Source of the DNA: Candidatus Omnitrophota bacterium
GTDB lineage: Bacteria; Omnitrophota; Omnitrophia; Omnitrophales; JACQLI01
Reading direction: 5' to 3'
DNA length: 59,102 nucleotides
Assembly: GCA_016179745.1 (NCBI GenBank)
Contig: JACPCP010000021.1
Coordinates: 1 to 59,102, forward strand
Shown here: piece by piece, positions 1 through 59,102 of the stretch
Layout: every line of letters starts with the position of its first letter
Position numbering within the stretch: the stretch's first letter is position 1
Notes under the pieces: generated by a model
What the model saw: only the letters and a program-made list of their open reading frames with translations
Databases searched by the model: none
What the model was told of the DNA's origin: nothing
Translations under genes and position numbers: made by a program

Positions 1-75
1 TCTCGTTCATGGAGCGCCCGAGGAGGCCGAGTTCGTCGTCGGCCGTCGGCGTCGCCCGACCCGTCAGATCGCCGG
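1..75 (-). other. Foreign HAMP-domain coding fragment abutting the giant ORF (probable chimeric junction)
   Basis: A different minus-strand frame from the giant ORF reads ...GDLTGRATPTADDELGLLGRSMNE, a HAMP consensus (GDLT.R......DELG.L..S.N). It is much more GC-rich than the adjacent kinase DNA and does not match the HAMP of the GGDEF gene at about 50160-50310. Confidence 0.6.
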
Positions 76-805
76 TTCCCAATCGCCCGGGAGCTTGCCT
101 TTTATTTCATCGGTATTCGGCATACGGGTGTGTTGATAAAAAAACATTGCGAAGGATTCAGGCTCCCATCCTTCCCAGAGCGGACTGCCGTTGGCCAACT
201 CAAACAAAGTGACCCCGAGCGCATAAAGCTCCGCTTTTAAAATGCCTTCCTCTTCTTGTATTGACAACCACCCCATGGGAGGTTGATAAGCATGGGTCCC
301 TGCAAAAAGATCCGAGCCAAACGTGCGTAATTTTGAAAGAAGATCTTCTTCTCGAATGTGCGATAATCCGAAATCGATCAGCTTTAACCCCTGATCCGGC
401 AGGACCCTCATGTGTGACGGTTTAAGGTCCCGGTGTATGACTCCCAATTGATGCAGGGTTTCGATGATGTCCAAAAGCTCAAGGAATTTCCAAACAACCT
501 TCTTCGCGGGCCGTCCCACTGCCCATTCTTTAAGGTTTTCCCCTCCCAGATAGTCCATTGCCATCCAAAAGAGACTTGGTTTGTCTATAAAGCCGAAAGA
601 TTTAATCGCCGGGGCATGCTCCCAATGATCGATCATCAATTTTCTTAAAGCCTCCGCTTCTGCAGTTAGGCTATTAATACCTTCCAGCATTTTTTTCCCC
701 CCTAAATGGATTATTTTGACGGCGACTATCTCCTGAGTAGCAAGATTGAGCGCTTTAAAGATAACTCCCTGCCCCCCTTGGCCTATTAATTCTTCCAGGC
801 GGTAT
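64..805 (-). other. Ser/Thr protein kinase domain within the giant ORF (C-lobe incomplete)
   Basis: LIGQGGQGVIFKA, VAVK, HRDLKPSH, LIDFGLS, AGTHAYQPP, ELYALGVTL. Ends at LPGDWEPAI before the subdomain XI Arg. Confidence 0.85.
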
Positions 806-3800
806 TGTTCCTGGCCTTCTGCCGCCTTGGCGGGCACTAAGGAACCGATTAATTTTCTCCAGTCTAGTGCTTCGGAATTCCTAACCTCGGAGCGAATGTC
901 TGCCCCCTCAAAGATACTTTCCCCCTTCTTTTTCAAGTCAAGATTCTTCACCGCCTGCGACGGCTCAGAATGACGGAAGGACCGCACCTCGGAACGGAGG
1001 CGGACGGAGGCCGATTTTAAGAGTTCGTCGATCTGGGTTTTTAGTTCTGGGAGGGTCTCGCCGAAGCGGCGAACGGCTTTCTGAAAGACCGCAAATCTTT
1101 TTTCTCCCTTCGGCTGATCCACGAAGACGTGCCGGACAAAGGCGTTGAACCACTCCGCATCGGGCACCGGATCCTCTTTCGTGCCGGCGTGCTGCAAGGG
1201 TATCTCTGCCTTTTTTCGCCGAAGCTCTTCAAGACCGGCTTCCGCAGCCGCCTTCCACACCTGGTAAACCATTCCCATTTCTTCATAATCGTCCCGCAAA
1301 ACCGAAATGAAATTCTCCAAGCCGGCTGTATTCTTTGATTCGATCCTTTGTCCGATAATCCTGGAAACATCCCTAATCCTTCTCAGAAAGCCGCCAACGT
1401 CATGGGTTACCCAGGCGCCCCATTTCCTCTTTTCGATCTTTCCTTCCTCTCCTTCCTCTCGATTCCAAACAAAGATCTTGAACGGGCCAAGACCCGCCAA
1501 GACAGAGACAAGAGCTTCCAGATCTTCGGTCTTCTTCCCAATTTTCTCCGGCAGGGACCCCTGCAACTCTTTGGGCGCAACCGGCCAAACCACCTCTTTC
1601 TCCTTCGGCTGAAGGACGAGGGTGCGGAAGCGGCGGAAGACCGGCCACGGACGGCCGGCTTTCGTGTGCCGTTGGATCGACTTCTTAAGGTCAATTCGAT
1701 TTCCAACGCCGTCGTAATGGTGATAGCGGACTCCTGGCCGATCGGAAGTCTCTGTTCTCTGCTCAGCGGCTAGAAAATCTTCAAAGGGATAATCCCGGCC
1801 GACGGCGTCGTCAATGATTGATTCCTTGATGACTTCGAATTCAAGCCCGAGTTCGTCAAGAAGAGGTTTCACTGTCTTTTCAAAATCGATCCGGTCCACC
1901 AGTTGCAGAAAGATGACGCCGTCTTGACGAAGACGGGGAATGGCTTTCTGAAGCCAGAGACGGACGGAGTGAAGGCCGTCGTAGTGGTCGGAGCGGGAGT
2001 AAATCGTCCGCCCCCACCGAATCCGTGAGGCCTCTGCTGCGGGCTGGCTCTCCCATTCTTTTTCCTCCGGAGTGGGCATCTGATTGGGATTGATGAAGAG
2101 GACGTCGAACTTCGCATCGGGGGGGAGGCTGTCAAAATAAGGACTGATGAAAAAGTCGATTTTCTCCCGTGGGATTTCGTTCCGCATCCGGTTGATTTCA
2201 AGCACCGTGCCGGCATCCCCATTGAGATCCACCGCAACGGCCTTCTCAAACGGGGCGCTGTGCCTCGCAAGCCAGCGGTAAAGCGCCGTCAAAATTCCTC
2301 CGTGGCCCGTGCCGCCGTCGGCAACGACCTTGCCCTTAAAAAAGCCCGGATACTTTTTCTCATAGGCAACCGCTGCCCGGATGATCGACCAAAAGCCCTT
2401 GGTGGGAGCCGGGGTGGAGGGACCGGTGGTCAATTCAAAGGAGAAATCGTTCCCCAGAACAGGCATCAGGCCCGCCGGCTCCCTGTAATCTGAAACTTGC
2501 AAACCTTCGGAATTTCGGTTGTCACGGCTCGCTACCCTCATCGAGTCAAAGAGCCAACCGGCCTCTCCTTTCCGATCGGGATTCGTCAAAAGCCGATAAA
2601 GAGCGTCCAACACGTCTCGATAATTCTCTTCGAGGCTCCAGAGCGGTTCCGTGATGAGCCGACGGCCGATCTCTTCGATATGCCCCCGGTCATGAGACAA
2701 AGAGGACGGAGATCCGTTGAGAAGCCAAAGGGGCTCTTCGGTTTCTTTACGACCGCCGGCTTGAGACTGCCGTCCAACGACAGCTTCAGACTGACCTCCC
2801 CAATTAAACTTTTCGACTCGAAGCTCCTGATGAGCCCGCCCGAGATCATCCCGGGCCCACCTGAGGAGATCCGGATCGGTCCCGCTTCCCTTCTCTGTCC
2901 GCACCTCAGCCCGGGCGGCGGGAAGGATAAACTTCTCCGGATCGACAAATTCACGCCAGCGTCTGGCTTCGGCGTAGGCCTGGAAATCGAAATCCTCGAA
3001 ACGGCCGCCGTGTCGGAGCAGCGCAAAGGCAATCCGTGTCGAATCCTCCAGGGCTGTCTTACCTACTTCAAAACGAAACGGCTGCTTCCGGATCCATTCC
3101 TCAAGCTGGAGGGCGTCCAAATCCAGCCAAAATCCCTCAATCAAGGCCCACCCCAATTTGAAAAGCCGAAGGGGATCTTCAACGGAAGGAAGCACCAAGT
3201 CTCGAATCTCCCCCACTTTCTCAGAAACCCGCTTGGGCTCGATCCGACGCACTGACTCCGGATGGGCCTTGAAATAACCGGCGATCTCAATCGTTTTCTT
3301 TGCCCGATTCGCCCGGACCTCCTGAGCCAGCTTGAGATTATTTTTCCCTTGAAGGTTTAGCGTTTCAGAATCAAGCAGCCGACCGAGCTTGGCAAGTTCT
3401 TCCCCTAATAACCGGACCTCACCGGGCTCCAGCGAATCGACTTTCGCCTCCTCCAGGGTCTTTCTTACGGCATGAAGTGACTCTTCAAGGATCCGGACTC
3501 CGGAATGACGGCGGGAGCCTTGATGGTTCGTCCGGAACTCCAGGCTTTTTTCAATATCGTAGAGGGAATTCACGGCAAGCCGGAGCCTTTTGATCCAGCC
3601 CGCCTCCCTCTTGAGGGAAAGAAGTTCGGCGGAGGCCAAAAGAAAATAAAGGCGTCCCATCTGGGCCGCTTCCTCGTCCGGATGAAGCCGAAAGTCGTCA
3701 ACGACTGAATAAGCAATTTCCTTTGCCTTTCGAAGCTCCTCAACCTCGTTAAAAACAACCTCTTTGGGACTCGAAATCTGCGCCCTCGCCTTGCTCAAAT

Positions 3801-6800
3801 GAAGATGGACACGGGCCGCCTGGTCCTCTCTTCCGTTCAGTCCCTGACGGGGATCGTCAAGAATCTTTTCTGCTTCCTCAAACAAGGGCACGGCGTCACG
3901 AAATCTTTTTTGTCCCGCCGTTTCTACGGCCAGGCGGACCAAAATCATCGCCTTGTCCCCCCAAAGACCACGATCGCCGGGAGCCAGATTCAGCGCAGCA
4001 TCCACCCCGTCAAGACTTCTTTGATAGCGGGTGCCTCGCTCGCCCTTTTCCTGATCCTGACGTGCGGCGATGGCATCGTAAATGAGGGGGGTCTTCTTCA
4101 AAATAAACAGAAAAAGAGCGGTGAGTTTTTGATTCTGATTCCCTTCCAGGGCCATGAATACGGCAAGCCGTGTCAACTTTTCCCGGCCGATAAACTTTTC
4201 ATCCGGACCCGAGAAGGGCTCTTCCAGCGGAATCTCCAGCCCCTTGATTTTCGGGCCGAGCCGGGGGTCTTCGAGCGCCTCGTAGATAAAGGCCCGGAAG
4301 AGGGCCTCGATCAACTTTAGATCGCTCTCGTCATATTTTCCCGGGCCTCGGTCGATCAGTTTCGTCCAGAGCTCTCGAACCACAAAGTGGCGGAACGTCT
4401 TTTCGAGTCCCGCCTCAAGCGGAACCTTCGGCTTATAGCCAAAAAGTCGACGGGCTCTCTCGATCACCGGCTGCCGCTGTTTCGGATCGGTGGAATCAAT
4501 CTGGGACACGTCCACAACCGGGACTTCCACGCCGAGATATTTTCGTCCAAGCTCCTCAACCAGCCCGGCCAGTTCCCGGATCGTGAAGTTGCCGGGATTT
4601 CCGATGTTCACGACCCGGCCGTCGATCGGCGTCGACCGGGTGATCTCCCCGGTCTCAAGAAGTCCGACGATCCCTTCGAGCGTGTCTGCCACGAAACCAA
4701 AGCTCCGGTTTTGGCCCCCGCCGCCGTAAAGCTCGATCACACGGCCCTTGCCCGTGCCATAAGTTGATTTCCAAAATTGATCGAGCGCCGCCTGAATGAA
4801 ATTGGTAATGACCCGCCCGTCATCCAGCCGCATTCCGGGGCCATAGGTGTTGAAGATCCGGACAATCCGGGCATCGAGATAATGCCCCTCGGCCTTCTCC
4901 TTCTCGAAATAAAGCCGGATCAAGGTCTCGGCGCCACGCTTTGATTCGTCGTATTGGGAGCGCTTTCCAATCGGATTCACCCGGCCGGGGTAGTTTTCAT
5001 CCTGCGCTTCAACGTCCGGGTCGCCGTAAACTTCGGACGTGGAGGAAAACAGGAACCGGGCCTTCTTTTCACGGGCGAGGTCGAGGGCAATCTTCGTGGC
5101 CTGGAGGCCGGCAAGGAGTGTCTCAAGCGGCATCCCATAATAGAAGGGCGGGCTTGCGAGAGAGGCCAAATGAATGATTTCGTCAAGCTCGCCGTCGATG
5201 GTGTAGGGCTGGCTGACGTCTACATTTTTAAAAAAGAAATTCGGGTTTTCCTGAAGGTCCTTCAGATTGCTTTTGACGCCGCTTGCAAGGTTGTCGAGCC
5301 CAATCACCTGATGCCCTTCCTTCACAAGCCTGCGTGCAAGATTGGAACCGAGGAAGCCCGCCACGCCCGTCACAAGGATCCGTTTCTTCCCCGGCGGCAC
5401 GGGCGGGGGGAGGATGATTTCGGGTTCACGTTTTTCTCCAGACGGAATCTGGAATTCCTCAAACGTGAGCGTCTTAAACACCCCGTCCTCCTGAGCCGCC
5501 TCCGATGCCAAAGAATGAATGACAACCTGGCGGCTTTCAATCTGCTCTTCGGGTGACCCCTTGCTGTCATCAAATTTCTGCACAAGCAAATCGAGCGCCA
5601 CCGCCCGAAGGCTCTCCAGATCCGGGGTTTTGTCCGCCTTCCCTGTTTTCAGGATCCGAACGTCAACCTTTCTGCCGTCCTTGTCAGGAAACCGGAAATA
5701 GGCGCTGGCCCACGCCATCGCCACCCGGGCGCCCTCAATCCACGGCGCCTGGTCGTGGAGCGGCCCGTAACCCTCGAGCTCCTCCGGGACCACCAGCACC
5801 ACCGGAAGATTTCCCGCCCTCGCCTTTTCAAGGACCTTTAAGAAATCAAACGCCATCTCATGAAAATCTTCCCACGCTTGATCGAGATGCCCGCCAAAAT
5901 CAAATCCCCCGGCCGGCGCCCTCGGCGTCACATAAATCAGCCCCTTCGTTTTTCCCTCAGCATCAACGATCGAGAATCTGTTTGGCGCCGGGCCCCCTTC
6001 TTTGTTCCGCACCTCAGCCCTAGCCATCCCTCTTTTTCTCAACTCCGCCACCCGGGCGATTGCTTCCTGTGTTTCCTCAGGAAGGAGCTCAAGGCCGCTG
6101 AGTTCGCCCGGTTTGGTCCGATTCGGGGAAAGATCAATGGCATAGTAATCCTGGCCCTCTGAATCCTCTCCGGTGCTGCCGAGCCAGTAAAGAGGAAGAC
6201 CGAGATCTCTGGTCACGGATCGAATCATCGCAAACGACTCAAGCTGTCTCGTGTCTATCAATAGCCAGTAAAAACGAACAGATGGCCCCTCAGAAGGCCG
6301 TTCTCCTATAAATTGTTTCAGCGTCTCTGACACAAGCCGCTTCCCAAGCCCCTTTCCACGGAACCTCCGGCTGAGACCATAAGCACCCGTAACACCGGAC
6401 CACGCCTGGATCCGCCTTAGAGGGTTTCCCGTCAAATCCAGAGAGGTCAAATCGTCGGAAGCAAGCGCATGGAATCCGACAAGGCTCTTTGCCCTCTTCA
6501 GCGTCCAAAGCTTCACCACTTTGTTGCTCTTGAGCCAGAGGTCAACAGCCGTCAAAGCTTCTGTCTCAAACTCGCCAAGTTGCTCCGAATTGAGATAGCG
6601 CTCAATGAGCCGGAGAATGCTCTTAAACCTTTCTCTTGGCACTTCTTCGACCTTAAAATCTTCTGACCCGGCCCTCACTTCTACGCTGCGCATTTCAGAG
6701 CGTCCTTCCAGCCGGGCGCCGAAAACAACCGGGTGCCGGGCTTCCTTCGGGTCAAACCAGTTTTCCGGAAGCTGGCTTTTGCGGTCGTGAAGCTGACTTT

Positions 6801-9800
6801 GCAAAGCAGGAAGTTCCCGGCCCATCGTTTCAAGAATGTCAAAGGCGACGGACCGGACCCTCAGATCCGGATCGTCCAGATAATTCCATAAAATTCGAAG
6901 GGTCTGAATTTTTGCCCTCGTCGATGTTTTCCAGAGGTCGTCCGGGGTCTCAACGGCCGCCCTGAGGCGCCTCAGGAGAGCGGCCTCTCCCCATCTCAAT
7001 CGATGTTTCCTGAGAGCGGAAAAGAGCAAGGAAAAGAAGAGTGGGTCACTGAGGGAAAAAATTGGATTCCACTGAAGCAGCCAGACAGGCAAAGAAGTCA
7101 TCAGGGAACCGGCCGCCGCCAAAGCCCACGGAAACCATGGGTTATTTGAGGCCTGCGCCGTCCTCGCTTCCACCGCATTCCCGAACCGCCAGAGATATTT
7201 AGAAATCTTTTCAGGGTCGTAACGTCTCAGTGGATCAAGAAGGAACGGCTGATTCAAATCAAGCTTCGACCTTGTCTCTGAACGAACTCCCTCGATTCCC
7301 CGCACCTCGGAGCGGATGCCCTGGGTCGTGGGCGCATGGACCTCGGGGAAAAGATCGTTTCTCCAGAATGAATCCTTCCAATAGGGGGGATCGTATTCCT
7401 TGACCCAACCCGCAATCAGGTTGGCATAGCTGTGCAGTTCGGCGGAAATCAAATCGCCAAGTTGGGCGTGAACAGCCATCCGCTCAAGCAGTTTCACCCC
7501 CAAGGCAGCCAAATGCAGACGGACACTCTCGGACTCCAGGGCCGTCACGCTTTGACTCAAACGGGACGGCAGCAAGCCCATTGAATCCCGAGACGGTTCG
7601 TGCGCTGAAAGGAATCGGACTTTTTCCGCTTCGGGCCATTTCTCCCCTGACCTCGGAGTAAAGTATCGGCCCAGAAGCTCGATCAAGCTTGTTAGATCAC
7701 TTAAGGTCGTTTTACCTTTATGAATTCCGCCCGCTTGGCTTAAGGAGATGAGCGCAAAAAGCGCAAGCCCCAGAATGAGGAGGGGACGTGCTTCGTCAGC
7801 CGATGCGCTCCCCTCCTTGAGTTTTAGATAGAGCTCCTCCATTTCCTGTTCGATTTGTGATCTCAACAGCACAAGATGGGCTTGTTCGAGGCGGTCTAAC
7901 TTTTCCGAATGGGGAGGCGCCAAGAAATCCCGGAATTTCAGCAGAGCGTAAATCCCCCGCCGAAGAATCCCTGAACCGAGATCCAGACCCCCCCCTTTCC
8001 CGGACAGGACCCATTCCGCCCACGGTTCGAATAACTTTGCTTGGAGGCCGAGAAACTCTTTCATTAATTCTACCGACCGAGGGGACAGATACGCCTCCGG
8101 AACGCCGCTGAGGATCAAAACGTCGGTGATGCTCCCTGGGCCCCCCTGCGCCGAAGCGGCCAGTTTTCTCATCCGACTTAATGAATCGGTGAGCCGGGCC
8201 TCAAAGACATCTTCGTAGGCCGGGCCGATCCGTCTGAAACCGCCCACCTCCGGCATCTTCTCGACATAACGCCTGTCGTCACCCAATACCCTCAACACCG
8301 ACTCCGGCGGCACTCCTTCGACGATGAGGATCGCCCCGGGCTTCATTCGAAGCACCACCTCGGAAAGGTCTGTCAAAATCTCAGCCGCCCTGACAACGGT
8401 TTTACCCGGCTCCCCCTTCATCGAAGGATAGAGATAAACAACGTCATATTCCCGAAGCGAAACCTTCTCATCCAGGTAATTCTTATGGAGGATATGGATC
8501 CGCTCCGGATCAACCGCTCCTTGCTCGCTTAACGCCCGGGTCGCCTCTTGAGAAAGCTTCCATAAATACCGGTCCTGCTCAAACCCGAACAATTCGACGC
8601 CCAAACCTTGAGTTTCCGCATTCCACAGATGGACGACATAACCTGTTCCTGATCCAAGCTCCGCAATCTTTGAACCTTTCTTAAGATGGCCGGATTTTCC
8701 CAAGCTCCTCAAATGGTCAAGGGCGTGGGCCTCCGATGTCCGGGTGTAGAGATAGAGACCCCGGCTCGTATCCCAAAGATCGGGCCGCTCCTCCTGGATT
8801 CTATGGGAAAGCCCTTGGTGAAGTGAGCGGATGGTCTCTCTTGGCTGAGCCAAGACCCCGGAGCGGGGAGGGGGAAGGGGAAAATGCAAGCGGAGGGCGT
8901 AGCGACCCTCGGGGGGCGCACGGTCTCTCACCACGGAGATCCAGACTTCAGAACCGGGGAAGGAGTGAAGGCGCTTCATTAATTGAATCAGAGGCGCCAA
9001 TTCGAGCGCCAAAGAGGACGCAAGATCATCAAGGGCATGATTCCAATTCTTCTGATTTTCTGCCGTCAATCCGCCTGTTTCTTCTTTCGTTTTCCGCAAC
9101 ACTTGAAGCACGGGGGTCTGTGACTCCTTGAGACGGACCCCTCCAAAATCAAGAATCGTCCTTTTCCCTGAGTCATCCCGAACTTCAGCTTCCAGCGGGA
9201 TTTCTCCCTGCTGCCAGATTTCCTTCATCACTCCCCTCATCCGTTCCCGGTCCTGGAGCGGAATGTTTCCCAATGCCTCGTCAATTCCCTTAAAATCCCC
9301 CGCCCTTTCCTCTTTATCCAGGCTTTTCATCAATTTCTGCTGTTGCCACCCCAAGAAAACAAAAAGAAGAAAGCCGCCGAGCGTCCCGGCCACCCAAACG
9401 ACCGGAAGATTTCCATAACCGGGAAACATCCAGAGAGAAAGTTCCCCGGACCAGAGAAAATAAGCGGAACCCAAAAGGCCGAGGGCCAATAGGCCCAGGG
9501 AGAGGATTTGATAACGAATCGTTGTCTTGAGATCGTTGACCTCTTCGTCTACCTCTTTCGCCGGCATCCCGTCGATCGTCTCCTCCGCCCCCGCCTTCCC
9601 CCGCACCTCGGCCCTCACTACGTCATCCTGAGCACCCGCAGGGTGCGAAGGATCTCGGGTTTCTGATCCTTCACTCGGCCCGAACGGGCCTCGCTCAGGA
9701 TGACGGATTTCCCGGCGCACCTCGGCCCGGGGAGCTGAATCTGTGGGCTCTTTCGATTGTTTGTCATTCCCTTCCTGAGACTTGGAATGTTTCCGGTGGC

Positions 9801-12800
9801 TTCTGTGAATTTTTACCAGAACCATAAGCCCGATGCCGACCGGAATGAGATATACCAAAGCGACTGCCATCAAGATCTGTCCACTCAAAAAATAAACTAG
9901 AGCAGCGACCAGGCTGATTACCCATCCCATGACAACCCCAATCCACGCTAGATTCTTTGTAACGATCCAATCGAGTTTTCTTACCTTCTTCTCCCAATGA
10001 ACCAGTCGCTTCTGAAATGCGGAAGGATTGCTTGGTTGGCTCTTTTTTTCGTCGAAGTCTCCTCGAATCGCTCTGAGTTTCTCTTTGAGCTCGGTAAGAC
10101 GAACGGTATCCTTTACCATCTTCGGGAACTCCCTAATTAGCCTCAGCGGCCGCCATTCTTGATCTAAGCTTTCTTCTATCTCCTTGTACCCTTCTCCGAC
10201 GGTTATCAACTGGTCCCACAGATCCCGGTCCGATCTATCTTGCGTCCGCACCTCGGCGCGGGAGGGGGGAGTGCGAAGCTCGGGGCGGCCGCCTTCTTCT
10301 TCGAATTCGATTCTCGATTTTTCTGATCGTATGCCCGGTTTCTCTGAAGTCTCCTTCCTCTCCCTCGTCCCTTCTTCCATTTTCTTCCGTATCTCTTTAA
10401 GTCCTTGCAGAGATTCCTCCATCTTCTCCTCACGATCCCAAATACCTTTAAGAAACTCATAAAACCGCTTGGCCGCCTTTCGGAGAGCAGGATCTTCTGC
10501 TTCATCCATAGCAATCCGGTTCAATAGATCAAGAATTTCGGTTCTGTCACCCCCATAGCCGATTGCGATCCACCAGAGTGCCTTTGTTACTGCCTCACGC
10601 ACCGGGGGCGGATTCCGCTCACCCTTTTCTTTGAGAATCTCGATGAGGAGAGGCACCGCCCCCATTGCCTGCTCGCCCATTGATTTGAAGATTAAAATGA
10701 TTTCTCTTCGGACCCCCGGATCTGTCTCCTGCCTCAATGCATCCATCAAGGAAGGAACAAAGGGGATGACAAGGGGGTTGTCCAAACTCTGCACCCTGTC
10801 CGCCGAGAGAATGTGAATCGCCATCTTTTGAAGCTCCGGCGTGCCCTCTTTGGCCAGTGTTAGAAGCTCAAGCGCAACCGATTCAATTCCCGGCCACGAC
10901 AGATCCTCGAGGATCTGGGATAGGAACTCCTGGACTGAGCCGGCGGCCTTGCCACCCTTCTTGAATTGCACCATCGCTTCTTGAGCCAGAGTGATTCTCT
11001 CAGAAATATCGAGCCACGCATTCAATTCAATCCAATCCCAGTCATCCAGAAAATTCCGTGCGGCATCGGCCACCGATGGGTCTTTGTCTCCAGCGAGCCG
11101 GATGACGGATCGGAAAAGGTCTACTTTGTCAAAACCAGCCGGCCAAGATGAACCGAAGAGAGGTTTGAGGTTGTCTGAAATCAACACAAGTGCTGCGACC
11201 TTCACCTGCGGATCCGGTTCCTTCAGTAAAGCCGCCAGCTCAACAATCAAAATGACCTTCCCCTCATCGGCCAAATTGAAAAGAAGATTCTTAATCTCGT
11301 AAGAAACGTCGCCCCGGAGCCTCGGGTCCTTCAAAAGGGAGACGTAAAGAGGGATCCAATCACCAATCCCCCTAGGCACAAAACCGATACGGGAGGTTAG
11401 AGCTGCAAGCGCAGCGAGTCTCACTTTTGGAAATTCGTCCGGGTTCTTCAAGGTTTCGGCCAATCTGGTTTTGAATTCGGAGTCCCAGGCCTTTTGAACG
11501 TCGGTGGGCTCAGTGAATGCGAAAAGCCTGGCCAACGTCATGATGGCCGCTTCCCGAACGTCGGGGGACCTGTGGTTCAAACGTTTCATCAAATGAGGGA
11601 TGGTTTCCTTGGCTTCGGAGCCGATTTCACTGATGTAGAGCATGGCTTTCTGTAAGTTCTTTATTTCCTCAGGACTTTTTTCCTTTGGATCACTCCCCTC
11701 TCCTTTGATGAGCCTGATCAGCTCTTCCTTCGACTCCCGGATTGCGTGTCTTCGATTCGGATCGATGGTGTGATATTTTTCAATCTTCTGAAAGGTAATC
11801 TTCACTCTCCACTCGTTGTATTCATTCTGCGCGCCTGAAACGGCCGATTTGAGGGAAGGCTTCGACAGGTGCCAGACCGCTGTCCATTCAAGTAATTCCC
11901 AGGCTAACGAAATCAGAAGCATCCCGACTATCAAGGACACCATCCGAAACTCCTTTTTCTGGTGATACCTCTTCGTTTCCTCAAGAAGGATTTGTGAGAA
12001 GGCAAAGAGAAAATGCCGAACCTCCTCTGTTTCTACGATTTCCCCCTTCTCATCCTTTAAAGGCGGAACCTTCTCGTCAAAGTAAGCTCGGTCTCCGCTT
12101 GCCCAGTCCGAAGCGGTGTCGCGCATCCCGTCAGGCAATTTTCTTGCAAGGAGCTTCGCTTGGCGAGGCGCTTCCTCTTTAAGGAAAGTTTGCCGCTCCA
12201 CTTCAGATAAATTCATGATGATTCTCGAAATCTCTCTAAAGAGCGCGGTGAGCTGTCCGCGGGCCAGCGTCGGGCGGTCCCCCTTATGCAGTTCTTTATC
12301 CTTGAGCACGTTCTCGAGGATCATCATGAGGTCGATCTTCTCCGGTCGTTCCGTCTCCCCCCGCACCTCGGCGCGGGAGAAGGATTCGGCGCGACGGAAA
12401 AGTTGTGTTTTAAAACGCTCCTTTTCCTGGAGGGAAACCATGCTTGAAATGACCAGCTTGATATCGAGGGTGCTTGCGAGGCGGTCACGATACGGGATGT
12501 CATCGAGGACTTCAGCGAGCTTTGGGAGCACGGGCACGACGGTGATACCGGCCCGCTCGAGGCCTTCCCTCAGACCCGTCTCGTGAAAGCCGCCCACCAC
12601 GGCGACGGTGGCTTTGAGTCTCGAGTGTGACAATTCCCTGAGAATTTTGCCGGCGAAGATTCGATCTCTTCTATCTGCCAGGGCGTAGAAACGAAGGGCG
12701 GGGCGGGCGGCCTCTTGGAGCGATCGAATCTCCCTTTTCGACAAACCAAGCGTTGCAAAAAATTGCTCCCCAGCGCCCGTCTTCCTAATCTGCTCCCAAT

Positions 12801-13674
12801 CCTTCGACTGAAGCTCCAGACGGAGGAGCGATTTGAGGCGCTCAAGGGACTGAATTTTATCGATCAGGTCCTTTTCCTCTTTTGACTCGGCCAGACGGCC
12901 ATAAATTTTCTCCGTGAGCGCCTCCAGCTCCTCCCCGAACAACCCTTTGTGAATCCCTTCAGTTAACTGAACGGAGATCTCGCTTTTACTTTCCGAAAGG
13001 GCCCTCGAGAAAAGATAAAGATTGGGAAAATCCACGAGTGAAACCCTCGCCTGCTTCGCAGATTCGAGGAGGAGCGGAAAATATTCCCCGGACCGAACCG
13101 CCCTCGCCTGAAACCGCTCATTCAGCTCGAGAAAGCGCTGAAGTTTGGGGGATAAAATCTTTTCTCTTGATCCTGCCAGCGAACGCTCCGCCTGCTCCAC
13201 GATGGGACGAATTCTTTCGCCCGCCTTCACCGTCCGAATGAAGGCTTCCCGGTTCCGGAGGTAGAACTCCTTTTTTTCCAAACCGTAGAATCGGGGGAGT
13301 TTTTCAGCCGTGATGTAAAAGTATTCGGCGCCGGTGAGCTTCCCTTCCCTCACCATTTCCCAGGCGGCCTGGGCCAGCGCATTTTTCTCCGGAAAGGTGC
13401 GGAAGAGGCGGCCGTCGATCGGGTCGCTGGCGCCTTCGAGACCGATGCTTGAAACCCCCTTCTTTTGGAAAAAACGGAGGAGGCGTGCAATTTGTCTTTG
13501 AGTTTCGCTTGAGGCGTGGGCGTTTAGGAGAAGATAAACGGTTTTTGTTCCAGGCGGTTTTTCAAGCGGCGGGGCGCCCGGAAAGGCGGCGGCGGTCTCC
13601 GAGGTAAAACAAATTAGGGTAACGAGTGCCGCCAGTTTCAAAAAGGGCCGCTTCTTTTGGAAATGATGTTCCAT
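64..13674 (-). CDS. Giant multidomain secreted/membrane protein (4536 aa), probably 3'-truncated
   Basis: Uninterrupted ORF with an N-terminal signal-like sequence (KKRPFLKLAALVTLICFTSETAAA), several hydrophobic TM segments, HEAT-like repeats, enzyme motifs and a sigma70-like promoter upstream. Confidence 0.92.
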   Translation of the reverse strand: MEHHFQKKRPFLKLAALVTLICFTSETAAAFPGAPPLEKPPGTKTVYLLLNAHASSETQRQIARLLRFFQKKGVSSIGLEGASDPIDGRLFRTFPEKNALAQAAWEMVREGKLTGAEYFYITAEKLPRFYGLEKKEFYLRNREAFIRTVKAGERIRPIVEQAERSLAGSREKILSPKLQRFLELNERFQARAVRSGEYFPLLLESAKQARVSLVDFPNLYLFSRALSESKSEISVQLTEGIHKGLFGEELEALTEKIYGRLAESKEEKDLIDKIQSLERLKSLLRLELQSKDWEQIRKTGAGEQFFATLGLSKREIRSLQEAARPALRFYALADRRDRIFAGKILRELSHSRLKATVAVVGGFHETGLREGLERAGITVVPVLPKLAEVLDDIPYRDRLASTLDIKLVISSMVSLQEKERFKTQLFRRAESFSRAEVRGETERPEKIDLMMILENVLKDKELHKGDRPTLARGQLTALFREISRIIMNLSEVERQTFLKEEAPRQAKLLARKLPDGMRDTASDWASGDRAYFDEKVPPLKDEKGEIVETEEVRHFLFAFSQILLEETKRYHQKKEFRMVSLIVGMLLISLAWELLEWTAVWHLSKPSLKSAVSGAQNEYNEWRVKITFQKIEKYHTIDPNRRHAIRESKEELIRLIKGEGSDPKEKSPEEIKNLQKAMLYISEIGSEAKETIPHLMKRLNHRSPDVREAAIMTLARLFAFTEPTDVQKAWDSEFKTRLAETLKNPDEFPKVRLAALAALTSRIGFVPRGIGDWIPLYVSLLKDPRLRGDVSYEIKNLLFNLADEGKVILIVELAALLKEPDPQVKVAALVLISDNLKPLFGSSWPAGFDKVDLFRSVIRLAGDKDPSVADAARNFLDDWDWIELNAWLDISERITLAQEAMVQFKKGGKAAGSVQEFLSQILEDLSWPGIESVALELLTLAKEGTPELQKMAIHILSADRVQSLDNPLVIPFVPSLMDALRQETDPGVRREIILIFKSMGEQAMGAVPLLIEILKEKGERNPPPVREAVTKALWWIAIGYGGDRTEILDLLNRIAMDEAEDPALRKAAKRFYEFLKGIWDREEKMEESLQGLKEIRKKMEEGTRERKETSEKPGIRSEKSRIEFEEEGGRPELRTPPSRAEVRTQDRSDRDLWDQLITVGEGYKEIEESLDQEWRPLRLIREFPKMVKDTVRLTELKEKLRAIRGDFDEKKSQPSNPSAFQKRLVHWEKKVRKLDWIVTKNLAWIGVVMGWVISLVAALVYFLSGQILMAVALVYLIPVGIGLMVLVKIHRSHRKHSKSQEGNDKQSKEPTDSAPRAEVRREIRHPERGPFGPSEGSETRDPSHPAGAQDDVVRAEVRGKAGAEETIDGMPAKEVDEEVNDLKTTIRYQILSLGLLALGLLGSAYFLWSGELSLWMFPGYGNLPVVWVAGTLGGFLLFVFLGWQQQKLMKSLDKEERAGDFKGIDEALGNIPLQDRERMRGVMKEIWQQGEIPLEAEVRDDSGKRTILDFGGVRLKESQTPVLQVLRKTKEETGGLTAENQKNWNHALDDLASSLALELAPLIQLMKRLHSFPGSEVWISVVRDRAPPEGRYALRLHFPLPPPRSGVLAQPRETIRSLHQGLSHRIQEERPDLWDTSRGLYLYTRTSEAHALDHLRSLGKSGHLKKGSKIAELGSGTGYVVHLWNAETQGLGVELFGFEQDRYLWKLSQEATRALSEQGAVDPERIHILHKNYLDEKVSLREYDVVYLYPSMKGEPGKTVVRAAEILTDLSEVVLRMKPGAILIVEGVPPESVLRVLGDDRRYVEKMPEVGGFRRIGPAYEDVFEARLTDSLSRMRKLAASAQGGPGSITDVLILSGVPEAYLSPRSVELMKEFLGLQAKLFEPWAEWVLSGKGGGLDLGSGILRRGIYALLKFRDFLAPPHSEKLDRLEQAHLVLLRSQIEQEMEELYLKLKEGSASADEARPLLILGLALFALISLSQAGGIHKGKTTLSDLTSLIELLGRYFTPRSGEKWPEAEKVRFLSAHEPSRDSMGLLPSRLSQSVTALESESVRLHLAALGVKLLERMAVHAQLGDLISAELHSYANLIAGWVKEYDPPYWKDSFWRNDLFPEVHAPTTQGIRSEVRGIEGVRSETRSKLDLNQPFLLDPLRRYDPEKISKYLWRFGNAVEARTAQASNNPWFPWALAAAGSLMTSLPVWLLQWNPIFSLSDPLFFSLLFSALRKHRLRWGEAALLRRLRAAVETPDDLWKTSTRAKIQTLRILWNYLDDPDLRVRSVAFDILETMGRELPALQSQLHDRKSQLPENWFDPKEARHPVVFGARLEGRSEMRSVEVRAGSEDFKVEEVPRERFKSILRLIERYLNSEQLGEFETEALTAVDLWLKSNKVVKLWTLKRAKSLVGFHALASDDLTSLDLTGNPLRRIQAWSGVTGAYGLSRRFRGKGLGKRLVSETLKQFIGERPSEGPSVRFYWLLIDTRQLESFAMIRSVTRDLGLPLYWLGSTGEDSEGQDYYAIDLSPNRTKPGELSGLELLPEETQEAIARVAELRKRGMARAEVRNKEGGPAPNRFSIVDAEGKTKGLIYVTPRAPAGGFDFGGHLDQAWEDFHEMAFDFLKVLEKARAGNLPVVLVVPEELEGYGPLHDQAPWIEGARVAMAWASAYFRFPDKDGRKVDVRILKTGKADKTPDLESLRAVALDLLVQKFDDSKGSPEEQIESRQVVIHSLASEAAQEDGVFKTLTFEEFQIPSGEKREPEIILPPPVPPGKKRILVTGVAGFLGSNLARRLVKEGHQVIGLDNLASGVKSNLKDLQENPNFFFKNVDVSQPYTIDGELDEIIHLASLASPPFYYGMPLETLLAGLQATKIALDLAREKKARFLFSSTSEVYGDPDVEAQDENYPGRVNPIGKRSQYDESKRGAETLIRLYFEKEKAEGHYLDARIVRIFNTYGPGMRLDDGRVITNFIQAALDQFWKSTYGTGKGRVIELYGGGGQNRSFGFVADTLEGIVGLLETGEITRSTPIDGRVVNIGNPGNFTIRELAGLVEELGRKYLGVEVPVVDVSQIDSTDPKQRQPVIERARRLFGYKPKVPLEAGLEKTFRHFVVRELWTKLIDRGPGKYDESDLKLIEALFRAFIYEALEDPRLGPKIKGLEIPLEEPFSGPDEKFIGREKLTRLAVFMALEGNQNQKLTALFLFILKKTPLIYDAIAARQDQEKGERGTRYQRSLDGVDAALNLAPGDRGLWGDKAMILVRLAVETAGQKRFRDAVPLFEEAEKILDDPRQGLNGREDQAARVHLHLSKARAQISSPKEVVFNEVEELRKAKEIAYSVVDDFRLHPDEEAAQMGRLYFLLASAELLSLKREAGWIKRLRLAVNSLYDIEKSLEFRTNHQGSRRHSGVRILEESLHAVRKTLEEAKVDSLEPGEVRLLGEELAKLGRLLDSETLNLQGKNNLKLAQEVRANRAKKTIEIAGYFKAHPESVRRIEPKRVSEKVGEIRDLVLPSVEDPLRLFKLGWALIEGFWLDLDALQLEEWIRKQPFRFEVGKTALEDSTRIAFALLRHGGRFEDFDFQAYAEARRWREFVDPEKFILPAARAEVRTEKGSGTDPDLLRWARDDLGRAHQELRVEKFNWGGQSEAVVGRQSQAGGRKETEEPLWLLNGSPSSLSHDRGHIEEIGRRLITEPLWSLEENYRDVLDALYRLLTNPDRKGEAGWLFDSMRVASRDNRNSEGLQVSDYREPAGLMPVLGNDFSFELTTGPSTPAPTKGFWSIIRAAVAYEKKYPGFFKGKVVADGGTGHGGILTALYRWLARHSAPFEKAVAVDLNGDAGTVLEINRMRNEIPREKIDFFISPYFDSLPPDAKFDVLFINPNQMPTPEEKEWESQPAAEASRIRWGRTIYSRSDHYDGLHSVRLWLQKAIPRLRQDGVIFLQLVDRIDFEKTVKPLLDELGLEFEVIKESIIDDAVGRDYPFEDFLAAEQRTETSDRPGVRYHHYDGVGNRIDLKKSIQRHTKAGRPWPVFRRFRTLVLQPKEKEVVWPVAPKELQGSLPEKIGKKTEDLEALVSVLAGLGPFKIFVWNREEGEEGKIEKRKWGAWVTHDVGGFLRRIRDVSRIIGQRIESKNTAGLENFISVLRDDYEEMGMVYQVWKAAAEAGLEELRRKKAEIPLQHAGTKEDPVPDAEWFNAFVRHVFVDQPKGEKRFAVFQKAVRRFGETLPELKTQIDELLKSASVRLRSEVRSFRHSEPSQAVKNLDLKKKGESIFEGADIRSEVRNSEALDWRKLIGSLVPAKAAEGQEQYRLEELIGQGGQGVIFKALNLATQEIVAVKIIHLGGKKMLEGINSLTAEAEALRKLMIDHWEHAPAIKSFGFIDKPSLFWMAMDYLGGENLKEWAVGRPAKKVVWKFLELLDIIETLHQLGVIHRDLKPSHMRVLPDQGLKLIDFGLSHIREEDLLSKLRTFGSDLFAGTHAYQPPMGWLSIQEEEGILKAELYALGVTLFELANGSPLWEGWEPESFAMFFYQHTRMPNTDEIKGKLPGDWEPAI
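941..975 (-). repeat. Half copy of the GTCAT(C/T)CTGAGC palindromic element, in frame in the giant ORF
   Basis: Minus strand CGTCATTCTGAGCCGTCGCAGGCGGTGAAGAATCT matches the left arm of the element at 14466-14582 (CGTCATTCTGAGC...GAAGAATCT). Translates as RHSEPSQAVKNL. Confidence 0.7.
1640..2420 (-). other. Class I SAM-dependent methyltransferase domain (HemK/MTS-like) within the giant ORF; boundaries approximate
   Basis: Motif I VVADGGTGHGG, AVAVDLN, and an NPP-like motif FDVLFINPNQMP. Confidence 0.75.
4381..5388 (-). other. NAD-dependent epimerase/dehydratase (UDP-glucuronate decarboxylase-like) domain within the giant ORF
   Basis: ILVTGVAGFLG, HLASLASP, STSEVYG, YDESK (YxxxK), RIFNTYGPGM..DDGRVITNFI, NIGNP, DP.QR.P.I. 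Confidence 0.9.
6110..6640 (-). other. GNAT acetyltransferase-like domain within the giant ORF; boundaries approximate
   Basis: Acetyl-CoA binding motif A: AYGLSRRFRGKGLGKRLV. Confidence 0.65.
8250..8740 (-). other. Class I SAM-dependent methyltransferase domain within the giant ORF; boundaries approximate
   Basis: KIAELGSGTG, LFGFEQD, HKNYLD, YDVVYLYP, MKPGAILI. Confidence 0.75.
9621..9705. repeat. Palindromic (REP/RPE-like) element inserted in frame in the giant ORF
   Basis: Perfect 13-bp terminal inverted repeat CGTCATCCTGAGC/GCTCAGGATGACG, inner inverted repeat GAAGGATC/GATCCTTC, and two small hairpins (GCACCC-GCA-GGGTGC; GGCCCG-AA-CGGGCC). Translates as RHPERGPFGPSEGSETRDPSHPAGAQDD. 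Confidence 0.85.
10450..11680 (-). other. HEAT/PBS-lyase-like repeat region within the giant ORF; boundaries approximate
   Basis: Repeated motifs such as IPHLMKRLNHRSPDVREAA, LLKEPDPQVKVAAL, DKDPSVADAA, ETDPGVRREI, AVPLLIEIL. Confidence 0.75.
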
Positions 13675-13727
13675 GAGGGTATGAGAGCCGCCCCTTAACT
13701 TCTTTAGTTTGCAGGGGTTAAGCGAAA

Positions 13728-13756
13728 AGTCTACCCGACAAAAGGTGACTTGTCAA
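13728..13756 (-). promoter_or_regulatory. Sigma70-like promoter of the giant gene
   Basis: TTGACA (13756-13751), 17 nt spacer, TAGACT (13733-13728), about 55 nt upstream of the ATG. Confidence 0.65.
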
Positions 13757-13841
13757 AAACTTAAAAAAAGCTCGGACCCAATCCAACCTCATGCAGGTTC
13801 AAGGGATATGAAAAGTAAAACGGGGGGAGAAAAGATTTTTT

Positions 13842-14471
13842 CTAGCGGGAATGTGAGGGGCGTTCGTTCAAAAGCCTTTTAAGGGTTTCCCCCGCTTTTT
13901 TGACGGCCTCGGCCCGGTGCGAAACACGGTGTTTTAATTCCGCCGAAACCTCGCCAAACGTTTTTCCGTAGGGGCCGTAAATAAAAATTGGGTCGTAGCC
14001 GAAGCCGTTTGAGCCTTTCATTTCCCGGGCAATCGCACCCCGGACCTCGCCCTCGGCCACGCCGGCCAATTCCTTCGGGTTCGCCACCGCCACCGCTGAA
14101 ATGAACGAGGCATGCCGGCAGTTGTCCGGCAATTTTTCCATCAGACGAAGGACCTTGAGACAATTTTTGACGTCGTCTTTTTCAGGGCCTGCGAAACGCG
14201 CCGAGTAAACGCCGGGGTTCCCCTCGAGGGCCTCCACCACGAGGCCGGAATCCTCGGCAAGCGTCAGAAGCCCTGTGGCTTTCGCCGTCTCCACGGCCTT
14301 TTTGACGGCATTTTCCCGGAAGGTTTTTCCGTCTTCAATTACTTCTGAAATAGGCGGGATGTCTTTCAGAGAGGAGAATTCAAATGGCAGATCCGAGAGA
14401 AGGCTCTTTAGTTCTTCCAGTTTCTTTTTATTCGTCGTGGCAATGAGAAGTTTCACGGCTGGCCCCGTCAT
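13842..14471 (-). CDS. rdgB: Non-canonical purine NTP pyrophosphatase (RdgB/HAM1)
   Basis: LLIATTNKKK, EDGKTFRENA, AEDSGL, GVYSARF, GFGYDPIF, K..VSHR. Sits downstream of rph as usual. Start could be GTG at 14459. Confidence 0.95.
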   Translation of the reverse strand: MTGPAVKLLIATTNKKKLEELKSLLSDLPFEFSSLKDIPPISEVIEDGKTFRENAVKKAVETAKATGLLTLAEDSGLVVEALEGNPGVYSARFAGPEKDDVKNCLKVLRLMEKLPDNCRHASFISAVAVANPKELAGVAEGEVRGAIAREMKGSNGFGYDPIFIYGPYGKTFGEVSAELKHRVSHRAEAVKKAGETLKRLLNERPSHSR

Positions 14472-14582
14472 TCTGAGCCCCGTAGAGGGATCCGCTGAAC
14501 TTTTGCGGGGCGAAGAATCTTAATTCTGAGATCCTTCGCCGCGTAAAAAGGCCTGCGGCCTTCTACGGGGCTCAGGATGACG
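14466..14582. repeat. 117-bp palindromic element between rph and rdgB
   Basis: 21-bp terminal inverted repeat with one mismatch (CGTCATTCTGAGCCCCGTAGA / TCTACGGGGCTCAGGATGACG), inner inverted repeat CGAAGAATCT/AGATCCTTCG, hairpin AAGGCC-TGC-GGCCTT. Same family as 9621-9705. Confidence 0.85.
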
Positions 14583-15318
14583 CTCCGACGCTTAAATGAA
14601 CATATCTCTTCTGAATTAGAATCAGTTCCCGAATCCCCTTTTCGCCGAGGGTGACAAGACGGCTCATTTCCTTTTTGGAAAAGGGGTGTCCCTCGGCGGT
14701 GGCTTGAATTTCGACAAGCTTTCCCTTGCCCGTCATGACGAGATTCATATCGACAGCGGCTTGGGAGTCCTCGCCATAATTGAGATCGAGAAGGGGCGAG
14801 CCCGCCACCCAGCCGACGCTCACGGCCGCCACGAAATCCTGAATCGGATTTTGAACCAGCGTTCCCTTTTTAATCAGCTTCTCAACCGCCTCAGCCAGCG
14901 CAATGAAGCACCCCGTGATGGCGGCCGTCCTCGTTCCCCCATCCCCCTGAATGACGTCGGCATCCAATAAAATAGAACGCTCGCCCAAAAGATTGAGGTC
15001 GGTCACGGAACGAAGGCTTCGACCGATCAAACGCTGGATTTCCTGCGTGCGGCCGCTCAATCTTCCTTTTGCCGCTTCCCGTTGAATCCGCTCCGTGCAG
15101 GAGGCGGGCAGCATCCCGTATTCGGCCGTGACCCAGCCCCGTCCCTTTCCCTTCAAAAAGGGCGGGACCCTTTCTTCGAGGCTCGCCGAGCAAACCACCT
15201 GGGTGTTCCCCATTTCAATCAGGCAGGAGCCGAGGGCAAATTTGAGAGTCCCTTTTCGAATGGAAACCTTGCGAAGCTCGTCAGGCCGGCGGCCGTCCGG
15301 GCGCTTGGCGGGTGTCAT
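14572..15318 (-). CDS. rph: Ribonuclease PH
   Basis: [56 protein letters not shown]. Confidence 0.97.
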
Positions 15319-16028
15319 CGGATTTTCAGGATCCGGTGGAGGCGGGGCAGGATTCGAACATCCGGGATCATTCTTCGGGCAAGGCGCTGGAGCTCCCCCA
15401 AAAGCTGCATCAATTCCTCATCTTTGTGACCTTCTTCCGAAGCGCTCACGGGCTGCAGGATGACCGGCGTCTTCGAGGCCACCTCCCGGACGAGGAGAAT
15501 CAGCTGCTGAAATTCTTGAACGTCGATTTCCTTGGAAAGGACGATTTTAATGAAGACTTCCTTTCCTTTTGCAATTTCGAGGAAGCGGCGGTGTTCGGCG
15601 AGAAAACTTTTTTCCTTGGTCACACTCGCCGGCTTCAGGTCCATCGCAATGAGATCGCACCAGCCAATCACCGCCTCGAGCGCCGGCCAAAGGATTCCGT
15701 TGGTCTCGAGATAAGTGCCGAAGCCGAGGGCCTTCAGCCGAAGCAAGAGCGGGGACAAAAACGCTTGATAGAGGAGCGGCTCGCCGCCCGTGAGGCTCAC
15801 GAAAGAGTGAGGGCCGTCTTCCTGGTCAATCCGGAGCATTTCACTAAGGACCTCTTCAAGAGACATCGTCCGGGCCGGCTTGTCCAGCTCGTCACAATAT
15901 CCGCAGTGGATGTGGCACTCTTCAAAGCGGATAAAGAGGTGCCGCTCCCCCATCCGAATCCCCTCGCCCTGAAGAGAAGAGAAAATCTCAGAAATCCGGC
16001 CTTCGTTCGGCGTGGGCGGATGATTCAT
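15315..16028 (-). CDS. queE: 7-carboxy-7-deazaguanine synthase (radical SAM)
   Basis: [19 protein letters not shown] (CxxxCxxC), SLTGGEP, ETNG. Start reassigned to ATG 16028, which overlaps the queC stop (ATGA). Confidence 0.92.
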
Positions 16029-16735
16029 CGAGCCACCCCGGCCGTCAAAGGATCGTCGATCCCGGCCTCCCGGAATCCTTTTGCCCGCAAAATGCAGGAA
16101 TCGCATTCACCGCAGGGAAGTTCTTTCCCGTCATAGCAAGACCAAGTCCATTCGAAGGGAACGCCTAACTCCCTTCCGAGTCTGACGATTTCAGCCTTGG
16201 TCATCCGGAGGAGCGGCGCCACGACACGAATCCTTCTTCCCTCGCTCCCCGCCCGGGTCCCCCGTCGAATCATTTCCTCAAACGCCTCAATAAATTCCGG
16301 CCGGCAGTCGGGGTAACCGGAATAGTCAAGGGCGTTCGCCCCGAAATAAATCGCTTCGGCGCCTTTCGCCTCGGCGAGCGAAGCGGCCAGGGAAAGAAAA
16401 ATACTGTTTCGGGCCGGCACGTAAGTCACGGGGATTTCCTTGGAAATTTCTGACTCGCCTTTTCCCTTCGGGATTTTCAGAAAAGGGCGGCCCAGTGGGT
16501 CGCCCCTACCCTCCAATAATGCGCTGCCGCCCCACGGCAGTGAAAGGGGAATGATCCAATGCTCCAATTTGAGGTGAGAGGCAATTTTTTTGGCCGACTC
16601 AATTTCCCGTTCGTGGAGCTGGCCGTAGTGGACCGTCAGGCAGACGGGCTTAGAGTCAATTGGCCCGCCGGCGGGCCAATTCGACCGGAGGGCTGTGTAA
16701 AGGGCGGTGGTGGAGTCCAAACCGCCGGAAAGGAG
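16025..16735 (-). pseudogene. queC: 7-cyano-7-deazaguanine synthase lacking its native start (5' end joined to murI)
   Basis: LLSGGLDSTT, HYGQ, TYVPARN, YSGYPDCRPEF, WSCY..CGECDSC are present. No ATG/GTG/TTG lies in frame upstream of the SGG motif before the in-frame stop inside murI. Confidence 0.75.
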
Positions 16736-17502
16736 CCCAGAAACCGCTCGCCCACGGAGCGGAACGAGCGGGGAAGGTCGCTCACGTAAACCTGAAATTT
16801 CCCGACGTTTTTTTTGCCGGAGAGGATCCCCTCCTCCTCGAGCAGGACCTTCAGCCGCTGCACCGTCGGGACCGCTGAATCCACGAGCTCGACCGCCGGC
16901 CCCAGACGGGCCTGAATCTCACGCCTCAAAATAGGGTAATGCGTGCAGCCGAGAATCAGCGTGTCGATTTTCTTTTTGGCGAGCGGCGCCAGATATTTTT
17001 CAATCACCCGTTCCGCCACCCCGCCGTCGAGCCAGCCTTCCTCCACCAGCGGGACAAACAGAGGGCAGCTCTGCGTAAAAACGTGAACGCCGGAATGACG
17101 CCTCCGGAGGGCCGTTTCGTAGACGCCGCTTTCAATGGTGGCACTCGTTCCAATCACCCCGATCCGCCCCGAACGTGTTTTTCGGACGGCCTCTTCAGCC
17201 GCCGGCTCAATGACACTTACGAGGGGGACGCGGACGCGAATTCGGCGCTTCAGCATTTGAAACGCCGCACTGGCCGAGGAGTTGCAGGCAATCACAAGGG
17301 CCTTGATCCCCTTCCGGAGAAGAAACTCCGTGTTCTCGAGGGAAAACCTGCGGATCTGCACCGTGGACTTCGGCCCATAGGGAAGGCGGGCCAGATCGCC
17401 AAAATAGACAATCGCCTCCCCCGGAAGCTGGCGGCGAATTTCACGGACCACCGTGAGGCCGCCCAAACCCGAATCAAAGACACCAATCGGTTTCGAGTTC
17501 AC
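16636..17502 (-). CDS. murI: Glutamate racemase (C-terminus abnormal, reads into queC)
   Basis: IGVFDSGLGGLTV, PYG, VIACNSAS, LGCTHYP. MurI-like through YVSD.P..F....ERFLG, then a Pro-rich non-homologous tail. Confidence 0.93.
   Translation of the reverse strand: MNSKPIGVFDSGLGGLTVVREIRRQLPGEAIVYFGDLARLPYGPKSTVQIRRFSLENTEFLLRKGIKALVIACNSSASAAFQMLKRRIRVRVPLVSVIEPAAEEAVRKTRSGRIGVIGTSATIESGVYETALRRRHSGVHVFTQSCPLFVPLVEEGWLDGGVAERVIEKYLAPLAKKKIDTLILGCTHYPILRREIQARLGPAVELVDSAVPTVQRLKVLLEEEGILSGKKNVGKFQVYVSDLPRSFRSVGERFLGSFPAVWTPPPPFTQPSGRIGPPAGQLTLSPSA
16658..16681. repeat. 24-bp perfect palindrome AATTGGCCCGCCGGCGGGCCAATT inside queC
   Basis: Read directly from the sequence. Encodes NWPAGGPI, which is not QueC-like. 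Confidence 0.9.
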
Positions 17503-17553
17503 AAATCCTCCCGATGATGACCGTTCGACAGAAGACAGGATCCCGAGTCGGAC

Positions 17554-17754
17554 TTAAACCCGGGTCACAGCAATCGCATGCTGGCCTTTCGGCCCGTCGG
17601 CGATTTCAAACTGAACCATCTCTCCTTCATTCAAGGTCTTGAATCCATCCCCCTGAATCGAAGAATAGTGGACAAAGATGTCCTTGCCCGGCTCCAATTC
17701 GATGAAACCGTAGCCTTTCTGATTGTTAAACCACTTCACCTTCCCCTGCGGCAT
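17554..17754 (-). CDS. cspA: Cold-shock protein (CSD)
   Basis: [30 protein letters not shown]. Confidence 0.92.
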
Positions 17755-17771
17755 TCCCTCTCACCCCCTTT

Positions 17772-19001
17772 CTATTTCGATTTTCGAGCCTTCGGTCTCC
17801 GGCCGCCCTTCCGGGCGCCTCCGTCCTGGAGGAACCGTTCGAGCCGGCGGAGCGCTTCCTGGATTCGTTCCTCCGGAACGACCAGGGCAAATCGAACGTA
17901 ACCTTCCCCGTATTCTCCAAAGCCCGTCCCCGGCGCCACCGCGACACCGGCCTCACGAATCAAGAGCTCCGTGAAGGCCATCGACGTATGCTCGCTGAAC
18001 TTCTGGGGGATCCGGCACCAGACATACATCGTGGCGTCGGGCTTTTTTGTGGGCCACCCGATTCTATTGAGCCCGTCCACCAGGAGCGCCGAACGCTTCT
18101 TGTAAATCTCGACTGCTTTTTTCACAGTGCCTTGCGGGCCGGTCAAGGCCTTCGTGGCAGCGTATTGAATGGCTTTGAAAATTCCGAAGTCACAGTAACT
18201 TTTTGTTTTGGCGAGGCTCTTCAGGATTTCCCGGTTGCCCACCGCAAAGGCAATCCGCCACCCGGGCATGCTGTAGGATTTTGAAAGCGTGTGAAATTCG
18301 ATGGAATGCTTGATGGCGCCTTTCACTTCCAGGATGCTCGAAGCCCTCGGGCCCCGGAAGACCATGTCGGAATAGGCCAGGTCGGAGGCAATGATGATCT
18401 GCTTGTCCCTGGCCCAGTGAATCACCTGCTCGTAAAAATCGATGCCGCAGGTCGCCGTGGTGGGGTTGTGCGGGTAACTCAACATCAGAAGCTTCGACAG
18501 GCGGGTCGTTTCCTTGGGAAGCGAGAAAAGATCGGGAAGGTAATTCTTCTCTTCCCGGATCGGGATGTCATAGAGGATCCCGCCCGCCATGATGATGCCG
18601 TTAAAGTGGACCGGGTAGGCGGGTGAAGGAATCAAAGCGAGGTCGTCACTATTCATGAAGGCGAGCGCCAGGTGCGCAATGCCTTCCTTGGAGCCGATGC
18701 AGGGGACGACTTCGGTGTCGGGATCCAGGGTGACGCCAAAACGTTCGTGATACCAGAAGGCGATGGCCTTGCGGAGATTGCGCTCAATCTCTTCATCCCA
18801 TTTGGAATAGCGGTGGATGCCGGGAAGGTCGAGGGCCTCCCGGAGGGCTTCGACCACGTGGGGGGGCGGGGCCAGGTCCGGGTTCCCCATTGAAAAGTCA
18901 ATGACATCAACGCCCTGGGCCCGGGCTTCTCGTTTGAGGCCGTCGACCACCGTAAATAAATACGGGGGCAGCCTCTTCATTCGGTTTGCTTCGTGCATCA
19001 A
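17772..19001 (-). CDS. PLP-dependent aminotransferase class I/II (AlaC/DapL-like)
   Basis: RLPPYLF, DFSMGNPD, GSKEGIAH, YPHNPT, SDLAY, SKSYSMPGWR, PGTGFG.GEGYVRFAL. Confidence 0.9.
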   Translation of the reverse strand: MMHEANRMKRLPPYLFTVVDGLKREARAQGVDVIDFSMGNPDLAPPPHVVEALREALDLPGIHRYSKWDEEIERNLRKAIAFWYHERFGVTLDPDTEVVPCIGSKEGIAHLALAFMNSDDLALIPSPAYPVHFNGIIMAGGILYDIPIREEKNYLPDLFSLPKETTRLSKLLMLSYPHNPTTATCGIDFYEQVIHWARDKQIIIASDLAYSDMVFRGPRASSILEVKGAIKHSIEFHTLSKSYSMPGWRIAFAVGNREILKSLAKTKSYCDFGIFKAIQYAATKALTGPQGTVKKAVEIYKKRSALLVDGLNRIGWPTKKPDATMYVWCRIPQKFSEHTSMAFTELLIREAGVAVAPGTGFGEYGEGYVRFALVVPEERIQEALRRLERFLQDGGARKGGRRPKARKSK

Positions 19002-19045
19002 AACAACAGGAAATCAAAAAGCGATCCCACTCTTACTGGAAACCG

Positions 19046-19324
19046 CTACTCGTCCTCCTCGTCCTCCTTCAGTGCTTCTTCCGAACTGTCCTCGTCCTCA
19101 ATCAGGCAGAGGACTTCGCCGAGCGCCACCGACTCTCCTTCATCGTAGTAAACTTCGGTCAGGATGCCGGAGGCCGGCGCCGAGAGGGTCACGGCGCCTT
19201 CGTCGGTCACAAGCTCGACGATCTCATCCCCCTTGGTCACGGCGTCTCCCTCTTCAAAATACCATGCATGAATTGTCGCCTCACCCATTCCTTCCGGAAG
19301 GCTCGTCAAAGTCACTTCGGCCAT
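19046..19324 (-). CDS. Stand-alone lipoyl-domain protein, lipoyl Lys replaced (TDEG)
   Basis: GDAV..GDEIVELVTDEGAVTLSAPASG.L matches the lipoyl-domain fold pattern. Acidic tail. Directly downstream of lipA. Confidence 0.85.
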   Translation of the reverse strand: MAEVTLTSLPEGMGEATIHAWYFEEGDAVTKGDEIVELVTDEGAVTLSAPASGILTEVYYDEGESVALGEVLCLIEDEDSSEEALKEDEEDE

Positions 19325-19326
19325 TT

Positions 19327-20196
19327 CTAATTCCCCTGAATCAACTCCGCCAAATGATATGTCTCGGCCGCATGATAACTGGATCGCACATAAGGGCCCG
19401 CATAGACTTCCCTAAATCCCATCGGTCTTAGGGTATCGGCCAAACGCCGGAAAACTTCGGGGGAAAAATACTCCGAAAGCGGGAAGTGCTTTTCGCTCGG
19501 CGGCAGATACTGCCCCAGCGTTAAAATCTCGCATCCGGCCTTCTCTAAATCCCGGGCCGCCTCCACCACTTCTTCCTCCCGCTCCCCCAACCCCAGCATG
19601 AGCCCGCTCTTTCGAAGGATCCCGGGATATCGCTCCTTCACGGTCTCCAGCACCCGAAGTGACCGTTCGTAACCGGCCTGCGGTCTCACCCGGCGCTGCA
19701 GCCGGGCCACAGTCTCAAGATTGTGGTTGAAGACCGCCGGCCCCGCCTCGCAAACCTTTTCGATCAATTCCTCCCGGGCGTGAAAATCAGGCGTCAGCAC
19801 TTCAATTTCGACTCCAGGGACGTTTTCTTGAAGCGAGCGGACCGTCCGGTAAAAATGCCCGGCGCCTTCGTCTTCCAAATCGTCCCTCGCCACGGAAGTC
19901 ACCACCACGTAACGAAGCCCCAGGGCCTTCGCCGCCTCAGCCACCCGCTCCGGCTCTTCCCGTTCCACCTCGTCGGGGCGTCCGGCCCCGATCGCACAAA
20001 ATCCGCACCGGCGGGTGCAGGTGTTTCCGAGGATCATGAAGGTAGCGGTTCGGCGGGACCAGCATTCACTTCGGTTCGGGCAGAGGGCCGACTCACAAAC
20101 GGTATTCAGCCGGTTTTGTCTTAAAATTCCGCGTGTTTCAAGAGACGAACGGGCGGGCAGTTCGCGCCGCATCCAGTCCGGGAGACGCCTCATCAA
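19327..20196 (-). CDS. lipA: Lipoyl synthase
   Basis: CESALCPNRSEC and CTRRCGFC cluster motifs, VVTSVARDDL, NHNLETV, KSGLMLGLGE, VRSSYHA. Confidence 0.97.
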   Translation of the reverse strand: MMRRLPDWMRRELPARSSLETRGILRQNRLNTVCESALCPNRSECWSRRTATFMILGNTCTRRCGFCAIGAGRPDEVEREEPERVAEAAKALGLRYVVVTSVARDDLEDEGAGHFYRTVRSLQENVPGVEIEVLTPDFHAREELIEKVCEAGPAVFNHNLETVARLQRRVRPQAGYERSLRVLETVKERYPGILRKSGLMLGLGEREEEVVEAARDLEKAGCEILTLGQYLPPSEKHFPLSEYFSPEVFRRLADTLRPMGFREVYAGPYVRSSYHAAETYHLAELIQGN

Positions 20197-20250
20197 CTTA
20201 ACTCATCATGAAATAAATAGTTAGCCGAAATTTTCCTGTGAAACGGGCGC

Positions 20251-20278
20251 ATTTTATCAAATGACCTCGGGGTGTCAA
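20251..20278 (-). promoter_or_regulatory. Sigma70-like promoter upstream of lipA
   Basis: TTGACA (20278-20273), 16 nt spacer, TAAAAT (20256-20251) with an extended TG. Confidence 0.55.
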
Positions 20279-20286
20279 GGGAAGAT

Positions 20287-21621
20287 TTAAAAATTGATTT
20301 TCTTTGCGAGCTCTTGGGCGACCTTCTGGAGGATTTCGCTCTCTGTGGGGTGCGGATGAACGGTTTCAGCGAGGTCTTTGACCGTGAGCCCGAGGCGGAT
20401 TGCGAGTGCGGCCTCTCCGATGAGTTCGGTCACGTGCGCCCCGAGGGCGGAAACGCTCACAATCTTTCCCGTCTTCGGGGAGGCGGCCATCTTCAGAAAT
20501 CCTTCCGGCTCTCCTTCGACGTGCGCCTTGCCGAGCGACGAAAAAAGAACTTTGCACGACACCGTTTCCTCCGGACGGACCTCTCCTCCTCCCTCTTTGA
20601 GACCGACGCCGGCGACTTCGGGATCGGTGTAAATGGCGCTCGGAATGGCCCGGGTGTCCATCTTCAGCTTCGGGCCTTTCAGATTATCAACAACCCGGAG
20701 CCCCTCGGCCGAGGCGCCGTGGGCAAGACCCGTGGTCCGGTTCGTGACATCGCCGATCGCAAAAATTCCGGGCGTTGACGTTTCCAGGAACTCGTCGACG
20801 GCAATCGCTCCCCGATCCACTTTGACGCCCGCCTTCTCGAGCCCCAATCCGCCGATGTTCGGTGTGCGGCCAACGGCAATCAAGGCGGTATCGGCTTTCA
20901 GGATTTCTTCCCGGGTCACCTTTTCCCCGGTGCGAATCTTGATGCCTTTCCGGGTCAAGATCGATTCGAGCCGGCGGCTGATCTCTTCCTCTTCCGTGGC
21001 AATGATCCGGTCCAGCATTTCCACCACGGTCACTTCCGTGCCGAGGGCGTTGAAAAACGAGGCGAATTCGACACCAATCACCCCGCCTCCCACAATGAGA
21101 ATTTGCCCCGGGACGGTTTTGAGCTCGAGGACGTCGGTCGAAGAAAGAACTTTTTTTCCGTCAAAGGGAACGCCGGGAAAGGGGGTCGGGGCCGCTCCGG
21201 CGGCAATGAGAATATTCTTCGCCTCGATTTCCCTTTGGCTCTCGTTTGAACGGACGAGAAGACGGCCCGGGCCGGCAAAGGAGGCCGAGCCCGAGACCCA
21301 CTCGACCCCCGATTTCTGGATCGCTTGAAGCATCCCTTTCCGGAGCGTTGCAACAATTTGATTCTTTCTCGCCACGAGGGCAGAAGGCTCCGCCGACACG
21401 TCCGAAGCTAAGAGTCCATACAGCCGGGCATTTCGAATCCTTCCAAGAAGACGGGAGGAGGCAAGAAACGCCTTCGTCGGGATACAACCCGTGTTGAGAC
21501 AGACCCCGCCCGGATCGGATTTTTCAATGAGAGCGGCCGAGTAGCCAAGCTCACGGGCCCGGAGTGCGGCTTCGAATCCGCCCGGCCCGGCGCCGATGAC
21601 GGCCAAGTCATAAATAGGCAT
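20287..21621 (-). CDS. lpdA: Dihydrolipoamide dehydrogenase
   Basis: IGAGPGG, GGVCLNTGCIPTK redox motif, GGGVIGVE, AIGD, C-terminal HPHPTESE. Confidence 0.95.
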   Translation of the reverse strand: MPIYDLAVIGAGPGGFEAALRARELGYSAALIEKSDPGGVCLNTGCIPTKAFLASSRLLGRIRNARLYGLLASDVSAEPSALVARKNQIVATLRKGMLQAIQKSGVEWVSGSASFAGPGRLLVRSNESQREIEAKNILIAAGAAPTPFPGVPFDGKKVLSSTDVLELKTVPGQILIVGGGVIGVEFASFFNALGTEVTVVEMLDRIIATEEEEISRRLESILTRKGIKIRTGEKVTREEILKADTALIAVGRTPNIGGLGLEKAGVKVDRGAIAVDEFLETSTPGIFAIGDVTNRTTGLAHGASAEGLRVVDNLKGPKLKMDTRAIPSAIYTDPEVAGVGLKEGGGEVRPEETVSCKVLFSSLGKAHVEGEPEGFLKMAASPKTGKIVSVSALGAHVTELIGEAALAIRLGLTVKDLAETVHPHPTESEILQKVAQELAKKINF

Positions 21622-22279
21622 TCAATACCTCTTTCGGAATCCCAATGTCTGCCACCGCAATTCGTCCGGTCACCTCCGGCCCTTCACCTTCGTAAAACCC
21701 TTTCTTCGGCAATCCCATCGTCACGGTCACCGTCGCCCTCACGCAATCTCCGAGCACTTGTCCCGTGTCCGCATGAAGACCGGAAGGAATGTCTGCGCTG
21801 ACAACTTTCTTCCCTTCCCGATTCAACCGTTGAATCAACGTAAGATAGGGTTCGCCGAGCGGCTTGTCGAGCCCGACCCCAAAAAGGGCGTCAATGACGA
21901 CCTCCGGCCCCTCCAGCATTTGGGGGATCGTCTCCCAGGCGAAATGCTCACCGATGATTCGTGTGGGGACCGAACGTTTGGCATTCTCGACGAAATTCCG
22001 GGCCGGGTCGGCCTTCAATTTTTCCCTTTCCGAGAAAAGAAGCACTTCGGCATGATAGCCCCGGTCGTGAAGGAGGCGGGCGGCCACGAGTCCGTCTCCT
22101 CCATTGTTCCCCTTCCCGGCCAGGACCAAAATTTTCTTCGGGGGCGGTCCGGCCAGTTGAGCGGCGGCCTGGGCCACGGCCTCACCCGCCTTCTCCATCA
22201 ATTGAAAACTCGGGATTCCAAACTCCTCAATCGCCCGGCGGTCGATCTCCCGCATCTCGGCGGCGGTCACGGCACGCAT
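21608..22279 (-). CDS. nnrE: NAD(P)H-hydrate epimerase (YjeF N-terminal domain)
   Basis: LMEKAG, GKGNNGGDG, IDALFGVG, ADIPSG, VADIGIP. Confidence 0.93.
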   Translation of the reverse strand: MRAVTAAEMREIDRRAIEEFGIPSFQLMEKAGEAVAQAAAQLAGPPPKKILVLAGKGNNGGDGLVAARLLHDRGYHAEVLLFSEREKLKADPARNFVENAKRSVPTRIIGEHFAWETIPQMLEGPEVVIDALFGVGLDKPLGEPYLTLIQRLNREGKKVVSADIPSGLHADTGQVLGDCVRATVTVTMGLPKKGFYEGEGPEVTGRIAVADIGIPKEVLNAYL

Positions 22280-23610
22280 ACAGATTCCAGGGCGCCGACG
22301 AACGTTTCATTTTTTATATCGAGGAGCGTCACGGTTTGAAACGTTCCGACCAAGTCTTGAGCTCCATCAAAGACAACTTTTTTCTCCTGAAGGGTCCGGC
22401 CCAGAAGCTGGTCCGAACGCTTGGGGCTTCGGCCTTCCACAAAGACTCCCACCTGGCGTCCCAGCCAGGAACGGTTCTTTTCACGCTCAATTTCTTTTTG
22501 CAGACGAAGGAGCTCCTGATTCCGCTCTTCCTTCACCTCGTAAGGGACATCGTCAGTGAGTTTCGCCGCCGGGGTCGTTGGACGCACGGAATATTTGTAA
22601 ATGTAAGCGCCGTCGTAACGAACCTCTGCGAGCGCCCGCTTCGTGGCCTCGTAATCTTCCTCGGCCTCTCCTGAAAATCCCACAATGATGTCTGTGGTAA
22701 GAGAAACATCAGGCGCAAGTTCCCTCAGCCGGTTCACCTTTTTTTTGTAATCCTCATAGGTGTGAAGCCGTTTCATCCGTTTGAGAATCCGGTCCGAGCC
22801 GGACTGGAGCGGGAGGTGAAAACGCCGTGAAATTTTAGGATTACGGGCAATGGTTTGGAAAAGTTCCTCCGTGGCGTCAGAGGGGTGCGACGTGGTGAAG
22901 GAGATCCGTTCGAGGCGGTCGATTTGACAAAGCAATTCCAATAATTGCGGGAACGCGACGCCTTCTCCTCGATATGAGTTTACATTTTGTCCCAAGAGTG
23001 TGATCCACTTCACCCCTTCACCCACCAGGCGGCTCGCCTCCCGGTAAACCTCCCTTGCCGGCATCGAAACTTCGCCGCCTCTTGTGACGGGAACGATGCA
23101 AAACGTGCAGACCTTGTCACAGCCCGTCATGATGGGAAGCCAAGCGTGGAGTTTTGAGGTGCGGCGGACGAGATCGGTGTATTCAATCGAAATTCCGTCC
23201 TGTTTGATTCGTGCGACTTGTTGCCGCCGCCGGCGGACCTCCTCGATCAAGGACGGAAGTTCTTTGATGTTTCTCGTCCCGACCATGAGATCGAGCTGAT
23301 GAAAGCGCTTGAATAATTTTTCCCGGTGCTCCTCCACCATGCAGCCCATGAGGCCCACAATCAGTTCGGGCCGTGTCCGCTTCACCTTTCCCAGCATTCC
23401 GAGCCGGCTAAAGACCCGCTCCTCGGCGTGTTCCCGAACCGAGCAGGTGTTCATGAGGATCACATCCGCATCCCCTTCACCCGCAATTTCAAACCCCGCC
23501 GCTCCCAATATTCCCGCCGCCACCTCGCCGTCATACTCATTCATCTGACAGCCGAAGGTGTGGATCGCTACCTTCAAACTTTTCCTCTCGTCTAACTTCA
23601 TAAGGCCCAT
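22267..23610 (-). CDS. miaB: tRNA-2-methylthio-N6-dimethylallyladenosine synthase
   Basis: TFGCQMNEYD, NTCSVRE, GCM, GCDKVCTFCIVP..RG, LQSGS, TDIIVGF.GE and a C-terminal TRAM domain. Start is 23610 or 23601. Confidence 0.96.
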   Translation of the reverse strand: MGLMKLDERKSLKVAIHTFGCQMNEYDGEVAAGILGAAGFEIAGEGDADVILMNTCSVREHAEERVFSRLGMLGKVKRTRPELIVGLMGCMVEEHREKLFKRFHQLDLMVGTRNIKELPSLIEEVRRRRQQVARIKQDGISIEYTDLVRRTSKLHAWLPIMTGCDKVCTFCIVPVTRGGEVSMPAREVYREASRLVGEGVKWITLLGQNVNSYRGEGVAFPQLLELLCQIDRLERISFTTSHPSDATEELFQTIARNPKISRRFHLPLQSGSDRILKRMKRLHTYEDYKKKVNRLRELAPDVSLTTDIIVGFSGEAEEDYEATKRALAEVRYDGAYIYKYSVRPTTPAAKLTDDVPYEVKEERNQELLRLQKEIEREKNRSWLGRQVGVFVEGRSPKRSDQLLGRTLQEKKVVFDGAQDLVGTFQTVTLLDIKNETFVGALESVCVP

Positions 23611-23710
23611 ACTGCCTTATCTGTAAGCAGTCCCGAGGCGGGATGCGCCGAGGGACAGCCGAAGGTGTGGATCGCTACCTTCAAACTTTTCCTCTCGTCT
23701 AACTTCATAA
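23547..23710 (-). repeat. 57-bp perfect direct repeat of the miaB 5' end with a 50-bp hairpin-containing spacer
   Basis: 23547-23603 is identical to 23654-23710. The spacer has TCCCG-AGG-CGGGA and CTGC(C)TTA..TAAGCAG hairpins. Confidence 0.92.
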
Positions 23711-23796
23711 TATCCATTTGTCCATTTGTTGCTGCCGTTTGGTGCCACTTCCGGAAGTGTCGGGTCTCATCTGAACCCGGAACTTTTGGAAGTGGT

Positions 23797-23840
23797 ACCA
23801 ATCTCACCAATCTCCACCAATCTCCAATCTCATAATCTCA
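23797..23840. repeat. Short tandem repeat of AATCTC units
   Basis: Five AATCTC copies with ACC/C/AT linkers between miaB and abiEii. Confidence 0.8.
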
Positions 23841-23888
23841 TTTTTCAGCTGCCGATAAAATGCCGATAGACTGCCGTTAAAGTTTTCA

Positions 23889-24629
23889 TTAGCCGGGAAG
23901 ATTCCTCTCGATTTCGGCGGTTAAAACAGTCTTGAAATTTTTCAAAAGGCCGTACTGGCTGGCGGGCAAAAACCGCTTGAGTTCGCTTTTCGCATCCAGT
24001 TTTGTTTTTTCCACGGCCTCCAGAAGTTTCGGCTTCAACGATTTATCTTTCTGAAAAACTTCTTTAAAGGCCAGACGGCTGCGCAAAATGAAATAAAGAT
24101 CATAAAAGTCCCTTGGCTTGGCGCGGGTTAATAGAGCGGCCACCTTTTCGTGAACCAGAATTTTTTCTTCAAGGTGAATAAGCGTGAAGGCCGGCAAAAA
24201 TTCGGAAGGGATAAGGGCGGTATCCCCCTTCGCTTTTCCGGGTGCTCTTAGGGAAACTTCGAGCTGGATCTCGCCCCGGTTTCCCTCCCCCTCGAATTGG
24301 AGTATTGAGAAATAACCGCCCGATGTCTTTTTGGCTTCGTCGATCTTCACACGGATTCCTTCTCCCTCAACTCCCACCAGTGTTTTTTCGAGAACGGACT
24401 CAATCGCGTGAATACTGGCATGGGTCCCGGTAAAATCCAGATCCTCCGAAAAGCGGGGGCTTTGCCAGACGACTCTCAGAGCAGTCCCGCCCTTAAAGAG
24501 CAGATGATCAGCGTCCTTTTGCCGGTAAAGATGCGAAAGAAAAAGGTGCTGGAAATATTCCCGCACGATATTATCCGCCGGCGTTTGATGACGATCCGCC
24601 AATTCACGGACCTGTTTGGCGTCGATCAT
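23889..24629 (-). CDS. abiEii: AbiEii-family nucleotidyltransferase toxin (type IV TA)
   Basis: LLFKGGTALR..W..PRFSEDLDF, EK..ALL.R.KPRDFYDLYF. Confidence 0.9.
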   Translation of the reverse strand: MIDAKQVRELADRHQTPADNIVREYFQHLFLSHLYRQKDADHLLFKGGTALRVVWQSPRFSEDLDFTGTHASIHAIESVLEKTLVGVEGEGIRVKIDEAKKTSGGYFSILQFEGEGNRGEIQLEVSLRAPGKAKGDTALIPSEFLPAFTLIHLEEKILVHEKVAALLTRAKPRDFYDLYFILRSRLAFKEVFQKDKSLKPKLLEAVEKTKLDAKSELKRFLPASQYGLLKNFKTVLTAEIERNLPG

Positions 24630-25228
24630 AAAATCTCCCTGACAAGCTTCACAAGACTTTCACGGTTAAAGAGACGCGCATAACGAAGCGCTTCTTTCGC
24701 ATTCACTTTATTCACCCTCAACCGGTCGTTCAAAGACTTCAGCCTGAGATCAATAAAATAACAGGTGTCGACAAGGGCTTTTTCGGGCACGGCCATTAGC
24801 ATTTTCACTTGTCCTTCTTTCACGAGGCGGTATCCCGTATAGGCACTCCTTTTAATTCGCGAGTATTCATAGTTTTTACCCTGGACTGTAAACTCTCGCG
24901 TAATCTTCGTGGTGACAGAAGTAACGGTGTAGACGGTTTCGGGAATCAACCGGTAATAGGCAAGCGCATACTCCAACGAGACGTAGGAAGGCTCATAAAG
25001 GCGGTTTGCGATTTCAAGCTCGTGCGGCGGCTCAGACCTTAAGGCGTAGAGACCGTTGCGAATCTTGGTAAAAAGGTCGCGATTGTGATCCTTGATGAAT
25101 TCCTGGGCAGCCCGCAGGGTCACCCTAAATAGACGACGGAATTCCTCCGTGGAGAAAATCCGCATCTTCTTCCGGCTGAGTCCGCTCAAAGCCTCAAGGA
25201 CATTAAGTGATTTCATTTTTCGCTCCAT
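24626..25228 (-). CDS. abiEi: AbiEi-family antitoxin/transcription regulator
   Basis: N-terminal wHTH ending KIRNGLY, IANRLYEPSYVSLEYALAYY.LIPE, A.PEKALVD. ATGA overlap with the toxin gene. Confidence 0.88.
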   Translation of the reverse strand: MERKMKSLNVLEALSGLSRKKMRIFSTEEFRRLFRVTLRAAQEFIKDHNRDLFTKIRNGLYALRSEPPHELEIANRLYEPSYVSLEYALAYYRLIPETVYTVTSVTTKITREFTVQGKNYEYSRIKRSAYTGYRLVKEGQVKMLMAVPEKALVDTCYFIDLRLKSLNDRLRVNKVNAKEALRYARLFNRESLVKLVREIL

Positions 25229-25253
25229 ATAGCGCTAAAAGTGAAACGGCTAA

Positions 25254-25282
25254 ATTCTACTGGAAAACGCGCTTGGGTGCAA
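25254..25282 (-). promoter_or_regulatory. Sigma70-like promoter of abiEi-abiEii
   Basis: TTGCAC (25282-25277), 17 nt spacer, TAGAAT (25259-25254). Confidence 0.6.
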
Positions 25283-25292
25283 GATAGTTCTT

Positions 25293-25333
25293 AAAAGAAA
25301 AAGGGGCCAGACCGGTGAAGGTCTGACCCCTTT
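25293..25333 (-). terminator. Rho-independent terminator after the His-rich protein gene
   Basis: AGGGG-x-CAGACC / GGTCTG-x-CCCCT stem followed by TTTTTCTTTT on the minus strand. Confidence 0.75.
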
Positions 25334-25351
25334 GGAAGAGCGAAAGACGAT

Positions 25352-25858
25352 TTATGCGGCAGCCGGGACCGGAATCCGGTTGTCGAAGTCGTCGTAGGTG
25401 TAACGGGGCGTCCCGTTATCCTTATGGATGCGGACATCCACCACCTTGAGGACTCCCGCCTGGTCTTCCACATCGAAATCCAGGTCCAGAAGGTCTCCCG
25501 TCTTGACATCCTTCATGTCCGTGCAGGAGTAATAATAGTCGCCGGTCTTTCCGACACGCTCGTGCACTTGAACCAGCTCAAGCCGCCGGGTTTTGTCCGT
25601 GCGCTCGTCGACAATCTCAAAGGCGCCTTTTGCGGCTACGTCCCCTGCAATGTGATCCCGAATGGTTTGACGCAGCATTTCCGGAGCGGGCTCTGCCGGC
25701 GTGACGGCTGCGACCTCTTCTCCGCCATGCTCAAGGGCGCTGTGTTCCTTGCCCCCATGTTCTTTGCCGCCGTGTTCTCCACTCAAAACAACCGCCGGCT
25801 GCACCAAAATCAAACTCAAGGCAAACGCAAAACCTGCCAACGCACCCAATGACTTCAT
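25352..25858 (-). CDS. Exported hypothetical protein with EHGG repeats (168 aa)
   Basis: Start reassigned to ATG 25858 behind a GAGGAAG RBS-like sequence. Signal peptide MKSLGALAGFAFALSLILVQPAVVLSG, then EHGGKEHGGKEHSALEHGGEE. Confidence 0.8.
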   Translation of the reverse strand: MKSLGALAGFAFALSLILVQPAVVLSGEHGGKEHGGKEHSALEHGGEEVAAVTPAEPAPEMLRQTIRDHIAGDVAAKGAFEIVDERTDKTRRLELVQVHERVGKTGDYYYSCTDMKDVKTGDLLDLDFDVEDQAGVLKVVDVRIHKDNGTPRYTYDDFDNRIPVPAAA

Positions 25859-25871
25859 TCTTTCTTCCTCC

Positions 25872-26263
25872 TTAGTTTTGTAGGTTCCTGAAGTAAAAAT
25901 CCTTTTGAAGGGTAGCCTCTCCTTCGGAAAGCGGCCTTCCATCCGCTTCCACATAGGGGTCGATAAAAATATTCACCCCAGCAGTGGTAGCCCGGAATCG
26001 GGCCCTCCCCTTCGGCCGGGATCGTAAAACCGATTTTGAAACGTGAGGGAATTTCTGCCGCATGAGCAATCGAGATAAAAAGCGAGTGGAATCCAAACCC
26101 GGACTTGCCGGGCTGTTTCGGGAAAACCGGAAAGGACGGTGTGATAGGTAAATTGAAAGTGTCTGTGAACCGGGAACGGCTCATTTTGAAGGCAGCTTCT
26201 GACAAAATAAGCTCCCGCCATGACACTGATTCCAAGAAGAATAAGACCCAGAATTTTTTTTAT
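25872..26263 (-). pseudogene. Transglutaminase-like protein pseudogene (ATA start, two internal deletions)
   Basis: Three frames carry consecutive family pieces: KKILGLILLG...RHFQFTY...VRVWIPL; FHSLFISIAHAAEIPSRF.IGF...IPGYHCWGEYF; NIFIDPYVEADG. GGAGG RBS precedes ATA AAA AAA ATT. Confidence 0.75.
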
Positions 26264-26323
26264 TTCAGCCTCCGGGGCGGAGGCGACACGTTAACACGCA
26301 AATCCGGCAGGTGTCAATACGGC

Positions 26324-28189
26324 CTAAGGCGGGACGATCCCCTTCTCCAGCCAGAGGTATTTTCCCTGGAGGGTCTCCTGGGCAATGCGGTAGGTGAAGC
26401 GGTCATCATTGACGAAGAGGGCCCGAAACTGTCTTCCGATCCTCCGCCGGGCCTCCCGGCAGAAAAGATCCGCCAGTTCGACCGGTGTGCCGTCATTGGG
26501 ATTTTTGGTGCGCATCCGAAGGGCCCGGGAAATTGTAACGGCCATCGCAAAAAGGTCGGTCCCGATATTGACCAGACGGGTCATCACTTCCTGCTTTTGT
26601 TCCAGGGCCTGCTGGTAAACGGCCATCGCCAGAAAAAGGTTCCGGGCGAGGCGGTGGGCAGTTGCCTCGGCATATTCGAAATGTGTTTCGAGGGGTTCCG
26701 GAATCAACTCCTCGACCTTCCGATGAATCCAATAAACCCATTGACCCGGATACCAGCGTGCGTAATGGCCGAGCGCCTCAAGCCCGCCTTTAATTTTCTC
26801 CGCCGGTGTTTTTTTTGGGTCCATGAGGGGAAGCAATTTTTGCAGGTGCGGATCCATGGCTTCCCGGGCGATAAAAAGCCGCATGATCTGGCTCGTGCCT
26901 TCAATAATCGTATTAATCCGGGCGTCCCGCATCAGACGCTCCACGGGCCAGGGTTTTTCTCCCCGGGCCTTGAGCGACTGGGCCGTCTCGTAACCCCGCC
27001 CGCCCCGGATTTGAATCGTGGCGTCAATGATCCGCCAGCTCGCTTCCGTGCAAAAAAGTTTGGCCATGGCCGCTTCAAGGCGGATATCTGTTTTCTTCGA
27101 GTCGGCCATTGCCGCCGTCATCAGGTGCATGGCCTCCATCGCAAAGGTCGTGGCCGCAATGGCCGAAATCTTTCTGGCAATGGCCTCGTGCTTTCCGATC
27201 GGCCCGCCCCACTGCTCCCTTTCGTTGGCCCATTGGCGAACGACGCCAAGGCACCATTTTGCGCACCCCGTCACGCCGGCCGGCATCGTCAACCTTCCGG
27301 TGTTGAGAGTCATCAGGGCCAGCTTGAGACCCTCGCCCTCCTTCCCAAGAAGGTTCTCCCGGGGGACCTTCACATTTCTAAATCGAAGGAGGCCATTCTG
27401 AATCCCGTGGAGGCCCATGAATTGGCATCGATGAACGGTTTCAATCCCAGGCATGGTTTTCTCGACAATGAAGGCCGTGATCTGTTTTCGTTCCCGCCCC
27501 TTGACCACCTTCGGGGGTGTCTGCGCCATCACCACCAGGATGTCCGCCACGGGCCCATTGGTGCACCAAAGTTTCTCGCCGTTCAAAAGATAAGCCTTGC
27601 CGCCATCCACGGGGACGGCGGTCGTTTTCATCCGGGCCGGGTCTGAACCCACATCCGGTTCGGTCAGGGCAAAGGCGGAAATCTCTCCTTTTCGAAAGCG
27701 AGGAAGGTACTTCTTTTTTTGTTCTTCCGTTCCAAAAATCATCAGGGGCTGGGGGACTCCGATGCTCTGGTGGGCGGAAATCCACACGCTCGTGGAAGCA
27801 CAATAGCTCGCAACGAGTTGGAGGATCCGGTTGTAATTGACCTGCGAAAAACCCATGCCACTGTATTCCTTGGGGATTTTCAAGGCGAAGCACCCCAGTT
27901 CAGCGAGTCCCTTGAGGGCGGGAGGGGGGATTTCTCCCGTCCGGTCCACTTCGTCGGGATCAATATTTTTGACGAGAAATTTTTCGAGGCGGGCAATAAA
28001 TTCATCGCCAATTTTCCGGTCTTCCTCGCTCTGTTCGGGAAAGGGGACGATCAAGTCCCAGGGCAGGCGGCCCTGGAAAAGTTCCGACACGAAGCTCGGG
28101 CGGGCCCACTCCTTTTCACGGGCCTCTTCAGCCACTTCAAGGGCTTCCCGCTTTTTACCGCTGATCTTGGCGTTGTCTGTGATTTCCAT
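26324..28189 (-). CDS. Acyl-CoA dehydrogenase (long FadE/VLCAD-like)
   Basis: AFALTEPDVGSD, LNGEKLWCTNG, LNTGRL, QIRGGRGY, RINTIIEGTSQI. Confidence 0.93.
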   Translation of the reverse strand: MEITDNAKISGKKREALEVAEEAREKEWARPSFVSELFQGRLPWDLIVPFPEQSEEDRKIGDEFIARLEKFLVKNIDPDEVDRTGEIPPPALKGLAELGCFALKIPKEYSGMGFSQVNYNRILQLVASYCASTSVWISAHQSIGVPQPLMIFGTEEQKKKYLPRFRKGEISAFALTEPDVGSDPARMKTTAVPVDGGKAYLLNGEKLWCTNGPVADILVVMAQTPPKVVKGRERKQITAFIVEKTMPGIETVHRCQFMGLHGIQNGLLRFRNVKVPRENLLGKEGEGLKLALMTLNTGRLTMPAGVTGCAKWCLGVVRQWANEREQWGGPIGKHEAIARKISAIAATTFAMEAMHLMTAAMADSKKTDIRLEAAMAKLFCTEASWRIIDATIQIRGGRGYETAQSLKARGEKPWPVERLMRDARINTIIEGTSQIMRLFIAREAMDPHLQKLLPLMDPKKTPAEKIKGGLEALGHYARWYPGQWVYWIHRKVEELIPEPLETHFEYAEATAHRLARNLFLAMAVYQQALEQKQEVMTRLVNIGTDLFAMAVTISRALRMRTKNPNDGTPVELADLFCREARRRIGRQFRALFVNDDRFTYRIAQETLQGKYLWLEKGIVPP

Positions 28190-28312
28190 TGGATCCTTGA
28201 GATTTTACCTTGATAGTTTATCGGCAGAAATCCTGCTTTCCGAAGGTGTGACGGCCCCGTTTTGATTCTTGAGGCCGGTCCTGATTTACGGTAACATTCA
28301 AGGCCAACGGTC

Positions 28313-29053
28313 ATGAACACACACAAAGGTCTTGAAGTCATTGGAGTCATCCCGGCCCGGATCGGTTCCGAACGGCTGGCCCGGAAGGTCCTGCGGGAAA
28401 TTAACGGCAGGATTCTGGTGGAGCAGGTTTATCGGAGTGCGGCGGCGTGCCCTCTTTTAAAGGAGCTTTGGGTGGCCACGGATTCCGAGGAGGTCCTCGG
28501 GGCCTGCCGCCAGAGAAAAATCCCGGCCCTCCTAACCTCTCCTGATCACGCCTCGGGCACAGACCGGATCTACGAGGTAATGACCAAAAAACCAGCGGCG
28601 ATTTACGTCAATATCCAGGGGGACGAGCCTCTCGTCCGGCCCGAACACCTCGAGGCCCTCCTGAAACCCTTCTCGACCGAAAAAGAGGTCCGGGTCTCCA
28701 CGCTGAAAACTAAAATCTCGGACGAGGCCGCCAAGACCCCCAATGTCGTGAAGGTCGTGACGGATTCCCACGGCTGGGCCCTTTATTTTTCAAGGTCCGC
28801 CATCCCCTTCGACCGGGACGGCGCCCGACGCCGGACCCTCTTCAAACACTTGGGCTTCTACGCCTACACGAAAGAGGCGCTTGAGAAATTCCACAAGCTC
28901 CCGCCCTCCTCCCTCGAGCAGGCCGAAAAATTGGAGCAGCTCCGGTTTCTCGAAAACGGGGTTTCGATTTACGTCGCCGAAACTGCCTTCGACACCGTGG
29001 GCGTGGACACGGAAGAAGATTTGAAACGGGCAGCCGCTCTTCTCGCCCTCTAA
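28313..29053 (+). CDS. kdsB: 3-deoxy-manno-octulosonate cytidylyltransferase
   Basis: VIPARIGSERLARK, VATD, DHASGTDR, NIQGDEP, ALYFSRSAIP, HLGFYAY, LEQLRFLENG, VDTEEDL. Confidence 0.96.
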   Translation: MNTHKGLEVIGVIPARIGSERLARKVLREINGRILVEQVYRSAAACPLLKELWVATDSEEVLGACRQRKIPALLTSPDHASGTDRIYEVMTKKPAAIYVNIQGDEPLVRPEHLEALLKPFSTEKEVRVSTLKTKISDEAAKTPNVVKVVTDSHGWALYFSRSAIPFDRDGARRRTLFKHLGFYAYTKEALEKFHKLPPSSLEQAEKLEQLRFLENGVSIYVAETAFDTVGVDTEEDLKRAAALLAL

Positions 29054-29067
29054 TTCCTTCCGTTTCC

Positions 29068-29283
29068 TCACGGCCGGCGGCGGGGATCCTCAAGGAGATA
29101 GTAGATTTCCCGGTCCCGGGCGCCGAACTCCTTCGCAATGGCGATGATCTCGGCGCACTCTTCATACTTCTCCTGAATGAGCGCCTCCCGGAGCGCCAGG
29201 AGCGCAGAGAACTTCACCGGGTGATCTTCCTTTTTTCCCCAGTTTAGATTGAACCTCTTTCCGATACGGGCCAAATTCGCCAT
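29068..29283 (-). CDS. Small hypothetical protein (71 aa)
   Basis: Perfect RBS TAAGGAGGTG at 29300-29291 ahead of ATG 29283. Amphipathic helical sequence LLALREALIQEKYEECAEIIAIAKEFGA. Confidence 0.75.
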   Translation of the reverse strand: MANLARIGKRFNLNWGKKEDHPVKFSALLALREALIQEKYEECAEIIAIAKEFGARDREIYYLLEDPRRRP

Positions 29284-29320
29284 TGCAAACCACCTCCTTA
29301 GTGTCTGGCTTTTGCCCAAT

Positions 29321-29358
29321 AAAAAAGCCCATTACCGATTTTTCGGTAATGGGCTTTT
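29321..29358 (-). terminator. Strong intrinsic terminator upstream of the small gene (attenuator candidate)
   Basis: 16-bp perfect inverted repeat AAAAGCCCATTACCGA / TCGGTAATGGGCTTTT with a 4-nt loop, then TT on the minus strand. Confidence 0.85.
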
Positions 29359-29385
29359 GATTCCTTCGATGAATCCGTTACGAAA

Positions 29386-29544
29386 TTACTTTGCCGGCTC
29401 GCTCCTCCCTCGACCCATTACCGCACCCCTCGGGCCGGCCTGCCCGACGGCAAGCAGGGCCTTAAAGGTGACCGGATAGGACACACACCGGTCCCATCCC
29501 ATAGCGTGCGTAATAGGTTTTCTTTGAAAGTGAGTTGCCTGCAT
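29386..29544 (-). promoter_or_regulatory. Structured leader with an antiterminator segment and a 52-codon leader ORF
   Basis: ATG 29544 to TAA 29386 is open. It contains CGGTAATGGG (29423-29414), complementary to the terminator 5' arm, plus the hairpins GACCGG..CCGGTC and CCTGC..GCAGG. Confidence 0.5.
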
Positions 29545-29560
29545 AACGAGCGGGATTATA

Positions 29561-30595
29561 TCAAAAAATCCGGTTAAAAAGGTAGCCTAAAATCAAAATT
29601 TGAGGGACGCCGGCGAGGACCATCCAAAGGGACGTCTTCCTGCCTACATTCTGCCAAACGAGCCCGATTTCCGTGTAATCCGTTAACACACCTGCGGTTA
29701 GAAAGACAAAGCTGTTTCCGAGGGCCTGCGTATTTCGATAAATCTCAAAGGCCAAGGGCGCCGTCCCCTCCGAACAGACTTCCAGGACCGTCGCAATGCC
29801 AAGCGTCACCAAAAGCCCGCCGAGGCCCGGTCCCAGGTAAGTGTGAAACCAATGAGCCGGGACATAAGCCTGGGCCAGACTTGCCAGGAGCACTCCAAAA
29901 GTGACCCATCCGAGCACCATCTCGCAAAGCGCCACGGTTGAACGGCCGATCTGGACGATATCCTGCGTAAATTGTTTCCACGAAAAATGGTAATTTCTGA
30001 TTCTCTTCCTGAAATCCAAACGGATCGAAAAAGGACCTTCGGCCGCAACCGTGTTTCGATTTTTTTCAATCCAACCCCTTTGATCGAGACACTGCAAAAT
30101 GAGACCTGTGTTGATGGCCACCAGGAGCGCCGCCAAAATAATCAGAAACCCTTTCCAACCGAAAAGTCCCACGAGCAGCAGCGTCACCGGAAAATTGGCC
30201 CAGGGACTGGCGAGGAGGAAACTGATGACGGCCGGTCCCGAGGCGCCCTTTTTATGAAGCTCCATAGAAAGGGCCAGGATCCCGTGGCTGCAGGCGCTGG
30301 CCAAAAGCCCGAGACCGGCAGCGTAGAAGACGGTCCGCTTCTTGGGCCGGGCCAGAAGTCTGGACACGTATTCCTTGGGCACATATCGGTCCATCATTCC
30401 GCCGATCGCGAGGCCCAGGGTCACCGGCCAGAAGATCTTTCCGACATAATCCCAGAAGGCCCCGGCGAAGGCCTCCGAAGGCGGAAAGGCACGGGAGACG
30501 GCCCCCAAGACAAAACACGCGGTGACGACCCACCAGACTTTTTTCTGATACCAGCGCTTTGATTCGCAGCAGGAATGAGAGGCGTGAGTCGACAT
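29561..30595 (-). CDS. Putative permease (DUF318/ArsP-like)
   Basis: Multi-TM protein with ACSHG and VCSEG motifs, FLLASPWAN, and an N-terminal HASHSCC. Start reassigned to ATG 30595. Confidence 0.8.
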   Translation of the reverse strand: MSTHASHSCCESKRWYQKKVWWVVTACFVLGAVSRAFPPSEAFAGAFWDYVGKIFWPVTLGLAIGGMMDRYVPKEYVSRLLARPKKRTVFYAAGLGLLASACSHGILALSMELHKKGASGPAVISFLLASPWANFPVTLLLVGLFGWKGFLIILAALLVAINTGLILQCLDQRGWIEKNRNTVAAEGPFSIRLDFRKRIRNYHFSWKQFTQDIVQIGRSTVALCEMVLGWVTFGVLLASLAQAYVPAHWFHTYLGPGLGGLLVTLGIATVLEVCSEGTAPLAFEIYRNTQALGNSFVFLTAGVLTDYTEIGLVWQNVGRKTSLWMVLAGVPQILILGYLFNRIF

Positions 30596-30620
30596 CGATT
30601 TTGCGGTATTATATACATCG

Positions 30621-31781
30621 ATGACAAACGAAGCCTCAAAATTCAAGTGGGTCATCACGATCGGCTTTTTTCTCCTGCTCTGGGGAATTGCCGCCGTCCC
30701 CTTCCTGATTTACCCGCCCTCACCGTCGTTGACTTATGAAATCCAAAATTTTTCGGGAGCGGCCCATCATTACGGGACCGCCGAGAAGAGTTGGGTGCCG
30801 CCCCAACGTTCGGAAATCCTCAAAGTCGGCGACCGCCTGCGGACGGGGCCCCGGGGAGAAACGGATTTCAGGATCCCGGGCCAAATGCGGCTTCGTTTGA
30901 AGGAAAATTCTGAGATTGAACTTCGAGCGCCGAGATTTTTTGAACGGTCCCGTTCCCCCCGCCTCCTCCTCCGTCGCGGAGTTTTGCTGGGGGCCACGGA
31001 AAATCAGGCGCTTCCCGTATCGGCCCACATCGTGACGCCCGCCTTCGTGGCCAAAATCAGGGAAGGTATCTTCCAGATCGAAACGGATCCGAAATCGAAA
31101 GTCTCCGTGGCCCGGGTCTTGAGAGGCTCCCTGGAGATCTTCTCTTTCCAAAGCCGTCAATCCGTCACCGTGCGAAGCCTTGAAAGGACGGAAGTCTCGG
31201 GGAAAAAAGCGCCGCAAACCCCTGTGCGGGTGGACCGCCAGGAATGGAACAAGATGAAAGAGGCTTATGAACTGATCTTCAAGGATACGACCCTGGAAAA
31301 GCGGCAGTTCGACCTCTCCAAACAGGCAGGCAGCTTTTTCCAATACGTCATCGACCACGGCACGTTTTACACCCCCAGTTTGGGCTATGCCGAACGTGAA
31401 TTTTTCAAAGGGGAAGGGGCCGGCGAAACCCAAATGGAAGTGGGCTATGATGTCTTTCCCGTGGGTTCTCTGGTGGGGGTTTACTTCAAGACCCGGGACC
31501 TGGATCTTTCCACGTTCAAGGGTTTGGAATTCGAAATCCGGGGCGATCCCGAAGAAGGAGTGCCGGACAGTTTCAAAATCGAGTTGAAATCTGGGTCCGG
31601 AGTGGTCCGGGCATTCAAAACAAGGGGTGTGAAGGAGGCCTGGCAGACCTTTCAATTCCCCTGGCGGTTCACCCGTTCGAAGGAATTGTCGGAAATGACC
31701 TTTGTCTTTTCAAACGAAAAGGCGGGAAATCAAAAGAAGGGACTGGTCGTCTTCCGAAGAATCAATCTTCTCACGAAATGA
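30621..31781 (+). CDS. Membrane-anchored FecR-domain protein with a C-terminal carbohydrate-binding-like beta domain
   Basis: N-terminal TM, FecR pattern (LKVGDRLRTG..G...LRLKENSE...TPAFVA.IR...V.VL.GS), and a C-terminal DLSTFKGLEFEIRG...FKIELK...WQTFQFP pattern. Confidence 0.7.
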   Translation: MTNEASKFKWVITIGFFLLLWGIAAVPFLIYPPSPSLTYEIQNFSGAAHHYGTAEKSWVPPQRSEILKVGDRLRTGPRGETDFRIPGQMRLRLKENSEIELRAPRFFERSRSPRLLLRRGVLLGATENQALPVSAHIVTPAFVAKIREGIFQIETDPKSKVSVARVLRGSLEIFSFQSRQSVTVRSLERTEVSGKKAPQTPVRVDRQEWNKMKEAYELIFKDTTLEKRQFDLSKQAGSFFQYVIDHGTFYTPSLGYAEREFFKGEGAGETQMEVGYDVFPVGSLVGVYFKTRDLDLSTFKGLEFEIRGDPEEGVPDSFKIELKSGSGVVRAFKTRGVKEAWQTFQFPWRFTRSKELSEMTFVFSNEKAGNQKKGLVVFRRINLLTK

Positions 31782-32505
31782 TCTGCTTTTTAAAAACAGC
31801 GGTTGGAAATCGCCGCCCGGGGCAGTCGGTCTTTCCCCGCTTTCCCGGCACCTCATTGTGGCGGAGGACGTGGGAAGCCGGGATCTTGTATTTCATCTGA
31901 AGCTGGCGGACCAGCCAGATTAGGGAATTCAGCTGATTCAGCGACACCTCTTCATTGTCGAAATTTCCAACGAGACAAATTCCGATTCCCTTTTGATTCA
32001 TGTCTGAGGCGTTGCAGTGGGCGCCGTCCATCTGGTGGTTCCACCGGTGACCGGTTTCAATCTGCCCGTCCCGGGTGCCCCCGGTGCCGTTATCGACCAC
32101 AAAGTGGTAACCCAATCCGTTCCAGAATCCCCGCTTGCGGTGGCCCTTGTCAAAGGACTCGGCATTGCCCACTTCCGTTGCGCTGTGGTGAACGATAATG
32201 TATTTCCACCGTTGGGCGTCCGGAAGGAAAGGGAGAGTTTTAAGCTCGTGCGGGACGCCCGGGATCCAAATAGGGGTCCCCACCTTGAGGTCCGTGGGGT
32301 CTTTGATCCTGTTGGCCGCCAGAATCGCACGAGCGCTGACGCCGTAAGTCTCGGAAAGACGCCAAACCGTCTCCCCTTTCACGAGCATATGGGTGATCCC
32401 TCCCCCTCCCACCAGCGCTGAAGGACGAGTGACGGGGTGCCGGGCCGGGTGCGTCGCACAGCCGGCGAGATAAAACAAAAATAGCGGGAGCAGGATCTTT
32501 TTCAT
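31771..32505 (-). CDS. LysM + N-acetylmuramoyl-L-alanine amidase (Amidase_2) lipoprotein
   Basis: Lipobox LAGC, LysM (HMLVKGETVWRLS..YGVS...I..AN), IIVHHSAT, GYHFV, GAHC, IGICLVGNF, H..V...TDCPG. Confidence 0.9.
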   Translation of the reverse strand: MKKILLPLFLFYLAGCATHPARHPVTRPSALVGGGGITHMLVKGETVWRLSETYGVSARAILAANRIKDPTDLKVGTPIWIPGVPHELKTLPFLPDAQRWKYIIVHHSATEVGNAESFDKGHRKRGFWNGLGYHFVVDNGTGGTRDGQIETGHRWNHQMDGAHCNASDMNQKGIGICLVGNFDNEEVSLNQLNSLIWLVRQLQMKYKIPASHVLRHNEVPGKRGKTDCPGRRFPTAVFKKQIIS

Positions 32506-33623
32506 TTTGAGATCGAAGATAATTCCGGATATCGTTCGACGGCGAACCGGGTGATTCTAAGCACAAGCTCCTCGTAACTCCAGCCTTTTTTCCGTGCCAA
32601 AATCACCAGATCGCCCGAACCGGGATGGAGGCCCGGAAGGGGGTTCGCCTCCAGAAAATAGAAGGCCCCTCCGGCCGTGACCCGAAAATCCATTCGGGCA
32701 AAATCCCTCAAACCCATCGCCTGAAATAGACGGATCGCCGATTCTTCAATTCTTTTTCGGAGGGTGAAGTCCAGCCGGGGCGGAACATGGTAATCGACGA
32801 GGGCCTTCCAGTCCCGTTTGACCTCGAGGGAATAACAGAAATCTTTTTCGGAGGGATCCCGGAAGGTGATCTCCATCAGCCCGAGGATTTCCGGATCCTT
32901 GTTGCCCAAAATGCCCACGGTCACCTCCCGCCCGGGAATATATTCCTCCGCCAAAACAGATTCCCCGGGGTGCGAACCAAAGAGCCGCCCCGCTTCTCTC
33001 TCAAGCGAAGGACGGTCCTGGACCCGGGAGGAGCGGCGAATCCCGATGCTGGACCCCTGCCAGAGGGGCTTCACAAAAAGGGGAAACCGGTCCGGGATTT
33101 TCGAAACATCCTCTTTCGTCTCCAAGACCCAAAATTCGGGCGTGGGAATTCCGAGAGAGATTGCCATCCGCTTGGCGAGAGATTTATCAAGCGTCAGGCC
33201 CAGGCCGACGGGATCCGATCCGGAATAAGGCACCCCGAGCATTTCCAAAAGGGCGGGGAGGTGGGATTCCCGGCTCCGGCCAGAAAAACCTTCAGCGATG
33301 TTAAAGACAAAATCAATCTGGTTCTCTCTGATCCGATCAATGACCCCCAGATCGCCTCCGAGAAGAAACACAGAGTCGGCCTCAAAGGCCAAGGCCTTTT
33401 GAAGAGCTTCGATCGTCTCTGGGAGGTCAAACTCCTCGGCTTCTTCTCCGGTGGAATCGGCACTGACACGGGTTGCCAAGTCGCTCTTTAGATTGTAAGT
33501 GATCCCGATTCGCACGGATTCAGGAGAATTTTGCTGGCCCGTTAGACCAATGCCGTTGGCCGTGATAGCGCCCGTTTCCCCGAGGCCTCCCGTAATTGGC
33601 CCGCCGGCGGGCCAATCGTTCAC
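32502..33623 (-). CDS. D-Ala-D-Ala-ligase-like ATP-grasp enzyme (KamA-associated type)
   Basis: RIGITYNLK, EEFD, FNIAEG, TLDK, PLFVKP..QGSS.GI, EEYIPGRE, RMDFR, LEANPLPGL. True start may be GTG 33515. Confidence 0.88.
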   Translation of the reverse strand: MNDWPAGGPITGGLGETGAITANGIGLTGQQNSPESVRIGITYNLKSDLATRVSADSTGEEAEEFDLPETIEALQKALAFEADSVFLLGGDLGVIDRIRENQIDFVFNIAEGFSGRSRESHLPALLEMLGVPYSGSDPVGLGLTLDKSLAKRMAISLGIPTPEFWVLETKEDVSKIPDRFPLFVKPLWQGSSIGIRRSSRVQDRPSLEREAGRLFGSHPGESVLAEEYIPGREVTVGILGNKDPEILGLMEITFRDPSEKDFCYSLEVKRDWKALVDYHVPPRLDFTLRKRIEESAIRLFQAMGLRDFARMDFRVTAGGAFYFLEANPLPGLHPGSGDLVILARKKGWSYEELVLRITRFAVERYPELSSISK

Positions 33624-34827
33624 TCAGGTGAAAGGAACGGTGCCGAATGTCCGTTTCCGCCGTTCGGCCTTCACGGACAGGATCTTTGTATTCAAAAATG
33701 AGGCCCTCATAATTTCTCAAAATGACGCCGTCTTCCGTGACGGAAACGAGGTAGTTGGGTCCGACCGGAATCTTGCCTCCCCCGCCCGGGGTGTCAATCA
33801 CAAATTGCGGGACGGCAAAGCCGGTGGTGTGCCCCCGAAGACCCTCGATGATCTCGACGCCCTTCCAAAGAGAGGTCCGAAGATGCTCCGCCCCCTTCAC
33901 GGGATCGCATTGGTAGAGGTAGTAGGGCCGGACCCCGATTTTGAGGAGGCCGTGACAAAGCTCTTTCATCACAGACACGCTGTCATTCACTCCCCTCAGA
34001 AGCACGCTTTGATTATTCATCGGAATCCCGGCCCGCTGGAGCCGGTCACAGGCCCGGGCGGCTTCCCGGGTGATTTCCCGGGGGTGATTGAAATGAGTGT
34101 TGACCCAAAGCGGCCGGTATTTTGAAAGCATTTCCACCAGCCCCGTGTCGATTCTCTGGGGCAGGACCACGGGGAATCGGGTGCCGATCCGAAGAATTTC
34201 CAAATGGGGAAGGGTCCTCAGCTTCGCCAGAATATTTTCAAGCCTGGCGGTGGAGAGGACGAGGGGGTCTCCCCCGGAAATTAAAACATCACGAACCTTG
34301 GGCGTCCGGGCGAGATAGTCCACCATCCGGTCAATTTCCTGATCGGAGCGCATCCAGATCCCCTCTTCCCACTCCCGCTTGCGGGTGCAGTGACGGCAGT
34401 TCATCGGACAAAGGTTCGTGACCTGCATCAGGACCCGGTCGGGGTAGCGATGCACCAGGCCCGGGACCCCCATGTCCTCTTCTTCCTCCAGGGGGTCCGG
34501 CTCACCCCAATTTCCCTTTTCAATTTCTTCCCGGGCAGGAAAGGATTGAAGCCGGATCGGATCGGCAGAATTCTCAAAATCGATGAGGCAAAGATAGTAA
34601 GGCGGGATTATCACCGGATATTTTTGAATCACACGGGCCAGCACAGCCCGTTCCGACTCGGGGAGTTTCCCGTAGGCGAGGACGGCATCGAGGGACGTCA
34701 CGGCCCGGCGAAGCTGCCAGCGCCAGTCGTTCCACTCGGCGTCCGTGGCCTCCCCAAAAAGCTGGCGCCGCCTCGCCTCAACTCCCCACTCGGTTGGAAG
34801 CGTTGAGACGGGCGGCGCTTGTCGCAT
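33520..34827 (-). CDS. kamA: KamA-family radical SAM, predicted lysine 2,3-aminomutase
   Basis: WNDWRWQL, EPDPLEE, LVHRYPDRV, CPMNCRHCTRKR, ISGGDPL, NQSVLL.GVND, YLYQCD, IDTPGGGGK. Start reassigned to ATG 34827. Confidence 0.92.
   Translation of the reverse strand: MRQAPPVSTLPTEWGVEARRRQLFGEATDAEWNDWRWQLRRAVTSLDAVLAYGKLPESERAVLARVIQKYPVIIPPYYLCLIDFENSADPIRLQSFPAREEIEKGNWGEPDPLEEEEDMGVPGLVHRYPDRVLMQVTNLCPMNCRHCTRKREWEEGIWMRSDQEIDRMVDYLARTPKVRDVLISGGDPLVLSTARLENILAKLRTLPHLEILRIGTRFPVVLPQRIDTGLVEMLSKYRPLWVNTHFNHPREITREAARACDRLQRAGIPMNNQSVLLRGVNDSVSVMKELCHGLLKIGVRPYYLYQCDPVKGAEHLRTSLWKGVEIIEGLRGHTTGFAVPQFVIDTPGGGGKIPVGPNYLVSVTEDGVILRNYEGLIFEYKDPVREGRTAETDIRHRSFHLSERLARRRANYGRPRGNGRYHGQRHWSNGPAKFS
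33595..33616. repeat. Second copy of the palindrome ATTGGCCCGCCGGCGGGCCAAT
   Basis: 22-bp perfect palindrome identical to the core of 16658-16681, in the kamA 3' end / ddl-like 5' overlap. Confidence 0.9.
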
Positions 34828-34930
34828 TTCTACTGCAGGTTGACTCACCCTATAGAGTCCTTTCCACCGTATTATCGACACCCGGGGTAAATCTTTGACG
34901 GCCGACGGCGATCGGAAATAACCACGGGCC

Positions 34931-36205
34931 TCAGACCACCCGCAAGCGGGAAACCCAGAGATAGGGAAACAGGGCGGCCCCCATTTCACCGTCTTTGAGA
35001 AGAATTTGTTCCCGGCTGGCGCCGGCCACGGAATTCAAGATCGAAAAAAGGGAATCGTGATAGCGAAGGTGGACGGCCCGCCCAACGATCCGCCCCTTTT
35101 CGAGATAAAGGCTGCCGGCCGTAGCGAGGCCCGTGACCTCCATCGCAGGTTCCCGAACGAGCGTGTGATACCAAATCTTGTTGATGAAAATCCCACGTTC
35201 AATTTTTTCAAAAAGCTCCTGCAAGGAAAACGTTCCTTCCTCGACCACGAGATTTTGAGGATAAAACGGGTGTTCGAGAAGTCCCCGGGTGCTGTGCCCT
35301 TCTCCGAGGAGCCCCTTCAAGACACCTCCCTCGACCAGGTCGACCCTTCGTTTGGAATGGCCTTCGCTGTCGAAAGGGATTCCAAACTGGCGGGGATGCC
35401 CCAAGTCTTCCCGCATCGTAAACTCTTTGGAAAAAACCTGCTTTCCGAGAAGTCCCGTGAACACACTTTTTCCGTCTTGAGTGAGACGGGCGTCGAAATG
35501 CCGCCTTAAAGGTTCGATTAATTCCAGGAAAGCCCGGGGAGAGAAAATGCATTCATACTCACCCGGGGGGACCGGAATCTCCTGACGAGAGGCCGCCTCC
35601 GCCACCCGAAGCGACTCTTGGACCACGTGCGGGACATCGAGCCTGCAGGGGTCCGGATGGTAAAAACTGAAGTATCCCTTCCCCCCTCCCTTAATGGCAG
35701 TCACTCCGAAACGGACCGCCGTCGTTGGATGAAAAAGTTCGAGCCCCTCAGGATTTGAGAGATAAAAAAACCGCTCGTAGGCTGAGTAATATCCGTTGGC
35801 GCTCGCCTGCGCCCGTCGAAGGATCCCCACGGCTTCCTGGACGGCTTGAGCGGCCCGCTCGGGGGCTTTCTCCAAGGGAAAAGGGAAATGCTCCCTTTTC
35901 TTCGGAGTGTCCGCCTTGGGAGGGGGCGAAAACGGCTCAGGGTCCGGGGCCACGGTCCGGAGCCGGCGGAGTGTTTCCTGAATGCCTAATTCGGAAACAT
36001 CGTTGGATTCGGCAAAGACCGGTCCTGAGGAAGTCAGCAGGCGGAGCGTGTAGGAAAAAATTTCCTGGAAACCGTTTTGGTGAACGCCATTATTCGTAAA
36101 GCGGGCCAGAATCCCCTTCTTTGCCCGGATAAAAATTTGAAGGGGCAGGCCTTCGGCGTGATCTAAAATCCGGCGGCTCGCTTTTCGAATTCGATCGAGC
36201 ATCAT
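34931..36205 (-). CDS. pmbA: PmbA/TldE-family protein
   Basis: RFTNNGVHQN, PGEYECIFSP.A, PFDSEG, LVEGGVL, no HExxH. ATGA overlap with tldD. Start reassigned to 36205. Confidence 0.85.
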   Translation of the reverse strand: MMLDRIRKASRRILDHAEGLPLQIFIRAKKGILARFTNNGVHQNGFQEIFSYTLRLLTSSGPVFAESNDVSELGIQETLRRLRTVAPDPEPFSPPPKADTPKKREHFPFPLEKAPERAAQAVQEAVGILRRAQASANGYYSAYERFFYLSNPEGLELFHPTTAVRFGVTAIKGGGKGYFSFYHPDPCRLDVPHVVQESLRVAEAASRQEIPVPPGEYECIFSPRAFLELIEPLRRHFDARLTQDGKSVFTGLLGKQVFSKEFTMREDLGHPRQFGIPFDSEGHSKRRVDLVEGGVLKGLLGEGHSTRGLLEHPFYPQNLVVEEGTFSLQELFEKIERGIFINKIWYHTLVREPAMEVTGLATAGSLYLEKGRIVGRAVHLRYHDSLFSILNSVAGASREQILLKDGEMGAALFPYLWVSRLRVV

Positions 36206-37671
36206 TCTCTCCCGAACCGGACGTTTCGGAAGCGGGCCGGGCTCAAGCCATGTCCCGTGAAGGCCTCCTGATAGGGGCCGCCCTTGCCGCAATCGGGGAA
36301 GCCCCAGAACCGCCACTCCTCTTTTCCGGCGACCCGGTCGCACGACTTCCAAAAATCGAGGGTATTGCCGTGGTAGACCGGAAAACGGACCAGGCCCTTG
36401 ATCTTTCCATCATGAATGCGGTATCCCGCTTCTCCCCCGATCTGGAAATCAAGCCGCATCTCATCGATGGACCAGCTCAATTCATTGTCGAGCAAATATC
36501 CCTCCCGGATGTCCTGAATCAGATCCGGGAGGGAGCCACGCCCCGGCAGGAGGCTCGTATTGGTCATCCGAATCAAGGGGTAATGGGACCAATCCTCCGC
36601 CACCATGTTGGCTGTGGATTCCGGCTGATTTAAAAAGCTGGCCGTCTCCCGGCTCGTGAGATAGCCGGTAAAAATGCCCCGCTTCACAATCTCAATTCTT
36701 TTTGCGCTCACCCCTTCGTCATCGTAGGCAAAACTTCCGGTGCCGGGTCCGAGGTTTGGTCCGGCATCGCTCACAAGGGTGACGGCCGGGGAGGCCACCG
36801 GCGCCCCTCCCAAAAGGCCGGGATTGAGAAACGTCCTGCCGCCGAAATTGTCCTCGTAACCATAAACCCGGTCAGACTCCGAGGCGTGGCCAAAGGTTTC
36901 GTGAATTTGAAGCGCCAGAATCGATCCCTTGAGAATCAAATCGAAATTTCCCGTGGGGGCCTCCGGGCTCTTGCGAAGTTCCTTTAACTCCTCGGCCAGC
37001 CGTCCGGTTTCTTCTATAAATTTCAAGTTTTCGATGGCCTCATAACCCTGGCCGAGAAAAAGCCCGCTCGGGCCCGGCCAGCTTCGGCGAATCTTTTCAG
37101 ACCCCCCTCCCGAGAAGGCTCGGCTTTCCACCCAGGTTTCGCCGTAAATCCAGCCGCCGGTCCGGTAAAGCACCTGCTCGATCCAGCTTCCTCCCTTGGA
37201 AACGAAAATAATCCGCTTCCGGGTGAAATCGAGCAGGCTTGCGGCAGAGTCCATGCCCTCCTGCCAGCAAAGCCTGTTTTCTGCTTCGATCACGGGGCCA
37301 ATTTTCTCCTTGAGGCCCAACTTCCACGGGTCCTTGGCGACCGGCATGACCCAGCGGCTCTTGACGGGCTTGGCGGACGCCAATTTCACTTCTGTGTGGC
37401 GGATCTTCGAAAAACGCTGCGCTGACTCGTAGGCAATTTTCAGGTGCTTGAGAACGGACTTTTCGGAAAGATCGGAAGTCGCCGAAAACCCGAAGGCGCC
37501 CCCGTTCAGGACCCGGAATCCGATCCCCCGTGAAAAAGTCTCTTTCGCCTCCTCAAGGATCCCGTTTTTGGACCGGAGGCGCATCCGCTCGAGTTCCACA
37601 TAGCGGAAATCCGCATCCTCACAGGAGAGGCGGCCCAGTGAATTCTGCAGCTTTAAAAGGAGTTTTTCCAT
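36202..37671 (-). CDS. tldD: TldD metalloprotease
   Basis: GIGFRVL..GAFGF, HETFGHASESD (HExxxH), YDDEGV, PLIRMTNT, CGKG.P.Q. Confidence 0.93.
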   Translation of the reverse strand: MEKLLLKLQNSLGRLSCEDADFRYVELERMRLRSKNGILEEAKETFSRGIGFRVLNGGAFGFSATSDLSEKSVLKHLKIAYESAQRFSKIRHTEVKLASAKPVKSRWVMPVAKDPWKLGLKEKIGPVIEAENRLCWQEGMDSAASLLDFTRKRIIFVSKGGSWIEQVLYRTGGWIYGETWVESRAFSGGGSEKIRRSWPGPSGLFLGQGYEAIENLKFIEETGRLAEELKELRKSPEAPTGNFDLILKGSILALQIHETFGHASESDRVYGYEDNFGGRTFLNPGLLGGAPVASPAVTLVSDAGPNLGPGTGSFAYDDEGVSAKRIEIVKRGIFTGYLTSRETASFLNQPESTANMVAEDWSHYPLIRMTNTSLLPGRGSLPDLIQDIREGYLLDNELSWSIDEMRLDFQIGGEAGYRIHDGKIKGLVRFPVYHGNTLDFWKSCDRVAGKEEWRFWGFPDCGKGGPYQEAFTGHGLSPARFRNVRFGRE

Positions 37672-37698
37672 TGAGTTTGCGGGGTCGCTTGAGTAAAC

Positions 37699-39087
37699 TT
37701 GCCCGACATGACCCCTTCTATTTACGACCTTTTCCGCCAGTTACCCAAATCCACACTGGACCGGCTCAGCCAAAAACTCGGCCGGCTCGCTCCCTCCTCG
37801 GGCCTGACTTATCAGGACGAGCGGGGAAAGACCACGAGCATCACGGTCACCCTCCGCCCTCGATTGGTCCCGGCCGGGATTCGAAATACGCTTTGGAAGA
37901 CTCTTCGGGTCCTGGACGGCGCCTTTCAGAAAATAGCGCCTCTTTATTTTCAAAACCCAACGCTTGCCCCCATTTTTCCGTTTTCACCCCGGGAGATTGA
38001 CTGGCTTTCGCTCCTCCGGAAAAAAGGCTACGTGAAGGGGCCGCTCGTCTCACGTTGGGACGCCAACACCACGTTTGGGCCCCAAGAGTGGAAGGAAGGG
38101 TTCTCCTTCTTTGAGGTCAACGGCGTTGGGGTCGGGGGCCTTTGGTATGGCCCCGCCACGGAAGATGTCATTCTAAAAACCGTGGTCCCGGAACTTCAAA
38201 AAATTGACCGGCGCTTCCGGCCCCGGCCCAACCACGATATGCGACGGCTTCTTCTGGGTGTCCTCCTTTCCCAACGTAGAAAACTGGGACGGACCCGGGG
38301 CGTCATCGCCCTCGCCATGGAAAAGGCCAGCGGGTCCAACTATGTCGAATTTGAACGCCTGGCCCAGCTCTACCGGAAGCTGGGTCATACAGCGATCGTC
38401 ACGGAACCGACGGATTTTCGCCTTCGGGGTGGTGATCTCTTCGCCCGTGGAAAAAAGATCGACGTCATTTACCGGGACACGACCCTTTCCGAACTTTGTC
38501 TGATGGAGGAAAAGGGGCACAGCCTTGCCGCCCTCGAGCTGGCGTTCTGCCGTGGACAGGTGGTGTCGTCTCTGGAGGGAGAGTTCGACCACAAGAGCGC
38601 TTTTGAGGTTTTCACAAGCCCTGAATTCGCCCCGGCCTTTACGCCGGCGGAACGCAAACTTTTCAAGCAGCACATCCTCTGGACTCGTCTCCTCCGGGAA
38701 AGAAAAACCATCAATCCCCGGGGAAGTCCCGTCGACTTGATTCCTTTTGTCCTCAAGAACCAATCCGGCCTTGTCCTCAAGCCCAACCGGCTTTACGGCG
38801 GGCAAGGGGTTGCGTTCGGTATTGAGTTAACCCGACGGTCCTGGGAGAAAAAGATCGAAACCGCCCTGCGGGAATCCGGTGAGTGGGTCATTCAACAGCT
38901 CGGCAAACTCAGAAAAAAGACATTTTTCCGCCCCGACGGTCTCCGGGCGAGACAAAAAGACCTTTATGTGGTTTCCGGTTTTTTCGCCTCCCCCGAGGGG
39001 CTCGGCATCGTGGGGCGAATGTCCGAACGAAAAGTGGTCAACGTGGCCCGGCGTGGCGGGCTGACGCCGATTTTGGTGACCTCCTAA
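37699..39087 (+). CDS. Circularly permuted ATP-grasp (glutathionylspermidine-synthase-like) amidoligase
   Basis: FFEVNG..VGG, IDVIYRD, DHKS, LVLKPNRLYGGQGV.FG, WVIQQ, GR.S...VVNVARRGG. Start may be ATG 37708. Confidence 0.78.
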   Translation: MPDMTPSIYDLFRQLPKSTLDRLSQKLGRLAPSSGLTYQDERGKTTSITVTLRPRLVPAGIRNTLWKTLRVLDGAFQKIAPLYFQNPTLAPIFPFSPREIDWLSLLRKKGYVKGPLVSRWDANTTFGPQEWKEGFSFFEVNGVGVGGLWYGPATEDVILKTVVPELQKIDRRFRPRPNHDMRRLLLGVLLSQRRKLGRTRGVIALAMEKASGSNYVEFERLAQLYRKLGHTAIVTEPTDFRLRGGDLFARGKKIDVIYRDTTLSELCLMEEKGHSLAALELAFCRGQVVSSLEGEFDHKSAFEVFTSPEFAPAFTPAERKLFKQHILWTRLLRERKTINPRGSPVDLIPFVLKNQSGLVLKPNRLYGGQGVAFGIELTRRSWEKKIETALRESGEWVIQQLGKLRKKTFFRPDGLRARQKDLYVVSGFFASPEGLGIVGRMSERKVVNVARRGGLTPILVTS

Positions 39088-39158
39088 TTCGGCCGATGTC
39101 GGCCGAATTGGGGGGGTTCCGGTTCTCTTTAGAGCAGGCGTCTCGACTTACAAGGAAG

Positions 39159-39725
39159 ATGCTTAAATTTCTTAGAAAAAAAACAAAAGTCGTGATCTGG
39201 GCCGTCCTCGTCACCTTCGTGGCCTGGGGCGGCTTTGCGGTCTCCACTCAGTTTCAGGAGGCAAACCGCTCGCCGGGAAGGATTTTTGGAAAGGAGGTTT
39301 CTTTTCAAGATTACCTCATGGCCAACCGGACCGTTCAAATTTTTGCTCCGCCCGAGGAAGGGAATACTCCTCCCGACCCCGAACAAATTGAGGCACGGAC
39401 GTGGGAATTTTTGGTGCTTGCCCGGGAAGCCCGGGCCCGAAAGATCCGGGTGACGGACGAGGAAGTGAGAGACGCCGTGGGCCAGCTCCTCGGCCAGAAA
39501 AAGGAGTTCATTGCCACTTCAAACCAATATCACCAATGGGTCCGTTCCGCCCTGCGTGAAGAGCCCCGTGATTTCGAAAACCAGGTCCGGGAGCACCTCG
39601 GGGTCCGCAAGCTCCTGGAAGAAGTCCGCAAAAGGCCGGGCGAGAACCCGGAAGAAGAACTCAAACGATGGATGCTCGACCTTTTCCAGCGGGCCCGGAT
39701 AGAGGTCTACCGCCCGAAAACCTAG
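39159..39725 (+). CDS. SurA N-terminal-domain membrane chaperone (short)
   Basis: MLKFLRKK + TM, then GKEVSFQDY, LAREARARKIRVTDEEVR. Start reassigned to ATG 39159. Confidence 0.75.
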   Translation: MLKFLRKKTKVVIWAVLVTFVAWGGFAVSTQFQEANRSPGRIFGKEVSFQDYLMANRTVQIFAPPEEGNTPPDPEQIEARTWEFLVLAREARARKIRVTDEEVRDAVGQLLGQKKEFIATSNQYHQWVRSALREEPRDFENQVREHLGVRKLLEEVRKRPGENPEEELKRWMLDLFQRARIEVYRPKT

Positions 39726-39747
39726 AAATGTTATACTGTGCCCCCTG

Positions 39748-40785
39748 ATGACAAAGACGGTTGCTGAACTGGCCGGTTTGATTCAAGGCAGGGTTGTGGG
39801 TGACGGGAAAACGGTCATTGACGGAATTACCAATGTCGAGCGCCCGCTCCCGGGCCACATCGCCTTTCTGGAAGATCCGAAACGTCTCGGAGAAATGGAG
39901 GCGACCCCTCTCGCCTGCCTGATTGTGCCGCCGAAAATCCAAAGTTCCAAAAAACCTCTGATTCAGGTAGAGCAGCCCAAGGTGGCGTGGGCCCAGCTTC
40001 TGAATTTTTTCTTTCCTCCCCGTGCCTTTCCCGGCACCGTCTCCCCTCAGGCCTCGATCGCCCCGTCAGCCTGCCTCGCTCCTGGAGTGACCGTAGAGGC
40101 CTTTGCCTTTATCGGCGAGGGTGTGGAGGTCGGGACCGGCTCCGTGGTCCGGGCTTATAGTTACCTGGATCAAGGGGTCAAAGTCGGAGAAAAGACAGTC
40201 ATCCATCCGCACGTGATGATCTATGAGAACGCCGTGATTGGAAACCGATGCGTCCTTCATGCGGGTTCTGTGATCGGCGCCGACGGCTTCGGTTACGTGG
40301 CCACCCCCCAGGGACAGGTAAAAGTCCCGCAGGTGGGCAACGTCGTGATTGAAGATGAGGTTGAAGTCGGGGCCTGTTCTACGATTGACCGGGCCACGGT
40401 GGGCTCCACCCGGATTGGCCGGGGGGCCAAAATCGACAACCTCGTCCAGATCGCCCACAATGTCACCGTCGGACCGCACACGGTGATTTCCGCCCAGACG
40501 GGAATTTCAGGAAGTTCAACGATCGGCTCTTTCGTCACGATGGGAGGGCGGGTCGGGCTGGCGGACCACGTCGAGATCGGTGACCACAGTATGTTGGGAG
40601 CCCAGACAGGCGTCCCCTCGGGAAAAAAAATTCCTCCAAAGCAGATTTGGATTGGAGCGCCCGCCCGGCCTTATCAAGAGGGCCGAAAACAAATCGCCGC
40701 CCAGGGGCGCTCGGCGGAAATGCTGCAGGAAATCCGAAAACTCCGGGCCCGGGTCGAGGAACTAGAAAGACAGCGGCAGGCTTAA
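39748..40785 (+). CDS. lpxD: UDP-3-O-acylglucosamine N-acyltransferase
   Basis: Hexapeptide repeats, [41 protein letters not shown]. Confidence 0.96.
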
Positions 40786-41369
40786 CACTTCTTTCCGATC
40801 AAGCTCAGAAATTCCCCTCTCACCCTTTCGCTCTCCCGGAAACTCCCGAGCATGGCGCTCGTCATGCAGTAAGCATCTCTTTTTTCGACCCCCCGCATGG
40901 CCATGCAAAGGTGCAGGGCCTCAATCACGACCCCCACGCCGCAGGGACGGAGGGCCGTCATCAGGCAATCGGCCACCTGGCTTGTCAGCCGCTCCTGCAC
41001 CTGAAGACGCCGGGCAAAGACCTCCACCACCCGGGGAATTTTGGAGAGGCCGATGATTTTCCCCTGAGGGATATAGGCCACGTGCGCCTTTCCATAAAAA
41101 GGGAGAAGGTGGTGTTCGCACAGGCTGAAGACATCGATGTCTTTTAGGACCACCATCTCATCGTAATTCTCCTCAAAGACGGCGTTGTTCAGCACCTTTT
41201 CGATATCCTGACGATACCCATGCGTGAGGTATTTGAGGGAGGCGGTCACCCGCTGGGGAGTTTTAAAGAGGCCTTCCCGGTTCGGGTCTTCCCCCAAACG
41301 CACCAAAAGCTCCCGAATCAAATCTTCCATCCGGGTTTCCTGAGATTGCACGAAGAAGGTTTCTTCCAT
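40782..41369 (-). CDS. folE: GTP cyclohydrolase I
   Basis: [47 protein letters not shown]. Confidence 0.96.
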
Positions 41370-41370
41370 T

Positions 41371-42450
41371 TTATTTCACCTCCGCCTTTGAGCCGAGAAT
41401 GTCGACGATACTCACCTGCTGCGCCAAGACCCCGGCCACGGCAAGAAATTGCTTGGCCGCCGGCGAGTCGGGTGAGGCCGTCACAAAGGGCCTCCCTGTG
41501 TCACCCCCCTCCCGAATCCGGGGGTCGATGGGAATCTCCCCCAGGAAGGGCACGCCCGATTTTTCAGCCACCGTTCTGCCGCCGCCCCGGCTGAAAATCG
41601 GTGTTTCCTCACCGCAATGAGAACAAACGAAGGCACTCATGTTTTCAACCACGCCCAGAATGGCCACGTTCGTCTTCTGGAACATGGCGATCCCCTTGCG
41701 GACATCCATCAAGGCCACTTCCTGGGGCGTCGTGACGATAACGGCCCCGGTCACGGAAACCGTTTGAACGAGTGAAAGCTGCACATCGCCGGTCCCGGGC
41801 GGGAGGTCGACAAAAAGATAATCGAGCTCGCCCCACGCCACCTTCTGCAAAAATTGAGTCACGGCGCTATGAAGCATCGGCCCCCGCCAAACCATGGGAG
41901 AGTCCGGAGGGACCAAAACTCCCATCGAAATGACCCGGAGGCCGCAGGCCTCAATCGGAATAAGTTTTTCATCTTCTGTGACACCCGGCCGCCGGCCGAC
42001 CGGAATGCCCAGCATCAATGGGATATTGGGGCCGTAGATATCGGCATCGAGCAAACCCACTTTGGCCCCCATTGTTGCGAGGGCCACGGCCAGGTTCACA
42101 CACACCGTGGACTTTCCCACGCCGCCCTTGCCGCTCGCCACGGCAATGATATTTTTGACGCCGGGGATAGTTTTCTGCTGGAGAGCCGGGCCGCCCTGCC
42201 GCACCTGGGAGGACATTTCAACCGAGACGTCCTGGACCCCCGCCAGGGATGAGACAGCCTTCCGGACGTCTGCCTTGATCTGTTCCTTCAAAGGACAAGC
42301 AGGGGTCGTGAGCTCCACATGAATGGAAACCCGGCCGTTCGTGACTTCAACCGCCTTGACCATCCCGAGCGAAACAATGTCCCGGTGAAGGTCCGGGTCT
42401 TTCACGGCCTTCAGGGAATCAAGAATTTCTTCTTTCGTGAGGGTCTTCAT
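41371..42450 (-). CDS. mrp: Mrp/ApbC Fe-S cluster carrier ATPase
   Basis: N-terminal DUF59 (TTPACP), [37 protein letters not shown]. Confidence 0.94.
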
Positions 42451-42456
42451 CGGGGG

Positions 42457-43635
42457 TTATCTTACAACAGAATGGGGGTGTTGATGTTCCAGCTCGATTT
42501 TTCTCAGGCGGCCGACAAAGCCGACAAGAAGCTCCACCGCCACGCCCACTTCTTCCCGGGTATTCTCCGCCCCAAAGCTGAAACGGACGGAACTTTTTGC
42601 CCTGGCTTCAGAAAATCCCATGGCCCTCAAGACATGGGAGGGCTCCGGCGATCCGGAGAAGCACGCTGAACCCTGAGAGGCCCGAAGACCCGCTTCGTCC
42701 AGAAGGATGAGAAGGGCCTCCTGGTCCACATCCTCAAACGCCAGATTGGACGTGTTGGGGAGGCGGTTTTGCCGGTCTCCATTGACCTGGACCGAGGGAA
42801 TTTTTCTCAACACCTTTTCTTCAAAATCGTCCCGCAAATCTTTTACCCTTTGACTTTCCCCGTCCATCCCCTCTTTCAATCCTCTAAGCGCCGCTCCCAA
42901 TCCGGCGATACCCGGAACATTTTGTGTGCCCGCACGCCGTCCCCGCTCCTGCGCACCGCCGACCAGGAGCGGGCGGAAAGGGGTCCCTTTCCGGAGATAG
43001 AGGGCCCCCACCCCTTTGGGGCCGCCAAACTTGTGGGCCGAGAGCGAAAGAAAATCAACCGGAAGGGAACGGAGTGAAACCGGAATCTTCCCGACCGCCT
43101 GGACCGCATCGACATGAAAAAGGATTCCCTTTTCCCGGACCTTTCGGCCGATTTTTTCGATGGGAAAAAGGACCCCGGTTTCGTTATTGGCCATCATGAC
43201 CGAGACAAGGGCCGTTTCGGGTGTCAGGGATTCCTCAAGCTTCTCAAGATTGAGCGCCCCCGACTCATCAACGGGAAGGAAGGTTACTTCGATTCTCTCT
43301 TCTTGAAGGGCACGGACCGGCTTCAAAACCGTGGAATGTTCGACGGTGGTCGTTACGATTTCCCGTTTCCCCTTTTCGGTCGAGATAACACTCCGGAAAA
43401 CCGTATTGTTCGACTCAGCGCCGCCGCTTGTAAAAATGATTTCGGATTCCTCGGCCCCCAAAAAATGCGCCGTTTCCCTCCGGGCCTCACGGACCGCTTT
43501 GTCCGCAAGACGGCCGGCTTGGTGAATGCTCGAAGGATTCCCCATAAATTCCCGCCAAAAGGGAGCCATGGCCTCGAGGACCTCCGGCCGGACCGGAGCC
43601 GTGGCGTTATGGTCGAAGTAAATAATTTTCCTCAT
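42457..43635 (-). CDS. iscS: Cysteine desulfurase (IscS/NifS)
   Basis: YFDHNATAP, GNPSSIH, FTSGGAESNN, ANNETG, HVDAVQ, SAHKFGGPKG, SQGSAC. Confidence 0.94.
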   Translation of the reverse strand: MRKIIYFDHNATAPVRPEVLEAMAPFWREFMGNPSSIHQAGRLADKAVREARRETAHFLGAEESEIIFTSGGAESNNTVFRSVISTEKGKREIVTTTVEHSTVLKPVRALQEERIEVTFLPVDESGALNLEKLEESLTPETALVSVMMANNETGVLFPIEKIGRKVREKGILFHVDAVQAVGKIPVSLRSLPVDFLSLSAHKFGGPKGVGALYLRKGTPFRPLLVGGAQERGRRAGTQNVPGIAGLGAALRGLKEGMDGESQRVKDLRDDFEEKVLRKIPSVQVNGDRQNRLPNTSNLAFEDVDQEALLILLDEAGLRASQGSACFSGSPEPSHVLRAMGFSEARAKSSVRFSFGAENTREEVGVAVELLVGFVGRLRKIELEHQHPHSVVR

Positions 43636-43693
43636 TGTATCCTAATGAATTTAAAGAAGTTACAGCGGTCCTCGGGCAAGTTTTTGTGGAGGT

Positions 43694-43721
43694 ATTATTG
43701 CACAGCGTGAGAGGCTGTCAA
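43694..43721 (-). promoter_or_regulatory. Sigma70-like promoter upstream of iscS-mrp-folE
   Basis: TTGACA (43721-43716), 16 nt spacer, AATAAT (43699-43694). Confidence 0.45.
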
Positions 43722-43760
43722 TCGCAATCTCGGGGGAAACGGGCGAGGTGAGAAGAGGTT

Positions 43761-45605
43761 CTAAGCCGGGGCCGCCGGGGCTTCGGGTTTTTCTTCGGCC
43801 CTTTTGGTGGCGTAATAGCCGCCATAGGTTTTGTAATAGAATTTGTAGTAACCCCCGTAGCGCTCCTTCTCCAAATCAACTGAATTCAAGATACACCCAA
43901 TGATTCGAATTCCGCTCTTCTCGAGAATTTCCTTTGACTTCTGAATCAAATCGGCCGGCGTCTTGGCGGCATGGATGACCATCACAATATGGGTTGTCAG
44001 AGTTCCCAGAACCAGCGGGTCTCCAATTCCCGTCAAAGGCGTCGTATCAATGATGATCCGGTCGAAGCGCTGCCGGGCCGTCTCCAAAAGCTGCGCCATC
44101 CTCTTCGAGGCCAGAATCTCAGCCGGGTTCGGAGAAACCGGACCGGCCACAATCACTGAAAGATTTTCAATAAAGGACTGGCGGACGACGGAGTCGAGCG
44201 TAATCTCACTGGTCAGATAATTCGAAAGGCCGCTTAAATTCTCCATTCCGAAGACCCGGTGGGCCACCGGCTTTCTCAGGTCCGCATCAATCAAAAGGGT
44301 CCGGTTCCCGTCCTGGGCGAGCGAAACCGCAATGTTGTGAGCGATAAAAGATTTCCCTTCATGCTCGAGACAGCTCGTAAAGAGAAGATTCTTCAACGCC
44401 TCGGGCGGCGCCGAGAAGTTGATCGCCACCCTCAGATAGCGAAACGATTCCGCAATGGCCGAGTGCCGCTGGTAATGCGCAATCAAGGCCCGTTCCTGCC
44501 GGGGCACCTCCTCCTTCTTGAGGAGGGGCACGGGCCCCAGGAAGGCAAGGGAAATTCCCTTGCGCACCAAGTCGTCGGGAGAGTGGATGGAGTCATCGAA
44601 ATAATCCCAGAGAAAGATAAAAAGACAGATCACGGCGAATTCGACTCCGAGCGTCCTCAAGACCATCCGGGACCTTGCCGGTCCGACGGGGCCTTTGGGC
44701 AACTGGGCCTCCTCCACGATCCGGGCATGCGACACCTGATACTGCCCCGTGGCCTGCTGTTTTAAATTTTCCACGACCCGCATCTTTTCGGACGCCAGGC
44801 TTTCCTGGAGGAACTTCAGTTTGGCCCGGGCCTTCACCACCACGGGGTGTCTTTCACGGTATTCTTTAATCATCTCTTCAATTTCCGTTTCCAGCTGGAC
44901 CACCTTTCCCCGAAGCTCCCGGACCGTGGGGTCGGTCCGGACTGAGGGAAGCGATTCGATCAGTTCATCCCGGGTCAGCTGTTTGACCGTCCCAAAGGGG
45001 TCTTCAATCGTAATCAGCTCCTCCCCTTCCCGGGGGAGCCAGGTCAGCAATTCCTTCGAGTAGTAGAGTTGGTTTTCGAAATTCTTCCGGATGTAGGCCC
45101 GGGCCACCGTATTGGCCAGCGTCATCGCAAACTGCGGGTCGTCGGAGGTTGCCGTGATGTCAAAGAGCCGGCTCCCCTTGATTCGCTTGACCTGCAGGTA
45201 TTCTTTGATCCGGGTCGCAGCCATTTCCAGGTCTCGAACGTTGAAATATTCCGCCAGCTTCATCTCATCCGCCGCCTCCCGGCGCACGGTGTCTCCCAGA
45301 ATAATATTTTCCTGGGTCACGTAATAATCCTCCCAAAAAATGTCCGGCTCCAGGGCTGCCTGTGAAACCTGCGTGGCTCCTCCACGAGGCCTTTCCAGCA
45401 GGATCTGCGTCCGGGCCTGATATTGGTCGGAAAGCCGGGAGACCTGAATGGTGGCCAGGGTGGCCCCCATCACGAGGAAAGTGATGACAAGCGTGGCATT
45501 CTTCTTAACGAGGAAGAAATAATGTTTGAAATCAAACGGCCGTTCGGCCGTCTCGTAATAAGGAAGGGTAAAACCGCCCGGCGACGGGGCGCCTGGAGAT
45601 TCCAT
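43761..45605 (-). CDS. wzc: Wzc-like polysaccharide co-polymerase / BY-kinase
   Basis: Two TMs, AESFRYLR, Walker A SCLEHEGKS, A' LLIDADLRKP, B IIIDTTP, and a C-terminal Tyr cluster YGGYYKFYYKTYGGYY. The ATG at 45605 overlaps the wza TGA. Confidence 0.9.
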   Translation of the reverse strand: MESPGAPSPGGFTLPYYETAERPFDFKHYFFLVKKNATLVITFLVMGATLATIQVSRLSDQYQARTQILLERPRGGATQVSQAALEPDIFWEDYYVTQENIILGDTVRREAADEMKLAEYFNVRDLEMAATRIKEYLQVKRIKGSRLFDITATSDDPQFAMTLANTVARAYIRKNFENQLYYSKELLTWLPREGEELITIEDPFGTVKQLTRDELIESLPSVRTDPTVRELRGKVVQLETEIEEMIKEYRERHPVVVKARAKLKFLQESLASEKMRVVENLKQQATGQYQVSHARIVEEAQLPKGPVGPARSRMVLRTLGVEFAVICLFIFLWDYFDDSIHSPDDLVRKGISLAFLGPVPLLKKEEVPRQERALIAHYQRHSAIAESFRYLRVAINFSAPPEALKNLLFTSCLEHEGKSFIAHNIAVSLAQDGNRTLLIDADLRKPVAHRVFGMENLSGLSNYLTSEITLDSVVRQSFIENLSVIVAGPVSPNPAEILASKRMAQLLETARQRFDRIIIDTTPLTGIGDPLVLGTLTTHIVMVIHAAKTPADLIQKSKEILEKSGIRIIGCILNSVDLEKERYGGYYKFYYKTYGGYYATKRAEEKPEAPAAPA

Positions 45606-46118
45606 CAGAAAAAGCTCTCCCCCACATGAATCACATCGTCCGGCTGTAGCTCGACATCGGCCTCCTTGCCTGAAATGATGGCCTCGGCGTTGGCGCGGAT
45701 CACACGTGTTCGATTGCTCCGTTTCGTCCACTTCCACCACCACCACCGGATTGACCAAAAAGTCCTTTGCAAGAAGTTCCGTCATTTCACGCTCCACCTC
45801 GGCCACCGTCTTTCCTTCGACGAAGATCTTCCCGATCAGATTCAGCGTCACCGTCCCCTCGCTGGAGACCTCCCAGTCGCCCCCTTTGACATATTCGTCT
45901 TCGGGATAAACCTTGATCTTCATCTTGTCTCCGACAGCGATCCGGTGCGCCTTCTTGCGCTGAGTTTTGGGGTCGATGTCAGAGGCCAGCTGGCGCACTT
46001 TATCAAAGAGGCCCCCTTTCTCTTCTGCCTCGGAAAAGAGCTTCGGCGCCGAAAAGAGCGCCGAACCCGCAAAAATAATCCCGCATAAGACGCCCGTGAT
46101 AAAAAAATGATTCTTCAT
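45605..46118 (-). pseudogene. wza: Wza-like polysaccharide export protein with an internal deletion/frameshift
   Basis: Poly_export N-half (HRIAVGDKMKIKVY...GTVTLNLIG...LVNPVV) is followed at about 45710, in another frame, by the canonical C-terminus TRVIRANAEAIISGKEADVELQPDDVIHVGESFF*. The intervening SLBB part is missing. Confidence 0.78.
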
Positions 46119-46128
46119 CTCGATGGCC

Positions 46129-47490
46129 TTAATAGCTAATGTTGGAAGTCACGACCAATGCGTGATCGCGGACTTCCTGCAATTCTCTCTCATCCGAAAT
46201 TTGATGGGTGTACGTGTAGCTGATGGTCATACTCACCCACTGCGCCAGACTGAGATTTGTGGAAACCTGAAAGGGGTAAGTCCAGGAACGGGTCTTCGTG
46301 CCTGTGGCATCCCCGCCTGCTGTTTTCGTCCGACTGTGGGATCCATTGAACGACAATTCCGTGCTTGCCTTTCGATGGGGACGGAAGCCGAAGGCCAGGC
46401 CCAGTGAATCCGAACGGGAGTCGGTCCCCGTCTGGATAAGCGTCGTCACAGAATCGGAGGTGGAATCCGTAAAAGTCCGTGAGTAGTTCAAGCGAAATCC
46501 TGACTTGGGCGTGATCTGCCAAAGGTAGCCCAGACTGACGACGGTAGAGTCCGAGGTGGAGGCCGCCGCCGAGGCGGGGTTTTGAATGGAGTATCCCAGG
46601 TCAACCGAGGCCGAAGATTTTGGAGTCACCTTGAAGGCGTAACTCCCCCGGATCTGATGCGTGATTGCATCGCCGGTCTCGACCGGAGACTCGTTAAAAC
46701 TCATCCGGTAGGCGGCTGAAAAACGGCTTTTGGGGGTCACCTGGAAAAATGCGGTCGGGGACCAGGCGTAGGTATAGGTCGTGTCCTGGTCAAATTCTTC
46801 GTGGGGATGGTCGGTCCGCGAGTAATCCGATTCCAGCACCATCTGGATCTTCGGGGTCATTTCGTAAGTGAGACCCGCCCGGTGCGATTGGTCCCACGTC
46901 AAACGTTTCACTTCTTCGATACGGGTCGAGCGCTGACCCTTCAGGGCGAAACGGTCGTTCAGGGTCAGAGAGGTCTTTTTAAAAATTTTTCGTCCCACTC
47001 GAAGGTTTAAATCCTGATTGATGAGATCGCCCGTCTGGATCTTCACTCCGTAAGTCCGGCTCCAGCCGTATTCCAGCCGGACGTCGGTCTTCCGGCCGCT
47101 TAAATCGTAGGACGCAAAGGGTTTGATCCGGAACGTGGTTTCTCCTTTTGACTTCGGGTTGTCACTAATCCGACTGCCGTCCCGGTTCGCATCATAGGTC
47201 ATTTCGGAATCCCAGCCGACTCGATAACGGCGCTTCTTGGGAAAGCTGAGAAGCTCCCTTTGTAACCGCTCAAGTTCTTGGCGCAGCTGGGTCTCTTCTT
47301 CGAAAGCTCCCTTCTGTGAAGCCAGCAATTGTTTTTCCTCTTCCCAGGTTCGTGCGGAGGAAACGGCTTCAGCCGGAATCGCCGGCTCTTCGCCCTGATC
47401 ACTCGCCGCCCACCCCACCCCCAATAAAGCAACAAACCCTACAACCGCCCAGACCACTTTTGCCAAGAAGCGGGGTGTTTTTTTGATCAC
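46129..47490 (-). CDS. Outer-membrane beta-barrel protein associated with polysaccharide export
   Basis: Signal peptide, short coiled coil, alternating aromatic/hydrophobic beta-strands and a terminal aromatic residue (ISY). Operonic with wza/wzc. Confidence 0.75.
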   Translation of the reverse strand: MIKKTPRFLAKVVWAVVGFVALLGVGWAASDQGEEPAIPAEAVSSARTWEEEKQLLASQKGAFEEETQLRQELERLQRELLSFPKKRRYRVGWDSEMTYDANRDGSRISDNPKSKGETTFRIKPFASYDLSGRKTDVRLEYGWSRTYGVKIQTGDLINQDLNLRVGRKIFKKTSLTLNDRFALKGQRSTRIEEVKRLTWDQSHRAGLTYEMTPKIQMVLESDYSRTDHPHEEFDQDTTYTYAWSPTAFFQVTPKSRFSAAYRMSFNESPVETGDAITHQIRGSYAFKVTPKSSASVDLGYSIQNPASAAASTSDSTVVSLGYLWQITPKSGFRLNYSRTFTDSTSDSVTTLIQTGTDSRSDSLGLAFGFRPHRKASTELSFNGSHSRTKTAGGDATGTKTRSWTYPFQVSTNLSLAQWVSMTISYTYTHQISDERELQEVRDHALVVTSNISY

Positions 47491-47494
47491 TTCA

Positions 47495-49378
47495 TTATTC
47501 GAGAGACGCTGTTAAAACAGATCCTCGTCCGACCACCAGCTTCAAATTATCCTGAGCCTCACGCAGGCCCGGCTTCTGTTTCAAGGCCTGTTCAAAAAAG
47601 CGTTTTGCCTCTTTCTCATTTCCTTCCGCCCAGAGCACGCAGCCTTGATTGTTCAAGAGCTTGGCGCGTATCAAAGATGAATATTTTCCCTTTCGCTTCT
47701 CCATTTCGCGCAGGAGGCGGTCCGCCTCCCGATACTGTCCGGAAGTGATATACACCCGGGCCAGGTTAAACCGGGCGGCCAGGTAAGAAGGAAAAATGCT
47801 GACGGCGATCTCGTAATATTTCTCTGATTTATCGAGCTGCCCAAGCTTTTCATACACGTAGGCCAGGATGCTGGTGGTGTACTCATCCCTCGTCAGCCCG
47901 AAACCCGTTTCCGCCTCCTCGAGGGCCTGATTCAGATTTCCCCGCAGGACCTGGATGGAGGCGAGTCCGCTGTGGGCCACCCCGTCCCGGGAAAATCGCT
48001 TCAAGTAGTCCCGAAAAAGCTTCTCGGCGGAATCGATCTGTTTTTCTGAAAGCGCCAAAAAGGCCTGGTCCCGCAAGCTCCGGTTGAGCGCTTCTTCCAA
48101 ACGCTTTTTGACGTGCTGCAAAGCGGGGGACGCCGGAAGCGCCGTCTCCAGTCTCTCGATACGGTCCTTTGCCTCTTCCAATTTATTCAGTCCAAAGGCA
48201 TAAATATTCTGCTGCTCAAGCTCCGAGAGCGCCTTGAGGGCCGTAGGTCCTTTTCTGACCGAAACTTGTTCGTATTTCTCGAGGGCCTTTTCATATTCCT
48301 TCTGCTCGTAATAAATCCCGGCAAGTTCAGCCTGCGTGGCAGTCTCTAAATCCTCGGCCAGGCCGACCTCTCTGCCCAGCAGCTCCAAAATCTCTTTCCC
48401 CTTTTCAAAGTCCCCCCTCCATTTGTGGATCCACCCCTGATAAAAAAGTGATTTCGTCCGGATGCTCGGGTCCGGGGCCGCTTCCAGCTTCTCCAGGATC
48501 GAAAGGGCGGGTTTGACTTGATAGGTTGCCAGATAGATCAGGGCCAGTTCAAGCCCTCCCTCCTCCTTAAAAAACCGGTCCGGGTTCTCCTGGATCCAGC
48601 TCTCGAGCGAAGGAATTCTCGATTGCTGTTTGCGAAGGGCATCGACACGGACCAAAAATCTGGCTGCCGCCACCTCTTCGCCGGACCCCAGAAAATCTCT
48701 TCGAACCTTCTTGAGCAGCTTTTCGGCCTCGTCCAACCGTCCCTGTTTGATGAGAACATGGGCCAGCGAAACCATCACAAAGCCCCGCTCCGGCCGACCC
48801 GGGTAACGGTCCAAAAATTCCTGATAGTAGCGGCCTGCCTCCTCCAGCTTCCAGTCACGCTCCATGCGTCCGGCCTCGCCCAACAGTAAAACACCCGCGC
48901 CTTCCAGCCGGCCCGCCGGGGGACCCAGATTCAGCTTTCTCAGGAAATACTCCCACAAATCCTGAACCACTCTTAGAACGGTCCTCGCAAAATTGTAAAC
49001 CGCGTCTCCCATCTGCAAGGCCAGGCCCCGTTGGGCATTTTTTTCCCTGACGACTTCCGAGAGATAAACGCCGGCCCGGCTGTAACCTGATTCTTCCACC
49101 GCATCACGGATCGAACGGGTGGCGTGCTCCAGGAGCAGCAGGGTTTTGAGATCCGCTTTCTTGCGGGTCAGTTCTTCAAAGGCAAGGCTCTCAAGATTGG
49201 CTTGATAAATTCCGTTCCCGACCTCGGAAGCAATATCGGAAGGGGCAGACTCGAGGGATTGTTTTAGGCTTTCCAGGGAATAATCAACCGCAAAATGGCC
49301 GTAGAGGCTGAAAGCAAATACAAGAAGAGCGATGAGACCTGCTGTCGCTCCCAGGCCGGCTGTCACCTTCCTCATCAA
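47495..49378 (-). CDS. Membrane-anchored TPR-repeat protein
   Basis: N-terminal TM and many TPR-like helices (A...Y..FL..YP; ARFNLARVY; LNNQGCVL..G..EA...FEQAL). Confidence 0.82.
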   Translation of the reverse strand: MMRKVTAGLGATAGLIALLVFAFSLYGHFAVDYSLESLKQSLESAPSDIASEVGNGIYQANLESLAFEELTRKKADLKTLLLLEHATRSIRDAVEESGYSRAGVYLSEVVREKNAQRGLALQMGDAVYNFARTVLRVVQDLWEYFLRKLNLGPPAGRLEGAGVLLLGEAGRMERDWKLEEAGRYYQEFLDRYPGRPERGFVMVSLAHVLIKQGRLDEAEKLLKKVRRDFLGSGEEVAAARFLVRVDALRKQQSRIPSLESWIQENPDRFFKEEGGLELALIYLATYQVKPALSILEKLEAAPDPSIRTKSLFYQGWIHKWRGDFEKGKEILELLGREVGLAEDLETATQAELAGIYYEQKEYEKALEKYEQVSVRKGPTALKALSELEQQNIYAFGLNKLEEAKDRIERLETALPASPALQHVKKRLEEALNRSLRDQAFLALSEKQIDSAEKLFRDYLKRFSRDGVAHSGLASIQVLRGNLNQALEEAETGFGLTRDEYTTSILAYVYEKLGQLDKSEKYYEIAVSIFPSYLAARFNLARVYITSGQYREADRLLREMEKRKGKYSSLIRAKLLNNQGCVLWAEGNEKEAKRFFEQALKQKPGLREAQDNLKLVVGRGSVLTASLE

Positions 49379-49566
49379 AGCCCCCCTTGATTTAATGATA
49401 CCCTATGAATGGCCGACAAAATAATAGTCGATGGCCTAAACCAGCGTCAAGTTATCTTCTGGTCGGCTGTTACGTTATCCGGTCCGTGTCTTAAAAGTCG
49501 TTCGATTGACTTGGTGACTTCGCACCCTTCAAACGGTAGAATGCTCCCAAATCAGACTCTCTCGCG

Positions 49567-50910
49567 ATGGCTAACAGAAAAACGACCCTCTTCTTAAGAA
49601 TTTCGCTCCGGCTGATTTTTCCGCTCATTCTCCTGATTTGTTCCTTTGCCGCCATCCAGCTCACGAACCAATTGTTGTTCCTCAATAAAGTTTACGAAAT
49701 CCAAAGCCGCTCTTCTCTTCAGGCGATCACCCAGCGCTTGATCCGTGTCCTGCGTGAACCGGGCAATTTCGAGAACCCCCGCCTCCTGGAAACAGAAGTC
49801 AACAGGGCCCAGGAGGCCTACGGCGCTTCCGAGCTTCTCCTCTTCGACCCCCTAACCCGTGAAGTGCTTTTTTCCAAGCAGGGTGAATTCTTTTCCTCCG
49901 GCGATCTCCTAGCCGCCGAAGGAAGCCTCCTTGCCAAAAAGGAGGGGAAACCTCCTCTTTTGGAGATCGACAAACAGAGCCAAAAACTAAACGCCTTCAT
50001 TCCGGTGACAAGTTCAGTCCGGGAACGGGTTTACATCGCTAAAGTAAGCTTCCCGCTCGGAAACCTCAGGCTGGCTTTGGAAAAATCCATGGGAGCTTTG
50101 ACCGTCATGGTCCTTTTCACCCTGTTGACGGGCTTCCTGATTGCCGGCGGGCTGACCCATTCCATCGTCAAACCGATCCAAGCCCTCAATCAGGCCACCC
50201 GGGACATCCTCAAAGGCAAGCTGGGGCAAAAGGTAGCCATCTACACGGGCGATGAAATCGAGGAATTAGCAGATACCTTCAACCATATGAGCGGGGCACT
50301 GAAGGAGATGAAGGAACGGGCTGAAGACTCTAATCCCCTCACCCAGTTGCCGGGAAATAACGACATTTTCCATGAGCTGCAGAAGCGGATCCATGAGAGG
50401 CAGAAGTTTGTTTTTTTCCACGCGGACCTCGACCGCTTCAAGATTTTTAACGACCATTACGGCCTGGCCCGGGGCGATGAATGTATCAAGAAAACGGCGA
50501 ATCTCCTCAAATCGGCAATGCGGGAGAAGGGCGTTGAGGGTGACTTTTTGGGACACCAGGGCGGGGATGATTTCGTTATCATTACTCGGCCGGGCCGGGC
50601 CGCTGAGCTGGCCGAGCACATCCTCCGCCGCTTCGACAACGAAATCGTGGGCTCGCTTTACCGGAAGGAGGATTTGGAACGGGGCTATATCCTGGCTCCC
50701 GATCGTCGCGGGGAATTCGAAACGGAGGATCCCTCCAAAAAGAGCTCGGGCGAGAACCTGACCAAATTCCCGCTGCTGGCCATCTCGCTGGCCGGAGTTT
50801 CAAACGCTAAAAAGGATTTTGCGGATTACTTTGACTGTATGTCAGCCGTGGCGCCCGTGAAGCGGGAGGTTAAGAGGACAGCGCAAAGTTCTTACCTGAT
50901 TAAAGAATAA
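49567..50910 (+). CDS. Membrane diguanylate cyclase (2TM-HAMP-GGDEF)
   Basis: Two TMs, HAMP (IVKPIQAL...DEIEELADTFNHM), NPLTQLPGN, DLDRFK.FNDHYG..RGD, GGDDF. No RxxD I-site. Confidence 0.9.
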   Translation: MANRKTTLFLRISLRLIFPLILLICSFAAIQLTNQLLFLNKVYEIQSRSSLQAITQRLIRVLREPGNFENPRLLETEVNRAQEAYGASELLLFDPLTREVLFSKQGEFFSSGDLLAAEGSLLAKKEGKPPLLEIDKQSQKLNAFIPVTSSVRERVYIAKVSFPLGNLRLALEKSMGALTVMVLFTLLTGFLIAGGLTHSIVKPIQALNQATRDILKGKLGQKVAIYTGDEIEELADTFNHMSGALKEMKERAEDSNPLTQLPGNNDIFHELQKRIHERQKFVFFHADLDRFKIFNDHYGLARGDECIKKTANLLKSAMREKGVEGDFLGHQGGDDFVIITRPGRAAELAEHILRRFDNEIVGSLYRKEDLERGYILAPDRRGEFETEDPSKKSSGENLTKFPLLAISLAGVSNAKKDFADYFDCMSAVAPVKREVKRTAQSSYLIKE

Positions 50911-50914
50911 ACCC

Positions 50915-51667
50915 TCACGTATTTTTCTCAATCCAATCAAAAATTTCCTCGTTCCACTCCGGGCGGTGCTCGTGCCCTCCTTCGGCCTCCTGGATTAATT
51001 CCGACCGGACACCACGGCTTTTCAGCGTTTCCACGTGGCCGGCTATTTTCTGAACCGGAAACTGGCCGTCCTTCTCGCCGTGAACAAATAGGACGGGCGG
51101 AAATCGGCTCACATCGGCTTCAGTGGTCCACTGGTCCCCTGTGGGCGATGCGATTAAAACGGCCCCCCGCCAAAAAGCGGGCCGTGCGATTAAAAACCAT
51201 CTGCCGACAAGGGCCCCGGCCGAGACACCGGCAAGATACATCTTCTTCTTCTCAGCCGAGTAATGCTTAAGCGCCTCCTTCACAAGACCATAAAAGACCT
51301 CGTTGCTGTAAGGCTGGTCCCGGTTGGGGGCAAGGACCATAAACCTTCGCTTTTCGGCCTCTTTTCTCCAAACTTCCAAATAGTCCCTTCCGTTTCCGTT
51401 TCTCCCGTGGAGCGCCACGAGAAGCGGGAAACGCTCCCGCGCTTTCACCGGTTTCAGAACCAGCAAATAATAGGAAACGGACACCGAACCCAAAACAGGA
51501 TCCGGCGACTTTGCCTGGAATCGACCCTCTATCACCTGACCGGAAGCTTCTCCCCACTCGATCCGAGACTGACGAGAACATCCCAGCAATGTGGAGGAAA
51601 TGAAAAATAGAAAGGCAAATCCGGAGAAAAACCGCTTAACGATGCTCAAAATCGGGTTGAAGAACAC
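50915..51667 (-). CDS. Alpha/beta-hydrolase (phospholipase/carboxylesterase-like) lipoprotein
   Basis: Lipobox LLGC, PLLVALHG, GVSAG (GxSxG), HGEKD, GGH. Confidence 0.8.
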   Translation of the reverse strand: MFFNPILSIVKRFFSGFAFLFFISSTLLGCSRQSRIEWGEASGQVIEGRFQAKSPDPVLGSVSVSYYLLVLKPVKARERFPLLVALHGRNGNGRDYLEVWRKEAEKRRFMVLAPNRDQPYSNEVFYGLVKEALKHYSAEKKKMYLAGVSAGALVGRWFLIARPAFWRGAVLIASPTGDQWTTEADVSRFPPVLFVHGEKDGQFPVQKIAGHVETLKSRGVRSELIQEAEGGHEHRPEWNEEIFDWIEKNT

Positions 51668-52973
51668 GAAGGCTTGCCCCCATCAAAATGTAGACCAGCA
51701 TCGAAATTGAGTAACGCTGCATGAGGTACTGAATCGAGGCGTGCAAAAGCACCATCAGCACGGCAGAAAAGAGCGACAGCCCCGCCGTAAATTGAAACCG
51801 GCTCTGGGTCTTTCGAAGCCCGCGCGCGACTTCGAAAAGATAGGACCCGAGAAACAAAAAATAGAAAAATGCGCCCGACCCCTCTTCCGCCAAGAGCTGC
51901 CCATAATGGCTCATGGCTTTGAACTTGACCATGGCGTCCTGTTCCGTGCCCGGCGTCGCAAATCGCTCGGAAACTTTCGAATAGCCGCCGGTCCCAACCC
52001 CCCAAAGGGGATGTGCCCCGTAAATCGCCAACGCCCTTTTGGCCCCTTCCCGATTGGTGGAAAGGCTGGCGGGTCTCGAAGCATCGAATTCTTTCTCGAC
52101 CGTCTGCAATTCCTTCCAAGTTGCCTGAATATCGCCGGCCCAGATCAGAAATCCTGCAATGAGTAAGAGGGCTGCGAATGAGCTGACCATTTGCGTCCGT
52201 GACGGAAATTTTAGAAGGAGACAAAAAAGGTAAACCAAAAATGCCGCTGAAAAACACAGGACAGTCCCCCTGGAACGGATCCAAATAACGGCCAGGGCGG
52301 TGGTCGCAACGAAGATGGCGGGAAGGGCCAGGGAGGCCATTGAGACCTTCGCGGTTTCCTTGGAATGGCTTTTCCTTCTCCTGAGACGATTCAGGGAGTA
52401 AAACAAAAGACCCAGGGCCGGAAAGAACCCAAGTGCGATCACATCGCCCGTGTAATTTGCGTGCGCAAAGCGGCCCATCACGTATTTCGCAACCGTCTCG
52501 TGAGAATAAAAGAGGGGGTGAAAAAAGGCGCTCGTCCCGTTTGTCAAGGGATACCCGGAACTGCCTCTGATTAAAAAGGGGGGGATCGCATTGAGGGCAA
52601 GAAAAAATCCTGAGCCGCCGAGCGTCCATAAAAGATGCCTCACGCGCCCCCTTTCTTCAAAGAAAAAATAGCTCAATATAAAAAAACCGAAATAGAAAAA
52701 CCAAACAAGCGAAGGAACGAAGTAAGGACCCCTCAAACAAAGAGAGCGGATCAACTCAAAGGCAAGAAAACAGAGAAAAAAACGGACCACAAAACTTTGG
52801 GGGATCCCGGTCCTGATTTTCTTTACAATCAAAGGAATGGACAAGGCAAAGAGGGTCCCTCCCGCCCACATCCTGGCATAAACCTGATGGGGAAAATCGG
52901 AACCGAGGGTGAGAAAAAAGGAAACGATGTAGAGAAGAAGGCCAAATTCAAGCGAGCGAGTGTTAAGCTGCAT
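51636..52973 (-). CDS. O-antigen ligase / Wzy_C family membrane protein
   Basis: About 10 TMs, G.F.HAN..G, SRG, HPLWGVG.G.Y, and SHYGQLLAEEG in place of the HN..L...AE.G motif. Confidence 0.8.
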   Translation of the reverse strand: MQLNTRSLEFGLLLYIVSFFLTLGSDFPHQVYARMWAGGTLFALSIPLIVKKIRTGIPQSFVVRFFLCFLAFELIRSLCLRGPYFVPSLVWFFYFGFFILSYFFFEERGRVRHLLWTLGGSGFFLALNAIPPFLIRGSSGYPLTNGTSAFFHPLFYSHETVAKYVMGRFAHANYTGDVIALGFFPALGLLFYSLNRLRRRKSHSKETAKVSMASLALPAIFVATTALAVIWIRSRGTVLCFSAAFLVYLFCLLLKFPSRTQMVSSFAALLLIAGFLIWAGDIQATWKELQTVEKEFDASRPASLSTNREGAKRALAIYGAHPLWGVGTGGYSKVSERFATPGTEQDAMVKFKAMSHYGQLLAEEGSGAFFYFLFLGSYLFEVARGLRKTQSRFQFTAGLSLFSAVLMVLLHASIQYLMQRYSISMLVYILMGASLRVLQPDFEHR

Positions 52974-52993
52974 ACCCTGTTTTGGGACTGTCT

Positions 52994-55900
52994 TTAAGAC
53001 ACGCTGTAACAGGTGGTTCCCACGTCACCGCATTCGCAGGCGTGGCATTTGCAATTGCACTCTCCATAAGAGGTGCTGGAAGAAAGCTCCGACTCGGTAA
53101 TGGTTCGGGCGCACTGGCTGCCGGTGTCCGTCGTACCCAAAGCACCCGAAGTATCGCATTTTCCGATAGAATTGCCGCCGCATTTTGCCGTATCGATCGA
53201 TTCACAAGAGCAACACCAGTAGCGTTCACCGCCTGTCTCCTCCTGGCCGTTCACCGGTGTGTATCCGGAAGGACATTTCGCAGTCCCGCACTTTTTGGAG
53301 CTCATCGTCCCGACACCGGCCAGACAGGAAGTTTTTGTGGAAGCGCAGCGAACCCCCCGATAAATCCGGGTCCCGCTATTATAGGTTAGGGTGGGAATCG
53401 TTTCCGCCGAGCCTTGGCATTCTGAGATGTCACCCCCGCAACAATCGGTATCGATTTCCCTTTTCTCGGTCGTCACACACCAATAGTTCGTCCCATCGCT
53501 GTCGAGCCCCTTGTCGCCCACTTTATAGCAGAGGGCGGGGTCCAGGCCCTCCTTCGGATCTTTCCCCTTTACCAAGATACCGCCGGTGCAGGTGATTTCT
53601 GCTTTTTCCGTCTTTGGCTTTGGGCACTTGGCCGTGAACACGTCTACCTGCCCGGAACAAACCCCTTCGGCAGTGACAGAAATTTTTCCCTCTTCTTTAC
53701 ACCGGATTTTGACACGGGGCGTCCCTTCTCCTTCAACAATTTCTGCCGGACCCTCCACGGACCAGTGAAATCCTTCGCCATCGCATGGAGGTCCCTCTGC
53801 GTCGTCCTGGACGGCAGCCCACGCCGCTTTTTCCTCAAACCATTCCCTCTCAATCTCACCGGAGGCCGAACGGTTGTCTTCGCAGGTGCTTTGAGCGGTG
53901 ATCGTCAACATTCCGTCCGAACCAACCTGGGCGCCTCCAGATATTTCTACCCGACAGTCCTTTCCGCAGTTGGGTATTTCTTCATGCCGGCAGCCTGCCC
54001 GTGGGTCACACGAATCGGCCGTGCAGGGGTTATGGTCATCGCAATCGGAAGCTTGTCGGCATGCCGGAGGAGTTTCCGGCGGCGTTCCCGAAACAATGCA
54101 TCGATTGCAAGCGGGTGAACAGACACGTCCCCGGCGGCACGTTCCCTGTTGGCCAGGCGGGTCACACTTCTCGCCCCTGCCGATCTTCCCGTCTCCGCAA
54201 ACAACCGGCTCGGAAACACATTTGGTGCAGCTAACGTCGCAGATTGCACCTTTCTTACAGATGCCTTGCTGCCCCGGAGGATCGCACCGTTCATCCTTCG
54301 TAATCTTGCCGTCACCGCAGACGAGGGGTTCGTTGACGCACTTGGTGCAGCTGACGTCGCAGATGGAGCCCTTACCGCAGACGCCTTTTTCGCCTGGAGG
54401 ATCGCAGCGTTCGCCCCGGTCGATTTCTCCATCTCCGCACTGCGCACCGGGCTTGGGACTGCAACCTCGGCAATCGGAACGGCAGATTTTGTCACTAGGA
54501 CACCGAACGCTCGCCTCTCCCGGGGGATCACAGCGCTCATCAGGTCCAATGATCCTGTCACCACAGGATTGGGGTGCCGGACTGCAGCTTTGGCAGTTAG
54601 AACTACAGATTTTATCACGGGGACACCGATCGCTTGGCTGTCCCGGCGGGTCGCAACGCTCACCACCGTTAACACTACCATCACCACAATTTGCGGGCGG
54701 AGCCGGAGCGCCGGGAGGGCGGATGAGCTCAACACACCCACGTTGTTCCACAATACATTGTTCACCCGTTGGACAGAGGCCGTTATTCGGAATGTGTTGG
54801 CAAAAACCATTTTGACATTGGTCGGTCGTGCATTGAATTCCGTCGTCAACACACGGCTCACTATTATGTATGTAAGCACATCCCACCGCCGGATTGCACG
54901 AATCGGTGGTGCAGAGGTTGCTGTCATCGCAGACAAGCGGCGCACCGGCCACGCATTGTCCGTCTTGGCATTTTTCTTCGCCGTTGCACCGGTTTGTATC
55001 CATACAATCGGCGTCCGTCTGACAAACTCCGGGAGGCGGCGCTTGAGTGAGGGCTTCCCGCTTGCATTCTGCTGAACAGCCGTCGCCCGAATTCGTATTC
55101 CCGTCGTCGCATTCTTCGGGCGAATCAATGAGGGTGTCGCCGCAGACAACGGGGCGGCACCCTTCGCAGACGCCCACGCATTCCGGCGTGCCGCAGTTAT
55201 CGCCCGAGATTTTAACTTCTCCGGCCCCGCAAGCCCGGGACACGTTGATGCAGATGAATTCCGTCCCCCGGGAAGAACAAATGAAATCCTTCGGACACTC
55301 GCCCAGGGACGTTGGACAACTGCACGGCCTGCATTTGGGCGATTGGCCCGTAGCGACACAAAGGCCGCTTTCACACAAGGTCCGGGTGGTGCACTCTTCG
55401 CATTGCCCGGCTGAAACCTCGTGACACGCCCCGACGCCGCAATCGAAATCATCAAAACAGACCCCCGGTAGGAGCGGCTTGCAGCTTCCATTCTGACATC
55501 GCTCGCCTGCCGGACATTGCATCTCGGTAAATTGGCACTTGCCTTCTAAGGTATCGCAGGAATCCAAAGTGCAGGCGTCCTGGTCGTCGCAGGCAAGGGG
55601 TTGTCCGGCCCGACATTGACCTTGGACACACGTCTCGATGCCGTTGCAGGCATTTCTGTCGTCACAAGCAGAGTCGGCTTGACAACCTCTGGGAGGAGGA
55701 GGTTCAGGAATTGTTATCAACTGACAACACCACTTGCTCTGGAAGCCCGTTCCGCATTCCAAGGCAGTGATCCTTCCGCCAATTTGGCTGCATTGTGCCG
55801 ATCCGGTCGTGCAAATGCCGTTGGGACATTGAGCGGAGTCCTGCCTGCAAACGACGTTAAAAAATTGCTGGGGCACACACACATTCGAGAAAGAACAAAG

Positions 55901-58435
55901 CCTTTTCCCGGCCGGACATTGACAGCCCTGGAATTTGTCGCAGATCACTCCTCCCAATGCCCCGCTGCAACGTTCACTGACCGGAACATGTTGGCAGACT
56001 CCGGCATCGCAACGCTCCTCGGTGCAGCTGACGCCGTCATCCGCACATTCGCTGTCCGATTGACATCCTGACGGCGGAACTCCGCCGGCCTTGCATTCAC
56101 CGCTGACGCCGTCGCAAGTCTGCCCTTCCGGACAGAGCTTGGGAGCTCCGGAATCGCACCTCCCGTTTCGGCATTGGTCGTCGACCGTGCAGACATTTCC
56201 GTCATCGCAACGACCGCCGTCCAGAGGCGAGTGCTGGCAGAAGCCTCCGCCGCCGCCTCCACCTGGGGAAACGAATATCTCACAGGCATCACTGGTGCAG
56301 GGATTCCGGTCATCACATTGCGAGTTCTCGATGCAACCCAAACATTTCGATGTTTCTGGGATACACCGGCCTTGACAATAATAGGAACCCAGACGGCAAC
56401 TGCATTCGCCCGCTGGTTCGTTGCATTCCTCGAGTAGACCGCATTTCTTTTGACCTGTGCAAGCCCCGTTGCCGCAGCGATCTCCAATCGTGCAGCTCTT
56501 TCCATCATCGCAAGGGTCAGTATTATTCATGAACATGCACCCCATCTGCGGACCACAGGAATCTGTGGTGCAAATATTCCCGTCATTACAGACTAAAGGA
56601 GCCCCGGGGGCACACTCGCCGGTCTGCGTATTGCAGCTTTCTTGACCGTCACAGATATTTTGATTGTCGCAATCGGAGTCCTGGAGGCACCCCGGCTTTT
56701 CCACCCGGCATTCTGCCGAGCACCTGTCACCTGAAACCGTGTTGCCGTCATCACATTCTTCGCCTGCCTCTATGGTTCCATTCCCGCAAATCACACCGCA
56801 CCCTGGGATAGGCTCATAAACACACCCCACGTCGGGCCTGCAGTCGTCCTTTGTGCAAGGGTTCTTGTCATCAGCGCAGACGGAAAAAATTGTCCCTCGG
56901 CAGATTCCGTCTTGACAGGTGTCACCCTGAGTGCAGAGGTTTTGGTCATCGCAAGAAGCAGTGTTAGGAATAAACTGACATTTACCTGTTGCGGGATCGC
57001 AGGCGTTGTCGGTGCACAGATTTTGGTCGTCGCAGACAAGGGGTGTTCCGGCCACGCACTCGCCTGTAGCCAGGTCAATGGTCTCTTGCCCGTTACAGAG
57101 ATCACCGTCATTGCAGTTAGCGGGATCGGGTGTGTGTTGACACCCTTCGGCCGGGTCACAGATATCCGTGGTCCCCGGTTTGCCATCATCACAGTTTATG
57201 GGCTCACCGGCCGCGCATTGGCCGGCCTGACAGGTCTCGGTGCCGTTACAGGCATTCGCATCACTGCAACTTAAGTTGTCATCCGGAGTATTCTGACAGC
57301 CTTGGACCGTGCATTGGTCCGCGGTGCAGGCGAGACCGTCATCGCAGTTCTTATCGTTGGTGACATGCTTGCACCCTTCGGCTGGGTCGCAGGAATCCGC
57401 CGTGCAGTCAACCGCATCCGAACAATCGAGCGCCTTTCCGGAGCGGCACTTCTTTCCGGCGCACTGGTCTTCAGCGGTGCAAAGGTTTCCGTCATCGCAG
57501 GGCGCCCGATTCGATTTGAAGCGGCATTTTCCATTTTCGCATCGGTCATCCGTGCAAACATTGCCGTCGTCGCAGACAAGGGGCTCGCCGGCCGCGCATT
57601 GGCCTTCGACGCAACTCTCTTTTCCGTTGCAACGGTCTTTATCGTCGCAATCTGAATCTTTGAGACACCTTGGCTTTACTTCCACCTTACACTCCGCCGA
57701 GCAGCCGTCGTCGGGAGTGGTGTTGCCGTCGTCACATTCTTCGTCACCCTCGACCCGTCCGTTGCCGCATTCCGGACACTGGGTTGGAGGAAGACACGTC
57801 CCCGTCTTCAGACAACGAGACTGGTCCGCCAGACAATCACATCTTCCCGTGTCCTTGAAACAGACTTCCGTCGGCGGACAGACCACCGGTTCGCCGGCGA
57901 CACAGCTCCCTTCCGTGCACCGGTCTCCAACCGTGCAAGCATCTTGGTCGGCGTCACATGGAGCGATGTTGTTGATCGCCCGGCATTCCCCGTTTTGACA
58001 AATATTCTCCGTGCACATATTCCCATCGTCGGTGCATCGCTCCCCCTCATTTGCAGGGCCCGAAACGATTTCCCCCGTCGCCGGGTTGCAACCCCTGCTT
58101 TGACATTCCACCTGCTCTACGACAACTGGCGGTTTTGTCTCGATGCATTTCCCGGCCTGACAAACGTAAACGCCATTGCACACATCCTGGTCATCGCAAT
58201 CGGTGTCCCTTTGACACTTGCACTCACCGATGGGGACACAAATCTCACCGCAAACCTCGCTGTTAGAAGGACACTGACATTCTCCGGTCGCAGGGACGCA
58301 GTCCATGCCATCGGGACAGACCTTCTCGACACCAGACACGCACTGGCCGGAGCGGCAGAGCTCTTCTCCGTTGCAGAGGTCCGGGTCACCGCAGGCGAGC
58401 GAGTCATCCGGGGTATTTTGACAGCCCTGGGTGGT
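52994..58435 (-). CDS. Large Cys-rich repeat protein, 3' part (myxobacterial-type cysteine-rich and CDDGNxCTxDxC repeats)
   Basis: CGNG.VE..EECDDGN....DGCSAEC modules, many CDD.N.CT.D.C modules, and CGDG.I...ERCDPPG tandem units. The frame is open upstream of the listed start to about 58435. Confidence 0.88.
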   Translation of the reverse strand, partial: TTQGCQNTPDDSLACGDPDLCNGEELCRSGQCVSGVEKVCPDGMDCVPATGECQCPSNSEVCGEICVPIGECKCQRDTDCDDQDVCNGVYVCQAGKCIETKPPVVVEQVECQSRGCNPATGEIVSGPANEGERCTDDGNMCTENICQNGECRAINNIAPCDADQDACTVGDRCTEGSCVAGEPVVCPPTEVCFKDTGRCDCLADQSRCLKTGTCLPPTQCPECGNGRVEGDEECDDGNTTPDDGCSAECKVEVKPRCLKDSDCDDKDRCNGKESCVEGQCAAGEPLVCDDGNVCTDDRCENGKCRFKSNRAPCDDGNLCTAEDQCAGKKCRSGKALDCSDAVDCTADSCDPAEGCKHVTNDKNCDDGLACTADQCTVQGCQNTPDDNLSCSDANACNGTETCQAGQCAAGEPINCDDGKPGTTDICDPAEGCQHTPDPANCNDGDLCNGQETIDLATGECVAGTPLVCDDQNLCTDNACDPATGKCQFIPNTASCDDQNLCTQGDTCQDGICRGTIFSVCADDKNPCTKDDCRPDVGCVYEPIPGCGVICGNGTIEAGEECDDGNTVSGDRCSAECRVEKPGCLQDSDCDNQNICDGQESCNTQTGECAPGAPLVCNDGNICTTDSCGPQMGCMFMNNTDPCDDGKSCTIGDRCGNGACTGQKKCGLLEECNEPAGECSCRLGSYYCQGRCIPETSKCLGCIENSQCDDRNPCTSDACEIFVSPGGGGGGGFCQHSPLDGGRCDDGNVCTVDDQCRNGRCDSGAPKLCPEGQTCDGVSGECKAGGVPPSGCQSDSECADDGVSCTEERCDAGVCQHVPVSERCSGALGGVICDKFQGCQCPAGKRLCSFSNVCVPQQFFNVVCRQDSAQCPNGICTTGSAQCSQIGGRITALECGTGFQSKWCCQLITIPEPPPPRGCQADSACDDRNACNGIETCVQGQCRAGQPLACDDQDACTLDSCDTLEGKCQFTEMQCPAGERCQNGSCKPLLPGVCFDDFDCGVGACHEVSAGQCEECTTRTLCESGLCVATGQSPKCRPCSCPTSLGECPKDFICSSRGTEFICINVSRACGAGEVKISGDNCGTPECVGVCEGCRPVVCGDTLIDSPEECDDGNTNSGDGCSAECKREALTQAPPPGVCQTDADCMDTNRCNGEEKCQDGQCVAGAPLVCDDSNLCTTDSCNPAVGCAYIHNSEPCVDDGIQCTTDQCQNGFCQHIPNNGLCPTGEQCIVEQRGCVELIRPPGAPAPPANCGDGSVNGGERCDPPGQPSDRCPRDKICSSNCQSCSPAPQSCGDRIIGPDERCDPPGEASVRCPSDKICRSDCRGCSPKPGAQCGDGEIDRGERCDPPGEKGVCGKGSICDVSCTKCVNEPLVCGDGKITKDERCDPPGQQGICKKGAICDVSCTKCVSEPVVCGDGKIGRGEKCDPPGQQGTCRRGRVCSPACNRCIVSGTPPETPPACRQASDCDDHNPCTADSCDPRAGCRHEEIPNCGKDCRVEISGGAQVGSDGMLTITAQSTCEDNRSASGEIEREWFEEKAAWAAVQDDAEGPPCDGEGFHWSVEGPAEIVEGEGTPRVKIRCKEEGKISVTAEGVCSGQVDVFTAKCPKPKTEKAEITCTGGILVKGKDPKEGLDPALCYKVGDKGLDSDGTNYWCVTTEKREIDTDCCGGDISECQGSAETIPTLTYNSGTRIYRGVRCASTKTSCLAGVGTMSSKKCGTAKCPSGYTPVNGQEETGGERYWCCSCESIDTAKCGGNSIGKCDTSGALGTTDTGSQCARTITESELSSSTSYGECNCKCHACECGDVGTTCYSVS

Positions 58436-59098
58436 GTGCCCGGGGCACAGTTGCCGTCGACAATGATTTCTGTGCCGTTACAGACGTCGTGATCGTCACA
58501 GAGAGAGGGGTCTTCTTCATAGAGACACCCTTCCGTGGGACTGCAGGAGTCCCGGGTCCCTTGTTTCCCGTCGTCACACTCTAGGGCCGTGCCGGCCACG
58601 CACTGGCCGGAGCGGCAGAGCTCTTCTCCGTTGCAGAGGTCCGGGTCACCGCAGGCGAGCGAGTCATCCGGGGTATTTTGACAGCCCTGGGTGGTCAGGG
58701 CCGTGCCGGCCAGGCACTGGCCGGAGCGGCAGAGCTCTTCTCCGTTGCAGAGGTCCTGGTCACCGCAGGTGAGCGAGTCATCCGGGGTATTTTGACAGCC
58801 TTGGGCCGTGCATTGATCAGCGGTGCAGACGTTGTCGTCGTCACAAAGATTGTTATTGGCCGAGTATCGGCATCCGGCGACAGGGTCGCAGGAGTCGGTG
58901 GTGCAGGCTACTCCATCGTCACAGACCTCGGGAGTGCCCGGGACGCAGTTGCCGTCCACCACCGTCTCGATCCCGTTACAGACATTGCCGTCATCACAGA
59001 GGCCGGGGTCTTCAAGGTGCCTGCACCCTTCCGTGGAATCGCAGGAGTCCCGGGTCCCTTGTTTTCCGTCGTCACACTCCAGGGCCGTGCCGGCCAGG
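58337..59098. repeat. Near-identical intragenic DNA repeats
   Basis: 99-bp perfect repeat at 58337-58435 and 58597-58695, a third copy at 58714-58800 with 2 mismatches, and 58541-58596 nearly identical to 59041-59098. Confidence 0.88.
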
Positions 59099-59102
59099 CA
59101 CT
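58436..59102 (-). CDS. Large Cys-rich repeat protein, 5' part (open to the window edge, frameshifted relative to the 3' part)
   Basis: Frame is open from 59100 (CLAGTALECDDGKQGTRDSC...) to GNCAPGT at about 58436, after which the Cys-rich reading continues in another frame. Confidence 0.82.

Follow-up and report, generated by a model that had tools for sequence, protein, structure and literature searches.

The giant genes of Omnitrophota are a recognised puzzle, and whether, and where, their products are cut is a question raised in the papers that describe them. In the window analysed here, a contig stretch of 59,102 nucleotides from a Candidatus Omnitrophota bacterium, an ORF on the minus strand (64..13674) encodes a protein of 4,536 aa, P0001, along which a pentapeptide of the form R-[SA]-E-V-R recurs. 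The original prediction took this pentapeptide to be a processing or recognition signal that releases individual enzymes from one exported precursor, and considered it the best candidate for a new system in this window. West-Roberts et al. 2023 (10.1101/2023.11.21.568195) described the giant genes of this phylum and suggested cleavage by C39 or S8 domains, missing cleavage-point information having prevented a per-module analysis. Complete Omnitrophota genomes have also been used to define 'multi-enzyme metabolic clusters', for whose proteins a topology of signal peptide plus transmembrane (TM) segments is reported (10.64898/2026.06.07.730766). Neither paper gives a delimiter or cleavage motif, the second makes no mention of motifs, cleavage, linkers or cysteine, and the literature searched holds no description of RAEVR or RSEVR as a delimiter. 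Judged from sequence and homology, R-[SA]-E-V-R is a lineage-specific delimiter peptide between independently evolving modules of giant mosaic proteins.

Distribution of the motif and its head domain

P0001 contains nine exact copies of R[SA]EVR and the variants RSETR and RSEMR, eleven copies in all and each at the residue given in the original prediction (Table 1), against 0.023 exact copies expected by chance from the protein's own composition and 0.14 when the fourth residue is broadened. These counts, together with those for the whole genome, rule out chance and low complexity as the source of the motif. None of the eleven copies falls within a Pfam envelope (HEAT 689-1068, epimerase 2764-3093, kinase 4291-4506), which agrees with the claim that they avoid recognisable catalytic cores and is marginal when taken alone (approximately 0.76^11 = 0.05). 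The copies had also been placed in low-complexity linkers; the flanks prove polar and show an excess of Pro at -1 and of small residues at +1, but strictly speaking they do not qualify as low-complexity.

In the source genome (1.50 Mb in 25 contigs, GC 55.7%, 79% complete) R[SA]E[VAMLIT]R occurs 179 times. The twelve ORFs with the same N-terminal head of ~400 aa as P0001 account for 110 of these at a density of 2.49 per 1000 aa. Another 55 come from ORFs that reach 1,500 aa or more but have no detected head, and 52 of those 55 belong to just five ORFs truncated at the N-terminus by contig ends. In the other 384,444 aa of the proteome there are 14 copies, or 0.036 per 1000 aa versus 0.023 expected, and six large ORFs of this genome without a detected head contain none. 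Genome-wide, the median spacing between motifs is 256 aa, with 22 of 152 inter-motif intervals (14%) being double sites separated by spacers of 5-40 aa. All complete motif-rich ORFs except three short ones (C8 2042..4534, C22 3..1202 and C6 754..14118) carry a head, with the first motif behind it. Because the copies concentrate in head-led ORFs across the genome, the feature belongs to a gene family rather than to the window, and the notion of a new system particular to this window gives way to that of a clade-wide feature of a large gene family.

In a wider comparison, only families f1, f5, f7 and f9, which belong to a single order, show the R[SA]ExR DNA pattern in excess of its reversed control. 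The spelling of the delimiter is identical in all divergent family members of this genome and differs between lineages, where it reads RSELR, RSEMR, [GA]KSLG or xxRLA, or is missing. Some head-led giants of sister lineages have no recognisable delimiter (G022; P0007, P0011-P0015, with P0012 carrying one single RAEIR copy), which means that delimiters are dispensable.

The head itself is found by profile in 188 of 301 sampled Omnitrophota genomes, its named homologues come from 'Candidatus Omnitrophota bacterium' records, and in some families it also occurs as a free-standing protein of ~540 aa. An alignment of 24 heads has 11 invariant columns, including H53, E80, an Arg near 336 and a G-G-x-H at 361-364. 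In an AF2 model (pLDDT 85.5) the head forms a small alpha/beta core split by a helical insertion of ~220 residues, in which strand 1 is followed by the His, strand 2 by the Glu and a late strand by GGxH. The two best Foldseek matches, 3b55 and 6xcs, are erythromycin-esterase-like enzymes and lie below significance (E 0.14, TM 0.24). Among head paralogues, weak Pfam matches were obtained to ChaN (five, best E 0.01), TraB/PrgY (one, 3.2e-5) and Ere (one, 0.085); the P0001 head has no Pfam match, a PDB sequence search with the head profile returned nothing, and no canonical TraB genes were found in relatives from which a comparison profile could be built. As three weak lines, the invariant residues, the fold and the Pfam matches, agree, the head probably belongs to the Tiki/TraB/ChaN/erythromycin-esterase hydrolase superfamily, with which it shares an alpha/beta core with paired His motifs and a conserved Glu. 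It differs from that superfamily in the helical insertion and, in the case of P0001, in lacking a significant match, such that it is a predicted hydrolase only.

Homology blocks and modules of the giant protein

The closest relative of P0001 found, a giant ORF from another genus of the same family (G003), shares just two pieces with it. One is the head, at 60% identity, where the alignment ends a few residues past the motif (...FSRAEVRGETER here versus ...FSRSEVRNKGQR in G003), confirming that the first copy follows an N-terminal domain of ~430 aa. The other is the methyltransferase-like module, in which P0001 3588-4031 matches G003 aa 955-1403 at 39% identity and at a different position in the protein; this alignment begins with RAEVR in each protein and stops a single residue short of the next G003 delimiter. 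A third block, G003 2000-2630, matches residues 1721-2316 of a giant on contig C8 of the P0001 genome at 59% identity and is likewise motif-bounded. Across all pairs of available motif-bearing giants, 16 of 48 homology-block (HSP) ends lie no more than 15 aa from a motif, compared with 3.8 +/- 1.9 for random placement (1000 randomisations, maximum 11). The alignments show that the motif marks the edges of homology blocks moving between giant genes. The idea that the copies sit at module boundaries is therefore upheld for the ends of these blocks, but several clear domain boundaries of P0001 carry no motif. A Pro-rich linker at aa ~2750, for example, precedes the epimerase without one, and the 1,031-aa inter-motif segment 2557-3587 comprises the epimerase together with unannotated flanks.

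The modules of P0001 (Table 1) are accompanied by about 6-7 peaks in a hydropathy scan and by an N-terminus that is signal-peptide-like by eye. Their likely history is clearest for the epimerase. The embedded copy is the reciprocal best match of free-standing open frames of 312-392 aa in eight related genomes. These counterparts are 42-43% identical to it (BLASTP), as against 30-36% to the free-standing paralogues of this genome, and they contain 2-5 Cys where the embedded copy has none. Because the reciprocal best matches are free-standing and Cys-bearing, it appears that the giant captured a sugar-nucleotide enzyme which normally stands alone and which was then purged of cysteine. No free-standing homologues of the 222-aa GNAT-like module were found, and an exhaustive search with the methyltransferase-like module gave only 10 weak generic methyltransferase matches. 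Five plus-strand ORFs (156-252 aa) within the giant ORF have no Pfam match and no nested antisense gene is supported.

Table 1. Delimiters, modules and predicted segments of P0001, with positions in the window.
Feature	Motif and/or residues	Position	Strand	Basis or remark
Signal-peptide-like N-terminus	aa 1-31	13582..13674	-	KKR, hydrophobic stretch, AAA|F; by eye
Head domain	aa ~40-425	12400..13557	-	profile and alignment
Delimiter 1	RAEVR, aa 434	12361..12375	-	CGCGCCGAGGTGCGG, perfect DNA consensus
Predicted TM segment	aa 576-600	11875..11949	-	hydropathy scan
HEAT-repeat region	aa 689-1068	10471..11610	-	Pfam
Delimiter 2	RAEVR, aa 1139	10246..10260	-	perfect DNA consensus
Two predicted TM segments	aa 1241-1291	9802..9954	-	hydropathy scan
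Delimiter 3	RAEVR, aa 1316	9715..9729	-	
Delimiter 4	RAEVR, aa 1354	9601..9615	-	33-aa double site with delimiter 3
762-aa module	aa 1359-2120	7315..9600	-	three predicted TM; GSGTGY SAM-binding-like motif by eye; no Pfam match
Delimiter 5	RSEVR, aa 2121	7300..7314	-	perfect DNA consensus
Delimiter 6	variant RSETR, aa 2131	7270..7284	-	5 aa after delimiter 5
Delimiter 7	variant RSEMR, aa 2325	6688..6702	-	
222-aa module	aa 2330-2551	6022..6687	-	weak GNAT acetyltransferase match, E 0.003
Delimiter 8	RAEVR, aa 2552	6007..6021	-	
NAD-dependent sugar-nucleotide epimerase/dehydratase	aa 2763-3098	4381..5388	-	Pfam/NCBIfam; 0 Cys
Delimiter 9	RAEVR, aa 3588	2899..2913	-	
Methyltransferase-like module	aa 3593-4031, core about 3780-3950	1582..2898	-	G003 alignment
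Delimiter 10	RSEVR, aa 4227	982..996	-	
Delimiter 11	RSEVR, aa 4261	880..894	-	29-aa double site with delimiter 10
Ser/Thr protein kinase domain	aa 4291-4506	157..804	-	Pfam; starts 25 aa after delimiter 11

Selection on the motif and its possible reader

Codon usage within the motif lies far from that of the genome (CGC 55% versus 15-17%, GTG 85% versus 33-37%, GAG 76% versus 50%), GCC makes up 81% of its Ala codons, CGG reaches 67%, and the base 5' of the motif is C in 69% of copies. The resulting 16-nt consensus, C CGC KCC GAG GTG CGG, is an imperfect palindrome and is also present in genus G003. Together with the homology breakpoints at the motif, and with an excess of fully consensus copies (43 versus 16 expected), this could suggest that the primary function resides in the DNA, the in-frame near-palindrome of 15-16 nt acting as a recombination junction for cassette exchange and the peptide being its tolerated translation. 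We regard this as improbable. Frame 0 of the coding strand contains each of the 33 exact 15-mers, together with 30 of the 31 copies that have one mismatch, such that other frames hold no copies and the other strand almost none. The one-mismatch changes fall at third codon positions, at the synonymous C/A of Arg or convert Val conservatively to Ala, with no change at any other first or second codon position, and this pattern of frame and substitution points to selection on the peptide. Delimiters of two other lineages carry no DNA consensus at all. In a giant ORF of L018, the Ser, Glu, Leu and Arg codons of eleven RSELR/RSEMR/RAELR copies vary freely and GAGGTG is missing. The G013 delimiter [GA]KSLG, with eleven copies ~250 aa apart, varies synonymously at every position, its Ser codons switching between AGY and TCN. 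Since both vary freely at synonymous sites, the general signal is the peptide, and going by these lineages a DNA role cannot be the general one. The absence of compensatory covariation between the palindrome arms speaks against a DNA-level function and also leads us to reject an RNA hairpin across the near-palindrome. A transposon footprint or frame-blind DNA repeat is rejected because all near-consensus copies but one occupy one frame of the coding strand. From the codon patterns we conclude that the motif is selected as a peptide and that the DNA consensus is particular to this genome's family and G003. With the counts given above, this bears out the original view of the pentapeptide as a real, non-random signal.

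The strong codon-level consensus in this family is nonetheless not explained by a protease site alone. Synonymous deviations are clustered, with copies that carry four to six of them also in excess (39 versus 16 expected) alongside the fully consensus copies, and we interpret this as young copies, which may still carry the founding DNA, mixed with old, drifted ones in which the residues have been kept. The near-invariant 15-16 in-frame bases can similarly be read as the trace of recent frame-preserving module exchange at the delimiter and not as its primary function, and a DNA role is likely here as a secondary function beside that of the peptide. An effect on translation, either a Shine-Dalgarno (SD)-like pause at GAGGTG between modules or a 2A-like nascent-peptide skip that requires no protease, is very improbable. 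In its favour, GAGGTG is complementary to the 3' end of canonical 16S rRNA, and the motif prefers the codons GAG and GTG and is strictly in frame. However, the GAGGTG core is missing in the RSELR and KSLG lineages, which rejects SD-like pausing as a general mechanism, GAA replaces GAG in 24% of copies in this genome, neither a start codon nor a slippery site follows the motif, and we know of no 2A-like mechanism in bacteria.

The best-supported mechanism, to which we assign a probability of about 0.5, is that the motif is a site-specific protease cleavage site. Each giant would consist of a signal-peptide-like segment followed by a Tiki/TraB-like head and then by delimiter-separated modules, and one trans-acting, site-specific endoprotease would recognise the motif throughout the genome. 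The chain would thereby be a polyprotein from which membrane and enzyme modules are freed individually, their median length being ~250 aa. In 60% of copies the last Arg is followed by S, G, T, A or N, and L, F, W and Y are depleted at this position; it is never Pro (0/176, p = 2e-4) and is Met more often than background (9/176, p = 0.001), while Pro precedes the first Arg in 33/176 copies (p = 1e-10). Given this exclusion of Pro at P1' next to a fixed basic P1, the scissile bond would most likely follow the last Arg, with a small residue at P1'. Head-led giants that have no delimiter, and domain boundaries that have no motif, speak against this mechanism. Semi-tryptic peptides cannot reveal such a cut because trypsin itself cuts after the motif arginines. 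The same site grammar would also fit an uncleaved docking or recognition peptide to which a chaperone, a translocon component or a scaffold such as HEAT/TPR binds at each copy. Selection at the peptide level, the linker position and the lineage-specific spelling all suit docking too, the double sites could provide avidity, and the several predicted TM segments suggest one anchored assembly. We consider docking possible but rather unlikely, as an invariant Arg followed preferentially by small residues and never by Pro is the pattern that scissile bonds typically show, the modules are unrelated enzymes with no evident need for linkage, and no candidate binding partner was found.

If the motif is cleaved, its reader has to be sought either in the giants themselves or elsewhere in the genome. 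The original prediction allowed for a cis-acting protease, for which the head of each giant would be the candidate given its invariant His, Glu and GGxH, the weak ChaN, TraB and Ere matches within the family, the erythromycin-esterase-like enzymes among its best fold matches, and its presence in all complete motif-rich ORFs but three, ahead of the first motif. The head tree argues otherwise, because in it the delimiter type tracks the genome and not the head subfamily. The other heads of this genome share only 20-40% identity with that of P0001 and fall into several deep subfamilies, yet all of these genes use R[SA]EVR. Their close relatives in other lineages have other delimiters or none, and the starred branches of the tree force at least three label changes. 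For example, the R-type head on contig C15 is sister, with strong support, to that of P0003, in which GASLG is the most repeated pentapeptide (three copies) and R[SA]ExR is absent, and the C14 head is sister to that of P0012. Heads are moreover widespread in lineages without the motif and as free-standing proteins, their superfamily membership is below significance for P0001, and the head is predicted to lie outside the membrane with several motifs on the other side. We therefore judge it decidedly unlikely that the heads read the motif in cis or set its specificity. As the delimiter type follows the genome, the tree argues for a reader that would act in trans and be common to the whole genome. 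No protease was identified as that reader; S8 and C14 peptidases are absent from this genome and show no correlation with the motif in 40 relatives, which rejects a subtilisin or a caspase-like protease in this role.

Location of the products and comparison with known systems

Head-led ORFs contain 0.059% Cys compared with 1.0% in ordinary ORFs, and the sole Cys of P0001 is residue 22, within the signal-peptide-like segment, leaving the mature chain without any. The signal-peptide-like N-terminus and the complete Cys purge would be consistent with export or an oxidising location, export being suggested also in the original prediction and in 10.64898/2026.06.07.730766, while the NAD-, SAM- and ATP-dependent modules would be consistent with cytoplasm, either the cell's own or that of prey. 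The modules may or may not be exported effectors, as the Cys purge speaks in favour while the cofactor requirement, and the free-standing counterparts of the epimerase in relatives, speak against. The surrounding genes have housekeeping functions (Ham1, RNase PH, QueC, Glu racemase and others), with no protease, secretion component or RiPP machinery among them. At the gene end, 8 of 10 complete head-led ORFs of this genome terminate in -SA or -AA, compared with 24 of 1,171 other ORFs, and most external homologues end likewise. There is no conserved C-terminal tail domain, as the last 350 aa have no BLAST similarity to one another and share the terminal -SA/-AA alone, which is not a copy of the tmRNA tag since that tag ends in LAV. 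P0001 lacks this ending; it terminates in ...GDWEPAI, 63 nt from the contig end, and because of this proximity its 3' end may be atypical or affected by the assembly.

These features can be brought together in a broader and quite tentative reading, which as a whole we hold to be on the unlikely side, in which head-led giants are translated cassette arrays and thereby an alternative to the operon at the protein level. Unrelated genes would be placed in one frame behind an export head, some of them being captured housekeeping enzymes that are subsequently purged of Cys, and cassettes would be swapped between genes by frame-preserving recombination at the delimiter. Release would fall to a lineage-specific trans protease whose code (R[SA]E-hydrophobic-R, [GA]KSLG or xxRLA) co-evolves with the genome, and the Cys-free modules would have their site of action outside the cytoplasm of the producing cell, perhaps in or on prey.

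For the giant genes of Omnitrophota, the delimiter provides a concrete site at which to ask whether and where the products are cut, and predicts their exact termini. It also gives thousands of so far unannotated segments natural limits within which structures can be predicted and annotations made, and its type can serve as a phylogenetic marker for finding the reading enzyme by co-variation. If cleavage is true, these genes would represent cellular polyproteins on a scale not known in bacteria, their lineage-specific codes would be a new example of protease-substrate co-evolution, and so specific a five-residue site might serve as a biotechnological cleavage tag.

P0001 has in common with the known multi-enzyme ORFs of Omnitrophota the phylum, a very long ORF, unrelated domains (HEAT, epimerase, methyltransferase-like, GNAT-like, kinase) without a dominant repeat, and the question of whether the product is cleaved. 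A signal peptide with TM helices, as reported for such ORFs, may be present too, the N-terminus being signal-peptide-like by eye and the TM segments predicted by hydropathy. At 4,536 aa it is shorter than the tier of at least 10 kaa of 10.64898/2026.06.07.730766. In a term search, neither of the two Omnitrophota giant-gene papers mentioned a Tiki-like head, a Cys purge or an -SA/-AA end. The S8 peptidases suggested for such genes are absent from this genome.

Similar architectures occur in more distant systems. MARTX toxins are also single large exported chains of unrelated enzymatic modules, in which strains differ by recombination and release takes place in the inter-module linkers. P0001, however, has no internal inositol-phosphate-activated cysteine protease domain (C80), RTX or glycine-rich repeats or type I secretion signal (Pfam/NCBIfam), and its mature chain is free of cysteine. 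The MARTX site is Leu-X where the putative site here is a sharp five-residue motif at which cleavage is proposed, and the reader here appears to be trans-acting and lineage-specific. In viral polyproteins a single reading frame encodes several unrelated mature proteins, and a short conserved peptide, such as the Gln|Gly of picornavirus 3C, marks each junction. P0001 shares this conserved junction peptide between unrelated units, but it belongs to a cellular genome with about a dozen such genes and no encoded dedicated protease was identified. Cyanobactin precursors of the PatE type provide a further parallel, in that short conserved recognition peptides, partly conserved at the DNA level, flank hypervariable cassettes; there the cores are of 6-8 residues, whereas here the delimiters flank whole modules of 30-1000 aa with no RiPP machinery nearby.

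Amino acid composition and C-termini of the head-led giants

Cysteine has been almost wholly purged from the head-led ORFs of the source genome, those large ORFs that open with the common N-terminal head domain, and this includes the giant ORF at 64-13674 (-). A residue count across all head-led ORFs gives 26 Cys in 44,109 aa (0.059%), compared with 1.0% in ordinary ORFs. The sole Cys of the giant ORF is located in its signal-peptide-like N-terminal segment, and the epimerase embedded within it has none where free-standing orthologues have 2-5. The same window also holds the opposite cysteine extreme, a Cys-rich ORF (see table).

The head-led ORFs also share a C-terminal ending, with -SA or -AA closing eight of the ten that are complete against 24 of the 1,171 remaining ORFs. 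No homology was detectable when the last 350 aa before this ending were compared among head-led giants. It differs from the tmRNA tag, which terminates in ...PLAV.

Features discussed in this part, with their positions
Feature	Location	Strand	Details
Methyltransferase-like module	window 1582-2898	-	within giant ORF
Stretch from module end to next motif	window 997-1581	-	195 residues
Cys-rich ORF	window 52994-58339	-	1,781 aa; 245 cysteines (14%); Dicty_CTDC/DUF4215 Cys-rich repeats
Four consecutive ORFs	contig C8, 2042-64883	-	motif in 4/4
-SA/-AA C-termini, examples	source genome contigs C1, C8, C12, C14, C15, C22; external homologues P0002-P0012		
[GA]KSLG(E) delimiter	L022 (G013:C1:36000-50000)		eleven copies, spacing ~250 aa
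[AG][AG]RLA delimiter	P0009		~15-22 copies
GASLG delimiter	P0003		head-led giant
Free-standing head, example genomes	G087:C66, G137:C3, G283:C6, G047:C111		

Occurrence of the head domain and arrangement of motif-bearing ORFs

Several Omnitrophota families that do not belong to the order carrying the motif encode the head domain on its own as well, in a free-standing open frame of ~530-550 aa. One such match was detected in each of three of the four example genomes (G137, G283 and G047) and two in G087. Within the source genome, the four consecutive motif-bearing ORFs of contig C8 are separated by gaps of no more than 63 nt, with the two shortest overlapping by 58 nt. The identical stretch NERGFLTLEDLSRAEVR lies inside giant ORFs at both the end of C8 (64883) and the start of C22, and the assembly therefore breaks at repeats within giant genes.

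Variation in the delimiter

Head-led giants of other lineages carry delimiters of different spelling, while in some lineages (genome G022, family f8) a search of the head-led giants for a delimiter found none. In the Omnitrophota genome G003 a delimiter closes the methyltransferase-like module, whereas the homologous point in the giant ORF, aa 4031, is without one and the chain continues to the next motif. Giant ORFs can therefore lose delimiters, or have their modules fused.

Follow-up and report, generated by a model that had tools for sequence, protein, structure and literature searches.

Rickettsia palindromic elements (RPEs) were reportedly found in 2000, by Ogata and co-workers, to insert in frame into protein genes, adding a peptide and leaving the host protein intact. 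Palindrome-associated elements derived from IS200/IS605 (PATEs) insert 3′ of a short specific target, and REPs act as mRNA stabilizers in E. coli. For the giant proteins of Omnitrophota known as ‘Archaeovorins’ post-translational cleavage has been proposed, with the cleavage points stated to be unknown (West-Roberts et al. 2023, bioRxiv 10.1101/2023.11.21.568195). Neither that study nor a 2026 survey (10.64898/2026.06.07.730766) mentions the delimiter motif, the linkers, or the palindromes described below.

Delimiters and palindromes in the giant gene

The window analyzed here, a 59,102-nucleotide stretch of DNA from a Candidatus Omnitrophota bacterium, includes a giant ORF of 4,536 codons (64..13674, minus strand, as are its delimiters and spacers given below) encoding a signal peptide and a conserved head (amino acids 1-433), HEAT repeats, membrane segments, an SDR epimerase, a methyltransferase, and a C-terminal Ser/Thr kinase. 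Comparison of a model of the head (pLDDT 78.5) with PDB structures revealed no protease and no other significant fold, and Pfam and PDB sequence searches returned neither a protease nor any other match. Sequence comparisons show the pentapeptide R-[AS]-E-V-R to be the module delimiter of a giant multi-module gene family. The ORF has nine copies, at the coordinates found in the preliminary description of this DNA. The first delimiter, RAEVR (CGCGCCGAGGTGCGG), is located at 12361-12375, and single delimiters, all RAEVR, are found at 10246-10260, 6007-6021, and 2899-2913.

Other copies are doubled. Twin 1 consists of an upstream copy at 9715-9729 (CGG GCC GAG GTG CGC, CGGGCCGAGGTGCGC) and a downstream copy at 9601-9615 (AGG GCC GAG GTG CGG, AGGGCCGAGGTGCGG), separated by a spacer of 33 codons or 99 nt (9616-9714, REIRHPERGPFGPSEGSETRDPSHPAGAQDDVV) that folds with p = 0.003 against length-matched ORF segments. 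This spacer includes a full palindrome, GTCATYCTGAG...CTCAGRATGAC, at 9622-9704 (9621-9705 if one extra C-G pair is counted), which is separated from its two delimiters by 10 nt and 6 nt and, to judge by its sequence, could form a four-way junction; the twin 1 region folds as single-stranded DNA with z = -4.1. Twin 2 comprises RSEVR copies at 982-996 (upstream) and 880-894 (downstream, CGCTCCGAGGTTAGG) and an 87-nt spacer, which includes at 941-975 a half copy of the same palindrome family made of one outer arm, a side hairpin, and one inner arm. The remainder of this spacer (895-940), which encodes DLKKKGESIFEGADI and resembles a hairpin repeat found after the same palindrome in the syntenic G003:C8 gene (KKGESLLF), looks decayed, and the whole twin 2 spacer folds no better than shuffles. 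These two regions confirm the earlier observation of in-frame palindromes, one full and one half, in short spacers between doubled delimiters. A third twin (7270-7314) had been listed with them; its 15-nt spacer, coding for GIEGV and free of repeats, does follow an RSEVR (7300-7314), but the second copy (7270-7284) is a variant, RSETR, with T replacing V. A fourth pair, the tandem RSEMR-SVEVR at 6673-6702, is a degenerate short twin that was absent from that list.

The palindrome family occurs in 28 of 61 related genomes, mostly in intergenic positions and also without any delimiter. An intergenic full copy lies in the window between the Ham1 and RNase PH genes (14467-14581), with no delimiter near, and a delimiter core at most 31 nt upstream of the family was found in two cases in the 61 genomes, both in the giant gene. 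That the twin delimiters are the target-site duplication of the palindrome was rejected because they do not abut it. No close orthologue showing an empty site for the insertions at 9622-9704 and 941-975 was found among the relatives. In-frame palindromic repeats are also present in giant ORFs outside any twin, namely at C15:59837, at about amino acid 315 of C14 (within a head domain), and at 12093-12169 of G003:C8, and the latter gene carries an in-frame terminator-like hairpin with a T-run. The stems of the repeats are preserved through compensatory changes and the loops flip between copies. The likeness of these hairpins to integron attC sites, drawn in the preliminary description, did not survive: the palindromes are generic, mostly intergenic, and not adjacent to the twins, and about 85% of the junctions consist of one delimiter without a hairpin.

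Nucleotide constancy of the delimiter

The 15-nt coding consensus of the delimiter is CGC KCC GAG GTG CGG. As had been noticed before, seven of the nine delimiters of the giant gene use the identical GAGGTGCGG (P = 5e-8; genome codon usage gives 0.055 for this 9-mer), and the first Arg codon varies among CGC, CGG, AGG, and CGT. Of the 98 delimiters in the genome, 52 use GAGGTGCGG, where codon usage predicts about 5, and 54 have CGC as their first Arg codon, where 15-18% would be expected. The preference differs by position, CGC at R1 and CGG at R5, and three other genera of the family have the same preference; the exact 15-mer was found in 20 of 61 relatives, compared to 0-1 times for the controls. 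The count of CCGAGGTGCGG is 50 versus 1.5 expected, and 49 of these copies fall within long ORFs, on the sense strand and in frame. Normal codon bias, the trivial reason for the recurrence of GAG-GTG-CGG, does not explain these counts, which show the 15-nt sequence of the delimiter to be kept constant at synonymous sites across genera. Synonymous deviations cluster by copy: a permutation test (p = 1e-4) gave 28 perfect delimiters where 15 were expected, and 11 with at least four deviations where 2 were expected.

The in-frame and sense-strand occurrence of the delimiter, together with the switching of its first Arg between the AGG and CGN families, indicates that it is first of all a peptide signal. 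The 15-mer is in addition a quasi-palindrome (CGCKCC GA GGTGCG) and, by its synonymous-site constancy and the spacer, insertion, and breakpoint data given below, it behaves as a DNA joint as well.

Spacers, mini-elements, and homology breakpoints

Gaps between delimiters in the window genome fall into two classes, mini-spacers of up to 50 amino acids and modules of at least 78; the class of 51-77 amino acids is empty genome-wide (0 vs 9.6 expected from random placement, p = 2e-4). Giant ORFs sampled from three other genera are split likewise, with 27 pairs at most 64 amino acids apart and none at 65-95, and overall the twin-bounded mini-spacers span 4-64 amino acids. Close pairs barely exceed random placement genome-wide (26 vs 20 expected, p = 0.08), and the non-random aspects of the pairs are the empty class and the contents of the spacers. 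In the window genome, 7 of 20 spacers outdo 95% of ORF segments of matched length in folding, and the other 13 have no notable hairpin; for the giant ORFs sampled from the relatives the figure is likewise 7 of 20. Mini-spacers are thereby enriched in hairpin repeats, which belong to several small palindromic families that are also seen intergenically or at gene 3′ ends.

One mini-element of G002 is found between delimiter cores at the identical base in 14 of 14 copies. In the upstream delimiter codons one and two vary and the fifth is fixed (CAC or CGC); in the downstream delimiter the first two are fixed, as AGG followed by GCC (13 copies) or GCT (one copy), and the fifth varies. Twin 1 of the window matches this pattern (...GTG CGC ... 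AGG GCC GAG...), and AGG as first codon is commoner in downstream twin copies (6/26 vs 8/146, p = 0.009). In family B of G000 all eight intragenic copies have phase 0, and each begins immediately past a delimiter or past its GAG codon. Since mini-elements of different junctions are 90-100% identical amid unrelated neighboring modules, they have spread recently. A spacer repeat family with three of its seven copies within twin spacers flanks, in inverted orientation, the single Y1_Tnp (HUH) gene (C12:108189-108527); the repeat begins with GTAG, and in another genus, too, the Y1_Tnp gene is flanked by this repeat core. No recombinase gene adjoins the giant gene, and no Y1 transposase gene was found adjoining the G002 fixed-point family.

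It is unlikely, in our view, that the delimiter linkers are just the only harmless sites for in-frame junk, with twins arising by chance or slippage, codons set by translational preference, and no role of the delimiter DNA in recombination or insertion. The twin count near random expectation would agree with this, as would a window palindrome family mostly outside genes and without delimiters, twin copies that do not abut the palindrome, and giant-ORF repeats that lie away from delimiters. Left unexplained are the 14 of 14 and 8 of 8 copies at one fixed delimiter base, the chimeric codon pattern of upstream and downstream copies, the clustering of synonymous deviations in the same copies, and contigs C8 and C22, which have a terminal 99-mer in common and diverge 1 nt past a delimiter; nor is CGC at R1 versus CGG at R5 expected from a single translational preference. 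Tolerance of insertions by the linkers, the alternative that the preliminary description had kept, contributes to the explanation but leaves the nucleotide-level facts unaccounted for.

The head of the window gene is common to the syntenic G003:C8 gene up to the first delimiter (12361-12375), where the homology (60% identity) stops, and one interior module, that of the methyltransferase, is in common, beginning exactly at the delimiter at 2899-2913. Between G000:C14 and G003:C4/C19, the flanks of which are 74-87% identical at the DNA level, head homology stops 6-13 amino acids ahead of the first delimiter and tail homology starts 7 amino acids past the penultimate delimiter of C14, inside its terminal twin (9 amino acids past the last delimiter in G003 terms), and there is no interior module in common. 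The breaks of both orthologous pairs fall at delimiters, as had been anticipated, and these alignments show that the sequence similarity of related genes begins and breaks off at the delimiter. Whole-module turnover is, as far as the aligned loci tell, bounded by the delimiters that also bound mini-spacers. Intragenic DNA repeats terminate at delimiter cores too, which is partly automatic because alignments of repeats beside a conserved 15-mer tend to end there.

Syntenic loci that keep head and tail and have the interior wholly or almost wholly replaced could suggest a translated integron, where the delimiter is an att-like site at which a dedicated recombinase moves segments in frame, from 60-nt hairpin mini-cassettes to enzyme modules, with hairpins acting as attC. 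The quasi-palindromic 15-mer is in line with it, and so are core-bounded composite units of 177-182 nt present in three copies in G002:C2, hairpins of G003 made of inverted delimiter, loop, and delimiter, two copies of which have the loop in opposite orientations, and the clustered synonymous deviations, expected if fresh junctions begin as consensus. We nevertheless judge it no more probable than simple tolerance: most junctions have no hairpin, no recombinase gene adjoins the giant gene, large modules duplicated recently at the DNA level were seen neither in the window genome nor in the sampled loci, the delimiter is never outside ORFs or antisense save for one of the 50 core copies, and selection at the peptide level is evident. 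The recombination or insertion site proposed in the preliminary description is partly supported, by the codon constancy, the breakpoints, and the mini-elements at a fixed base, and the attC analogy is dropped.

A signal at the RNA level, with the Shine-Dalgarno (SD)-like GAGGUG core and the hairpins as ribosome pause sites or barriers to 3′-5′ decay and selection keeping codons and stems, seems quite improbable. GAGGTG matches the SD consensus (the general one; the 16S 3′ end of the host, with the anti-SD, is absent from the bin), and compensatory changes in stems, loops that flip between copies, and the stabilization of E. coli mRNA by REPs would fit; however, SD motifs before crude start codons are weakly enriched in the window genome (GGAGG 5.8% vs 3.2% background), and neither the homology breakpoints nor the fixed insertion point is explained. 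Very improbable is a fusion of neighboring genes, one delimiter per gene, that left twin spacers as old intergenic DNA with REP- or terminator-like hairpins: the same repeat families do occur between genes and at the 3′ ends of ordinary genes, and the G003:C8 in-frame hairpin with its T-run is terminator-like, but mini-elements are 90-100% identical across junctions beside unrelated modules and all their copies share one phase and one base.

The best explanation as a whole, to which we give an even chance of being correct, is that the delimiter is a conserved joint, duplicated locally, and that twin spacers host in-frame palindromes. The core could be duplicated by 12-nt slippage, generating R-x-E-x-R-x-E-x-R, or by the copying of core-flanked mini-elements between delimiters via short-homology recombination or template switching. 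REP- or MITE-like palindromes lying between a pair of intact delimiters could then persist in frame, where they would be tolerated because each adjoining module retains its own delimiter. The benefit would be greatest if the delimiter were a processing site, as the junk peptide would be excised. In the window, the complete copy (9622-9704) and the decayed half copy (941-975) may each have landed in a twin spacer.

Relation to described systems

RPEs share with this locus palindromic repeats in frame inside protein-coding genes; they differ in sequence family and lineage, which are unrelated, and are not known to be tied to a recurring peptide or DNA motif at their flanks or to doubled delimiters. 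Like the G002 fixed-point family, PATEs are non-coding and have two subterminal hairpins, one orientation, a position fixed by a specific sequence, and a target-like right end. In contrast, no cognate TnpA turned up next to the mini-element family, the flank is a 7-13-nt duplicated core instead of an unduplicated target of 4-5 nt, and all mini-element copies are intragenic and in frame. As in integron arrays (attI/attC, IntI), a fixed platform, here the head, precedes unrelated units that form a variable string and are bounded by a short recurrent site, and some sites have structured imperfect palindromes of variable sequence. Here, however, a single reading frame joins the units, the site that recurs is a translated 15-mer, the hairpin is missing at most junctions, no IntI-type gene adjoins the array, and an R'/R'' core consensus is absent.

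REP/REPIN elements and the associated RAYT (Y1, HUH) transposases (Nunvar et al. 2010, PMC2817692; Bertels and Rainey 2011, PMC3116915, PMC3337134) resemble the present repeats in being multi-copy short imperfect palindromes, in the single Y1_Tnp gene flanked by inverted GTAG repeat copies, and in stems conserved via compensatory changes. While REPs are extragenic by definition, copies are here read through in frame inside giant genes, with a preference for the space between doubled delimiters; each genome has few copies (5-14), and the window palindrome family has no demonstrated tie to the transposase. The Archaeovorins (10.1101/2023.11.21.568195) resemble the protein described here and its host in their HEAT repeats, membrane segments, many enzyme domains, and small genome.

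The delimiter motif of the giant gene

The window, contig C20 of an assembly of 25 contigs (1.5 Mb, 55% G+C, 79% complete), includes a 4,536-codon uninterrupted ORF on the minus strand (13674 to 64), with the contig edge at the 3' end of the gene. Pfam matches along this ORF comprise HEAT repeats, an SDR epimerase/dehydratase, a weak methyltransferase match and a C-terminal protein kinase, and its upstream neighbors are Ham1, RNase PH, radical SAM, QueC, racemase and aminotransferase genes. Nine R[AS]EVR pentapeptides, named delimiters here together with their 15-nt coding DNA, are found in the gene at the positions where a preliminary description had placed them. The DNA identity reported for seven copies was also recovered: the 9-mer GAGGTGCGG is present in seven of the nine delimiters while the codon of the first Arg (R1) varies, being CGC, CGG, AGG or CGT. 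As the probability of this 9-mer is 0.055 under the codon usage of the genome, seven copies in nine have P = 5e-8.

The long ORFs of the whole genome include 98 R[AS]EVR copies, nearly all within about 12 giant ORFs of up to 14,650 codons. The 9-mer GAGGTGCGG is found in 52 of the 98 when about 5 would be expected, and normal codon bias, which might have accounted for the shared DNA, is insufficient. R1 is coded by CGC in 54 of the 98 delimiters (15-18% expected) and the fifth Arg (R5) by CGG in 65; since R1 favors CGC but R5 favors CGG, one translational preference cannot account for both choices. The sequence CCGAGGTGCGG occurs 50 times as compared to 1.5 expected, and because 49 of these copies are in frame on the sense strand of long ORFs, the delimiter signal is a translated one. 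That R1 is coded in some copies by AGG and in others by CGN codons points to selection on the peptide. The bases of the delimiter DNA are constrained as well as the peptide.

An exact match to the 15-mer CGCKCCGAGGTGCGG was found in 20 of 61 relatives, as compared to 0-1 times for reversed-pattern controls, and the GAGGTGCG preference extends to three other genera of the same family, each with its own favorite first two codons. Synonymous deviations cluster per copy: 28 copies are perfect (15 expected) and 11 have at least four deviations (2 expected; permutation p = 1e-4), a distribution that fits copies of differing age starting as the consensus, or two classes of copies. Inspection by eye of the delimiter list showed no clear pattern of compensatory changes within the quasi-palindromic 15-mer among the rare codon variants. 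A function of the delimiter as an internal ribosome-binding site with start codon was set aside; as judged by eye, ATG directly follows only 5 of ~100 copies, and a start-codon pattern at +1 to +3 is not apparent.

The region of the giant genes before the first delimiter is a conserved N-terminal domain, or head, which in the window encompasses nucleotides 12373-13584. Ten paralogous heads share invariant H23, Q29, E50-G51 and G331-G332-x-H334 (GGFH). Searches gave only a sub-threshold adenosine-deaminase match in Pfam and matches near E = 0.7 among PDB sequences, and a Foldseek comparison of an AlphaFold model of the head (pLDDT 78.5, pTM 0.74) to the PDB returned no match with E < 0.06 and no protease-like fold. 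Co-evolution with the head in the form of ORF-specific delimiter variants was not established (chi-square permutation p = 0.09).

Twins and the repeats they enclose

Some delimiters are found as twins, close pairs around a mini-spacer. On the minus strand of the giant gene, twin 1 (9715-9729 and 9601-9615) encloses a 99-nt spacer with an 83-nt palindrome (9622-9704) and twin 2 (982-996 and 880-894) an 87-nt spacer with a half copy of the same palindrome (941-975), which confirms the earlier placement of both palindromic elements in twin-bounded spacers. The twin 1 region folds as single-stranded DNA with z = -4.1, better than all of 200 shuffles; the twin 2 spacer taken whole is not a hairpin. 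Twin 3 (7270-7314, minus) encodes RSEVR-GIEGV-RSETR, and a fourth pair, a degenerate tandem (6673-6702, minus), encodes RSEMR-SVEVR. An Rfam search of window positions 1-14000 matched no family.

Twins enclose a distinct class of mini-spacers rich in palindromic repeats. The 153 gaps between successive R[ASG]ExR motifs in the genome include 26 of up to 50 aa, none of 51-77 aa, and a remainder of at least 78 aa, about 85% of the junctions being a lone 15-nt delimiter. With respect to random placement within each ORF the short gaps are mildly enriched (26 vs 20, p = 0.08) and the empty class is significant (0 vs 9.6, p = 2e-4). The same split is found in giant ORFs of three related genomes, G001, G002 and G003, which are single species representatives sampled in part (27 pairs of up to 64 aa, none of 65-95 aa). 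Seven of 20 spacers fold better than 95% of length-matched segments of the same ORFs, and 7 of 20 fold notably in the sampled relatives too, about one being expected in each case. A sliding-window MFE scan was too noisy as a repeat finder in this GC-rich DNA. Tandem delimiters with a 12-nt period, in which the middle Arg is common to both (RSEARAEVR, RSEARSEVR), are present in all four genomes and suggest slippage of the delimiter core. These overlapping tandems of 12-nt period (RSEARAEVR, RSEPRAEVR, RSEARSEVR, RAENRSEVR) amount to about seven cases in the four genomes, by a rough estimate far above chance; they are located at aa 1591 of contig C13 and aa 1761 of C25 of the window's genome and also at loci of the related genomes G002 and G003.

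Certain repeat families have a constant position, exact to the base, in the delimiter core. In G002 a 48-nt two-hairpin element is present in 14 copies. Every copy is located in a giant ORF, all share one reading frame, and each has a delimiter core on either side, its position being identical to the base. The upstream delimiter varies in its first two codons and always has CAC or CGC as the fifth, while the downstream delimiter always starts AGG GCC (GCT in one copy) and varies in the fifth codon, a chimeric pattern as would be expected from an insertion into the shared GAGGTG core or from copying between such cores. The element pairs with the upstream core (z = -4.2) and includes a degenerate inverted delimiter copy. 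The loops of both hairpins are found in both orientations and the stems have compensatory changes; what is conserved is the nucleic acid structure and not the peptide. Three copies of core-bounded composite units of 177-182 nt are located in contig C2 of G002. The window's genome has a family, named B (TCTGCTTCGCC...GCTTCGCAGA), with two intergenic copies that have no delimiter and eight intragenic copies, all in phase 0, of which six begin immediately downstream of the delimiter and two downstream of its GAG codon. AGG as the R1 codon is enriched in downstream twin copies (6/26 vs 8/146, p = 0.009); among seven exact AGGGCCGAGGTGCGG copies, five form the downstream half of a strict twin and a sixth comes after a degenerate upstream copy. 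The codons of twin 1 in the window match this pattern (...GTG CGC ... AGG GCC GAG GTG...). Two hairpins in which an inverted delimiter and a delimiter enclose a 13-nt loop were found in G003 (locus L044 on contig C19, 1126-1167, and L045 on C35, 3157-3198) and only there, none being present in the window's genome; their loops are exact reverse complements of each other and their arms keep the reading RTSAR ... RAEVR.

The palindrome of twins 1 and 2 belongs to the GTCATYCTGAG family, which has invariant arms (GTCATYCTGAG ... CGAAGRATCT ... AGATYCTTCG ... CTCAGRATGAC) and two variable side hairpins whose stems show compensatory changes. Full copies are found in 28 of the 61 related genomes, up to 51 per genome, and many of these genomes do not have the exact 15-mer. 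The window's genome has five, three intergenic and two inside giant ORFs, of which only one lies between delimiters, and a copy in contig C8 of G003 is in frame without flanking delimiters. Being widespread and often found without the delimiter, the family is generic and delimiter-independent. A delimiter core at most 31 nt upstream of it was found in only two cases in the 61 genomes, both in the window's giant gene, where the placement of the palindrome is still not random. One of the intergenic copies (115 nt, 14467-14581) lies between Ham1 (13842-14471) and RNase PH (14572-15318) and overlaps the Ham1 start codon region.

The possibility that twin 1 is a target-site duplication of the palindrome was rejected, as the 13-nt direct repeat GGGCCGAGGTGCG stands 10 nt and 6 nt off the palindrome ends; other copies of the family have no flank in common. 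Twin 1 minus 84 nt reads RAEVR-REIVV-RAEVR, similar to twin 3, and the palindrome 9622-9704 probably landed in a pre-existing short twin. No orthologue with an empty site for the insertions of the window was found: aa 1100-1600 had no counterpart among 60 relative genomes, a collection of 5.8 billion proteins gave no match, and metagenome contigs gave one weak match (31% identity over 85 aa). In locus L043 (G003, contig C8) a terminator-like hairpin with a T-run (GGGGAGAGTCTCCTTTTCG; 12170-12230) directly follows the in-frame palindrome and is read in frame as KKGESLLF; a decayed counterpart, KKKGESIFEG, follows the half copy in the window (895-940).

The genome encodes a Y1 transposase that is associated with a repeat family of its own, and members of that family occupy twin spacers. 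The only Y1_Tnp gene (C12:108189-108527; PF01797 at 45.5 bits, HUH motif NHFHLLV) has on both sides, at 108019 and 108761, inverted copies of the repeat GTA[GC]CATTTCC[AG]AAAGTGCCGGG (the GTAGCATTTCC / GTAGCATTTCCAAAAGTGCCGGGTT family), of which there are seven copies in the genome. Three more GTAGCATTTCCAAAAGTGCCGGGTT-family copies are inside twin spacers of the giant ORFs of contigs C15 and C8 of this genome, and the same repeat core flanks the Y1_Tnp gene of G002. No link to a Y1 transposase was found for the GTCATYCTGAG family or the G002 mini-element. A family of perfect 26-nt palindromes, GTAG...CTAC, is found in a twin spacer of C13, in the head domain of C14, and in the twin before the methyltransferase module of G003 contig C8; the C14 copy (17530-17555, aa ~336) is read as GSGGLSLRY within the conserved head and not in a linker. 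Other repeats of the window are a REPIN-like doublet of the Y1-flanking repeat (GTACCACTTCCAAAAGTTCCGGGTT and an inverted partner, 23740-23830), beside it a 57-nt perfect direct repeat (23547-23603 and 23654-23710), and, near the contig end, direct repeats of about 95-109 nt with 96-100% identity (58337-58805).

Module turnover at delimiters

As judged from sequence alignments, homology between related giant genes begins and ends at delimiters. The window has a syntenic counterpart in contig C8 of G003, where the upstream 2.4 kb is 76% identical to 16927-19235 of the window. The heads of the two giant genes are 60% identical over aa 1-443, the alignment ending at the first delimiter, and beyond this they have in common one methyltransferase module, aligned exactly from RAEVR (aa 3588 in the window gene, aa 952 in G003), and nothing further. 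This module is preceded by a single delimiter in the window and by a palindrome-containing twin in G003. A second pair consists of C14:16525-34215 and loci L052 and L044 of G003 (contigs C4 and C19), with flanking genes 74-87% identical in DNA. The heads are 62% identical up to 6-13 aa before the first delimiter; the tails are 55% identical from 7 aa after the penultimate delimiter of C14, inside its terminal twin, which in G003 corresponds to 9 aa past the last delimiter; no interior module is in common. The expectation that breakpoints would map to the motif was borne out in both pairs, where homology starts or stops at or within 13 aa of delimiters.

In giant ORFs, four DNA repeats next to a delimiter have their ends 0-4 nt from its boundary. 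Part of this agreement follows automatically from the conservation of the delimiter. C8:64787-64885 and C22:1-99 of the window's genome start with an identical 99-mer (an assembler k-mer overlap) that encodes ...NKLNERGFLTLEDLSRAEVR and diverge 1 nt past the delimiter. On one branch of this fork the frame extends for 14,650 codons and on the other it ends after about 370; the branches may represent separate loci or alleles of a single one.

Possible origin of the twins and comparison with known systems

Twins might originate by duplication of the delimiter core, either through slippage or through copying of core-flanked segments. Between two intact delimiters repeats could then persist as in a trap, and if the delimiter is a processing site, as we propose, the trapped peptide would be disposable. 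The preliminary description had suggested that the motif doubles as a DNA insertion or recombination site. The conserved codons, the mini-elements at a fixed base and the breakpoints at delimiters speak for such a role of the motif, while the palindromes on which the suggestion was built belong to a generic family that does not depend on the delimiter. It is unlikely, in our estimation, that the 15-nt delimiter is a true att-like joint to which core-bounded segments, from 60-nt hairpin mini-cassettes to whole modules, move or are copied in frame at any delimiter. In that case the giant Omnitrophota genes would be arrays of translated cassettes set between a constant head and tail, and among these cassettes the palindrome twins would be the youngest and smallest.

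The giant genes for multi-enzyme proteins in Omnitrophota have only recently become a puzzle, and according to the published work the cleavage points of their products are unknown (West-Roberts et al. 2023, bioRxiv 10.1101/2023.11.21.568195), a question that becomes testable with a searchable 15-mer that is both a peptide delimiter at module boundaries and a DNA landmark for base-fixed repeats and near-complete interior exchange between orthologues. If the putative processing site is cut, spacer peptides such as HPERGPFGPSEGSETR should be missing from the proteome. If instead it serves as a joint for recombination, the junctions of presence/absence alleles should fall within the 15-mer (CCGAGGTGCG). 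The behavior of REPs may also be extended, in that repeats that are extragenic by definition can live in reading frames where a host-encoded signal renders the site harmless.

The proposed analogy to integron attC sites did not hold. Among the genes upstream of the giant gene there is no adjacent IntI-type tyrosine recombinase gene; every integron cassette has a structured attC (R''/L''-L'/R' boxes), whereas here most junctions are single 15-nt delimiters and only 7 of 20 twin spacers fold notably; and each integron cassette is an ORF of its own, with a start and a stop, in contrast to one unbroken 4,536-codon frame. In a MITE with target-site duplication the direct repeats should abut the inverted repeats, which is not so at twin 1. 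Rickettsia palindromic elements are similar in that a palindromic repeat is in frame in a coding gene and the frame is left open, a functional resemblance only, as the sequence families are unrelated. The likeness to REP/REPIN-RAYT systems includes short imperfect palindromes repeated in the genome (five full GTCATYCTGAG copies, seven of the GTAGCATTTCC family, and the GTAG...CTAC 26-mers). A Y1 (HUH) gene between inverted repeats, the known REP-RAYT arrangement (PMC2817692, PMC3116915), is seen for the GTAGCATTTCCAAAAGTGCCGGGTT family in both the window's genome and G002, but such a link was found neither for the GTCATYCTGAG family nor for the G002 mini-element. REPs are extragenic, however, whereas 9622-9704, 941-975, C15:59837 and the C15 and C8 spacer copies are translated in frame. 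Finally, the giant genes resemble those of polyproteins in having a recurrent short motif (98 R[AS]EVR) at module boundaries, where blocks of homology start and end.

Follow-up and report, generated by a model that had tools for sequence, protein, structure and literature searches.

A KamA-family aminomutase and a Ddl-like ATP-grasp ligase as the probable core of a widespread beta-lysine ligase pathway

What does a cell make when it encodes a lysine 2,3-aminomutase next to an ATP-grasp ligase? The question is raised by a tightly packed minus-strand group of genes in an Omnitrophota genome, comprising kamA, a gene for a Ddl-like ATP-grasp protein (AG1) and a gene for a LysM/Amidase_2 lipoprotein, all within the 59,102-nucleotide stretch of DNA analysed here (the window). 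Few fates of beta-lysine are known: N-epsilon-acetyl-beta-lysine, EF-P modification, lysine fermentation and some antibiotics. In the literature searched, we found no paper describing the pairing of a lysine 2,3-aminomutase with an ATP-grasp ligase. A preliminary description of the locus proposed that the ligase joins beta-lysine into a dipeptide or a peptidoglycan stem and that the coupled amidase remodels or recognizes the resulting wall. The features that bear on these proposals are the following:

31771..32505, minus strand: LysM + Amidase_2 lipoprotein, with both domains; housekeeping neighbour
32502..33515, minus strand: AG1, Ddl-like ATP-grasp amide ligase, 337 aa, GTG start; Dala_Dala_lig_C domain; partner of KamA
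33520..34827, minus strand: KamA-family lysine 2,3-aminomutase, 435 aa, matching PDB 2a5h; presumed beta-lysine maker
34871..34878, minus strand: conserved element TCGATAAT between pmbA and kamA; candidate -10 box for a kamA promoter inside the run
34931..36205, minus strand: PmbA/TldE-like partner of TldD; PmbA_TldD_3rd domain
36202..37671, minus strand: TldD-like metallopeptidase with an HETFGH motif; PmbA_TldD_3rd domain
37699..39087, plus strand: circularly permuted ATP-grasp ligase with a predicted glutathione-synthetase fold (AlphaFold and Foldseek), divergent from tldD

The tight coupling of the three genes originally described was confirmed: 4 nt separate the kamA stop from the AG1 start, and the AG1 stop and the amidase ATG overlap as ATGA. 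The GTG start gives AG1 the same length, 337 aa, as the database product. The minus-strand run begins upstream of kamA, with tldD (37671-36202) followed by pmbA (36205-34931), whose ATG overlaps the tldD stop, also as ATGA in the list of open reading frames; inside the five-gene block that includes the divergent ligase gene, spacers measure 27, 103 and 4 nt, or genes overlap.

The chemistry of KamA, that of a lysine 2,3-aminomutase, is predicted from homology. KamA matches the Clostridium subterminale enzyme (PDB 2a5h) with E=3.7e-137 and scores 339.5 bits on the KamA family model TIGR00238 (cut-off 199.2); it carries the radical-SAM CxxxCxxC motif as CPMNCRHC (Radical_SAM, E=2.4e-14), and its YLYQCD and FVIDTPGGGGK segments align with YIYQCD and FVVDAPGGGGK of 2a5h. 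This alignment bears out the retention of the QCD and ID.PGGGGK residues noted earlier: the PLP lysine and the lysine-specific Asp293 and Asp330 are kept, the QCD and IDTPGGGGK residues being, as we take them, Asp293, Asp330 and the PLP lysine Lys337. Asp293 is likewise kept in all 88 cassette-linked KamAs with the motif, and Asp330 and the PLP lysine in 42 of the 42 KamAs inspected in the Omnitrophota set. The inter-subunit zinc site of 2a5h, presumably Cys268 plus a C-terminal CxCxxC, is not preserved; KamA has Ser at the Cys268 position and a tail free of CxCxxC, and these cysteines are missing from all 88 cassette-linked KamAs examined. A search of the whole 79%-complete genome found no second KamA.

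AG1 is Ddl-like (Dala_Dala_lig_C, E=1.8e-31), and its closest structural matches by sequence are Ddl enzymes. Could it merely be a second D-Ala-D-Ala ligase, with a kamA linkage that means nothing functionally? Beyond those matches, the evidence runs the other way. AG1 falls far under the cut-off of every NCBIfam Ddl and Van model (at best 146 bits against 243), and a canonical Ddl, for which the preliminary description had recommended a search, is already encoded elsewhere in the genome, in a murB-ddl-ftsQ-ftsA cluster, whereas AG1 lies outside this division/cell-wall cluster. Aligned with DdlB and the genome's own Ddl, AG1 shares the fold and the conserved ATP, Mg and acyl-phosphate residues, retaining the equivalents of DdlB Glu15, Lys144, Lys215, Arg255, Asp257, Glu270 and Asn272 (R274, D276 and N291 are invariant in the AG1 family and E289 nearly so), but His63, Tyr216 and Ser281/Leu282, which we take to be the D-Ala-site residues (E. 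coli DdlB numbering), are replaced (NIAEG, K-R-x-W, GDL). The family also has invariant motifs of its own, TYNLK, E-x-D, FNIAEG..GRxRES and NPLPGL, and in the family tree the ligase of the window groups with the AG1 sequences. With a kamA linkage that is universal and includes a fusion (below), we give a redundant Ddl next to no credence. The evidence supports a function for AG1 that is distinct from D-Ala-D-Ala ligation and bound up with that of KamA, which makes beta-lysine ligation its best reading; to this extent the original proposal stands, while the peptidoglycan stem as target is left without support.

Comparative genomics shows how firmly the two genes are bound. The pair is carried by only about 28% of Omnitrophota genomes, yet KamA adjoins AG1 in all 42 genomes of the phylum that have AG1, and in one (L027) the two form a continuous fusion of 731 aa. 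In other phyla, including Chloroflexota, Planctomycetota, Thermodesulfobacteriota, Bacillota, Acidobacteriota, Bathyarchaeota and others, KamA and AG1 are adjacent at 61 of 80 loci. Outside the window's order the unit is KamA-AG1-AG2-GNAT, where AG2 is a second Ddl-like ligase and the GNAT is small. Both AG2 and GNAT are missing genome-wide from the genome under study and its eight relatives, which make up nine genomes of the order (positive control: G053), and the cassette of the window is a reduced variant of this unit. In other phyla the cassette has different amide hydrolases or exporters as neighbours: a histone-deacetylase-family-domain protein with a weak GNAT match, Peptidase_S66, Peptidase_S58 and MFS proteins. 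In sister lineages AG1 is followed by a 336-aa gene whose predicted model (pLDDT 48) is too poor to use and for which a profile search returned only non-significant ATP-grasp matches (TTLL7, E=0.11; L-amino-acid ligase, E=0.91).

The co-occurrence suggested as a check on the three-gene proposal therefore holds for KamA and AG1 (42 of 42) and fails for the amidase, which is distributed independently of KamA. The lipoprotein has clear Amidase_2 (E=3.9e-21) and LysM (E=1.4e-10) domains, with a lipobox LAGC and candidate His/His/Cys zinc ligands readable in the sequence. Of 151 Omnitrophota genomes, 89 encode it once, with or without KamA; it adjoins KamA-AG1 only in family f1 (four loci), lies on other contigs in the KamA-positive genomes outside that family, and is found at none of the 80 cross-phylum KamA loci. 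It is an AmiD-like housekeeping wall hydrolase, widespread in the phylum, that entered the operon in the f1 family alone and stands outside the system. Its translational coupling to AG1 in the window nevertheless counts against a pathway free of the wall.

That coupling, the four f1 loci, the Ddl-like nature of AG1 and, in sister lineages, the presence of a Peptidase_S66 gene (LD-carboxypeptidase family) after AG1 are what speak for attachment of beta-lysine by AG1 to a peptidoglycan precursor, in the stem or side chain, with the LysM-amidase remodelling the wall. A possible precedent is the ATP-grasp D-aspartate ligase of Enterococcus faecium, which is encoded beside an aspartate racemase and builds a peptidoglycan side chain: there too the gene for an amino-acid-modifying enzyme lies beside that for an ATP-grasp ligase. 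The KamA-AG1 cassette differs in having no link to wall genes beyond the family-specific amidase, and in being archaeal as well, since it also lies on Bathyarchaeota contigs carrying what read as archaeal-type ribosomal proteins; archaea are not known to make murein. Amidase_2 enzymes, moreover, cleave the MurNAc-L-Ala bond, so that a distal beta-lysine would go unsensed. The peptidoglycan idea rested on the amidase link and is left unsupported with it; we regard this reading as very unlikely. Modification of EF-P or another protein, with the ATP-grasp enzyme replacing EpmA, seems to us extremely unlikely. As in the EpmA/EpmB system, a KamA-family aminomutase would supply beta-lysine to a ligase; KamA is homologous to EpmB (32% identity), the genome appears to have no EpmA, and an EF-G-like gene, as judged from its sequence, follows KamA in some Omnitrophota families. 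However, KamA falls outside the EpmB type (its score on that model is 249.8 bits, cut-off 369.3, against 505.9 on the AblA model), the ligase fold differs, and the EF-P loop of the genome reads TPGNKRG, an atypical context compared with the KPGKG of the modified lysine, from an efp gene on a contig other than that of kamA. The restriction of the pair to about 28% of Omnitrophota genomes also argues against protein modification, and a small molecule is what the GNAT, deacetylase-family and MFS links of other phyla suggest.

The absence of EpmA and AblB from the window, as first reported, extends to the genome as a whole (79% complete). There the EpmA model has a single match, below cut-off, in a 504-aa open frame that reads as lysyl-tRNA synthetase, so that the search for an epmA elsewhere yielded nothing above cut-off and the EF-P route is unlikely; the AblB model has no match. 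The lysine 5,6-aminomutase model was silent in this genome and equally so in the control genomes, so that its silence carries no weight. A close parallel for the aminomutase is AblA/AblB, which makes N-epsilon-acetyl-beta-lysine in methanogens and some bacteria: in both cases a long KamA/AblA-type aminomutase is encoded beside a beta-lysine consumer, and the cassette of other phyla also carries a GNAT. The differences are that AblB is lacking here, that the consumer would be an ATP-grasp ligase, that GNAT is missing altogether from the lineage of the window, and that KamA, without the clostridial zinc-site cysteines, stays just short of the AblA equivalog cut-off (TIGR03820, 505.9 against 525.4 bits).

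TldD, PmbA and the glutathione-synthetase-fold ligase co-vary with the cassette and lay outside the first reading of the locus. PmbA_TldD_3rd is found in both peptidase proteins (E=9.2e-38 in TldD, E=1.7e-28 in PmbA), and the translation of TldD contains the HExxxH motif as HETFGH. The PmbA paired with TldD matches no TldD equivalog model, neither protein reaches an NCBIfam equivalog cut-off, and PmbA always follows TldD in orthologous loci. The AlphaFold model of the divergent ligase (pLDDT 92.5) has a circularly permuted ATP-grasp fold, that of eukaryotic-type glutathione synthetase and of small-molecule amide ligases: Foldseek matches it to human glutathione synthetase (E=1.4e-18, TM 0.72) and further to the E-64 ligase Cp1B, the putative glutathionylspermidine synthase Mfla_0391, GspS and YgiC/YjfC. 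The comparison is one of overall fold, the significant matches sharing 11-19% sequence identity, and the Pfam CP_ATPgrasp_2 match is sub-threshold. In this order the KamA-AG1 pair is co-inherited with all three genes. Of the 151 Omnitrophota genomes just 15 encode TldD, and the KamA cassette accompanies it in 13; orthologues of the ligase occur in 14 of the 151, only in genomes with TldD, and 13 of the 14 carry KamA and the ATP-grasp partner, the lone exception (G140) having a contig that ends inside tldD. The association with the cassette (Fisher p=1.4e-7, uncorrected for phylogeny) is drawn from two Omnitrophota lineages only, and in one of these joint loss is possible because the genes lie side by side. 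The block is patchily distributed across families f1, f2, f4, f6 and f9. The ligase family also accompanies KamA cassettes in a TldD-less arrangement (L172, L188), and TldD/PmbA with the ligase form a standalone module on many metagenome contigs that lack a KamA within 10 kb, so that their joining with the KamA pair here could be due to chance. The -10-like element ahead of kamA (below) likewise tells against one joint pathway.

How might these parts work together? Our preferred reading, to which we give a probability of about 0.6, is that a widespread beta-lysine ligase pathway has KamA and AG1 as its two-gene core, accompanied here by TldD/PmbA and a second ligase; most likely, the beta-lysine that is made ends up, by ligation, in a small amide or peptide of the cytoplasm. 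KamA would convert L-lysine to beta-lysine, and AG1 would couple beta-lysine to a partner molecule in an ATP-driven reaction that forms an amide bond; in most phyla AG2 and the small GNAT would complete the unit, while in the window's order the glutathione-synthetase-fold ligase may perform the second ligation and TldD/PmbA may trim or recycle the product, a putative small cytoplasmic beta-lysine peptide or amide. We infer in what order these steps run, what TldD/PmbA do and what kind of product results, and likewise the substrate of AG1, for which the linkage and the one fusion point to beta-lysine. A more specific version, that the five-gene block makes a glutathione-like beta-lysine peptide, with AG1 acting before the glutathione-synthetase-fold ligase and TldD/PmbA serving as dedicated hydrolase, is a tentative possibility. 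In glutathione and glutathionylspermidine metabolism, too, one ATP-dependent ligation follows another, and a ligase has a hydrolase as its counterpart. The divergent ligase shares its modelled fold with glutathione synthetase and GspS, with the differences that its partners are TldD/PmbA rather than a CHAP amidase and that its identity to these enzymes is low.

A scaffold- or microcin-like product would use the same genes differently: the ligases would load beta-lysine onto a peptide serving as carrier or precursor, and TldD/PmbA would release or mature the product, perhaps an antimetabolite. TldD/E is known to mature microcin B17. Such a product would suit the patchy, island-like distribution of the block and the inheritance of TldD/PmbA and both ligases as one unit in the five families. 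TldD-type proteases also come up in PMC12424672, in connection with a peptide-derived natural-product pathway. Yet both ligases resemble small-molecule ligases, and typical antibiotic clusters lack the broad, stable conservation that the core cassette shows from phylum to phylum. The spacers moreover leave no room for a precursor gene; one inside the block is ruled out by their length (27, 103 and 4 nt, or overlaps). We therefore consider a product of this kind rather unlikely.

With an aminomutase locked to an ATP-grasp ligase in many bacterial phyla and in some archaea and no paper found that links them, a common metabolite probably awaits discovery. Should the proposed glutathione-like pathway be correct, it and the KamA-AG1-AG2-GNAT form would together define a new and widespread class of cytoplasmic beta-lysine amides in bacteria and archaea, with a second ligase and a hydrolase that can be exchanged from one lineage to the next. 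TldD/PmbA, whose physiological substrates are poorly known, would gain a candidate small-molecule context, and the Omnitrophota form, as the smallest version (one aminomutase, one ligase), would be convenient for reconstitution.

As to expression of the locus, an Rfam scan found no family in the window, and a promoter/terminator scan gave no more signals than chance and did not pick up the TCGATAAT element. This element, [GT]CGATA(A/T)(T/C/A) in consensus, is however the sole block kept in the otherwise unalignable pmbA-kamA spacer, in 16 of 16 orthologous loci; resembling a -10 box ahead of kamA, it suggests that transcription of kamA-AG1 may be separable from that of tldD-pmbA.

The 1.5-Mb genome (79% complete), whose proteins are most similar to ones labelled Candidatus Omnitrophica, carries five closely packed genes on the minus strand, with the gene of a glutathione-synthetase-fold, circularly permuted ATP-grasp protein (the divergent ligase) pointing away from them:

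37671-36202, minus strand, tldD
36205-34931, minus strand, pmbA, its ATG overlapping the tldD stop
34827-33520, minus strand, kamA, 4 nt from AG1
33515-32502, minus strand, AG1, a Ddl-like ATP-grasp gene
32505-31771, minus strand, LysM/Amidase_2 gene, its overlap with AG1 being ATGA
37699-39087, divergent from tldD and 27 nt away, divergent ligase gene (462 aa)

Strong homology argues that KamA would form beta-lysine. The Clostridium subterminale lysine 2,3-aminomutase (2a5h) matches it at E=3.7e-137, QCD and IDTPGGGGK occupy matching positions in the alignment, and the radical-SAM motif CPMNCRHC is found. The protein passes the KamA family model and falls below the AblA equivalog cut-off (505.9 bits vs 525.4), scoring far more poorly on the glutamate, arginine and EpmB models than on AblA. 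Lysine-type Asp293 is kept in all linked KamAs, and Asp330 with the PLP lysine in the 42 inspected from the Omnitrophota set. The cysteines of what we take to be the clostridial zinc site are missing from the window KamA and from all 88 cassette-linked KamAs examined. The genome gave neither a second KamA nor an AblB.

AG1 carries a Ddl C-terminal domain but reaches 146 bits vs the Ddl cut-off of 243; in an alignment with E. coli DdlB and the Ddl of the same genome, its catalytic residues are kept and its D-Ala-site residues replaced. Its family has invariant motifs of its own, and in the tree of that family the window's protein groups with the AG1 ligases. A canonical ddl, which the preliminary description proposed to look for elsewhere, is indeed present, between murB and ftsQ on a separate contig.

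The association of KamA with AG1 is conserved. Among 151 Omnitrophota genomes surveyed, 42 encode an AG relative, in every case directly beside KamA (42/42), and in one genome (G145) the two form a single 731-aa open frame, KamA running straight into the ligase start IGITFNLK. A scan of species-representative genomes gave 80 loci from many phyla, with KamA within the locus in 61. Several of the KamA-less loci lie on truncated contigs; those that are clearly exceptions come mostly from Myxococcota and have two ligases with no KamA nearby. The commonest unit across phyla is KamA > AG1 > AG2 (a second Ddl-like ligase) > a 158-aa GNAT acetyltransferase, with occasional additions: a 582-aa protein (histone-deacetylase-family domain, weak GNAT match), an MFS transporter, Peptidase_S66 or Peptidase_S58. 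The cassette also occurs in two Bathyarchaeota genomes, on contigs that, as read from sequence, encode putative archaeal-type ribosomal proteins S13 and S4.

The amidase fared differently. The preliminary description had joined it to kamA and AG1 in a candidate beta-lysine peptide or cell-wall modification pathway, and of this trio only the kamA-AG1 pair holds. By its sequence the amidase has a lipobox (LAGC) and an apparently intact Amidase_2 domain next to its LysM domain. Its orthologues are single-copy in 89/151 genomes, including most KamA-less genomes of the order, and lie on other contigs in KamA-positive genomes outside the window's family, f1; the gene follows AG1 in f1-type loci only and in 0/80 cross-phylum loci. 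The gene codes for a housekeeping wall hydrolase and entered the operon in one family.

The window's lineage carries a reduced form of the cassette with TldD/PmbA/ligase partners, as compared with the four-gene unit of other phyla. When AG2 was searched for in the window's genome and eight relatives, of which four are at least 91% complete, the only matches were AG1 and the canonical Ddl, and a GNAT query matched nothing; both queries returned their targets in a control genome (G053). TldD orthologues occur in 15/151 genomes and divergent-ligase orthologues in 14/151, of which 13 have KamA+AG; in the exception (G140) the contig ends inside tldD. G003 has a PmbA-TldD pair unrelated to the window's. 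Across families f1, f2, f4, f6 and f9 of the order, tldD, pmbA, kamA, AG1 and the divergent ligase gene occur as a set of five or are missing together. In f24 both modules share a contig in two genomes, at a distance of 26-40 kb, and are split between contigs in the other two. The p value of Fisher's test of co-occurrence is 1.4e-7, with no correction for shared ancestry, and a weakness is that the signal comes from two Omnitrophota lineages only. In G146, of the window's family, and there only, a 98-aa Acetyltransf_CG-type GNAT (L013 10791-11084; Pfam E=2.4e-19) lies between pmbA and kamA; because the lineage is otherwise without the cassette GNAT, this looks like an independent acetyltransferase gain.

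The structure model of the divergent ligase (pLDDT 92.5) is matched by human, yeast and plant glutathione synthetases (E=1.4e-18, TM 0.72), the E-64 ligase Cp1B, a putative glutathionylspermidine synthase, GspS and YgiC/YjfC, all small-molecule amide ligases. In metagenomes its family most often adjoins TldD/PmbA (26/80 loci), and in two loci (L172, L188) it stands beside a KamA-AG-AG cassette without TldD; TldD/PmbA plus ligase is therefore a separate module, joined to the beta-lysine cassette more than once.

Our best reading is a pathway to a small amide or peptide of beta-lysine in the cytoplasm: KamA would make beta-lysine, AG1 would ligate it, the divergent ligase would act in place of AG2, and TldD/PmbA would trim or recycle the product. 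The steps downstream of KamA draw on linkage, one fusion and co-inheritance, and that TldD/PmbA plus ligase also occurs without KamA nearby is a weakness of this scheme. The odds are low that beta-lysine is instead destined for peptidoglycan, one of the fates proposed in the preliminary description. We give similarly low odds to EF-P modification (EpmA, also flagged there for a search, was not found in the genome) and to a scaffold peptide. The nearest described system is AblA/AblB, which likewise pairs an aminomutase with a tailoring enzyme; the window's unit differs in using ATP-grasp ligases, and no paper in the library searched connects ATP-grasp ligases with a 2,3-aminomutase.

As for expression, the starts of tldD and the divergent ligase gene are only 27 nt apart (37672-37698), so the promoters of both would have to fall within the adjacent genes; in some distant relatives (L135) the genes all point the same way, in the order FolE > ligase > TldD > PmbA. 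The pmbA-kamA spacer is unalignable among the 16 orthologous loci except for TCGATAAT (34871-34878, minus strand; pattern [GT]CGATA(A/T)(T/C/A)), kept in all 16; in L015 / L054 the spacer was compared in part, about 95 of its bases being read as N (masked or withheld). The element may serve kamA as a -10 box or as the target of a regulator. It hints at a separate promoter for kamA-AG1, which is a further weakness of the scheme above.

Other neighbourhoods vary. In three Myxococcota and Bacteriovoracaceae loci (L099, L114, L122), two tandem AG ligases adjoin a gene for Peptidase_S58 (DmpA family), a family that includes beta-aminopeptidases, with no KamA within 7 kb. In sister lineages (L056, L064, L067, L074, L019, L025 and L027), the gene after AG1, or after a KamA-AG1 fusion, codes for a conserved 330-aa protein that matches no Pfam family and contains a IIKPASGFGQKGV motif, and a Peptidase_S66 gene often comes next; the two may represent another, third type of second ligase with its hydrolase. 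In L026, L030 and about eight more Omnitrophota loci, genes read as EF-G-like (650 aa), YchF-C-terminal-like (233 aa), PurH, FolC, MnmE and FolE follow KamA in conserved order, probably as housekeeping synteny. The EF-P of the window's genome (G000 C16:6621-7175) has the loop TPGNKRG where KPGKG usually surrounds the modified lysine.
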